Origin: Rebecca billardiae RCC1528
Taxonomy: Eukaryota > Protista > Haptophyta
NCBI GenBank assembly: GCA_965240325.2
Contig: OZ251250.1
Location: 310,001 to 374,000, forward strand
Length of the DNA stretch: 64,000 bases
Direction of reading: 5' to 3'
The translations under genes were made by a program, and so were the position numbers. Under the pieces are notes generated by a model. That model was given only the letters and a program-made list of their open reading frames with translations. It made no database searches and was not told the DNA's origin. Of the stretch, positions 1 through 64,000 are shown in pieces. Positions within the stretch are counted from its first letter, which is position 1; each line of letters starts with the position of its first letter.

Positions 1-1120
1 CCGGCGGCTGGGGCGCAGCCTGCGGCGCACGCGCAGCAGCAGCGGGGGCACCGCGCCAACCGCCCAGTGCGCGTGCTCCACGTCGAGGTGTGCGCGCGCG
101 CGTGCGCGTGTGCGCGCGCGCGTGCGCGTGTGCGCGCTGCGCGGTGGCGGTGGCGGTGGCGGTGGCGGTGGCCGCGGGGGCGCGCCGCCGTGCACGCCGG
201 CCGCGTGCCGAACCGCCGCCCCGCCCGCCACGACCGCCGCCGAGCCCCCGCCCTCCTCCCGGCGGCCCCCGCCCTCCGCCCTGCGCCCCGCCCGCGCGGC
301 TGCTGCGCCGCTGCGCCACGCCGCCCACGCTGCTGCGCCCCGCGCCCCGCCCGCGCGGCTGCTGCGCAGGACGACGAGATCGTGCACCTCACCCTCGGGC
401 TGGCGCTGTTCAGCCCGCTCGGCGTGGCGTGCACGCACGCGCCTGACGGGCGGCGGGCGGTCGAGCTCATCCTCGAAGCCGCCATGCAGTTTGACCTCGT
501 GATCATGGATAACCAGGTGAGGGAGGCGGCGCGGGCGTACGCGCGCGCGGGCGGGCGCGGGCGCGGGCGCCGGCAGGGGCGTGTGTGTGGCGCGCGCCCC
601 GTGCGCCCGCCACCAGCCCCTCAGCCGCCGCCACCGCCGCCGCCACCGCCGTGCGCAGATGCCGAACATGACGGGCACGCAGGCGACGCGCGCGCTGCGA
701 CACGGCGGCTTCAAAGGCCCCATCATTGGCGTCACAGGCGGTGCGTGCTGCGCGCGCGAGCCAACCGCTGCGCCCGCGCGGGCGCGGCCGGCGGCGGCCG
801 TTGGCGGGCGGCGCGACCCGCGAGCGCCGTGCATTCCGCGCACGCCAACGCCACCGCGCGCTCGTCGTCGGTGCCACGCCCGCCGCCGCCCCTCCCGCGC
901 TGCCCCACGCACGCCCATCGCGTGCCATTGCCGGCTGCCGCCGACGCCGCGCGCCGCCGTGCCACGCCGCGCCGCAGATCCGGTCGGGTGCGACGACCGC
1001 CGCCAGTTCGAGGCGTCTGGCGTGGAGGTCGTGCTGGACAAGGACGCGGCGAGCATACAGGCCCTCAGGGAGCGGATCGAGGCGCTCGGCTCGGGGCCGC
1101 CGCCCGGGCGAGCCGAGTGA
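1..1120 (+). CDS. Response-regulator receiver domain, 3' part of a gene starting upstream of the window (stand-alone RR or hybrid histidine kinase); exons <1-87, 370-516, 659-740, 978-1120
   Basis: Splicing GT-AG introns 88-369, 517-658 and 741-977 gives RVLHVE/DDEIVH...FDLVIMDNQ/MPNMTG...PIIGVTG/DPV...VVLDK. This has the acidic pair, phosphoacceptor Asp, and conserved Thr and Lys of CheY-like domains. Confidence 0.88.
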
Positions 1121-2889
1121 CTGATGCCAGAGCCGGCACTCGGACACTACGCGTGACACAGATCACTGCTCGCTCACCGTGTGAATCACGTACGCGGTCC
1201 GCGGGCGTGGTGATGCGTAGATGACGATGAGCGACGAGTACAGACGACGCGAATTTATGGACTACATACAGCGCTAGGCAATTGGGTGGAATTCATCCCA
1301 TTTATTTCTGGCGCACTTCCGCACTGGGGAGGCGGAAACGCTGAGCGGCAGCAGCATTTAATACTACGCGAATAATAATAAGGAATAAATAAACACTCGA
1401 TCTATAGGGAATGAATAAGCGCACGCGCGCAGTGCGACGAAAGTTTTTTCGGGTCGTATTGTATCAGCGTCGCGTAGTTATACGACTATAGTCTATATAA
1501 TATATATGCGAAGCACCATCTGCTGCGAGGCGGCCTGCTTGATCAGTTGATGCGCACGCGGCGTCCGACGAGGCAGTCTACAGGGGTCTCAACAATTAAA
1601 CGTCATCATCGTCATCACATTCTGACTGAGCTGCACGCCACTGCTCACCCTGCCCCCCTGGGCTGATCCAGGCGGCCCCCACGGCCCGTGCACGCCGGTT
1701 TCGACCCAGCGCGTCAGCCCCAGCGCGCGTGGGCTGGAGTTGGGCACACCAGCAGGTCACACGGCTGCAGGCGTACAGCCTGTCGCAGCTGGCCAGATCC
1801 TGCCGCAGGCTTGTCGTCACTGGTCGCGGGCCGTGTGCCCACACAGACCAGGCCTAAATTGTGCTTGGCAGTCGGGATCTGGTACCCCCTAGGGTGGGCT
1901 GCATGCCACCTGAGGGGGAGCTCATGGGATCAGCAGCTGCTGTGGCACAGTGCCCAATCCCGCACCCGCTGACACACCCCGAGGGTGGCCAGCCCGACCC
2001 GACTTGAGGGGGCTGGAGTGGGGCTGGTGCAGCCAAGAGCTCTGGCAGCCTAGCTGCTGGTGGCTGGCCTGCATGGATCATTTCAAGCTGACCACCCATC
2101 ACCGCCGTGCTGCCTGTCGCACCCCTCGCTGCACCCACCTGGGCTGCTCGGCACATGCGCACTCTGGATGGCACCACAGCCCAGCATGGAGAGCTGGCTG
2201 ACAAGCAGCCACCCACTCGTCAGAATGGCCAGGCGGGAGTGGGCTGTGCTAGACCACATCTAGCCATCAGGCAATCAAGTGCTCACATGCCTGTCCAGTG
2301 GCACAAACAGAGATACAGCTAATTGTTGAGACCCCTCAGGCACCCTCGGGGCTCAGCTGCGGCTCGGCCTGGCAGCGCACGCTCAGCAAGCTCGCGTGCC
2401 GGCCTGCACCTTGCCCGCCGCCTTGACTCTCGAGCAAGAGGATCGACGTAAGAGCGAGCGTGTGCCGCCGAGCTGCTGTCCGGCAGCTGACCCGCGACTG
2501 CAGCCGCTGGCCGCGGTGCCTGGCCTCGGCGCGGCCCCACAGGCTCAGCGCTGGGAGCTCATTACCTCCTCGTGCCGCTCCGACGGCCTCCAGGCGTTTC
2601 GGAGCCGCCGCGCCGCCTTGGCCGCCTCGTCCTCGTCGATCAGCTGAACGGCGGGAGTGATGTCTCTGCGCAGCTGAGTGTGACGTGACAAGCGAGGCGA
2701 CGAGCGACAGCAGCCCGATGACCAAGCCGACGAGCTCATCGTACGGGCCGTCACGCGTGCGCTCGTGCCGTGTCTGAGCTGGCTCGCGCTCGTACGCCGA
2801 CCAGGCTTTGCTCGGACTGAACGCGTGTGCTCAGGCGTCGGCCGCCATCCTGAGTCCGCCATACGCGAGTCCGCCATCCTGACCGATCG

Positions 2890-5447
2890 TCACTGCTGCT
2901 GCTGCTGCTGCTGCTCAGCCCCAGAGTCCCCGCCCGCCTCGGCGGCGGCGGCGGCGTCAGCCGCGTCCACGCCCGCCCCGCTCGGCCCCGCGCCGCCCGC
3001 CGCGCCCAGCGCCGCGCCGCTGTCGAACGGCTCGAGGTCGCTCGACGGGCAGAGGAGCGCCTGCCGCAGCAGCATCGTGGCGAACGCGCTCGGCGGGAGA
3101 TCGAATCTCACGAGCGCGCACGGCGGCCGGTGCGGCCGCCGCTCGGGCGCGGCGGCGGGCGGTGGCCCGCCCGGCGGCGGCGGCGCGGCGGCGCGCGCCC
3201 CCGCGGCGCAGCCCGCGGCGCCGCTCGGAGGCGGCGGCCGCGCCGCCGCCTCCGCCTCCGCCTCCGCCTCCGCCTCCGCCTCCGCCTCGCTCAGCCACTC
3301 CACCGCCACGCCGCCCGGCCGCACCACCAGCGGGCGGTACCGGTTGCCCGACGGCAGCGCCGCGCGCGGCACGCCGTCGGCGGCGAGGCGCGCCTCGAAG
3401 GCGGCCTGCAGCGCGGGCTGGGCGTACGCGGCGCAGCGCGAGGGCAGCTGCAGCAGTACATCGGAGAGCGGCCGCGCGGGATGTAGGGCGGCCGCCGCGC
3501 CCTCGCCGCCGCCGGCGCCGCCCGCCACCGCCGGCGCAGGCGCAGGCGGGAGCACCGTCACTTCGGCCGCGGGCACGAGCCCGCGCGCGGCGGTGCGCGC
3601 GGGCGGCGCGCCCTCCGCCGCCGCCTCGCCGCTGCCGCCGCCGGCGGCGGCGGCGGCGGCGGCCTCCTGCGGCGCCGCGCGCACCGCATCGCCCGGCACC
3701 GCGCCGTCCGCGCCGTGCGCGCGCAGCCGCGCGCTCGCGAGCAGGTTCCACAGCGAAGACGTGTACGCCTCGACGAGCAGCGAGCGATGCGCGTGGCCGA
3801 GCGCGAGGATCGCGCCGCGTCCGTCGAGTCCGCGCTCGAGCGCTCGCAGCACGCACCGCTCGGCGTGGAGCCGCTCGGCGCCGGCGCGGCCGCAGCGCTT
3901 GAGCGCGCGCAGCGTGCGCCGCGCGTCGCGGCTCGCGCGCCACTCCGCGCGCGTCGCCGCCACCGCCGCGCCCTCCGCCGGCCACCGGTCCGCGCCGAGC
4001 AGCGCGTCCACCGCTTCGTCAAACTGGCCGCGCAGCAGCAGCCGGCCGAGCGCCGGGCCGGACGCGGGGTGCCCCGCGTCGCGGCCGCAGCGCTGCAGTC
4101 CGTAGTAGTTGACGAAGCCGACGGCGCCGACGGAGGCCAGCCCGGCCTCGAGCGCGCGCATCGCGCACGCCGCCGACGCCTCCGCCTCGTCGCCCGCCGC
4201 CGCCGCGTCGGTGTCGGCGGCCGCGGCGGCGTCGGCGTCGGCGGCGTCGGCGGCGGCATCGGCGCGCGCGGCGGCGGCGCGCGCGGCGGCCGCGCCCGCC
4301 GACTCGGCCGCGCCCTCGCCGCCCGGCCGCAGCCGCAGCCCGCGCACGACGATCTCGAAGCGGTTGCCGCCGTGCCACCCCATCGCCACGGGCGCGTGCG
4401 CCCACGCGGGCGAGCCCAGCCGCACCTGCCGCGGCCGGAGCTCCGCGGCCGCGCGGCGCACAGCGCTCAGCGCCGCGGCGGCGCCGTCGGCGGCGCCGCC
4501 GTCGGGCCAGCGCACTGAGATGCGCTGCCGCGTGCGCGCGCGCTTGTCCTTCGTGCCGGAGAGCGCGATCGCGGAGGGCGGCACGCGCAGCGCGCGCCCG
4601 AGCAGCGGCAGCAGCGCGTGCGACTCGATGAGAACCTTCTCCACGCTCAGCCACAGATACGGCGCGGCGGGAGCGGGCGCGGGCGCGGGCGCGCCGGCCG
4701 CGGCGGCCGCGGCGGCGGTCTGGGGCGCGGGCGCGGGCTCGGAGGCGGCGGCGTCGGCGTGGGCGGCGTGGGCGGCGACGGCGACGGGCGGCGCCACCGC
4801 CGCGCCGCCGCGCTTGGGCGGCGGCGGCGCGCACCCCTCGCCGCCGCGCGCCCCCGCCGGCGGCGCGCCACGCTTGGGTCGGCGCGGCTCTGATCTCCGC
4901 AGGACCAGCCCGACGCCCTCGCCGCTCTTGTCCTTGACCGTGTCGGCGCGCAGCGTGGGGAGGTGGCGGCGGAGGACGGGGTACGCGGCGCAGCGGTCCT
5001 CGCGGTCGGGCAGCGGCAGCTCCAGCCTCGGCGGCGCGGGCGCCCGCGGCTCGCGCGCCGCGAAGCGCAGCACCGCGCACACCGCCGCGTCGCCGCCCGC
5101 GCGCGCGAGCGCCGCTCGCAGTCCTGGGATTGCTGGGTGCGGCCGGACTTTGATGAACTCGGCGCCGGCGCCGTCGGTGCTGAGCGCGGGCGCGAGCGCG
5201 CGCACCGCGCGGTGCCACGCCGCGCGGCGCGGCTTGTCCAGCGCCGACACGTCCACGCGCAGCTCCGGCGGCGCCGCCCCCTCCGCCGCAGCGCGCAAGC
5301 CCGCGTGCGCGCGCATCCAGGCCCAGAGCTCGCGCGCGCCCGCCGCGCCGAGCGCGGCGCCGAGCGGCGGTGGCGGCTCGTGCGCGAGCTCGGCGGCAGC
5401 GGCGGGCGCATCCCCGCCGCCATCGCCGCCCTCCTCCCCACCGCTCT

Positions 5448-5507
<60 letters not shown>

Positions 5508-5693
5508 GCGCGTGGAGCATGTCAACAGGCGGTAGCTCATCCAGCGCCTCGAGCGCCGCGCGCAGCTGCGCGTCCGCCTCGGCGGCGGCGGCGGCCTCGG
5601 CGGCGGAGGGCGGCGGTGGCGCTGCGCCCGCGCCGCCCGCGCGGGCAGCCGCCGCCGTGCCCGCCGCCGCCGCCGTGCCCACCGGCGGCGCGC

Positions 5694-5725
<32 letters not shown>

Positions 5726-5895
5726 CCGAGCGGCGCGCGCTCGTCGAGGGCGACGGGGAGTCCGGTGGTCGGGTCGAGCTCGAGGACGGTGAAGTCGGCG
5801 GCGTGCGCCTTGATCACGCCGAGGAGCGCGCGCTGCTCGCGCGCGGGCGCGAGGAACTCGGTGATGTTCGCCGCGCGCTCGGCGTCGGCGGCCAT
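2890..5895 (-). CDS. PUS7: tRNA pseudouridine synthase, TruD/PUS7 family, single exon
   Basis: Motifs GVIK..ADFTVLE, SGTKDKRARTRQRIS (catalytic Asp), GNRFEIVVR, GFVNYYGLQRCG, GNRYRPLVVRP and FDLPPSAFATMLLRQ. First plausible ATG at 5895. Confidence 0.9.
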
Positions 5896-6247
5896 CTGCG
5901 CGGCGGGCACGTCGCGAGCTTGTGAGCGGCTCGAGGCTGCATGCACCAAACGACGGCGGTTCACGCGCCTCCTAATCGTCCACCCGCTTGGCCTATTCAA
6001 GCACCCGTATTCGAGCACCCGCCCGGTTGCCCAGCCTCCCGGCGCAGCCCGGCGAGTACATACTCGTCATGCGGGTTTGAGTTACCCCTTTGAGTACAAG
6101 AGCTCGGGGGCCCAGCTCGCCCAGTAGCCAGCCATTGTCTCAATCACAGTGGCAGGCTGAGCCCTGCGCTCGGCCGCACGAGCTGCCAGCTGCTGCTCGC
6201 GAGCTGCCGCGTGCGTCGCGGCGCCTGCGCGGGGAGGCGCACGCACG

Positions 6248-9200
6248 ATGAGCGCGGCCGCCGAGGCGGCCGGCGTGCTCTCGGTCCAGCTCGAGGGCCT
6301 CTCCGGCCTCCCCACCGCCGACGGCTCCGAGGCCCTCACCGTGCAGGTCGTGGCGACGCTGCTGCAAGGCGCGCGGCGCGAGCAGCGCGTGTCCGAACCG
6401 CGCGCGTACGCGGCCGAGCTGGCGTGGCCGGCGGAGGAGGTGCGCGCGCGGCGCGGCGCGAGGCATGACCTCGCGTGCGCCCGCCTCGCGCCCCCGCCGC
6501 CCGCCGCCGCCGCGCCTCCGCGCCGCTGACGCGCGCGCGGCCGCCTCGCTCGCTCGGTGCGCGCCTCGCGACGCGCCTCGCGGCGCGCAGGTGTTCGAGT
6601 TTGGCGGCGTGCTGCAGCGCGCGCGGCTGTTCGTCGACGTGTACGCCCACGCGGGCGCGCCGCTCCCCGCCTCCTCGCCCACCTCGCCGCCGCCCTCCGC
6701 GCCGCCGCGGCCGCCCGATTCGTCGTCGCTTCTCGGAAAGGTCGGGCTGTGTGTCGACGAGCTGCGCGCGGACGCGCTGCTCGAGTGCGCGCGGCGGCTG
6801 CTGCACGGCGTGCTGCGCCTGCGCGTGCGGTACTCGTGCGTCGAGGGCGTGCCGCGCCCGCCCGCGCGCGCCCACCTCCCGCCCGTCGGCCTCGCGTTCA
6901 AGCCGCCGAGCCCGGCGGCGCTCGGCGGCGGCGGCGGCGGCGGCGGCGGCGCGCGCGCCGGGCCGGCGGCGGCGGCGGCGGCGGAGGGCGCGGAGGGCGG
7001 CGGCGCGCCGAACGGGCGCGCGGAGTCGCCGCGCCGGCCGCCGCTCGAGCTCAGCGTGCGCGCGCGCTCGCGCACGCCCTCCATCATCGTCTCGCAGGCC
7101 GACGGCTCGGAGATCTCAGCGCTGGAGGAGCACGTGTTGCGCGTGCGGAGCGCGTCGGGCGGCGGCGGCGGCGGCGGCGGGGGCGGTGGTGGGGACGGCG
7201 GCGGTGGGGACGGGCACCACGCGAGCGAGGCGCAGTCCCCGTCCGACTCGCGCGCCGCCTCGCTCTCCCTCGACGCCGGACTCTCCAGTCCGGAAGAGGT
7301 CGCGTCCGCCCTGCGCTGCTACCGCGCGCTCAAAGTGTTCGCGGCCGACGCGGCCGTGTCCGTGGAGGCCTTCCTGCTCGACGCGGCCAAGTCGGAGCGC
7401 GGCTCGGGGGCGGGCACGCCGAGGAGCAGGAGCGGCTCGTCCGCCGACACCAGCGCGCGCGGCGGCGGACTGCGCAGGCCGCCGCGCAACTCGTGGGCCG
7501 GGTGCGCGCGCGCGCGGCGCGTGCGGCGCGTGCGGCGCGCGGCGCGCGCGGTGCGCGGCCGCGCGCGGCGCGCGGCCGCGCTCGGCACGGGGGGCGGCGG
7601 CTGACGCGCTGCGCTGCGCTGCGCTCGGCCGTGCGCTGCGCCGTGCCGCGCGCGCGTGCCCCCCCACCGCGCGGCGCAGCCGCTCCAACTTCGAGCGGCA
7701 GTCGCAGTCCGACCTCGACGCCATGGCCATCACGCAGGCGGGGTCGGGGCAGACGCTTTTTGACGAAGCCGAGTTCTCCGAATTCCTGAGCGACTACACG
7801 CGCGAGGAGGCGCTCGAGCGCATCGAGAGCCCGGCGTTCCGGACGCGGCGGCAGTCGACGCAGCCGGGCGGCGGGAGCCGCCGGCAGTCGCGCGTCTCCG
7901 TGCTCTCCGCCACCGGCGGCTCCGGCGCCTCCGGCGGCCCCTCCGTCCGCTCCGTCTCGCCCGTTTCGTTTGCGGCCGCCGCGTCGCGCAACCGCGAGAC
8001 GCAGCGGCGCGCGGAGGAGCTGTTACGCCCGTCGTTACGCCGGCAGTCGCTCGAGTCGACGCTGTCGGAGGAGGAGGCGGAGGAGCTCGCGCGCGAGCCC
8101 ACGATCGACTCGATCGCGCTGCAGCACGTCCCCGCCTCCGCCGCCGTGCCGCGCGGCCCCGCAGACCCGCAGGTGTCGGCGCTGCTCGAGGCGCTCGCGC
8201 CGTCCGCGGACGGGCGGCCATGCCCGCGGCTGCTGGCGTGGGACTTCGACATCTTTTCGATCGAGAAGATCCTCGGTGCGCGGGGGGGAGGGGGCGCGGC
8301 GGGCGCGGCGGGCGGGCGGGCGGCGGCCCGCGCGGGCGGGCGGGGAGGAGGGCGGCGGCGCGCGCCGGGCGCGCCGCAGCGCGGCGGTGTTGGCATGGGC
8401 GCGCGCGGCGCGCTCGGCGGCGGCGGCGGCGGCGCGCTCGCGCGCGCGGCGCGGCCGGCGGGCGCGCGCCGTTGCGCGCGCCGCGTGCTCACACCCGCCC
8501 GGCCCCTGCCCCCTCCGCGTGCGCGTGCGTGTGGCACGCGCGCGTCTGTGCGCGTGCGCGCGTGTGCGTGCATGTGCGTGCATGTGTGCGTGTGCGTGTG
8601 CGTGTGCGTGTGCGTGTGCGCGTGCGCGCGTGCGCGTGCGCGCGTGCGTGCGTGTGCGCGTGTGTGTGCGCGTGCGCGTGTGCGTGTGCGCGTGTGTGTG
8701 CCCCCAGGCCCGGCGGTGCTCCCGTTCTGCGTGCTCTCGTACATGCGCACGCTGCCGCTCTTCTCCGAGCTGCCGATCGACCACCTCGACTTTGCGCGCT
8801 TCCTCTCGCACATCGGCGTGCACTACCGCGACATCCCCTACCACTCGGCCACGCACGCGGCCGACGCGTTTCAGGCCATGTGCGCGCACGCGCGTACACG
8901 CGCGCACACGCACATGCACGTACATGCACGTACATGCACGCGCACGCACGCGCACACGCGCACACGCACGCGCACTGGCACGCACACACGCGCCTCTTCC
9001 CTTGCCACGCACGCACCCACGCGCGCGCTGCGCGCTGCGCGCGTGCGCGTGCGCGTGCGCGTGCGCGTGCGCGTGCGCGTGCGCGTGCAGGGTGCACATC
9101 CTCGAGCGCGGCGTGGCGGAGGTGGGCGAGGGGCGCGACGCGTGGCACCTGAGCGAGGGCGAGACGCTCGGCGTGCTCGTGGGCGCGGCGGTGCACGACG

Positions 9201-10630
9201 TGGACCACACCGGGCAGAACAACGCCTTCCACGTCGCGACGGCGTCCGAGCTCGCGCTCACGTACAACGACGTGAGCGTGCTCGAGAACCACCACTGCGC
9301 GTTCGCATTCAAGGCGATGCAGGTGGCCGGGCGCGACTTTGCCGCCAGGCTCGACCAGCAGACGTACAAGGACTTCCGCGAGATCTTGATCTCGGTGGTG
9401 CTCGGGACGGACATGTCGAAGCACTTTGAGCACGTGGCGCAGCTCTCCGCGGCGGTGGAGGCGGAGACGGCCCTCGACTTCACCAACTCGACCGCGGACC
9501 GGCGCTTCCTGCTGCAGGTCGCCATGCACGCCGCCGACATCAGCAACGCGTGCCGCCCCAACGCGCTCGCGGTCGAGTGGACGTACCGGTGCGCGCGGGG
9601 GGTAGGGTTGGGGGTAGGGTTTGGGTAGGGGGACGTACCGGTGCGCGGACGGCCGCGCGGGCGGCTGGCTGGGCGCACAGGCGGGGCGGGGCGGCGCGCG
9701 CTGGGCGCAGGCGGGGCGCCGCGGACGCGCCGCGCGCGCGCGCGCCTCGCCGCGCGCACCGCCGCTGAGCGTGCGCACGCCCGCCCCTCCCGCGCGCACA
9801 CACACACGCACACACGCCGCCCCCAGCGTGACGCGCGAGTTCTACGCGCAGGGCGACGAGGAGAAGCGCCTCGGGCTGCCCGTCACCAAGTTCTTCGACC
9901 GCGAGACGGCGCAGCTGCCGCGCTCGCAGGTCGGCTTCTTCGACTTCATCGTCAAGCCGCTGTTCGACCAGCTCGAGCAGGTGGTGCCGCTGGCGCACCT
10001 CAGCGAGTGCCTCGCGGGGAACAAGGCGTTTTGGATCGCGCGGTGCGCCGCGCGCGCGGCCCCCCCTGCGCCGCGCGCGCGGCCGCAGACGCGCGCTCAC
10101 GAGCGAGCGCCCTGCTGCGCACGCACCGCGCGTGCGCACGCGCGCGCGCGCCGCGCCCTCGCCGCCGACCGCCGCCGACCGCCGCCCGCCGCCCGCCGCG
10201 CCCGCCGCCGCGTCTGCAGCATGGAAGAAGACGACGGCACGGGCAGCGCGGCCGACGCGGCCGCGATCGGCGGCTGCTCGCGCAAGGGCTCGCATGCCAA
10301 CATGTCCGCCATGAGCGCCGCGCTCTCCGACTCGGCCATCGAGGAGGAGGACAGCAGCGGCGGCGAGGAGGCGGAGGCGGCGGCGGGCGGCGGCGCCGAA
10401 GCGGCGGGCGGAGGCGCCGGGGCGGCGCGCGCGCGCGGCGGCCGCGCGCGCGGTGCCGGCGGCGGTGACGGCGGCGCGGACGGCAGCGGCGGCGGCTTCG
10501 ACCCGACCGAGCCGCTGGCGCTGCAGGGGCGCAGAAGCACGCTGGACGCGGAGCTCGGCTCGATGGGCAACTCGCCGGATCTGGCGGGAAGGCTGGCGGG
10601 CGCGCCCGGCGCGCGCGACGGCGGCGGCGG

Positions 10631-10662
<32 letters not shown>

Positions 10663-11084
10663 ACGAGGACGACGACGGCGGCGGCGAGCCGTCCGCGCTG
10701 CCGCCCAAGCTCACCGCGTCCAACCTCGCCGCGGCCGCGTCGCCGCCCTCGCCCCCGGGCCCGGCGGGGCGCACGCAGCAGCACCAGCCGCCCATGGCCG
10801 CAGGTCTGACGGACGACCACTTTCCCGCGCAGATGCGCTCACGCTCCTCCTCAGTCTCCTCGCGCCGCTCGCGCGGCCGGCTCTCAGTCGCGTCCATCCC
10901 CGAGCTGGACGTGCTGCACATGGAGGCGATGGAGGAGGACGGGGCGGGCGGCGCGGAGGGCGCCGAGCTGCCGGAGCCGCCGGGAGGCGAAGGCAGCCCG
11001 GGCTCGGACGGCGGCGGGGGAGGCGCGGGCGCGCGCGCGGCGGAGCACGCGCACGCGGACGCAGCCGACGACGGCGCGCTGTGA
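6248..11084 (+). CDS. Class I 3',5'-cyclic nucleotide phosphodiesterase with N-terminal C2-like domain; exons 6248-6439, 6591-7501, 7680-8275, 8708-8879, 9091-9588, 9827-10042, 10220-11084
   Basis: Six GT-AG introns splice in frame. PDEase motifs: YHSATHAAD, HDVDHTGQNNAF, YNDVSVLENHH, LGTDMSKHF, HAADISN, EFYAQGD, QVGFFDFIVKPLF. Confidence 0.92.
8515..9090. repeat. Intronic (GTGCGC/GTGT)n and (CACG)n microsatellite tracts in PDE introns 3 and 4
   Basis: Low-complexity purine-pyrimidine runs at about 8515-8700 and 8880-9090, separated by exon 4 (8708-8879). Confidence 0.85.
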
Positions 11085-11525
11085 CCCGCCCGCCGACCGG
11101 CGGGGGGCCAGCCGCCACTCAGCGCCCGCCGGCAGCCCCCTGGCCCTGCTCGTCGCGCCATGCCGACGGGCGGATCCGTCCCGGAATGATCACAGATCAG
11201 GATGGCCCGCGGCGGCCCCGGTCGGCATGCGCGCGGCGGGGCGCGCGGCCACGGGCGGGGCGCGCGATGAGCCGATATACATACAGTAGTGTATGACTAC
11301 GAGTCCTGATGCTGTCTTCGCAGCAGCAACTCTGCATATGCTAGCTGTCATCGTCGACTGTCGCCAGTGACCGACGAGTGACGACGAGGTACGCCCGCGG
11401 TACTGCTATACGGTCGAGGTTTCGAAATTCGCGATGAATTCGTCACGTATGACGTTGGATAGAAAAGCGGATGGCGTGCGTGCGGGACTGCGGGCGGGCC
11501 TCCGCCCCGGCCGCGACGACGAACG

Positions 11526-12001
11526 ATGGCGGCGGCGGCGTCGCCGTCGACGATGCGCTCGCGCTTCTTTGGGGCGCGCGAGCGCGGGCGCGACGAGGAC
11601 ATCGCCGCGGCGCTCGACGACCTTCGCCGCGAGCGCCGCCGCGCCGCGCCGCGCGAGCCCGCGCCCGCCGCCGCGCCGCGCGCCGCCGCCGGCGACGCGG
11701 CCGCGGCCGCGGCGCCCTCCGCGGCCACGCACGCGGCCGCGGAGGCGGAGCTGTGCGCCATCTGCCTCGAGCCGCCCGAGCTGCCGGCGCAGCTGCGCAG
11801 CTGCCGCCACCGCTTCTGCGTGCCGTGCCTCGTGCCGTGGGTCGCCAGGTGCTCGCGCTGCCCGCTGTGCAAGCGCGAGATTCAATCTTACGCGTACCAG
11901 CAGCCAGGGGGGCAGCACGTGCGCTGCCAGGTGCCGCCGCGGGCGCTCGCGCCGGCGCCGCTCGAGGGCGGCTGGGAGGACGGCGCGTCCGGGGGCGAGG
12001 C

Positions 12002-12035
<34 letters not shown>

Positions 12036-13181
12036 CTGCACAACTGCCAGATCTGCGGCGGGGGCGAGCACGCGGCGGCCATCCTGCTTTGTGACGAGTG
12101 CGATGGCGGCCACCACCTGTACTGCCTGCGCCCGGCGCTGAGCGCGGTGCCGGAGGGCGCGTGGCTGTGCCCGGGCTGCGCGGAGGGGGCGGCCGTGCTC
12201 GTGGCGAGCGCGGACGCGGACGAGGACGCCGAGCAGATGCGACTCGACGCCGAGACGGCCGGCGCGAGCGACGGCGGAGGCGGCGGCTTCGGCGGCGGCG
12301 GCGGCTTCGGACACGGCGACGACGACGACGGCGACGACGACGGCGACGGCGACGGCGGTGACGTGGCCGCGCGCATGCTGCGCCGCGCGCTGCGCGCCGC
12401 CGCGCCGCCGCCGCGCGAGCCAGCGCTCGGCGCCGCGCCGCGCCACCGCCGCCGCCGCAGCGAGGACGGCGGCGCGGCTGCCGCGGCTGCCGTGTCGCCC
12501 GGCCCACCGCGCAGGCGCCGCCGGCGGGGCGTTGTCGTCGTCGAGGAGGAGGAGGAGGAGGAGGAGGAGGAGGAGGAGGAGGAGGGCCGCGCGCGGTGGC
12601 AGCGGCAGCGCCAGCAGCCCCGCGGTGGGCAGACGCCGCGCCGCGCGCACGCCGCCGGCAGCGCGCGGGACGGGGGCGGCCGCGCGCGCACCCCGCCTCC
12701 GTCGAGCGCGCGCGCGCCAAGGCTCGGCTCGGCCGCGCGCTCGGCCGCGCGCGCCGGCGCGCGCGCGGAGCGCGGGCGCTCCTCGCCGCGCGTGCTCTGC
12801 CCCGCCACGCCCGCCGCCGCCGACGCGACGAGCGCGGACGCGCCGGAGCCGCCGTGGGGGTCCGGACCCGCCGGACTCTCCGGACTCTCCGGACTCCGCC
12901 GGGGAGCAGGCCCCGGCGGCACAGCGCACGCGGCCGCCCGCCGAGGCCGGGCGGCGCCCAGCGCCCGAGACGCGTGCGGCGCGCGCGGCGGCGCAGCGCC
13001 GGCGGTCGCCGCATGGGAGGCGCGCTTCGCAGCGCTCGCGGCTGACGACGAGCCGCGCCGCCCGCCCGCGCCGCCGCCGCCCGCGCCGCCGATCGCCGAG
13101 TACTTCGACCGCTTCGCCCACGTTGGCGCGGCCGATGGCGCGCGGCAGCGTGCGGCGCCGCCCGCGCACTGGCGCCGTTGA
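11526..13181 (+). CDS. RING finger + PHD finger protein (PHRF1-like architecture)
   Basis: C3HC4 RING CAICLE...CRHRFCVPC...CPLC followed by C4HC3 PHD CQIC...LLCDECDGGHHLYCL.P.L..VPEGAWLCPGC, then acidic low-complexity tracts. Confidence 0.88.
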
Positions 13182-13711
13182 CGGCTGAGGACTGGCAGCC
13201 ACTGGCTCGGCCCGCGCGGGCCGCGGCGCGGACAGCGCGCGGCCGAACTCGATCGTCAGTACTACTACAAGCAGCCTAAGGGCAAGGCCCGGGGCGGGCG
13301 CCCGCGGGCGGAAGCCTGAGCCTCCGCGCAGCGCAGGCGGGTCGAGTGGTCGTCTTCAAGTGGTGACTCACTTTGTCTTTTGCACGACGGACCGAGCAAG
13401 TGATCGATGAGTGCCCTAGTGATGAGGACGACGCGAGTGTCGCGGATCGATCTGATGACGGCTGCTAAGTGCTTACCAGCTAGCAGTCCGCGATATAGTA
13501 GTGTCGTCCGCCGCTGCATGAAATGTGATATTGTGAATGGCAGTGAGAGTCACACTCACTGTCAGAGTGACGCAGTGTCGCGGTGCTGCTGTGCCAGCTG
13601 TGTGATGGATCGACTGCTACTAGTCACTGCTGTAGTGATGCCCATCGGCATCGCGACATGATCGGCATCGGCATCGCGTCAATCAGAGTGAGTCAGAAAT
13701 CGACAGATACG

Positions 13712-14236
13712 AATATTAATTATATATATTATAATATTAATATATATATATATATTGCCCCTCTTCTGCAGCTGCGCGCCGCTTGGCCGGCGCGCGGCGA
13801 CGCGTACTGTACGACCTCATCCTCATCCAGGCGCCCACGCGGGCGCACGGGGGCGACAGCCGCGGCTGCCGCTTGCCGGAGCTGCTCGCCGCTAGGTCGG
13901 CGGGCGGCGACATCAACTACGACCTCACCCTCATCCAAGTGCTCCGGAAGGCGCTCGGCCGCGGCGGCATCTGCCGTCGCCGCCGCGTGCCCCAGGCCCA
14001 GGCCGAGGCGGTGCTCCATCCCGGCCCCGCTCCCGTAGGGGGGGCAGGGCTGCGGGTGGCGCACTGTCTGACCTGGACGGAAGGCGCGGACGCATTCTAT
14101 GTGCGTGTCTGTTGCACTCTGTCTCCGAGCCTGACGCTTGTGCCTTGTCCGATGCTGCCACGTCGTTAAATATAATAATAATATATATTAATATATATGT
14201 ATTAATATATATTGATATATATTGATATGTATATTG

Positions 14237-14270
<34 letters not shown>

Positions 14271-14402
14271 TAATATATATTGGTAATTACACACATATAT
14301 ATATATATGTAATTACCAATATATATATGTAATATATATATATATTACATATATATATATATATTACATCACACACCGTACACACACATATATATATATA
14401 TA
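13712..14402. repeat. Two (TA)n-rich tracts (about 13712-13756 and 14168-14402) enclosing a GC-rich 410 bp island
   Basis: AT microsatellites visible directly in an otherwise very GC-rich sequence. Confidence 0.85.
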
Positions 14403-14580
14403 GCAGCAGCGCGACGCGCGCGCGGTTATACTGGAGACAGCCGTAAGTTCGGTGGGATCCCTCGATGGGCATCTCCGCCATGAATATGCATGCGCGCATC
14501 GCGACACGACGATGATGTCAAAGTCCTCTGAGGCCGAGCCGCCGGCTCATCGCCGCGCCGCGCGCCTGCGCGCGGCGCGA

Positions 14581-17442
14581 TCACAAGGCCCGCCGGCCGG
14601 CGGCGGCGGCGGTGTCGTTCTCCTTGTTGCTGCCGCTCGCGCCGGTGGCGCCGACCCGCGCGGGCGGCGGCGCACCGCCCGCCGCCGCGCCCGCGGCTGG
14701 CGACAGCTTGACGGGTGCGGCGGAGGCCGCGCCGGCGCCGCCCGCGCCGCGCGCGGCGGCGCCGCCCGGCGTGCCGCCGTGCGCGGCCGCGTAGCCCGCC
14801 GCCGCGCCGCCGCCGGGCGGCGTCATCAGGTCGATGAGGTCGGCGGGCGAGGCCACCCCGTTGGACTCGGCGAACGCCTGCAGCACGGCCTTGGACGGGG
14901 TGGCGTGCAGCGGGCCGCGCGCGCCCGCCGCCGCGCCGGCAGGCGGCTGGTGCGCGGCCTCGTGCTTGAGCCGCGCCGCGAGCTTGACGACAGACTCGAC
15001 TGTGCGCAGCTTGGGCGCGGGCATCGCCGTCGCCGCGCCGCGCGTGCGCTCCGAGTGCTCGCGCGCCGTCTGCGGCCGCTGGCTCGCGTCCGCCATCGTC
15101 GCGCGCCGCACCGCCTCGGCCGCGATCGCCGCCGCTGCCGCGTCGTCGCGCAGCCGGTAGGTGAGTGTCTTGCGCGGCCCGGGCGAGGGCGCGGGCCCGC
15201 CCACGCCGCCGCCGCCGCCGCCCTCGTCGTCCACCTCTGCCGCGCGCAGGATCTGCTGCAGCGAGAGCGGCACCGGGCGGAACGGCTCGGCCGGCGCGGG
15301 CGCGCGCATGCGCGGCGCCGTGTGCGCGCCGCCGGCGGCCGCGGCCGCGGCCGCGGCCGCCGCGCGGCCGGGCGTGCGCGAGAGCGTGTTGGCGCGCGCC
15401 GGCGTGGGCGCTCCGGCCGCGCGGTGCGGCTGCGCCGAGCGAGGCGTCTGCGCGCCGCCGCCCGCCGCGCCGCGCGTGGGCGTCGCGCCGCCACCGCCGG
15501 CTGCGGCTGCGGCGGGCGCGGCGGGCGCGCCCGCGCGCGGCGCTCGCTTGCGCTCGGACTCCGCCGCGTCCGCCGCCATCTCCGCCTCGAGCTGCGCGCG
15601 CAGCGCGCCGCCGTCGAAGCAGCCCGCGATGATCTCGTGCGCGTGCCGCTCCTCCCACGCGCCCAGCGCGTCGAGCAGCCGCGCGCTCACGCGCGGCAGC
15701 TCGACGGCGCACTCGCGGCGCGCGCGCTCCTCCCGCAGCAGCCGCCCCGCCGGGTCTCTGCGCGAGGTGAGGCGCGACGGGTCTGCCGAGGCGGCCTCCA
15801 GCTCGGCGCGCTGCGCCAGCAGCTGCTCCCGCCGCCGCTTGAGCCGGAGCAGCGGCGCCGCCTCGCGCTGCAGCGCGCGCAGCCGCTCGGTCTCCGCCTC
15901 GATCTCGGCCAGCCCGGCCTCGAGCGCATCCGCCGAGGTGTCGGCGGCGGCGGCGGCGGCGCCGCCGCCCGCGGCCGCTGCGCCCGCGGCGGCCGTGCTG
16001 CCGGTGCCGCCGGCTGCGGGCCTGGCGGTGGTCGGCTGCGCCGGGGCGGTGGCGTCCGCGTCGAGCGGGCCGAGCACGGCGGGCGAGACGCGCTTGCGCT
16101 GCTCCTCCTGCGCGCGCAGCGCGCGCGGCGGCGGCGGATGGGGACGGCGGTGGGCGTGTGGGCGCGGCGCGGCGCGGCGCGGCGCACCGCGCGGTGTGTG
16201 CGCGGTGGGCGCGCGGCGCGCGACGCGACGCTAGGGCGCCGAGCGCCGCCGCCGAGGTGCTGCTGCGCGGCGCGGCGGCGCGCACCTCCGGCACGCCCAT
16301 CTCGGCCCAGAGCGCGCGCAGCTCGACGCGCGCCTCGCTCACCAGCCTCGAGATCGACGCGCGCCGCAGCCGCTCCAGCCGCTCCACCTCCGCGCCCCAG
16401 CGGCGCAGCGCGCGCTCCGACACGTCCTGCGCGGCCGCGTGCGCCGCGCTCGGCTCGAGCTCAAGCCCGAGCTTGGCTGAGATCTGCTCGACGCGCGCGG
16501 CGGAGGCGCGGATGGCGGCGACGCGCTGCGCGCGCGTGGCCTCGAGGCTCGAGAGCTCCGCGCGCAGCGCGTCGAGCGCCGCCGCGGACAGCCGCGCCGG
16601 CGGCGCCACCGCCTCCGCCTCCGCCGCGCCCGCGAGCGCGCCGCGCAGCGAGCCGACCGCTGCGCACAGCTCGCGCGCGGCGGCGCCGCGCCGCGCGGCC
16701 TCGGCGTCGAGGGCGCGCACGGAGGCGTCGAGCGCGCCGAGCGCGCGCGTCGAGAGCGGCGCGGCGCGCTCGTCCCGCGCCGCGTGCTCCGCCTCGTCCT
16801 CGCCCAGCGCGGCGCACAGCGCCGCGCGCCGCTCGCGCAGAGCCGCGGACGCGGCGGCGCGCTCCGTGCGAGCGCGCCGCCAATCGTCCAGCGAGCGCGA
16901 GGCGGCGGCAAGGCGGCGGAGCAGCGGCTCGTCGTGCGCGAGCGGCTCGGGCGGCGCGTCGCCCAGCTCGCGCGCCGCGCGCTCGATCTCGCCCAGCGTC
17001 TCCGAGAGCTCCGCGCGTAGGCGGTCGCGGTGCGCTGCGCGCGCGCGGCGGTCGCGCGCGACGCGGCGAGCGCGCGGCGCGCGGCGCGGTGGGCGGGCGG
17101 TGGGCGGGCGCGCGCGGGGCGGCATGGAGGGCGCGCGCGAGCGCATGCCGCGCTCCCCTGCGCGCCGCCCCCGCCACAGCCGCCGCCGCCCCCCCCTGCG
17201 CCGAGCGGCGCGCGCGCACCGGCCTCTGCGGTGAGGGCGTCCAGAAACGTGGCGGTGAGCCGCTCCTTCAGGCCCACGATGGCGGCGTCGCGCTGCTCGG
17301 GCGGCGTGCCCACCTCGAGCCAGGTCTCGGCGAGCCCGCGCCGCGCCACGCCGCAGAGCAGCTCGAGCTTCGCGTCAAGGTCGGCCGTGAGGTCCTCGGC
17401 CGACCAGTCGGCGGCGGCCGCGTCGGCCGCGGCGCCGGCCAT
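14581..17442 (-). CDS. MAP65/Ase1/PRC1-family microtubule cross-linker; exons 17442-17220, 17034-16286, 16107-14581
   Basis: GT-AG introns 17219-17035 and 16285-16108 splice in frame. N-terminal ETWLEVG..EQRD, then ARVELRALWAEMG, then the conserved DPSRLTSRR...LLREERARR....LPRV...L...L.AWEE microtubule-binding region, then a disordered basic tail. Confidence 0.85.
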
Positions 17443-17656
17443 TTCGTTCGTTGTCGCGGGCCGTCCGTTCGAAAAAAGCGGCCGTTTCGGCCGCGCCGGC
17501 GCGACGGCGGAATCTTCCGGCTGCAGAATTGGTGAGAAAATGAAATCCGCCGCCGACAAAAGCACCTCCGAAATCAATTCGGGGCTCGGGCCCACGTCCG
17601 TCTTTGGTCCGTCCGCGGAGAGGCGCGCCGCGCAGCCTTGCGCTTGCCAGGTCGAG
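17443..17656. promoter_or_regulatory. Putative bidirectional promoter between divergent genes
   Basis: 214 bp head-to-head gap between ATGs at 17442 (-) and 17657 (+), locally enriched in A/T runs (GAAAAAAG, GAAAATGAAA). Confidence 0.55.
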
Positions 17657-18814
17657 ATGATGATGGCCGCGCTCGCGCTCGCGCTGCTCGTCGCGCTCGC
17701 GCCGCGGGCGGCGGCGGGCCACCTCGGCCCCGCGCCGGCGCGCGCGCGTGGCGCACGCCTCTCCCGCGCGCGCGCGCCGTGCATGCGCGACGACGCGCCC
17801 GTCGCCTCCGCCGGCGGCGGCGGCGGCGGCGCGGCGGCCGGCGGCAGCGGCGGCGCGGCGCGCGCGCGCATCGACGGCCTGCTGCCGGCGGACGAGTACG
17901 CGGCGGCGTGCGCGCGGCACGTGGCGATCCAGCGCTTCGTCGCCCAGCTGCCCGGCCCGATGCAGCGCCCGCTCCCCGCCTCCGCGTACGCGCCCGCCGT
18001 CGCGCTGCGCGGCCAGTTCAGCGCCGAGTTCAGTCAAGAGCTCGTGGTCGGGTATGGGGCGTACGCGGCGGCGCTCGAGTCGTTCGCCGCGGCGCAGCGC
18101 TCGGAGCTCAACCCGCTGCGCGTGGCGCTCACCGAGTGGGAGCCCGAGCTCGAGCCGGGCGGCGTGCGCGTGCGCTGGCGCGGCGTGTTTGCACAGCCCG
18201 CGCTGCGCGCGCTCGCCGCGCGCGCCGGCGCGGCCGCCGCCGGCGGCGGCGGCGGCGCGGCCGCGCAGCCGGCGGGCGTGGAGCTGCGGGGCACGGCGGC
18301 GTTCGCGTTCGACGAGCGCGGGCGCATCGCCTCGCACGCGCTCGAGCTCACCGAGCTCGGCGGCGCCGCCCTCGACCCCGATCTCCGAGCGGAGATTGGC
18401 GCGTGGCTCGCTTTTCTCGTGCCCGCGGCCGCGCCCGGCGGGCTGCGCGGTGGCGGTGGCGGTGGCGGTGGCGGTGGCGGTGGCGGCGGTGGTGGTGGCG
18501 GTGGGGCGAGCGGCGGTGGCGGGCGTGGGCCGGTGCGGCGCGTGCCGCCCAACCCGACGCGGCTCTTTGCGCTGCTGCAGGCCGCGGCGGCGCGCGGTGG
18601 CGCGCAGGGCGCCGGCGCCGCGCGCGCGCGCACGCCCGCGCCGCCGCGCGCGCCGCCGCCACCGCCACGCCGCTCGGGTGCCCCGCTGCCGCTGCAGCCG
18701 CCGGCGGTGCCGCTGGCCGGCAGCGCGGACTTTGAGCAGTACCGCGCGGTGCACGAGGCGGCGCACGCGCTGGCGGCCGCGCTCGGCGCGCCACCACCGC
18801 CGCCGGCGCAGGAC

Positions 18815-18854
<40 letters not shown>

Positions 18855-20214
18855 GCGGCGGCGCGGCGGCGGGCGGCGGCGCGGCGGCGGGCGGCGGCGC
18901 GGCGGCGGGCGGCGGCGCGGCCGGTGCGCCGCCCGTGCCGCCGCCCGCGCTGCCCGAGCTGGCGCCCGACGCGACGGTGCTCGGCGAGAGGGGCGCGGTG
19001 CTCGCGGCGGGCGCGGGCGCGTGCTCCGCGCTCCTCCGCGCGCTCCGCGCGCTGCGCGCGCTCAGCGGCGGCGCCGACGAGCTGCGCGTCCTTAGCGCGC
19101 GCGTGGCGTGGGATGGCACGCAGCGGCGCGTGCGCGCGCAGGCGGCGGGCGAGGGCGCGACGCACGCGCTGGCGCTGGGCGCGGCGTACGTGGCGCGGCT
19201 CGCGCCCGCGGAGGGGCTGCCCGGCGCGACGCTCGCGCTGCAGCTCGACGCCGAGCTCGCGCTCCGCGTCGCCCCCGCCGAGCCCGGCGCCAGCGCGGGC
19301 CGGGTGCAGCTCGCGGCGGTGCGGCTGACGCGCGTCGCGTGCGGAGGGCGGCGCGTGCCGGCGGCGGCGCTGGCGAGGCTGCTGCGCGCGCTGGGCGCGG
19401 GCGGCGGCGGCGCGGCGGGCGCGGGCGGGCCCGAGCTGCGCCGCGCGGCGGGCGAAGACGCCGACCGCGCGGCGCCGCGCGTGCTCGCCGCCGTGCTCGC
19501 CACGCTGCTCGCCGCAGACGACGACGCGGACGCGGACGCGGCGGCGGCGGCGGCGCGCGCGGGCGCGGACGGCGCGGGCGCGGGCGGCGAGGCGGAGGCG
19601 GCGGGGGAGGCGGAGGGCGGCGGTGGCGGGGCGGCGCCGACGCGCCTCGCACCCGACGCGCGCGCCGCGCGCGCGTGGCGCGCCGCGTGCGCGCTGCCCG
19701 CCGCGCTCGACGCCGTCGCCGCCGAGCTGCGCGCCCCTACGCCGCTCGCCGCCGCCGCGGCCGCGCCGCCGCCGAGCGCGGCCGAGGCGACGTTGCTAGC
19801 GCTGCTGGCGCCGGGCTGCGAGGTGCGCGGGCTGCTCGACGAGACGCTCGCGACGTCGCGCGACGGCGTGGCCGGCGCGCTGCGCGCCGCGCGGCTCGCC
19901 GGCGGCGCGCTCGCGCAGGCCGGGCCGGCGGGCGGGGCGGGCGGCGGCGCGGCCGACGCGCTGCGGCGCGCGGCCGCCGCCGCCGCCGCCGCCGCCGCCT
20001 CGCCGCCGCCCGGCTCAGCCGCCGCCGCCGCCGCGGCCGCGGCCGCCGCCGCCGCAGCGGCGACCTCGGCCGGCGGCGGCGGCGCGAGCGAGCGCGCGGC
20101 GCGCGGCGCGGCCGACGAGGGCGGCGGCCCCTCGGCCGGCGGCTGCGTCATCGAGCGGCTCGGAAGCGGCGGCGGCGCCGACGACGTCGGCGGCGGCGGC
20201 GGCGGCGGCGTCGT

Positions 20215-20257
<43 letters not shown>

Positions 20258-20998
20258 GGCGCTCAGACCATAGACCTCGTGTGGCGGCCGGTGGTGGGCG
20301 CGGCGGCGCAAGGCGGCGGCGCGAGCGGCGGCGGGGGCGGCGGCGGGCTGCGCCTCCGCCTCCGCCTCCGCTTCGAGCTCGACGGCGCCACCGGGCTGGT
20401 CGCCGCCATCCGCGTGCTCGACGGCACCGCCAACGGAGCGCCCCTGCTGCCGGCCGCGCTGCGGGGCGTGGCGGGGTGGGCGCGCGACGCGCGGCGCTGG
20501 GCGGGCGGCGGCGCGGCGGCGGGCGCGGCGGCGGGCGCGGCGGCGGCGCGCGGCGGGCCGGCGCCGATGCAGCCGCAGGCGCTGCAGCCGCTCTTCGAGC
20601 GGCTGGCGCGCGTGGTCGAGGCGGCGGTCGGGCCGGCGCCGAGCGGCGCCGCCGACGCGGACGCGGACGCGCCGCCGCCGACGCCGCCGCCCTACTCGCC
20701 GCCGACGCCGCCTGCGCGCGCGCCGCCGCCGCTGCCGCCGACGCCGACGCGCGCGGTGGGGGGCACGCGCGCGCCGCCGCCGGCGGCGCCGGGCGGCGCC
20801 GCCGCCGACGGCGCGCCCCGCCCGAGCGGCCGGCCGCGCGCCGACGCCGAGGCGGAGGTGCGCCGAGCGCAGCCGACCCCTCCCCCTCCTCCTCCTCCCC
20901 CGCCGCGCACGGGCGGCGGCGGCGGCGGCGGCGCTGCTGCGGCTGCGCAGCCCGGCGGTGCGGACGAGCCGTTCGACGCGGACGTGGACGCGGACTGA
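17657..20998 (+). CDS. Hypothetical Ala/Gly-rich protein, probable signal + plastid transit peptide, NTF2/SnoaL-like (DUF2358-like) region
   Basis: MMMAALALALLVALAPRAAAG followed by an Arg-rich segment. VRVRWRG...VELRGTAAFAFDERGRIASH resembles NTF2-like C-terminal strands, and a similar LRFELDGATGLVAAIRV occurs later. Confidence 0.6.
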
Positions 20999-21511
20999 GC
21001 GCGCGGGGCTGCTCGGGGCAGCGGGCGCGGCTGCGGGAGTGTGCGGGCTCGGTGCCCGGCTGGCCGCTGCCCAAGTGGCGCAGCACGGCGGCAGCATGCG
21101 CTGGTCTGCGCCTGCCGGCAGCGGTGTCACTGTCCGCGGGCGGCGCGTTGCCCGACCCTCTACCCAACTACTGCCAACTGACCGCTGGCGCGGTGTGCGT
21201 GGCAGCAGCCGGGCCAGCCAGTGTCACCGCTCGCTCCGAGGCACAGTGGGGTGAGGCGGACGAGTGGTACGTCGTCTCCGCAGTCGACGACACGATTGGA
21301 CGACGACAACGACGACGACCGCGCACGACGCTGGGCGCTGGCGGGTCTGATGAGTGCGCGGCACCACTGACCACAGCAGGTCTGACGGCTGCGCGCGCGC
21401 AATAAACCGCATATTGATGCGCGCGGGTTTTTTATTCGTCTGCTACGCGACTTTCGGATATTCATCGATGATGACGACGATGGCGGTCCACGCGCCATCC
21501 AAGCACTTCGA

Positions 21512-23524
21512 ATGATGATGATGGCCGCCGTCCATCAGCAGACGGCGGCACGGGCGGCGGGCTCGCCCCGCCGCGCGGGCGCGCGCGCCCCGCCGCGCGT
21601 GGCGCACAGCCTGCTGCTGCTGTGCTGCGGCTGTGGCCCCTGCTCGCGCGGCCCCTCGCCGTGCGCCGCGCAGCCGCCGGCGCGCGCCGCGTGGCCCGCG
21701 CCCGCGGCGCGCTCGTGCGACGACCCGACCGAGCTCGTGCTCGTGCGCGGCGGGCGGATGCCCGCGCTCGTGCTCGACGCGGGCTGCGCGGCGAGCCGTG
21801 CCTGCCGCGCCCTCCTCGAGGCCGCGCACGCGCGCTCCGCGCCCATGTGGGCGCCGTACACGCACGCTCGGCCCGCGGCGGCAGAGGCGGCCGAGGCGGC
21901 GGCGGGCGGCGGCGGCGGCGGCGGCGACGACGAGGATGTGCGCTCGTGCGCGGCGGCGGCGCGAGGGGCGCCCGCGGTGCTGCGCACGGTGCGCGTGCGC
22001 GTGCACGCGCCCCACGCCCCGCTCGCCATCGGCGTGAACGAGAGCCACACCCTCGCCGTCCACGTCCACGTCCGCGGCCACGGCGGCGGCGGCAGCGGCG
22101 GCGACGGACACGGCGTGGCGGAGCTGGAGGCCGAGACGCCGTGGGGCGCGCTGCGCGCGCACGAGGCGCTGCTCGCCGAGCTCGCGCCGGCGCCGCGCGC
22201 ACACACGCGCGCCCTCGCGCTGTGCGCCACGCTGCGCGTCTCCGACGCTCCCGCGCACGCGTGGCGCGGGCTGCTGCTCGACGTGGCGCGGCACTACTGG
22301 CCGACGGCCGCGCTCGCGCGCGCGCTGGACGCGCTGGTCTCGCTGCGGCTCAACGTGCTGCAGCTGCACCTGACGGACGCGCAGGCGTTCACGCTGAGCG
22401 GCGTGCGCGGCTGGGCGGCGCTCGACGCTCCCAACGCCTCGCGCGCCCGCCTCTGCCCCGCGTGCGCGTACAGCGGCCGCGCGCTGCGCGCGCTCGGCGC
22501 GGCCGCGCGCGCGCGCGGCATCGTCCTCGTGCCCGAGGTGGACACGCCGGGGCACTGCGCGGCGCTGGGGCAGGCGTACCCGGAGCTGGTGTGCGCGTGC
22601 CCCGCGCGCGTGCGCGCCGACCCGCTCGGGCCGGAGCACGCGATCGACCGCGTCGCGCTCCGGCCCGCGGAGCCGCGCGCGCGCGCGCTCGCCGCGGCCG
22701 CGCACGCGCACGTGGCGCGCGCGGCCGGCCCCGGCCTGGGCGCGCGGCCCGCGCCGTTCGTGCACGTCGGCTTCGACGAGGTGGACGTGGGGTGCGTGGC
22801 GGAGGACGCGGCGGCGCGCGCGCGCACGCCGCGCCACCACGCCGAGCACGCCGCCGCCGCGCGCGCCCACCTCGCCGGCTTTGGCGAGCACGTGCTCGGC
22901 GCGGCCGCGCGGCTCGGCAGCGCGCCGGTGGTGTGGGACGAGGCGCTCGAGACGCTCGGCGGCGCGCGGCTGCGCGCGGCGGGCGCGGTGGTGCAGGTGT
23001 GGCGCGCGTGGCGGAACGAGCGGGGCGAGCTCGTGCGCGAGGCGCTCGCCGCCGGGCTGCGCGTCGTCGTCTCCGCCGGCTACTACCTCGACCACGAGGA
23101 GCCGTGGGGGCAGTACCACCAAAGGGCAGTACTGCCCCCCTACCACCTCGACCACGAGGAGCCGTGGGGGCAGTACCACGCGCGCCACCTGCCGCACACG
23201 CCCCACCACCCGGCGCCGCCGGCGCGCGCCGGTCGCGCGGCCGCGGCCGCGGCCGAGCTCGGCGGCGTGCTCGGCGGCACGGCATGCTCGTGGGGGGAGG
23301 GCTCGGACGCCGGCTCCTTCGACGGCGCGCGGCTGCTCCGCCTCGCCGCCGCCGCCGAGCGCTTCTGGTCCGGCGCGCGCGGCGGCGCGGCGCGCGGCGA
23401 GGGCGCGCACGCGACGCAGCGCCGGCTGGCGCGCTGGGCGTGCGCCGTGCGCAGGCGCGGCCTCCGGCCCGCGCCCGTCATGCCCGACTTCTGCGCCGAC
23501 GGCGACGGCGCGCCGTATGCGTAG
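21512..23524 (+). CDS. Beta-N-acetylhexosaminidase, glycoside hydrolase family 20
   Basis: WRGLLLDVARHYWP, LNVLQLHLTDAQAF, GIVLVPEVDTPGH, HVGFDEV (catalytic DE), VVWDE, YYLDH, VLGGTACSWGE. A GH20b-like ESHTL...ETPWGALRA segment lies upstream. Confidence 0.9.
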   Translation: MMMMAAVHQQTAARAAGSPRRAGARAPPRVAHSLLLLCCGCGPCSRGPSPCAAQPPARAAWPAPAARSCDDPTELVLVRGGRMPALVLDAGCAASRACRALLEAAHARSAPMWAPYTHARPAAAEAAEAAAGGGGGGGDDEDVRSCAAAARGAPAVLRTVRVRVHAPHAPLAIGVNESHTLAVHVHVRGHGGGGSGGDGHGVAELEAETPWGALRAHEALLAELAPAPRAHTRALALCATLRVSDAPAHAWRGLLLDVARHYWPTAALARALDALVSLRLNVLQLHLTDAQAFTLSGVRGWAALDAPNASRARLCPACAYSGRALRALGAAARARGIVLVPEVDTPGHCAALGQAYPELVCACPARVRADPLGPEHAIDRVALRPAEPRARALAAAAHAHVARAAGPGLGARPAPFVHVGFDEVDVGCVAEDAAARARTPRHHAEHAAAARAHLAGFGEHVLGAAARLGSAPVVWDEALETLGGARLRAAGAVVQVWRAWRNERGELVREALAAGLRVVVSAGYYLDHEEPWGQYHQRAVLPPYHLDHEEPWGQYHARHLPHTPHHPAPPARAGRAAAAAAELGGVLGGTACSWGEGSDAGSFDGARLLRLAAAAERFWSGARGGAARGEGAHATQRRLARWACAVRRRGLRPAPVMPDFCADGDGAPYA

Positions 23525-24247
23525 GGACCCGCGGGCCTCGTGGCGCACGCGGCCGCCGTGGCAGCGTGGCTTGATGATCCGAATGGCGGTGATGATTCGG
23601 CGTGCGCCGTGCCCATCAGGGCGCGCACGCATCCAGCTCGCGCGCCTCCTGAGTCCCGGACGGTGGACAGGAGGGTGGCCGTGCTGATCAGCGCAGTTAT
23701 TGCAGGCGACGACGCCCGGCGCGCGCCGGGTGATCACGTCGAGCGTTGCGGTAGTAGCCGGCCGCACCGTGGCGGTGCAGGTGGACGGTGCGGGCCGGAC
23801 GGCCCAGGGACAGGGTGTGCTGATGAGCTTGGACCATCGTCCGGGGTGGACCGAATAACCTATATATCGTCGTCGATATAGCAGGACGAATAACGAAGTG
23901 GTCGCGTCGTCAGCAGAAACGACGAATAATAATATAATTAATAACCTGCTATATATCGAGCAGGATAAAGGCGGCGGCGGATCCGCGGCCCGGCTGTGCT
24001 ACGTACGCGCAAACGATGACGATATGGCTCATCCGGCTCCCTTTATTACGATCGCGGTGCATGCAGGCTATGCTACTCTGCCACCCGGACGATCGACACG
24101 CGGCGACGACGACGCGGCACCGCGGGCTCAGCGCGTGCAGCTGTGCCAGCACGGTTGAGCACGCGGCGCGCGGCCACCCGTACGCCCTTGAATGCGGCAA
24201 GCCGCCCGCGCTCGTTGATAGCGCCGCGCGCCGCGTCCGCCGGCTCA

Positions 24248-27200
24248 TCAGCCGCCCGTGAGGCGGTTGAGCGCGTGCACCAGCAGCCCGACGCTCGTGG
24301 CGAGCAGCTCGTTGATCGCCTCGCCCGTCGCGCCGCCCTGCGAGAGCAGCTTGTCGAAGAGGAAGGGCAGCAGCACGATGAGCGCGAGCAGGATGGGCTC
24401 CTCCAGCCCGAGCGTCTGCACCTCCGCGAACGCCCAGCCGAAGAGCAGGAAGCGCGTCTGCTGCGGGCCGAAGAGCAGCGCGTACGAGGTGGAGAGCAGC
24501 GCGAGCGCCGTGAAGATGGCCCACTGCAGCAGCCACGCGACGCCCAGCCGCGCGCGCGGCGGCAGCGCGAGCGCGCGGCGGAGCGCGCTCGCGCGCCGCC
24601 GCCAGCCCACGCGGCTGCGCGCCTCGACCGCCGCCTCCTCCGCCACCATCCGCGCGTACCAGCGCGCGAGCTCGTCAAAGGAGATGGTGCCGTCGTGGTC
24701 AGCGTCCAGCTCGGCCGCGAGGAGAGCCACGCGCTGCCGGCGCAGCCGGAAGCCGAGCGCGTCGATCAGCACGCCGAACTCGGCGTGGTCGATCGTCCCG
24801 TTGCCGTCGGCGTCGTACGCGTCGAACTTGGCGCGCAGCAGCGCCCGCGTCGGCTCGTCGAGCGCCGTCAGCTCTGCTCCTGCCGCCGCAGAGTCGGCAG
24901 CAGCGGGGGCCGCGCCGTCGGAGCGCTCGGCGCAATCGTCGGCCGGAGCGGTGAGGGAGCGGGCGGGGGCTTCGGTGGCGGGGGAGGCCGCGCCGCGCGG
25001 CCCGGGCCCGATCCGCGGCGCGGCCGCGGCCGCGTCGTCGCCCTCGCCGGGCAGCAGGCGGCCCGGCCTGGGCGGCTTGGGCGGCGGCGGCGACGGCGGC
25101 ACCGAGTGGCGCGGCGAGTGCATGCCGCCGCCGCCGCCGTCGCTGCCGCTGTTGCGCCGCCCCTCGGCGGGGTCGATGGTGGGCGGCGAGCGCACGGGCG
25201 TGCTCACCAGCGCCGCGACCTCCTGCCGCGTCACGCGCGTGTGCACCCGCCCGTCGACCACCCTGCCGCTGCACCGGCCGAAGGAGCCGGACCCACCGGA
25301 CCCGCCGGACGCGCCGGACGCGGCGGACGCGGCGGACTTGGCCGAGGCGGGCGGAGAGGGCCGCGCGCCGCGCGGAGGCGCGGACGGCCGGCGCGCGCGC
25401 TCGAGCGGAGCGCCGCCGATGCCGCCGCCGGCGCTGCCGCCGGTGGAGTCGTACCCGGAGATGGCGAGCACGTTCGCGCCGGGCGAGCGGATCGGGCGCA
25501 CGCTCGACGGCCCCGCCGCGCCGCGCACGCCGCCGGCGCGCGGCAGCGGGACCGCGCGCGGCGCGACCAGCGTGCGGATGGCGGCCAAGTCGGTCACGCG
25601 CACGGGCCCGCCCGCGGCGGCGCTGAGGTCGAGGCCGCGCTCGAGCGAGGCGGCGCGGGCGGCGTGCGCGTCGTCGAGCGCCGCGGCCGTGCGCGGCGTG
25701 AGCGCCGCGGGCTGCGCGCCCGGCGGTGCGGGCTCGGCCGGCGGCGGCGGCGGCCGCACGCGCCGCGACGGCGGCGGCGCGGGCGCGGGCGCGCATGATG
25801 AGGCGGCCGCGGGCACCACGAGCGCGCGCGCGCCGTCGGCCGAGCTGCAGCGGCCGCTGCTGCTGCTCGTCGCGCGCCGGTCGGCGGCGGCGGAGCCGAG
25901 GAGGGCGGCGCGCGGCGAGGGCTCGCACGTCGAGCCGCTGTCGTGCCGCTGCACACACGCGTCCGCCGAGGCGGCGGGCGCGGGCGCGGGCGCCGCCTCC
26001 GGCTCGACCGGGACCGAGGGCTTGGCGCCGCGCGCGCCGCCGAGCGCGCCGAGCATGCTGGGCGGCAGCCCGACGGTGCTTCCGCCGAGCGCGGGCGAGG
26101 CGTCGAGGCGCTGGCGCAGGGTGCTGGGGCCCTTCGCGGAGGGCGCGCCCGCCCCCGCCTGCCCCCGCTGCACCAGCCCGTCCGCCTGCCGCCGCACCGA
26201 CGTGGCGAAGACGCTGCGCTTGAGCCCTCGCTCCGCCTGCTCCGCGCGCAGGAAGGCGGCAAACACGCGCTTCGAGACGGGCGCGGCGCGCCGGCCGTAG
26301 CCCCAGCGGAAGAGCGCGCGGAAGAGGGCGAGCGCGGGCGCGGTGAGCGCGGCGGTGAGCAGCGCGGTCATGATCGCGTGGATCAGGTTGACCGACGTGG
26401 CCGAGCCCTCGGGCGGCGCGGACGTGGAGTGCAGCATGCACGAGAGCAGCAGCCCGAGCATCGCCACGCTCCAGAAGACCTGCGCCAGCTCGGCGCGCTT
26501 CGAGTCCTCCGCGTCGGCGAACCAGATGCCGAGGAGGGAGTGGTCGGTCTGCAGCTTGAGCAGCACGCGGCGCAGCAGCGCCGTCACCATGTGGTCGCCC
26601 GACCGCTCCCGCTTCCCCTCCTTCTTCGCGAGCACGTCGGAGAAGACCTCGGTGTACGCCGCGCGCGCCGTGCGGCCGCGCGCGTACTTCTGCACGGTGA
26701 GCGCCGCGCGCCGCTTCGTCTCGTCCATCAGCTCGTCGAGCGCGTCGAGGCGCGCCTCGAGCCTGTCCGCGAGGTCCTTCGCCGCCTCGGTGTCCAGGTT
26801 GTTCGACTCGCGCGCCACGCGCTCCGCCGCCGTCAGCGCCAGCCCGTCGGGCGCCAGCTCGCCCTCGGCCGCCGGCCGGCCGCCGCCGCCGCCGCCGTCG
26901 AGCAGCCGCTGCAGCCGCTCGCGCCGCCGCCGCGCGTCGTACGCGTCGCGCGCGCCGAACGCGAGGAGGGAGAGCGCGCAGCCGCCCGCCATGCTGAGGA
27001 TGGTGACGAAGATGTACGGGCTCGACTCGAACGTGATGGGCGCGGCGAGGGAGGCCGTGGCCTCCTCCGCGCTCAGCGTGTTGATGTTGAAGCTGCGCAC
27101 GTCGGCCGCCGCCTCGTCGGGCGTGCCTGGCACGGACACGCCCGCAAAGTCGGTCAGGTGCGTGCACGCGCAGGCGCGCGCGAGCGCGCCGTCGGCCGCC

Positions 27201-30200
27201 GGCGCGACCACCGTCTCGCACCCGTCGTCGAGCCACGCGCTCGACCCCTCGTCCCACCACACGCAGCCCCACTCCGCCGCACCGCCGGCCGCGCCGCCGA
27301 GGGCGGGCAGCTCGACCAGCACGCGCCCCTCGTCCGGCAGGTCGGCGATGGTGAGCGCCAGCCCGGCCGACGCCGAGTAGAGCGTGACGGAGAAGACGGG
27401 CGTCACCAGCCCCGACGCGACGGCCGTGCCGTTCGCCTGCGTCGACGGGTCGCCGTGCACGTTGCGCGCCGAGGACCAGAGCACGACGTCGACGCCGCCC
27501 TCGAGCAGCTCGAGCGGCACGCCGCCGAACACGCTCGCCGGCACGCCCACCGAGCCCGCGCCGCCCGGCCCGGGCAGCGTGATGTTGCCGAGCGCGCCCG
27601 CGTCCGCGCGCGCCGCGCTCACGTTGATGGCCTTGCCCACGGCCTCGAAGGGCGCCTCGCCCGGCACGGCGCCGGCGAGCAGCGCGATGGCGAGCGCGCC
27701 CACTGCGCTCGTCGCCGCTCCGCCCACCGCCTCCGCCTCCGCCGCGCTCAGCGGCGCGTCGGCGTCGGCGTCGGCGGAGAGCGCCGCGTCCGCCGCGCGC
27801 AGCAGCGCGGCCGCGGTCGGTCCGTCGACGCCCGACGCGGCCGACTGCGACGCGAGGGCGGCGACCTGCTCGAGGCCCGCGGTCTGCGCGGAGGCGTCGA
27901 ACGCGCCGGGCGGCGCGGATTCGAGCACGGCGGCGAGCGCGGACGCGCTCGCCGCGCGCGCCTCGGCGGTCGGCGCGGACGCCTCCGCCGCGCCCGCCGT
28001 GAGCTCGAGCAGCCGAGCGAGCGTGGCCGAGGCGACGGTGGCGTTGTCGCCGCCCGCGGGCGTCGCGTCGAGCGCGTCGGCGAGGGCGCTCACGAGCTGC
28101 GTGGCGGTCTCGGCCGCGCCCGTCGCGACCGCGGCGTACGCGCGCGTGAGCACCGAGTCGAGCAGCCCCACGCCCTCGCCGGGCGGCGCGACGGCCACGG
28201 CCGTGTGCGCGTGCGCCGCGCCGCCGAGCGCATCTGCCACCGTGACGGTGAGCGTGCGGTTGCCCGCGGGGAGAAGCGCGCTCGCCGAGGCGGAGGCGGA
28301 GGCGGCGCCGAGCGCGGCGACGTCGGCGGCGGCGGCGCCGAGCGGCGCGTGCGAGAACGCGTAGCTCAGCGGCAGGTCCTCCTCGTCGTCCTCCGCCCAC
28401 CCCGCCGCGTACAGCGCAAAGCTCGTCTGCAGCGCCACGCCCGACGCCGGCGCCACCTCGAGCCCTCCGCCGTACGGCGGCCGATTGATCGTGACGCGCA
28501 CCTCCGTGTACGCGGGCTGCGCGCCGCCGAGCACGGCGAGGCGGAACGCGTACGTCGCACCGGGCGCGAGCGCGCCGCTGCGGATCGCGACCGTGCGCAG
28601 CGCCGCGCCCGTCGTGGTCACCCGCTCGCTGTCCGCGAGGTCGAGACCGGCGGGCTCGAGCGCGCCGGCCGCGCCCACGCGCCGCGCGCTCCACTCGTAG
28701 CTGAAGCGCGCCTGCCCCGCCGCCTCGAGCGCGCGCGAGGCGGCATCGAGACGCGCGATGATCGTCAGCCGCTCGGGGTTCCGCTCGAAGGCCGCCGGCC
28801 ACTTGCGCCGCCCGAGCGGCTCGAAGCCGAGCGTGGGCACCGCGCCCGGCACCGCCTCGATCGTCACCGACGCGGCCGCGGGCGCGCGGCCGGGCGCGGA
28901 CACGCGCACGGTGAGCGCGTACACGCCGGGCGGCAGCGTGCCGGGCGCAAGCTCGAAGAGCGCGCCGCTCGCGTTCGCCACGGACGGCTCGAGAGCCACC
29001 GGCTCGAGCGAGCTCGCGTTCGCCACGCTCCACGCGAAGGACAGCGGCGGCGTGCCGCCGTCGGCCGTCGGCGCATCGGGGTCGAATGACGCGGAGGCGT
29101 CGACGGCGAGGCGCAGCGAGCTCGGCACGCGGCGGTCGCCGCCGGCGATCACCGCGCGCAGCGGCTGCCGCGCGACGCGCACGCGCACGCGCGCCGTCGA
29201 CGCCTGCGCGGGCGCCGCCGCCATGCTCGCCGTGAGCGCCAGGTCGTACGCCCAGCCGGCGGCCAGCGAGTGCGGCGGCAGCTGCAGCACCGCGGTGCGC
29301 GCGGACGCGAGGCGCGCGAGCAGCACGTCCGTCGCGGCGGCGAGCTCGTCGGCGGAGGCGCTGCTCGCGTTCGCGCCGCCGCCCACCTGCGCCGCGCCCT
29401 CGAGGGCCCAGCTGAACACCATCGCCGGCTCGAAGCTCGGCGGCCAGCACGGCGCGAGCTCCGCGCGCCCGCTCAGCAGCGTGGGCTCGGAGGCGCGCGC
29501 GCGCAGCTCGGGCGCGCCGTCGATGGCGAGGATCGGGCTGGCGCCGTCGCCGCGCGACACGTGCCACTCGACGGGCGCGGAGGGCACGCCGAGGAAGGAC
29601 GTGACGCGCAGCACGAACACGAACGAGCCGCTCACTCCGAGCTCGGTCGGCGAGGCCGCACCGGGCCCGCCGAGCGAGAGCTGAGGCGTGCGCGCCGGCA
29701 GCGCGCTCAGCCGCGCGTTGAGCGACGCCGCGCGCCCCGAGCGGCTCGGGTCGACGCGCCACTCAAAGGTGGCGGGCCCGATGCCGCCGCGCGACGACGC
29801 GGAGCCGTCGAGCGCGAGCGACGCGCCCGGGCACGCCGAGAGTACCGCCGGGCCCGACACGGCCGCGACAGGCGTCGGGCACTGCACACCGTCGCCGCAC
29901 GGCGCGTCCGCGTCGATGGCGGCGCGCGAGGCCGCAGAGGCTAGGGCGGCGGCGCACGGCGTGCCGCACTGCTCGGGGCGCAGCGCGCCCGCGCGCACGC
30001 CCACCTCCAAGCCGGCGCGCACGAGCGTCGCCGAGCTCAGCCGCGCGACGAGCGTCGAGTCGTCCGCCCAGTAGCACTGCGGCGGCGTAGCCACGGCCGC
30101 GGCCGCGCCGCCGGCGACCAGCGCGACGGTGTCGTCGTCGAGGACGCGCGAGCACTCGCCCATGCCGCTGCCCATGCCCGCGCGGTCGGTCGGCTGCGCG

Positions 30201-32245
30201 TCGAAGCGCAGCACCATCAGCGTCGCCGCGCCGTTGAACGCCACCGCCTCGAGCACGGGCGCGTGCAGGCCGACGAAGGTGAACGCGAGCGCGCCCGCGG
30301 GCGGCGGCGTCGCGGCGGTCGCGGGCGTGAACTGCTGGCCGTTGAGCGAGACGCGGAGCTGCGCGCGGCCCGCGGCGCCGTACCGCGTGGAGACGACAAC
30401 CTCGCCCACTGCGACGCGCGCCGGCGGCTGTGCGGGCGCGTCGCCGAAGCGCACGGCCAGCAGCGCGCCGCCGGCCAGCGCGTCGAAGCCTGCGCCCCCG
30501 ATCGTCACCTCCGTGCCGCCGTTCGCGTCGCCGCTCGCCGGGCTGACGGAGCCGAGGGTGGGCGGGTCGTACGCGAGGAAGGGCAGCGCCGAGGCGGTGG
30601 TCGAGTCGGCGCTGCCGCCGCCAAGCGAGAGCTCGAGCGCCACGCTGCCCGCCGCGCCGCCCAGCGGCGGCGGTAGCACGCAGCGCGCGCGGCTCAGGGT
30701 TGGCGCCGCCGCCGACGGCGGCAGCAGCGTCGCCGCCGCCGCGCAGCCGCCGCCGCCGAGCACGCAGCACAGCTGGCCCTCGCCGTACTCGGCAAAGCCC
30801 GAGCCCACGAGCGTGACCGCCGTGCCGCCGCCCACCGGCCCGCCCGGCGGGCGCAGCTCGAGCACCGACACGGCCGCCATGTCGTACAGCTCAAACGAGA
30901 CGGGGCCGAAGAGCCCGGAGACATCCACGCCCGTGGACGCGCCCACGGCACCGAGGGCGAGGCCGACGGTGTACGCGCCCGCGGCGGAGGGCGCGCCGGA
31001 CGAGGCGGCGGCGGGCATGGCGCAGCGCAGCCGCGCGTCGCTCAGCACCGTCGCGCCCGAGAGCAGCGGGTCGCCACCGTCCCCACCGCCGTCGGCGCGC
31101 GTGAAGGCGCACTGAACCTCGCCGAACTCGCCACCGGCCAGGCTGCCAAAGCCCGCACCCTCGAGCTCGAGCGCCGCGTCGTCCGAGCCGAGCGGCGCGC
31201 CCTCGCGGCTGCCGCTGAGCACGCTCACGCGGATCGCGGGCGGCGGCGGCGGCGGCGGGCTGGGCGGCGGCAGCGGCGGCGGAGAGCTCGGCGGCGGGTG
31301 CGGCGGTGGGCCCGGCGGCGGCGATGGCGGTGGCGATGGCGGTGGCGGCGGTGGCGAGCTGGGCGGTGGTGACGGAGGCGAGCTCGGCGGCGGGCTCGGT
31401 GGCGCCGGCGGCGGGAACGGCTCCGTGCGCGGCGGCGGCGGCGGTGTCGGCGGCACCGGCGGCGCGCGCGGCGGCGGCGCGCGCGGCGGCGGCGGTGGCG
31501 GTGGCGTGGGCGGCGGTGTTGGCGGCGTGGTCGGCGGCTCGCTCGGCGGCGTGGTCGGCGGAGGCGGCGGAGGCGGCGAGGGCGGGTTGGGGGACGAAGG
31601 CGGAGAGGGGCTCGGCGGCGGACTCGGCGGAGGCGGGCTCGGCGGCGGGCTCGGCGGCGGACTCGGCGGCGCCGGCGGCGGGAACGGCTCCGTGCGCGGC
31701 GGCGGCGGCAGCGAGGGTGGCGGGCTCGGCGGCGGCGGCGTAGGCGGCGGCGAGGGCGGGGGCATCGGCGGCGGTGTGCCAGGCGGCGGACTGGGCGGCG
31801 GGTGCGGCGGCGGCGCGTGCGGCGGCAGATTCGGCGGCGGCATTGGTGACGAGCTCGGCGGCGCGCTCGGCGGATCACGCGGCGGAGGCAGCGGAGGCGG
31901 CGAGGGCGGGCTTGGCGGTGGGGTTGGTGGCGGGCTGGGTGGCGAGCTCGGCGGCGGCGGGCTCGGCGGCGGGCTCGGCGGCGGGCTCGGCGGCGCCGGC
32001 GGCGGGAACGGCTCGGTGCGCGGCGGCGGCGGCGGCGAGGGCGGCGCACTCGGCGGCGGCGGGCGAGGCGGCGGCGAGGGTGGCAGCGACGGTGGCGGCG
32101 GCATCGGCGGTGGCGAGGGCGGCGGCGAGGGCGGCGGCAGAGGCGGCGCGTGCGGCGGCGGTGGCGGCGGCCGCCAGGGCGGCGACGCCGGGGGCGTGCC
32201 GGGTGGTGGCGGCGGCGGCAAGGGCGGCGGGCTCGGTGGCTGGCT

Positions 32246-32278
<33 letters not shown>

Positions 32279-35200
32279 CGGGCTCGGCGGCGCAGGCGGC
32301 GGGAACGGCTCCGCGCGAGGCGGCGGCGGCAGGGCCGGCGGCGGGCTCGGCGGCGGCGGGCGCGGCGGCGGGCGCGGCGGCGGCTGCGGCGGCGAGGACG
32401 GCGGTGGCGCCGGAGGAGGCGCCGGCGGCGGCGCGCTCGGTGGCGCGCTCGGCGGCGCGCTCGGCGGCGGTGCGGGCGGCGCGCTCGGCGGCACGCTCGG
32501 CGGCGGGCTCGGCGGCGGCGGGCTCGGCGGCGGGATCGGCGGCGACGGCGGCGGGAACGGCTGCGTGCGCGGCGGCGGCGGCGGTGTCGGTGGCGGGCTC
32601 GGCGACGGCGGCGGCAGCGGAGGGCCCGAAGGCGGTGGCGGTGGCGGAGGGAGTGGCGGCCGCGCCGTCGGTGGGAGCGGCGGCGGCGGCGGCGCGGAGG
32701 GCGGGAAGCTCGGCGGCGGCGAGGGCGGCGGGGCGGGCGGCGGTGGCGGTGGCGGCGAGGGCGGCGGCGAGGGCGGCGAGCTCGGCGGCGAGCTCGGCGG
32801 CGGGCTGGGCGGCGGGCTGGGCGGGCTGGGCGGTGGGAACGGCAGAACGCGCGGCGGTGGCGGCGGCTGCAGAGGCGGGCTGGGCGGCGGCGCGCTGGGC
32901 GGCGGGCTCGGCGGTGCGCTCGGTGGCGGCGGCGGGTGCGGCGGCGGATGCAGCGGCGGCGCGCGCGGCGGGCTGGGCGGCGGGCTCGTTGTTGGTGGCG
33001 GGCTGGGCGGCGGGCTCGGCGGCGCGCTGGGTGGCGAGCGCGGCGGCGGGGTCGGCGGCGGGCGCGGTGGCGGCGGCGACGGAGGCGGCGAGGGCGGCGG
33101 GCTGGGCGGCGGAGGGGGCGGGCGCAGCGGTGGCGGTGACGGGGGCGGGACGGGGGGGGGGCTCGGAGGCGAGCCGGGCGGCGGTGCCGAGGGCGGTGCC
33201 GACGGCGGTGCCGAGGGCGGGGGGCTCGGTGGCGGGCTCGGCGGCGGCGGGCTGGGCGGCGGCGACGGCGGCGGGCTCGGCGGCGGGCTGGGTGGCGGCG
33301 ATGGCGGTGGCGGGCTGGGCGGTGGGATGGGCGGCGGGCTGGGCGGCGGGCTGGGCGGCGCGCGCGGTGGCGGAGGCGACGGAGGAGGCGCGGGGGGCGG
33401 GCTAGGAGGCGGGCTCGGCGGTGGGCTCGGCGGCGGTGGGCTCGGCGGTGGCGACGGCGGCGGTGACGGCGGCAGAGAGGGCGGTGGTGATGGCGGTGGC
33501 GACGGCGGTGGCGAGGGAGGCGGCGACGGCGGCGGCGACGGCGGTGGCGGCGAGGGTGGCGGGCTCGGCGGCGGGCTCGGCGGCGGGCTCGGCGGCGGCG
33601 AGGGCGGCGGTGACGGCGGTGGGCTCGGCGGCGGCAAAGGTGGCCGCGAGGGCGGCGGCGAGGGCGGCGGCGAGGGCGGCGGCGAGGGCGGCGGGCTCGG
33701 CGGCGGTGACGGCGGTGGGCTCGGCGGCGGCGCGGGCGGTGGCGAGGGCGGCGGCGAGGGCGGTGGGCTTGGGGGCGGCGAGGGCGGCGGCGGGCTGGGC
33801 GGTGGGCTGGGCGGCGGGTGCGGCGGCGGGCTGGGCGGCGGGTGCGGCGGCGGGTGCGGCGGCGGCGAGGGCGGCGGCGAGGGCGGCGGCACCGGCGGTG
33901 GAGACGGCGGCGGCAGAGGCGGCGGGCTTGGTGGGGGTCTCGGCGGCGGGCTCGGCGGCGGGGAGGGCGGCGGGCCTGGGGGCGGGCTCGGGGGCGGCGA
34001 TGGCGGCGGCGATGGCGGAGGCGATGGCGGCGGCGACGGGGGCGGCGAGGGCGGCGGAGTCGGCGGCGGGCTCGGTGGCGGCGAGGGCGGCGGGCTGGGT
34101 GGCGGTGAGGGCGGCGGGCTCGGCGGGGGCGAGGGTGGCGGCGTTGGCGGCGGCGAGGGAGGGGGCACCGGCGGCGGCGAGGGTGGTGGCGAAGGCGGCG
34201 GCCTGGGCGGCGGGCTGGGTGGCGGCGACGGAGGTGGCGAGGGCGGCGGGCTTGGTGGCGGTGATGGCGGCGGCGGGCTCGGAGGCGGGCTCGGAGGCGG
34301 GGTGGGCGGCGGGCTGGGCGGTGGCGACGGTGGTGGTGGCGACGGTGGTGGCGAGGGCGGCGGGCTGGGAGGTGGCGCCGGCGGTGGCGAGGGCGGCGGG
34401 CTGGGAGGCGGCGAGGGCGGTGGCGATGGTGGTGGGCTCGGCGGCGGGCTCGGCGGCGGCGGGCTGGGCGGCGGGCTGGGCGGCGGCGATGGCGGCGGGG
34501 AGGGCGGTGGGCTGGGCGGCGGCGGGCTCGGCGGCGGGCTCGGCGGCGGGCTCGGCGGTGGCGAGGGCGGCGGACTTGGGGGCGGCGAGGGCGGCGGGCT
34601 CGGCGGTGGCGAGGGCGGCGGAATTGGGGGCGGCGAGGGCGGCGGGCTCGGCGGCGGGCTTGGCGGCGGCGAGGGCGGCGGGCGCGGCGGTGGCGAGGGC
34701 GGCGGCAAGGGCGGCGGAATCGGCGGCGGGCTCGGTGGCGGCGATGGCGGCGGCCTGGGTGGTGGCGAGGGCGGCGGGCTCGGTGGTGGTGACGGTGGCG
34801 GCGAGGGCGGCGGAATCGGCGGTGGGCTCGGTGGTGGCGAGGGCGGCGGGGAGGGCGGTGGTGACGGCGGCGGGCTCGGTGGCGGCGAGGGTGGTGGCGA
34901 GGGCGGCGGGCTGGGAGGCGGCGAGGGTGGCGGGCTCGGTGGCGGCCTGGGTGGCGGCGAGGGCGGCGGGCTGGGAGGCGGCGCGGGTGGCGGGCTCGGC
35001 GGCGGGCTCGGCGGCGGCGAGGGCGGCGGGTTCGGTGGTGGCGAGGGTGGCGGCGAGGGCGGCGGTGTCGGCGGCGGGCTCGGCGGCGGGCTCGGCGGCG
35101 GCGAAGGTGGCGGCGATGGCGGCGGCGGGCTCGGAGGCGGGCTCGGAGGCGGGGTCGGCGGCGGGCTGGGCGGTGGCGACGGCGGTGGTGGCGATGGTGG

Positions 35201-38200
35201 TGGCGAGGGCGGCGGGCTGGGAGGTGGCGCCGGCGGTGGCGAGGGCGGCGGGCTGGGAGGCGGCGAGGGCGGTGGCGATGGTGGTGGGCTCGGCGGCGGG
35301 CTCGGCGGCGGCGGGCTGGGCGGTGGGCTGGGCGGCGGCGACGGCGGCGGGGAGGGCGGTGGGCTGGGCGGTGGCGGGCTCGGCGGCGGGCTCGGCGGCG
35401 GGCTCGGCGGTGGCGAGGGCGGCGGACTTGGGGGTGGCGAGGGCGGCGGGCTCGGCGGTGGCGAGGGCGGCGGACTTGGGGGCGGCGAGGGCGGCGGGCT
35501 CGGCGGCGGGCTCGGCGGCGGCGAGGGCGGCGGGCGCGGCGGTGGCGAGGGCGGCGGCGAGGGCGGCGGCAAGGGTGGCGGCGACGGTGGCGGCGACGGC
35601 GGCGGGGTCGGCGGCGGGCTTGGCGGTGGCGATGGCGGCGGCGGGCTCGGCGGCGGGCTCGGAGGCGGTGATGGCGGCGGGCTGGGCGGTGGCGACGGTG
35701 GCGGCGGTGATGGCGGCGGACTGGGCGGCGGCGATGGCGGAGGCGACGGCGGCGGGCTCGGCGGCGGGCTCGGCGGCGGCGGGCTGGGCGGTGGGCTCGG
35801 CGGCGGCGACGGCGGCGGAGACGGCGGCGGGCTGGGCGGTGGCGGGCTCGGTGGCGGGCTCGGCGGCGGGCTCGGTGGTGGCGAGGGCGGCGGACTCGGT
35901 GGCGGCGTTGGCGGCGGCGAGGGCGGCGGGCTTGGCGGTGGCGAAGGCGGCGGGCGTGGTGGTGGCGAGGGCGGCGGCGAGGGCGGCGGGCTCGGCGGTG
36001 GGCTGGGTGGCGGGCTGGGCGGCGGCAAGGGCGGCGGCGAGGGCGGCGGGCTCGGCGGCGGGCTCGGCGGCGGCGAGGGCGGCGGGCTCGGTGGTGGCGA
36101 GGGCGGCGGCGAGGGCGGCGGTGTGGGCGGTGGACTCGGCGGCGGGCTCGGCGGCGGGCTCGGTGGTGGCAAGGGTGGTGGGCTCGGCGGGGGCGACGGG
36201 GGTGAGCTGGGCGGTGGCGACGGCGGCGGGGATGGCGGCGGCGGACTCGGAGGCGGGCTCGGAGGCGGGGACGGCGGCGGGCTGGGCGGTGGCGACGGCG
36301 GCGGCGGTGATGGCGGCGGGCTGGGCGGTGGCGAGGGCGGCGGCGAGGGCGGCGGGCTCGGCGGCGGGCTCGGCGGCGGCGAGGGCGGCGGGCTCGGTGG
36401 TGGCGAGGGCGGCGGCGAGGGCGGCGGTGTGGGCGGTGGACTCGGCGGCGGGCTCGGCGGCGGGCTCGGTGGTGGCAAGGGTGGTGGGCTCGGCGGGGGC
36501 GACGGAGGTGGGCTGGGCGGTGGCGACGGCGGCGGGGATGGCGGCGGCGGACTCGGAGGCGGGCTCGGAGGCGGGGACGGCGGCGGGCTGGGCGGTGGCG
36601 ACGGCGGCGGCGGTGATGGCGGCGGGCTGGGCGGCGGCGAGGGCGGTGGCGACGGCGGCGGACTCGGCGGCGGGCTCGGCGGTGGCGGGCTGGGCGGTGG
36701 GCTGGGTGGCGGCGACGGCGGCGGGGAGGGCGGTGGACTGGGCGGTGGCGGGCTCGGTGGCGGACTCGGCGGCGGGCTCGGCGGTGGCGAGGGCGGCGGA
36801 CTTGGGGGCGGCGAGGGCGGCGGCGAGGGCGGCGGGCTCGGTGGCGGCGAAGGTGGCGGGCACGGTGGTGGCGAGGGCGGCGGCGAGGGCGGCGGCGAGG
36901 GCGGCGGCGATGGCGGCGGCGACGGCGGCGGGGTCGGCGGCGGGCTTGGCGGCGGCGATGGCGGCGGCGGGCTCGGAGGCGGGCTCGGAGGCGGGGATGG
37001 CGGCGGGCTGGGCGGTGGCGACGGTGGCGGCGGTGATGGCGGCGGGCTGGGCGGCGGCGAGGGCGGTGGCGACGGCGGCGGACTCGGCGGCGGGCTCGGC
37101 GGCGGCGGGCTGGGCGGCGGGCTGGGCGGCGGCGACGGCGGCGGGGAGGGCGGCGGGCTGGGCGGTGGCGGGCTCGGTGGCGGGCTCGGCGGCGGGCTCG
37201 GCGGTGGCGAGGGCGGCGGACTTGGGGGCGGCGAGGGCGGCGGCGACGGCGGCGGGGTCGGCGGAGGGCTTGGCGGCGGCGATGGCGGCGGCGGGCTCGG
37301 AGGCGGGCTCGGAGGAGGGGACGGCGGCGGGCTGGGCGGTGGCGACGGTGGCGGTGGTGATGGCGGTGGGCTTGGCGGCGGCGATGGTGGAGGCGACGGC
37401 GGCGGGTTCGGCGGTGGGCTCGGTGGCGGCGGGCTGGGCGGTGGGCTGGGCGGCGGCCACGGCGGCGGGAAGGGTGGCGGGCTGGGCGGCGGTGGGCTCG
37501 GTGGCGGGCTCGGCGGCGGGCTTGGTGGTGGCGAGGGCGGCGGACTCGGTGGCGGCGAGGGCGGCGGCGAGGGCGGCGGGCTTGGCGGCGGCGACGGTGG
37601 CGGGCGAGGTGGTGGCGAGGGCGGCGGCGAGGGCGGTGGGCTCGGCGGCGGGCTCGGCGGCGGGCTGGGCGGCGGGCTGGGTGGCGGCGAGGGCGGCGGG
37701 CTCGGCGGCGGCGAGGGTGGCGGCGACGGCGGTGGGGACGGCGGGGGCGAGGGCGGCGGGGAGGGTGGCGGCGAGGGTGGCGGCGAGGGCGGCGGGCTGG
37801 GCGGCGGCGGGCTCGGCGGCGGGCTCGGGGGAGGGGAGGGCGGCGGGCTGGGCGGCGGCGACGGCGGTGGCGGCGATGGCGGCGGCGATGGCGGCGGGCT
37901 GGGAGGCGGCGTCGGTGGCGGAGAGGGCGGCGGGCTGGGCGGCGGGGAGGGCGGTGGCGAGGGCGGTGGGCTCGGCGGCGGGCTCGGCGGCGGCGACGGC
38001 GGCGGGCTCGGTGGCGGTGTCGGTGGCGGCGGGCTGGGCGGCGGTGAAGGTGGCGGGCTGGGCGGCGGCGACGGCGGTGGGCTCGGCGGCGGCGACGGCG
38101 GTGGGCTCGGTGGCGGAGACGGCGGTGGGCTGGGCGGAGGTGGGCTCGGCGGTGGGCTCGGGGGCGGTGATGGCGGCGGGCTTGGCGGCGGCGACGGCGG

Positions 38201-40714
38201 AGGCGGTGACGGCGGTGGCGAAGGCGGAGGGCTCGGCGGAGGCGACGGCGGCGGGGCCGGCGGCGGCGGGCTGGGCGGCGGGCTGGGCGGCGGCGAGGGC
38301 GGCGGGCTGGGCGGCGGCGAGGGCGGTGGGCTCGGTGGCGGCGAGGGCGGCGGGCTCGGCGGCGGGCTTGGGGGCGGCGAGGGCGGCGGGCTCGGCGGCG
38401 GCGACGGCGGAGGCGGCGAGGGCGGTGGCGAGGGCGGGGGGCTCGGCGGAGGCAATGGCGGCGGGGCCGGCGGCGGCGGGCTGGGCGGCGGGCTGGGCGG
38501 CGGCGAGGGCGGTGGGCTGGGCGGCGGCGAGGGCGGGGGGCTTGGGGGTGGCGAGGGCGGGGGGCTCGGCGGCGGGCCCGGCGGTGGGCTCGGGGGTGGC
38601 GAGGGCGGCGGGCTCGGCGGCGGGCTCGGCGGCGGCGACGGCGGCGGGCTCGGTGGCGGTGACGGTGGCGGGCTGGGCGGAGGTGGGCTCGGCGGCGGGC
38701 TCGGGGGCGGTGATGGCGGCGGGCTTGGCGGCGGCGACGGCGGAGGCGGTGACGGCGGTGGCGAGGGCGGAGGACTCGGCGGAGGCGAAGGCGGCGGGGT
38801 CGGCGGCGGCGGGCTGGGCGGCGGGCTGGGCGGCGGCGAGGGCGGTGGGCTGGGCGGCGGCGAGGGCGGTGGGCTCGGTGGCGGCGATGGCGGCGGGCTG
38901 GGCGGCGGACTCGGTGGTGGCGAGGGTGGCGGACTTGGGGGCGGCGATGGCGGCGGGCTCGGCGGCGGCGAGGGTGGTGGCGGGGATGGAGGCGGGCTGG
39001 GCGGCGGGCTTGGCGGTGGCGAGGGTGGTGGGCTTGGCGGGGGCGAGGGCGGTGGTGACGGCGGGCTGGGCGGCGGGAACGGCTCCGTGCGCGGCGGCGG
39101 TGGCGGCAGCGGCGGTGGCGAGGGCGGCGGCGAGGGCGGTGGCGGGGATGGCGGCGGGCTGGGCGGCGCACCGGGCGGAGGCGACGGTGGCGGGCTCGGC
39201 GGGCTCGGCGGCGGGCTCGGCGGCGGGCTCGGGGGCGGGCTTGATGGCGGGGGGCTGGGCGGCGGACCCGGCGGAGGCGAGGGAGGCGGGCTCGGCGGGC
39301 TCGGTGGCGGGCTCGGTGGCGGGGCGGGCGGCGGGCTCGGCGGCGGGGCCGGGCTCGGCGGGATGTACCCCGAGAGGCTGAGGATGTACAGCGCGCCGGC
39401 TTCGTCGTTGCCCTCGTCGTCGCCCGGCGCGCCCGTCGCCACCTGCACGACGCCGTCGCCGTTCAGGTCGCCAAGGAGCCGCGTGCCCGTGCCGAAGACG
39501 TCGTTGGTGTCGAGCGCCGCGTCGAGGCCGGCGAGGCCGCTGCTGATCCTGTCGGTGTGCAGCACGGTGCCGTCGGTGTTGAGGTAGAGCAGGAAGAGCG
39601 CGCCAGTGTCCCCGAGCTCGAGAGCGCCCACCATCGCGTCCGGCACCGTGTCGTTGTTCAGGTCGCCCACCCCGGCGCAGCCGTTGTACGAGAACTGCCC
39701 GCCCGCCACGAGGCCGTCGACGCCGCCGTCGGTGCTCGAGAGCTTCGTCTGCGCCTTCACGCTGCCGTCCGTGTTGAGGAAGACCACGTACGCCGCGCCC
39801 GTGTCGTCGCCGCCCGTGTCGTCGCCGGACGCGGCTATCAGCACGTCCATCACGCCGTCGCCGTCCACGTCGCCGAGCGCGCCGATGGTGGAGCCCAGGA
39901 GGTCGTAGTCGGACAGGCTGCCGAACCCGCCTGTCTGGTGCGCGATCGTGGCGTCCGACTTCACCGTGCCGTCCGTGTTCATGAAGAGCACGAACACGGC
40001 GCCGCGGCCGAGCCCGCCGCTGGCCAGGGTCGAGGCGCCCACCATCAGGTCGATCACGCCGTCGCCGTCGAGGTCGCCGAGGTTGGCGATGCCGGCGCCG
40101 AACTGGCTGAACGCCGCGAGGGTGACGCTGAGGCCGCCCACGCCGAAGGAGATGCGCTGCTCCGCCTTCACCGTGCCGTCCGCGTTGAGCAAGAGGATGT
40201 ACAGCGAGCCAAACCCGCCCGCGTCAAACTCGGTGGCGCCGACGGCCACGTCCGGGACGCCGTCGCCGTCGAGGTCGCCGAGCTGGCAGGCGGCGTTGCC
40301 AAACCGCGCGTCGTTGTTCAGGGCGGCCTTGCCGCCCGTGCCGCTCGCGATCTTCGTCTCGGCCGTGACCGCGCCCGCGCTGCTCAGGTAGAGCACGTAC
40401 GCGGCGCCGCGCATGTCGCCGCCCGTGGCGTCGTACGGGGCGGTGACCAGGATCTCGGTCACGCCGTTCCCGTCGAGGTCACCGAGCCTGGCGGTGGCCA
40501 CCCCGAAGCCGTCGTCCTTCGCGATCGCGCCCTTGCCATTCAAACCGGACGCAATCTTGATCTCCCCGACCACCGGCTGCTGCGCCTGCGCCGATGCCGC
40601 GGGCAGCCACGCCAGCGAGAGCAGCAGAGCGGCGAGCGCGGTGGGCGAGGCGACGCGGCTGGGCCACGGCCACCACGCCGGGCGATGCATCCGCGTCCGG
40701 TACGCTCGCGCCAT
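24248..40714 (-). CDS. Giant (~5,488 aa) polycystin-1-like cell-surface protein: signal peptide, 6 FG-GAP repeats, Ser-Pro stalk, IPT/TIG, REJ, GAIN/GPS, 5 TM, IQ motif, 2 EF-hands
   Basis: One uninterrupted ORF. Six GD(L/V)(D/N)xxx-type FG-GAP repeats; PPGGPVGGGTAVTLVGSGF and SPASGDANGGTEVTIGG (IPT); INRPPYGGGLEVAPASGVALQTSF..DLPLSYAF (REJ); CVWWD...WLDDGC...CACTHLTDFA (GPS); VQKYARGRTAR (IQ); DADGNGTIDHAEF and DADHDGTISFDEL (EF-hands). Start could be 40714 or 40690. Confidence 0.88.
31235..39360 (-). repeat. ~8.1 kb coding tandem array of 12-bp (Ser-Pro-Pro-Pro) units with higher-order repeats
   Basis: Continuous GGC/GGT-rich array on the + strand, translating to SPPP/SPPPP on the - strand. 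Confidence 0.95.
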
Positions 40715-42556
40715 GGGCACGTGTCGGGCTGCGCGTTGGCCTTCCTGGGCCGCAGCACAGGGGCTTGTGAGGGAGTTAAACCTCCAGGAGACCAGGACTC
40801 CGGAAGGCGCATTATTGGTTAGCAACGTGATTACCCACCAACCATCAGCCACGGCCCTTGCATCAGCCAGGCGCCAGCTGGTACTTTAGTGTCCAATATT
40901 CTATTCTATTCATCATTGATAACTGCCGCACCAAACGGGACCAAACCACCGACAACCATCAAGTTTGATCGTATTTGGCAGTAAAATAAACTCTGAGAGG
41001 GCTTGACAGGCCGCTCAGATGCGATCTGGCGCTCACTCAAAAATAGACGACGCCGGTCCACCATCGGCGCGTTTTGGTTTTGGCTGGCAAATCTGAAATC
41101 CTGACTCCTGAGGTCCCGGGACCGGTTCGTTGGACTAACGATGGCGTCCAACGCACGTACAAAGCCGACGGCCCGACGAGTGGTTCGACGGGTTCTTTTG
41201 GAGGCATTGGCGTGAGCGACGGCGGCCACACCCGCGGGAATCCACAGCCGCCCGGCCCTTGCCTCTGCGGCATGCCGGACCACTTGTCGGGCCGCACGCA
41301 TCCGCATGTGTGTTGTGGCCGTGCAACATGATACACTGAGAGCCCGTGCCGTGCGCCCGCGATCAGTGGTCGAAGGACGGGCGCAACCCGGCAATCGTGC
41401 GAGCCGCAACTAAGCTACCGGTAGCTTTCAGCGCGACATGTGCGCCCCACGCTGGCGGCCGCCTTGATTAGAGACCGTGGGTCATCAGGTGTGATCGCGA
41501 TCTGCTACTCACCCGCTACTGGCGTCAGCAGCGCTACTGCATCCGCCCACCCGCGCGCCGCTATCACTATGCTTGCCTCATAACATCCAGGCGTGACGAG
41601 GCGCCATAGGAGCGATCACATACACCGATCCGATCGAACCGAGTAGTGGACCCATCCCGACCGCCGACTCGGGGCAGGCACGGCACGGTTTATTAGTAGT
41701 GCGCGGCCGTCGGAATTGTATAGTAACCAGTCAACATGAACTCGTTCAGGGGCGCATAATCAGTACGCGCTGGCCCTGCGCGGGTTATAGTACTAATACC
41801 GCCAGTTGCGACTAGCAACTCATCATCATATATACATAGAGAGTCAGATTATGTAGCGCATCGTCAACGCGGTTCGATGCATCCCAGTCTGCACTGTGAT
41901 GCGCTCTGACAATACTGGCTGCTTAGCTAATAGCTGCGCTGCTGGCCGCCACCATCACTCGGATATGCCGCATATATAGATGCCGCGCTGCCGCTTAGCG
42001 CGCAGAGGGGCTTGGCTACAATAAGCAGCAGTATCATGCGCCACGTCGTTATTAATAAATATATTGTTGAGCTGACGCGGCCAGGGACGTGCATCTCAGC
42101 AGATGGCGTCGCCGGCGGTGCGTCAGGGCCGGTGCTGCAGCAGGCAGACCGGCGGCGCAGCTGCTGTGGAGCAGCAGCAGTGCGGATGAACTGGCACACT
42201 AGTCTGGGGCACGCATCTCAGCAGATGGCGTTGCCGCTGGGGCGTGTCAGGGCTGGCGCCGCATCAGGCGCGGGCCGGCGGCAGCAGCTGCTGAGGAGCA
42301 GTGGCTGGCAGCGCGCGTCACAGGGCGCGCGCGGCCACTCACGACAGCGAGCTGCAGGTTATGGTCCGCAGCGCTGAGCTCGACGGAGGCGGATTACTCG
42401 TGGCGTTAGGTCAATGTACCACGCCGACATTATCATGTCGAAGGCGACGGACGACGGTAGTGCTACGTTTGAGCGGCACGTCGACGCCATCATGGTGTGC
42501 GACACCCAACGCGCGCGCGATCACGGATCAGAGCGGCGCTACTCCGTCGTATACTA

Positions 42557-44485
42557 CCAGGTCGTTCCCCCTGCACTGGGAATCCGCGGTTTCGCACTAT
42601 TCAGAGCACGAGGCCGCGGCATAGCAACGCAGATTTATTCTTCCGCTTGCTCTATCAGACCACTTGAACGATCTAATCGAGGTTTCCAATTGAAAATGAC
42701 GAAAGTACATCCATCCATTAGAGAACCCAAATCCCGAGCGCGGCAAAGCCGTGGAACGCAGTAATCAGCCTCGTCAGCGATAGTCCGCTCACGAAATCGA
42801 GGCGCTGGAAATGAGTTCTTCGCGTGCAACCGCGGAGGCGGGAGCCCTCCCGCGGGTGCGGAGCACCGATTCTGACCCGCCCCCTGCGCCTGCGGCCGGG
42901 CGGCGAGTGCGATGCAGCTGGCCCGGCGCTGGGGGGCGCGGATGTGCTTGCGGAGCCGGCGTGCGTGGACGGGCTGTTGCGGGAGAGTATCTGCCGCCCT
43001 CCTGCGCCGCGCGACTTGCGCCACGCCTCTTTCGCCTCGGCTCAGGGCAGCGCGCACGCGCGCGCCGCCTCCGGGGCCAGCCTTCGGCCTGCGCCGCAGC
43101 CGACCGCGCGCGCGCCGTGCGCGGCGTGGTCGGGAAGGAACGGGCGCGGCTGCCGGGCGAGATGGCGATATCATGTGCGCACGCCATGCCGCCCCGCCAC
43201 GCCTTGCCGAGCGTGTCGCTGGTCCATTTGCACGCCTCTTCGAGTTGTCACAAATGGTGTGCACGCGGCCAATCGCGGTCGTGACCGCTGGGGGCCGCGC
43301 CCGGGCCAGGGCGCTGCGGGCGCGGATGTGCTTGCGGAGCCGGCGTGCGTGGACGGGCTGTTGTGGGAGAGTATCTGCCGCCCTCCTGCACCGCGCGACT
43401 TGCGCCACGCCTCTTTCGCCTCGGCTCAGGGCAGCGCGCACGCGGCGCGTCGCCTCAAGGCCAGCCTTGCCTGCGCCGCAGCCGACCGCGTGCGCGCCGT
43501 GCGCGGCGTGGTCGGGAAGGAACGGGCACGGCTGCCGGGCGAGATGGCGATATCATGTGCGCACGCCATGCCGCCCCGCCACGCCTTGCCGAGCGTGTCG
43601 CTGGTCCGTTTGCACGCCTCTTCGAGTTGTCACACTATGAATGGTGTGCCACGGCCTCGCGGTCGTGACCCTTGCCGGGACGATCATTGAGACACAGAAC
43701 AGTGCCAAGCGGGCACGCGGGATACTCTTACATGAATGTTCATCACCACGTGGTCGTGTAGAAGTGCTGGGTGCGACGCTTTCCTCGCGCGGATGCACTT
43801 TCATCATCTTCTTCGAGCTCCGAGGTCTGGCTTCAGGCACGACAAGAAATCAGCACTCGTCAACAGCTGTGCGGATCCGTTATCGTGCCCTTTCGCGGCG
43901 CCGCGGGGCGGCATGGCGTGCGCACATGATGTCGTCATCTCGCCCGGCAGCACCCCCCGTTCCTTCCCGACCACGCCGCGCACGGCGCGCGCGCGGTTGC
44001 GGCTGCGGCGCGGGCACGGTGCGGCCCTGGCCTCCGAGGCGGCGCGCGCGTGCGCGCTGCCCTGAGCCGCGGCGAAAAGAGGCGTGGCGCGAGACGCGCG
44101 GCGCAGGAGGGCGCCATATACTCTCCCGCAACAGCCTGTCCACGCAAGCCGGCTCCGCGAGCACATCCGCGCCCGCAGCGCCGTGCCCCGGGCGCGCCGG
44201 CCGCCAACGGCGCTCGGCCGCCTTCGCCTGCCCGCCCTGCCGCCGAGGGCAAAGGTCAAGATTTGGTCGGCCCTCGCCTGCCGAGCCGCCACCGGCCGGG
44301 GGCTCCCTGCACCATCTATCTCATTGCGGCTCAATTTTGGGATTGCGAGACCAGCTCATCGATTGACGCACATCCGCACCCGCGAGACCTGAAAATCTTA
44401 TTCGCGGGTAGCGACGGGTGCGTCCTGCGGCTGTTTTTCTCGTATGTCCAAACCGCGGATTCCCAGTGCAGGGGGAACGACCTGG
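42557..44485. mobile_element. Non-autonomous TIR DNA element (foldback-like), TA duplication, Tc1/mariner-like target
   Basis: Perfect 40 bp inverted match ACTACCAGGTCGTTCCCCCTGCACTGGGAATCCGCGGTTT at 42553-42592 and 44450-44489, with TA at 42555-56 and 44486-87. An internal ~320 bp unit occurs twice in direct orientation and once inverted. No transposase motifs seen. Confidence 0.85.
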
Positions 44486-44613
44486 TAGTTTGCTCGCGGC
44501 TATGGCTGTCAATCAAGGGAGGGTCGGTTGAGCTGACGCGGCCAGGGGCGCGCATCTCAGCACGGAATGGCGTCGCCGGCGGTGCGTCGTCTAGCTAAAT
44601 AAGCGGCCCCGGA

Positions 44614-44672
44614 CTATATATATATATATGTGTGTGTGTGTGTATATATATATATATTCAATATATATATAT
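44614..44672. repeat. (TA)n/(TG)n microsatellite
   Basis: Seen directly in the sequence. Confidence 0.9.
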
Positions 44673-45060
44673 AGGACCGCGTTCCGCGGTCCTTCCGTAG
44701 AACCAACGCAGTTAGGGGCCCGCGGTGCACCCTCCGTCGGCTGCTCGGCTGCTCAATGTCGTATGATGAAGATTTATAATGGGCCAGGCCCAGTGGCAGT
44801 GGCAGTCTGCGAGACGCGTCGCAAGTTGGCAGTCCAGCTTGAAGCCCGCCGCGTGCGCCGCGGCCGCGATCTCGTCGCCGTCCATGTCCTCGAACAGCTT
44901 GGCGGCGTTGGCGATGCGTCGGGACTTGGCGCGCTCGTCCGATTTGTTCATCGCACCCGCCGCCGCGGCGCCGCCCTCGTCCCGCTGCTTGCGCTTGCCG
45001 AGGCGGTTGGAGTTGCCGCGCATCGACCGCGAGCGCGCCGCGTGCGCGCATGCGCCGCCG

Positions 45061-48000
45061 CCCCCACCTCAAAGATGTGCGGGTGCCGTTTCTGGACGCT
45101 TCTAGCCTTGATCTCCTGAACATTTGTAGGGGAGATGAGTTTAGTCAGTCGACTGACTAAACTTTTTCTTCAATCAAGGCTCCTCACGACTAGGCGCCGT
45201 CTTGCACGAAATCCCTATCCTCTCGTCTGGCGGTCTTGCATCAAATCCTGGACTCGCGAGGGCAAGGGGTGGGCCCTCTACCTACGGCCGCCAAACCGGT
45301 AATACGCGTTCTGAGCCCGGTCTGGTTGCGGGCGGCCCGGGGCCGCCGCGCCCCGGCTGCCGGGGCGGCGACTCGGGGAGGCGAGCGTTGGCGCGCGCCC
45401 GCCGTGGCCGCGGCGGCAGCGGGGTCGTTGGGCCATCCCAGGGGTATCCGAGCCTCTCGACAAGGGGCCGTGGCTGCGCCTCGCGTGGGCTGTACTGCAC
45501 GCGGGCAGCCGACACGAATGCGATGCGCCATCCAAGCGCGAGCCCGAGAGCTTTCGCGACACGGGTGCTGCGCGAGCACGTCTGAAGGAGCGGGCAAGGT
45601 CTCGAGAGGAAGCAGGGAGACCACAGAAGTGCTAGCTCGCAACGACAGTCAGGGAGCGCGAGCCGCCCCGCTGCGCTGCCTGAGCCGGTCGCCCCACGGG
45701 CACGGCCACGGGCCACGCGTGGCGGGCAAACGTGACTGCCGCGCGGCAAGGCTTGGTGAGTGTGTACATGCTTCAAGTGGCTGGTCGCTGGTAGAGCTGC
45801 TGCATCCCAATCGCGAGCAGCCAGTAACAGCGACTCGGCCGCGCCGCCGCGGCCGTGCTCCGCAGTTCTGGTGCCCGCTCGGAACTGACGGTCACGGTTG
45901 CGCACCCGCGGGCGGCGAGACCAGTCAGTGGGCCGGCTCTGCCGCCGTCCCTGAGCGTGACCCGCAGTGGCGTCGCCGGGCTTGCAGGGGGGTCTAAGCC
46001 GGCCGCCCGCCCGAACCGGAGCCTGGCACGACCGTATCCGGCCCGCGCCGCCGCGCGCTGCCACAGTGGCCGGTGGCGGTGGCACGCGTCGGGCCCGCGC
46101 AGCCCGCGCGGCCCGCGCCGCCGCGCGGCCCGCGAGCGCGGGCCTCATCCGACGAATAATAAGACTGACGAGTATCACGAACGAATATGGCGCCAATGCG
46201 GGATAGTGCGACTGGAGTGCTGAGCCGTGACTGACTACGTCATGCCTACCAGCCGTACGTACATCCCCGCCCACTATTCGGATGGTAGCCCGCGGTCGGC
46301 GGCGGCGGGCCGCCGATGATTGTCCCGCCGGTCGCTGTGACATCCTTCCACTTACGCCAGGTGAAGCGCAGGCCGATGACCGACTGGAAGTCGGTGAACA
46401 GGACGAGCTGGTGCGGGCTCTCGGCGAGCGTCGTGGCGGGAGAGAAGATCTCGGCGTAGTTGTCCGACGCGTTGCCGTTCAGCGGAGCGATCGAGAAGAA
46501 GGGCCAGCCGGGGGCGAGCGGCAAGCTCGCGTGAGATGCGAGCTCGAGCTCGTACCGGCCGCGCAGCCAGCGGCCCAGGCGGTCCTCGGCGAAGAGGTCG
46601 ATGACGGCAGCATCGTACGCGGTGGCATCGACCTGGACCGATGCGCGCTCGGCTGCGTGCAAGCCTCGGCAGTGCGCGACGACGCGCGTGAGCAGCCGAT
46701 CGAAGATCGCCGCCTGCTGCTGCTGGCGGACGCGAATGTGCATCGGCTCCCGCCACAGGAACTCACGGTACCGCGCGACGAGGTTGTGCACAGCCTCCGC
46801 CGGCGGGCGGTACAGCTTCGCGCCGTGCTCGATGGCGACGATGGTGACGTGGCGATACACCTTACTGCCGGCGAGGCAGCCCGCGACACGGCGCTCGGAC
46901 TCGACGCACGCCGCATTGCCGCAACCAGATCGGCGTCCGCGGCGATGCCAATCTCATCGCGCCCTGCGCGGCGCGCGCGGGCACGCGCGCAGGACGCGCG
47001 TCAACACGGGCGGCGGGGGGGAGCGGGCACGGCGCGCGCGCAGCGGGATCCGATCGTACCGAGATCGAGCACGTGCTCGTCCGCCTCCCCGAGCAAGCAC
47101 GGCCGCAGCGGGTAGCCGCGCTGCTGCCCGTCCTCCGCAGCCCCTGTCGTCGTCGGCAGCACGATGCCGCCGTCCGGCTGCTTCCAGGCCTTCAGGCCGA
47201 CACCGAACTCGAATGGCATGCGGGCGGTCGGGAGCTGCGCGATGACCTCCTCGGGTGGCTCGGTCAGATTCATGTTCGCCACATGCAGCACGTTGCGCTT
47301 GGCCTTGAACGGCTGCGGCTCGGACTCGCCCTGCCTGGCATCACAGACGACGGGGCGGACGACGACACGCGGTGTTGGCGCGCCGCGGGTATGCGCGCGC
47401 AGGGAGGGATCGCGGGCGGGGCGGCGCACCTCGGGCGCTTGAACGCGGTCCATGCATTCACGAAGAAGTCCAGTGCGCCCCCGCGCGCGAGGAACTCCGC
47501 AAGGTTCTTCCACACCATCACCTTGCCATGCACCGTCTCGACCTCGATCTCCTCCTCCTTCCAGTTGCCGACGTGCTCGTAGACCTCCGCAGGGTGGTAG
47601 TCTGCGGTGCGCGTCTTGCCAGGCAAGTCCTCCACGAAGTAGAACCACTTTACCATGAGGGTCACTGACCCCGCGACGACTTCTTGACGACGCGGCGCAC
47701 CTGCGCGAGCCCGGCGCGCTCCGAAGGCCTGCCGTTCTTCTGCAGCCACTGCACGACGACATGGTCTCCGATTCCGATATTGATGCCGCGCCAGATGACG
47801 CCGACATTCCGCAATCGTCCTCCCCGCGTGGCGGCGGTGACGAGCTCCGGCGCGGTGGCCGGCGGGAGCTCCCCGCTCCGTCCATGACTTCGACAAACCG
47901 CGAGGGGCCGTTCGACCGGCGCTCAGCCGGAACGGAGCGACTCAACCAGGCTCGGCGGTTGCTCAAAAACCTATTCATGCCCTCCACCGCCCCTGGTGCA

Positions 48001-48097
48001 GGCCGGGCGTTGATTGGCTGTCGGTTGCTATTGCAGTTTTAAGAAAATCTCGTGGAACGTGGCCGGAAAAGGCACCCGCACATCTTTGAGGTGGGTG
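45061..48097 (-). mobile_element. 3.0 kb TIR element (CMC/EnSpm-like termini) carrying a degenerate BAH-domain gene
   Basis: Inverted repeats CCCACCTCAAAGATGTGCGGGTGCC at 45063-45087 and 48071-48095. Termini read CCC.../CAC..., and CG flanks both sides as a candidate 2 bp TSD. Confidence 0.7.
46246..47978 (-). pseudogene. Frameshifted BAH-domain protein gene inside the TIR element
   Basis: Across frames: WRGINIGIGDHVVVQW...LAQVRRV / TLMVKWFYFVEDL...HPAEVYE...EEIEVETVHGKVMV...DFFV, matching the BAH pattern. It is followed by a few hundred residues of globular-looking sequence in other frames, with a stop at 46246. Confidence 0.68.
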
Positions 48098-49450
48098 CGC
48101 TCCGCTGCCAGCGCCTTGCGTACCTTACGGCGCCGAAAACGGATCCGGCGCTCAGCGTTGCGCAGCGCGCGTGTGTCCTGGTCGCACGCCTCGCACACGA
48201 GCAGCAGCGCCAGCGCCATCTGCGCGTCCTCGTCGACCTCGGCCGAGTGCAGCGTCACGGGCGCGCCGCCCGCGCGTGCCGCCATCTCCTCGCGCTGCAG
48301 CTGCTCTGCGATGGCGCGGTCGCTGCGCAGCTGCTCGGCCAGCGGGTCGGGCGCGGCGGAGCGCTGCTCGCGCAGGCGGAGCGCGGCGGCGGACGTACTC
48401 CTCCAGCGCGGCCTACTCGTCGTTCAGCGGCGCGCCGGGCCGGCAGCGCGCCCGTGATCGCCGACCGTCCGACCGAGAGCCGCGCGCGGCCATGTGTGCG
48501 CGCAGCTCCGCCGTCTCCTCCTACGAGAGCATGCCTGCGCGGCGGCGGCGGCGGCGCGGCCGGGGTAGTGCATGCGCGAGGTGCGTCAACAGTCAGCGCC
48601 GTACGGCTGGTCGGCGCGCCACGTGCCCGTCGCGCGCGCACGCGCGCGCGCGCGCCGCGCACAGAGCTGAGAGCAGCGACGCCGGCAGCTGCAGGTTGTG
48701 AGGGGCCGCCACGCTCATCGTCGCGACGCGGAAGACGATCTTGAGCACGTGGGAGAACGGGCCCGACGCGTCCTTGCGCTGCACGAAGATCAGCTTCATC
48801 GGTGGCACCACCGCCGCCATCAGCTGGCCCCTCACGTGCACCAGCTTGGCCAGGCGCGGCGAGCGACCACCTCCAGCGGCCAGGCGGAGTTGACCGGCCT
48901 TGGCGACAGGGTCCACGCGCCACACCGTCTTGGTGCGCGAGTCCCACGCGCCCGGAAGCGACGCCTGCGTGGTCTGCGCGTCGGGCAGGTCGAGAAGATG
49001 CGCCTCACCATGATCAGGCTCAGCGCCTCGATCACCACCTGCTTCGCCGTGTCGATCATCTTGGCACGCCTTGCTCGCACACGGTCGCGTGTCTCATGCC
49101 CACCACCTTGGTTAGCACGTGGCAGCGGCGGTCCTGGATGCGCTGATGCACCTGGCCCGAGAGCAGCGGGTTGTTGCAGCTCGGGCAGAACGCCCGCACC
49201 GCCATCTGCGGCGCCAGCACCTGCTCCTTCGCGTCGCGCAGTGTCGAAGTCGTCACGCGGCCTGCGGTCCGCGCGTGCACGCGGTAGAGTTTCGCCCGGT
49301 GTCGTTTCAGAACGGCCCGATGTCGTGCGTCCCCAAGCGCATCAACGCGTTCCGCATGCCGAGCCGGTTCGCGTGCGCGTCCGCGCGCGCCCGCGCCGCG
49401 TCGCCGGCGTTTGACTGCGGGTCGAGAGGTCCACTGGTCATCGACTCATC
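48098..49450 (-). pseudogene. Decayed ORF interrupted by the BAH element; probable continuation at 45060-44712
   Basis: Protein-like fragments in shifting frames (FCPSCNNPL, KMIDTAKQVVIEALSLI, WRVDPVAK, DRAIAEQLQREE, EDAQMALAL). Similar minus-strand coding text resumes left of the element (KSRRIANAAKLFEDMDGDE). Confidence 0.45.

Positions 49451-64000: not shown

What the first reader, a model, noticed from the sequence alone, without database searches (positions are those of the whole stretch)
24248..40714. Channel-less polycystin-1-like mega-receptor with an integrin-alpha-type head on an extensin stalk
Seen: one ~5,490-aa ORF ordered signal peptide, FG-GAP propeller, Ser-Pro stalk, IPT, REJ, GPS and five TM helices. 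The helices carry PKD1-like signatures (DHSLLGIWF before TM2, AP...LFR at TM3, AW...SYALLFG at TM4, EEP after TM5), and a stop follows shortly after. Known: animal PKD1 has REJ-GPS-TM1-PLAT-TM2-5 and then a 6-TM TRPP module. Here PLAT and the channel module appear absent. Inference: a modular adhesion or mechanosensory receptor joining integrin-like, plant-extensin-like and polycystin parts, possibly partnering a separately encoded TRPP/PKD2 channel. REJ/GPS proteins exist in protists, but I do not recognise this combination. This is the best candidate for an undescribed system in the window.
Basis: partly seen in the sequence, partly recalled or inferred. Interest (0 to 1): 0.9.

Follow-up and report, generated by a model that had tools for sequence, protein, structure and literature searches.

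The report
Giant stalked half-polycystin-1 surface receptor
A very GC-rich alga, probably a pavlovophyte haptophyte, has one intronless 16.5-kb gene for a 5,488-residue membrane protein: a calcium-binding propeller head on a proline-serine rod that could reach 0.8 micrometre, on a self-cleaving base folded like the front half of polycystin-1, with its own calcium-sensing motifs and no ion channel.

Summary
Window 24248-40714 (minus strand) is one uninterrupted 5,488-codon reading frame. Third-position GC is 0.96-0.99 throughout the head and base and about 0.83 in the stalk.

The domain order is:
- signal peptide
- six-repeat FG-GAP propeller
- 2,710-residue Ser-Pro3 stalk
- IPT/TIG, REJ and a complete GPS motif (HL|T)
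- five TM helices

PLAT and a polycystin channel domain are absent. A convergent GH20 gene 723 bp downstream leaves no room for channel exons.

One is a canonical IQ motif in the loop where PLAT sits in polycystin-1. The other is an EF-hand pair in the next cytosolic loop.

An AlphaFold model of the base has human polycystin-1 TM1-TM5 as its best solved match among 48,161 chains (Z 16.1). Sequence and profile searches do not detect polycystin-1.

The TIG-REJ-GPS-5TM base occurs in unannotated proteins of Diacronema lutheri and Pavlovales sp. CCMP2436, without the head or stalk.

The nearest characterised analogue is Chlamydomonas MST3, a polyproline rod on a PKD2-like anchor.

This scan had already found paralogues with the same layout elsewhere in this genome. 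No RNA evidence could be obtained, so function is inferred. I class it as a new variant of a known kind.

The parts
24248..40714 (-). Complete coding sequence, 5,488 codons plus stop, with no intron-like stretch
   Evidence: ORF. ATG position. GC3 is 0.96-0.99 from the ATG to the stop and about 0.6 before it.
40589..40714 (-). Signal peptide (MARAYRT...LLLSLAWLPAASA|QAQ)
   Evidence: Hydrophobic peak at residues 67-90 of the GTG-numbered ORF. The A-S-A motif before Gln is read from the sequence. The cleavage site is inferred.
39368..40588 (-). FG-GAP beta-propeller head: six 67-69-residue repeats, each with a GDLDGDG-type calcium loop
   Evidence: Pfam FG-GAP 1.4e-24. Six repeats. AlphaFold pLDDT 90, pTM 0.91, 24 strands. 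Integrin alpha propellers are the best solved fold. Bacterial FG-GAP proteins are the best sequences.
31238..39367 (-). Ser-Pro3 stalk, 2,710 residues, with seven PPPPPR(T/A/V)(E/Q/L)PFPPP punctuation motifs
   Evidence: Composition, 477 SPPP units, and Ser codons split between AGC (253) and TCG (204). 12-nt period, 665 copies, 68% DNA matches. 1 Tyr, 0 Lys; about 840 nm at 0.31 nm per residue if a polyproline-II helix.
29300..31237 (-). IPT/TIG region
   Evidence: Pfam TIG 1e-12, two stretches. This region matches 25 family proteins, down to E 1e-113.
28088..29299 (-). REJ domain
   Evidence: Pfam REJ 2.3e-45, covering profile positions 39-451 of 452.
27143..28087 (-). Ala-rich helical region plus GPS motif (27143-27265), presumed GAIN domain. 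The predicted autoproteolysis site HL|T lies between 27155 and 27154.
   Evidence: Pfam GPS, 26.5 bits. The family profile hits the GPS of adhesion GPCRs at 1.5e-6. All four Cys, two Trp and HLT are present. The GAIN fold itself was not modelled.
27014..27154 (-). Post-cleavage tethered stalk (TDFAGVSVPGT...INTLS)
   Evidence: Conserved in the family as TDFAGI.VPTS....VNTFS. It aligns to the THLTSF...VPS segment of ADGRF1.
26951..27013 (-). TM1
   Evidence: Hydropathy 2.14. Model helix with pLDDT above 90.
26489..26950 (-). Cytosolic loop 1, 154 residues, helical, with IQ motif VQKYARGRTARAAY at 26654-26695. It occupies the position PLAT has in polycystin-1.
   Evidence: No PLAT hit. Full IQ consensus here, and the IQ core in 14 of the 17 haptophyte-type members checked. 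The family profile hits the IQ regions of RSP23, Sp17 and myosin V.
26309..26488 (-). TM2 (26423-26488) and TM3 (26309-26395), with the family's invariant His and Arg before TM2 and Pro in TM3
   Evidence: invariant H242, R257, P310. Model pLDDT 84-95.
24548..26308 (-). Cytosolic loop 2, 587 residues, mostly disordered, ending in an EF-hand pair at 24656-24838
   Evidence: EF-hand_7 1.5e-12. Calmodulin and centrin matches. Both loops carry canonical calcium ligands. pLDDT is below 50 in the rest of the loop.
24251..24547 (-). TM4 (24467-24547), TM5 (24353-24412) and a 34-residue tail with a terminal helix
   Evidence: This end is conserved in 15 homologues, which also stop 30-100 residues after TM5.

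Best explanation
This is one gene for a giant type-I-like surface receptor or adhesin, a 'receptor on a pole'.

Shown:
- A signal peptide leads to a calcium-loop FG-GAP propeller.
- The propeller is followed by 2,710 residues of Ser-Pro3.
- An IPT/TIG-REJ-GPS ectodomain follows, with a complete autoproteolysis motif.
- A five-helix membrane module follows, predicted to fold like polycystin-1 TM1-TM5.
- That module carries a conserved IQ motif in cytosolic loop 1, in place of PLAT, and a calcium-competent EF-hand pair in loop 2.
- The protein ends 34 residues after TM5, with no channel domain.

Inferred mechanism:
- The Ser-Pro3 tract forms a stiff polyproline-II rod, probably hydroxylated and glycosylated, that holds the ligand-binding propeller up to about 0.8 micrometre from the membrane.
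- The protein is cleaved at HL|T and stays non-covalently joined.
- Pulling on the rod strains or removes the N-terminal fragment and exposes the conserved tethered peptide to the five-helix bundle.
- The cytosolic IQ and EF-hand elements tie the state of the base to cytosolic calcium. They may dock on each other, or bind calmodulin or centrin.
- Because the TM6-11 polycystin domain is absent, the protein cannot be the fourth subunit of a TRPP tetramer. Any link to a channel would have to be indirect.
For: One coding unit:
- A continuous frame, uniform GC3 and a non-coding-like leader.
- There is no Met followed by a hydrophobic signal between the stalk and TIG, so the base has no way into the ER by itself in this gene.

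Domains.

Fold of the base:
- AlphaFold pLDDT is 85-95 in all ordered parts.
- The top hit among 48,161 chains is 8z6b_A, polycystin-1: Z 16.1, rmsd 2.7 A, 195 residues, chain range 3063-3610. All other top-50 rows are EF-hand matches to the EF-hand part.

No channel:
-.
- None of the 41 post-GPS modules from the nearest relatives has PLAT or PKD_channel.
- The homologues I looked up in NCBI and an MMETSP transcript end 31-99 residues after TM5.

Family conservation: TM1, loop 1 with IQ, TM2-3, the EF pair and TM4-5 with the tail are each conserved in 15-23 proteins.

Topology: the positive-inside pattern puts IQ and EF in the cytosol (sequence).

Stalk under protein-level constraint:
- The frame is kept over 8.1 kb at only 68% DNA identity between units.
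- Ser is encoded by both AGC and TCG.

Precedents:
- Glycosylated polyproline-II helices span hundreds of nanometres in the Chlamydomonas mastigoneme protein MST3, which is anchored by a PKD2-like domain (PMC11015965).
- The polycystin-1 tail binds calmodulin, and this is needed for channel activity (PMC4999191).
Against: - No transcript, read or protein evidence was available. No sequencing run was listed.
- Sequence and profile searches against PDB do not detect polycystin-1, so homology of the five helices rests on a predicted fold. The tool notes that helical models can reach a best Z of about 14 by chance.
- The GAIN fold, cleavage, hydroxylation, calcium binding and any IQ-EF contact are all untested.
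- The long ORFs in other frames of the stalk show that ORF length there is not evidence by itself.
- The ligand and cellular location are unknown.
Confidence: 0.58

Rival explanations
1. It is a passive structural hair or surface-coat fibril. The rod and head form an extracellular filament, for example the fine flagellar hairs described for pavlovophytes (my own knowledge). The REJ-GPS-5TM base is then only its membrane anchor or release point, with no signalling role, much as MST3 anchors mastigonemes.
For: - The rod dominates the protein (2,710 of 5,488 residues).
- MST3 shows that a polyproline rod on a polycystin-family anchor can be a structural ciliary hair.
- GPS cleavage would allow shedding.
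- Unchecked notes from this scan report many paralogues with swapped heads in this genome, as expected for a coat.
Against: - The IQ motif, the EF-hand pair and the tethered peptide are conserved across the family, including in head-less and stalk-less members such as D. lutheri KAG8462819.1. That is hard to explain for a mere anchor.
- The head keeps six intact calcium loops typical of ligand-binding propellers.
Confidence: 0.22
2. It is a gamete-recognition or sexual agglutinin receptor. The head binds the partner gamete, and the REJ-GPS base triggers a fertilisation-type calcium response, as proposed for sea-urchin REJ proteins and Ectocarpus male-gamete REJ proteins.
For: - REJ-GPS proteins are linked to gamete recognition in sea urchin and are male-gamete-specific candidates in Ectocarpus (PMC4700764).
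- Chlamydomonas sexual agglutinins are head-on-rod hydroxyproline-rich glycoproteins (my own knowledge).
- Head swapping among paralogues (unchecked notes) fits fast-evolving recognition molecules.
Against: - There are no expression data.
- From my own knowledge, sexual cycles are poorly documented in pavlovophytes.
- The architecture alone does not distinguish this from general adhesion or prey and substrate sensing.
Confidence: 0.1
3. It is an artefact or dead gene: an assembly join across a simple repeat that fuses a secreted FG-GAP proline-rich protein gene to a separate REJ receptor gene, or an unexpressed pseudogene.
For: - The 8.1-kb low-complexity repeat is hard to assemble.
- All frames of the repeat are open.
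- No reads or RNA could be laid on it.
- Public relatives lack a stalk.
Against: - Head and base are in the same frame across 8.1 kb with no frame slip: each 200-residue window in the core of the stalk is 93-99% Pro plus Ser, and 80-81% in its base-proximal quarter.
- The repeat units are only 68% identical at the DNA level, which makes collapse or mis-join less likely.
- The base has no start codon or signal peptide of its own here, unlike the D. lutheri head-less member, which has one.
- GC3 stays coding-like to the stop.
- Unchecked notes report several independent loci with the same layout.
Confidence: 0.06

Closest known systems
Polycystin-1 (PKD1) family of animals (PKD1, PKD1L1-3, PKDREJ, sea-urchin REJ proteins)
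   Same: - A REJ domain.
- A GPS with HL|T just before TM1, followed by a conserved tethered peptide.
- The same topology: TM1, cytosolic loop, TM2-TM3, long cytosolic loop, TM4-TM5.
- The predicted fold of the five helices superposes on human polycystin-1 residues 3063-3610 (Z 16.1).
- Calcium and calmodulin regulation also has a precedent in the polycystin-1 tail (PMC4999191).
   Different: - There is no PLAT domain in loop 1. A helical IQ-bearing loop takes its place.
- There is no TM6-11 polycystin channel or TOP domain and no C-terminal coiled coil.
- An EF-hand pair is built into loop 2.
- The membrane part shows no detectable sequence similarity.
- The ectodomain lacks the LRR, C-type lectin and PKD repeats and instead has an FG-GAP head and a Ser-Pro3 rod.
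Chlamydomonas reinhardtii MST3 (mastigoneme axial protein) and its seven relatives with partial PKD2-like domains (PMC11015965)
   Same: - A giant algal surface protein with globular N-terminal domains.
- Very long proline-rich polyproline-II rods that span hundreds of nanometres.
- A polycystin-family membrane anchor at the C terminus.
- A family with swapped extracellular heads.
   Different: - The MST3 anchor is a PKD2-like pore domain lacking S1. It is completed by SIP and assembles with PKD2 into a channel.
- Here the anchor is the other half of the polycystin-1 plan (REJ-GPS plus TM1-5), with no pore domain.
- MST3 is a green-algal protein, whereas this gene is probably from a haptophyte, so the design is probably convergent.
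Unannotated pavlovophyte REJ/EF-hand proteins: Diacronema lutheri KAG8459354.1 and KAG8462819.1; Pavlovales sp. CCMP2436 KAJ1636386.1, KAJ1635852.1 and KAJ1633484.1
   Same: - They have the same base, REJ-GPS-TM1-IQ loop-TM2-3-EF pair-TM4-5-short tail, preceded by TIG in the D. lutheri members.
- Identity is 35-42% over REJ to TM3.
- These are true family members.
   Different: - None has an FG-GAP head or a long Ser-Pro3 tract.
- KAG8462819.1 puts its own signal peptide directly on the TIG region.
- Many have Cys-rich C-terminal tails, which are absent here.
Adhesion GPCRs (class B2)
   Same: - A long adhesive ectodomain.
- A GPS motif with a T.FA-type tethered peptide. The family profile matches ADGRF1, ADGRG6 and ADGRL3 at E 1e-6 to 1e-3.
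- The likely logic is the same: force-dependent exposure of a tethered agonist.
   Different: It has five helices of the polycystin-1 type instead of a seven-helix secretin-like bundle, and no 7tm_2 hit.
Integrin alpha subunits and bacterial FG-GAP repeat proteins
   Same: - FG-GAP repeats with DxDxDG calcium loops.
- Integrin alpha propellers are the best solved fold (E 1e-15) and the best PDB sequence hits (7e-13).
   Different: - Six predicted blades instead of seven, and every blade has a calcium loop.
- There is no thigh, calf or integrin TM and tail.
- Stand-alone bacterial FG-GAP proteins from marine metagenome genomes are far closer in sequence (E 1e-100 to 1e-149, 38-48% identity).
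Plant extensins and algal hydroxyproline-rich glycoproteins
   Same: Ser-Pro3-4 repeats, 477 SPPP units, the classic substrate pattern for prolyl hydroxylation and arabinosylation.
   Different: - With 1 Tyr and 0 Lys in 2,710 residues, there are no Tyr cross-linking motifs.
- It is membrane-anchored rather than built into a wall.
- Hydroxylation and glycosylation in this organism are untested.

Membership tests
Polycystin-1 (PKD1) family | REJ domain | tested here: met
   PF02010, 2.3e-45, near full length.
Polycystin-1 (PKD1) family | GPS motif with HL|T immediately before TM1 | tested here: met
   PF01825, 26.5 bits against a cut-off of 22.5. CxC.HLT.F is present 47 residues before TM1. Cleavage itself was not tested.
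Polycystin-1 (PKD1) family | PLAT domain in the first cytosolic loop | tested here: not met
   No PLAT hit at E<=1. The loop is predicted helical. PLAT is also absent from 41 related post-GPS modules.
Polycystin-1 (PKD1) family | N-terminal five-helix membrane domain (TM1-TM5) | tested here: met
   The AlphaFold model's top match among 48,161 PDB chains is 8z6b_A residues 3063-3610: Z 16.1, rmsd 2.7 A, 195 residues, 16% identity. This is fold level only; the sequence searches were negative.
Polycystin-1 (PKD1) family | C-terminal six-helix polycystin (TRPP-like) domain with TOP domain | tested here: not met
   No PF08016 hit. The protein ends 34 residues after TM5. The convergent GH20 gene lies 723 bp downstream, and downstream minus-strand ORFs have no Pfam hit.
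Polycystin-1 (PKD1) family | C-terminal coiled coil that binds polycystin-2 | tested here: not met
   The tail is 34 residues with one short terminal helix.
Adhesion GPCR (class B2) | GAIN/GPS followed by a seven-helix secretin-type bundle | tested here: not met
   A GPS is present, but only five helices follow it, there is no 7tm_2 hit, and the fold matches polycystin-1.
Integrin alpha | Seven-bladed FG-GAP propeller followed by thigh and calf domains, a single TM and a GFFKR tail | tested here: not met
   FG-GAP repeats are present, but there are six repeats and 24 strands. The propeller is followed directly by the Ser-Pro stalk.
Extensin / hydroxyproline-rich glycoprotein | Ser-Pro3-5 repeats | tested here: met
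   477 SPPP and 54 SPPPP units.
Extensin / hydroxyproline-rich glycoprotein | Tyr-based cross-linking motifs (YXY, VYK) | tested here: not met
   1 Tyr and 0 Lys in the stalk.
Extensin / hydroxyproline-rich glycoprotein | Prolyl hydroxylation and O-arabinosylation or O-galactosylation | not testable with these tools
   This needs protein chemistry.
MST3-like polyproline-rod polycystin proteins (Chlamydomonas) | PKD2-like pore domain lacking S1, completed by SIP | tested here: not met
   There is no PKD_channel hit, and the fold match is to polycystin-1 TM1-5, not to the pore domain. The comparison is based on PMC11015965.
Pavlovophyte TIG-REJ-GPS-5TM-IQ-EF family (unnamed) | REJ, GPS, five TM with invariant His/Arg before TM2 and Pro in TM3, an IQ-type motif in loop 1, an EF-hand pair before TM4, and an end shortly after TM5 | tested here: met
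   Every segment matches 15-23 family proteins at E 1e-7 to 1e-36. See also the alignments, and the Pfam results for homologues.

The most novel reading that the evidence does not exclude
The TM1-TM5 half of polycystin-1 is an old, self-sufficient receptor module that existed, and still works, without a TRPP channel half. In pavlovophytes it would be a force-gated, GAIN-cleaved sensor. Its output would be an intramolecular calmodulin-like switch, in which the EF-hand pair of loop 2 docks on the IQ helix of loop 1 in a calcium-dependent way. It would be driven by a micrometre-long polyproline lever with exchangeable heads. If so, these genes would give a simple system for asking what the poorly understood N-terminal membrane domain of polycystin-1 actually does.
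Probability: 0.2. Interest if true: 0.85.

Novelty: new variant of a known kind. Interest (0 to 1): 0.62.

Why it matters
From my own knowledge, the role of the five N-terminal helices of polycystin-1 in the kidney-disease protein is still poorly understood. They have only been studied fused to the channel-like half.

Here the same predicted fold stands alone in a conserved protist family. A calmodulin-type motif pair replaces PLAT, which suggests this half is an independent functional unit. That makes its function testable without a channel attached.

The gene also extends the design of a polyproline rod on a polycystin-family anchor. That design is known from the green-algal mastigoneme protein MST3. 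Here it appears in a probable haptophyte with a different anchor, which points to convergent evolution of micrometre-scale surface probes.

For pavlovophyte cell biology, the gene gives candidate genes for surface or flagellar hairs and for contact sensing.

All functional statements are inferences from sequence and predicted structure.

Tried and rejected
- Homologue search, first attempt. The word-indexed search on the C-terminal region of the full-length protein found nothing. The likely causes are the length band of 3,018-9,604 aa and low-complexity words. The exhaustive HMMER search then found 2,210 relatives. A later word-indexed search added only six proteins.
- Polycystin-1 by sequence. 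phmmer of the base and a 21-sequence family profile against all PDB sequences found only EF-hand, GPS and IQ matches.
- Fold searches that failed. Foldseek against PDB and the ESM Atlas shape search on the base model were swamped by EF-hand proteins. Only the Foldseek-independent VIA search saw the membrane bundle.
- Protein-language-model search of TM1-TM3. It gave only sub-threshold leads: haptophyte hypotheticals, and a PLAT/GPS cluster at 0.57.
- RNA and read evidence. Two run searches listed nothing. One-transcript status remains untested.
- Channel exons downstream. Rejected: minus-strand ORFs between 14000 and 24300 have no channel-type Pfam hit, and the neighbouring gene is a convergent GH20.
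- Stalk or head hidden upstream of public homologues. Rejected for P0003 and for D. lutheri KAG8462819.1, which has its own signal peptide on the TIG region.
- Species identification. An exact look-up of the GH20 protein failed. 'Pavlovophyte' rests only on the taxa of the nearest named homologues.
- Literature. Searches for protist REJ or polycystin work were mostly noise from 'polycystine' radiolarians. A description of pavlovophyte flagellar hairs could not be retrieved, so that point is marked as my own knowledge.

Full report
**1. What is in the sequence**

The minus strand carries one ORF, 24248..40852.

Codon-position GC shows where coding begins. The 46 codons upstream of the ATG have GC of 0.59-0.63 at all three positions. 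From the ATG onwards GC3 is 0.96-0.99 in the head, the TIG-REJ-GPS region, the TM parts and also the disordered cytosolic loop. It is 0.83 in the stalk, where CCA and CCT codons are used. Outside the stalk no 50-codon window drops below GC3 0.8, so nothing looks like an intron. The flanks are 0.60-0.66 GC.

The window as a whole is 60-87% GC. Its other genes are ordinary nuclear genes: TruD-type pseudouridine synthase, RING-PHD, CCCH zinc finger, MAP65 and GH20.

**2. Domain anatomy**

Residue numbers below count from the GTG at 40852. Subtract 46 for ATG numbering.

- **Signal peptide:** 47-88, a hydrophobic core followed by A-S-A|Q.
- **Head:** 89-495. Pfam FG-GAP scores 1.4e-24. There are six repeats of 67-69 residues, each with a GDLDGDG-type loop.
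- **Stalk:** 496-3205.
- **IPT/TIG:** 1e-12.
- **REJ:** 2.3e-45.
- **GPS:** 26.5 bits, above Pfam's cut-off. It has the complete C..W..W..C..CxC.HL|T.F pattern.
- **TM helices:** five hydrophobic helices at 4614-4634, 4789-4810, 4820-4848, 5436-5462 and 5481-5500.
- **Tail:** 34 residues.

Arg-rich segments follow TM1 and TM3 and precede TM4. This gives an N-out topology with both long loops in the cytosol.

Neither PLAT nor PKD_channel is found even at E<=1.

The finding's description does not mention two features. The first is an EF-hand pair at 5339-5399 (EF-hand_7, 1.5e-12). Both of its 12-residue loops carry canonical ligands (DADGNGTIDHAE and DADHDGTISFDE). The second is a perfect IQ motif, VQKYARGRTARAAY, at 4720-4733 in loop 1. 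This is the loop that holds PLAT in polycystin-1.

**3. Is the gene really channel-less?**

The stop codon is followed 723 bp later by the 3' end of a convergent GH20 hexosaminidase gene (21512..23524, plus strand; 1.2e-47). None of the minus-strand ORFs further downstream has a channel-type Pfam hit. The only one with any hit belongs to a separate MAP65 gene.

The relatives behave the same way. The NCBI gene models from Diacronema lutheri and Pavlovales sp. CCMP2436 that I looked up, and one MMETSP transcript, end 31-99 residues after TM5. Their C-terminal segments align to this one. The 41 post-GPS modules from the nearest relatives contain no PLAT and no PKD_channel, and ten of them contain an EF-hand pair. 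The absence of the channel half is therefore a family trait and not a truncation.

**4. Is the five-helix module polycystin-1-like?**

By sequence the link cannot be shown. phmmer of the last 975 residues and a profile of 21 family members against every PDB sequence hit only calmodulin-like proteins, the GPS of adhesion GPCRs (1.5e-6) and IQ regions (RSP23, Sp17, myosin V).

By predicted fold it is. AlphaFold2 with the family alignment gave pLDDT 85-95 for TM1, TM2-3, the EF pair and TM4-5, and below 50 for the long loop. A Foldseek-independent comparison with 48,161 representative PDB chains ranked 8z6b chain A, human polycystin-1, first. The match has Z 16.1, rmsd 2.7 A, 195 aligned residues and 16% identity, and covers chain residues 3063-3610. 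From my own knowledge of the UniProt topology, that range is TM1 to TM5 and stops before S1 of the channel-like half.

Every other row in the top 50 is an EF-hand protein aligned to the EF-hand part (Z 12.5 or less). No other membrane bundle appears. The tool warns that helical models can reach a best Z of about 14 by chance, so Z alone is not proof. The decisive point is that the one chain expected beforehand from the REJ-GPS context came out first and over exactly the expected range.

I therefore accept 'folds like polycystin-1 TM1-5'. Common descent is likely but not demonstrated.

**5. The family**

An exhaustive HMMER search with REJ to TM3 found 2,210 proteins at E<=1e-3. The best are 35-42% identical. 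The named ones are D. lutheri KAG8459354.1 and KAG8462819.1, and Pavlovales sp. CCMP2436 KAJ1636386.1, KAJ1635852.1 and KAJ1633484.1. All are annotated only as hypothetical, REJ-domain or EF-hand-domain proteins. On that basis the organism is probably a pavlovophyte haptophyte. An exact look-up of the neighbouring GH20 protein found nothing, so the species is not identified.

Each piece of the base is separately conserved in 15-23 proteins: TM1, loop 1, TM2-3, the EF pair, and TM4-5 with the tail. The alignment shows the following conserved elements:

- the tethered peptide TDFAGI.VPTS....VNTFS
- the IQ core [IVL]Q...RG...R in most members
- an invariant His (HTLLGLWF) and Arg before TM2
- an invariant Pro in TM3
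- AW, Y...FG and EEP around TM4-5

More distant REJ-GPS-5TM proteins without EF hands exist in cryptophyte-like sequences with filamin repeats (Rhodomonas) and in Phytophthora.

None of the 159 family proteins I held matches the FG-GAP head. None has more than 13 SPPP units. D. lutheri KAG8462819.1 has its own signal peptide directly in front of the TIG region, and unrelated genes lie upstream. The base is therefore an autonomous receptor, and head plus stalk are an N-terminal addition in this gene.

**6. The head**

AlphaFold with 33 homologues gives pLDDT 90 and pTM 0.91, with 24 strands, i.e. six four-stranded blades.

The closest solved folds are integrin alpha propellers (E 1e-15, TM about 0.6, rmsd 5-8 A). 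Integrin alpha-4 is the best PDB sequence hit (7e-13).

Within the length band the search can see, stand-alone bacterial FG-GAP proteins are far closer. These come from Planctomycetota, Actinomycetia, Phycisphaerae and Cytophagales metagenome genomes. They score E 1e-100 to 1e-149 at 38-48% identity and have the same six-repeat layout.

'Integrin-alpha-type' is therefore fair for the repeat type only.

**7. The stalk**

The stalk is 2,710 residues, 73% Pro and 20% Ser. It has 477 SPPP and 54 SPPPP units, 1 Tyr and 0 Lys.

At the DNA level it is a 12-nt periodic array of about 665 units that are only 67-68% alike. Ser is encoded almost equally by AGC (253) and TCG (204), which cannot interconvert by a single synonymous change. 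The frame never slips. Each 200-residue window in the core of the stalk is 93-99% Pro plus Ser, and 80-81% in its base-proximal quarter. This argues for selection on the protein and against a recent expansion or a collapsed assembly. The repeat is open in all frames, so ORF length alone proves nothing.

At 0.31 nm per residue a polyproline-II helix would measure about 840 nm. That such rods exist is shown by MST3 of the Chlamydomonas mastigoneme (PMC11015965).

Seven copies of a PPPPPR(T/A/V)(E/Q/L)PFPPP motif punctuate the rod. Six of them are spaced 84-108 residues apart in the base-proximal quarter. They could be kinks or processing sites.

**8. How it most likely works**

Shown: the architecture, the topology inferred from charge, the conservation, and the fold prediction.

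Inferred:
- The head binds a ligand far from the membrane.
- The GAIN-type module is cleaved at HL|T.
- Tension transmitted by the rod strains or removes the N-terminal fragment.
- The conserved tethered peptide then acts on the five-helix bundle.
- The cytosolic IQ helix and EF-hand pair read, or set, a calcium-dependent state. They could do this by binding each other or by recruiting calmodulin or centrin.

Polycystin-1 itself needs calmodulin binding in its tail for channel activity (PMC4999191), so calcium feedback on this receptor class has a precedent.

The TM6-11 domain is absent. From my own knowledge, that domain is the part of polycystin-1 that enters the PC1/PC2 tetramer.

The rival readings are a passive hair or coat anchor like MST3, a gamete-recognition molecule (REJ proteins in sea urchin and Ectocarpus; PMC4700764), and an assembly or pseudogene artefact. 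They are weighed in their own section of this report.

**9. Earlier notes of this scan**

Notes on other pieces of this genome describe paralogues with FG-GAP, RCC1 or LRR heads on Ser-Pro rods over the same REJ-GPS-5TM base. Several follow-up reports reach the same family reading. They are AI notes and not independent evidence. I used them only as the lead that this locus is one member of a multigene family.

Within my window there is a single copy, not a tandem array.

**10. Verdict**

The gene is a new architectural variant within the REJ-GPS polycystin-1-like receptors. Its closest characterised analogue in design is MST3. No expression or biochemical evidence exists.

Noticed in passing
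window 21512-23524 (+): An intronless 670-aa GH20 beta-hexosaminidase gene (Glyco_hydro_20, 1.2e-47) converges on the receptor gene. Its stop lies 723 bp from the receptor's stop.
   Followed up: partly
window 31238-39367 (-), protein residues 587, 2667, 2761, 2845, 2944, 3052, 3141 (GTG numbering): Seven copies of a PPPPPR(T/A/V)(E/Q/L)PFPPP motif interrupt the Ser-Pro3 rod. Six of them are spaced 84-108 residues apart in the base-proximal quarter, where the repeat is also less regular. They could be kinks, hinges or processing sites.
   Followed up: no
window 39368-40588 (-): The nearest sequence relatives of the head (38-48% identity, E down to 1e-149) are stand-alone bacterial FG-GAP proteins from marine metagenome genomes, with the same six-repeat layout. 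I did not resolve whether this reflects gene transfer or convergence on an idealised repeat. The search could only see proteins of 225-715 aa.
   Followed up: partly
L002 10001-16472 (Diacronema lutheri JAGTXO010000018.1): KAG8462819.1 is a head-less, stalk-less family member. Its signal peptide sits directly on TIG-REJ-GPS-5TM with IQ and EF. The raw ORF departs from the annotated protein near TM5, so this gene has an intron there, unlike the window's gene.
   Followed up: partly
P0001, P0008, P0009, P0021 C termini: Many family members end in Cys-rich tails (for example ...FACCCSCCSGGK), which are candidate palmitoylation sites. The window's protein has no Cys in its tail.
   Followed up: no
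P0046, P0098, P0157 (Logan/ENA; one cluster member from Rhodomonas salina): Cryptophyte-like proteins combine 9-14 filamin repeats and GEX2-type Ig domains with REJ-GPS and five TM helices, without PLAT, EF hands or a channel. This is a second protist lineage with a channel-less five-helix REJ receptor.
   Followed up: partly
window 14426-17146 (-), 2890-6018 (-), 11526-13181 (+), 49917-51749 (-): The neighbouring long ORFs are ordinary nuclear genes: MAP65/ASE1 (4.8e-13), TruD-type pseudouridine synthase (1.6e-33), a RING plus PHD finger protein, and a CCCH zinc-finger protein. There is no second receptor copy in this window.
   Followed up: partly
window 17030-20998 (+) and 18034-20151 (-): This stretch is 81-85% GC and has long ORFs on both strands but no Pfam hit. 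I did not establish what, if anything, it encodes.
   Followed up: no
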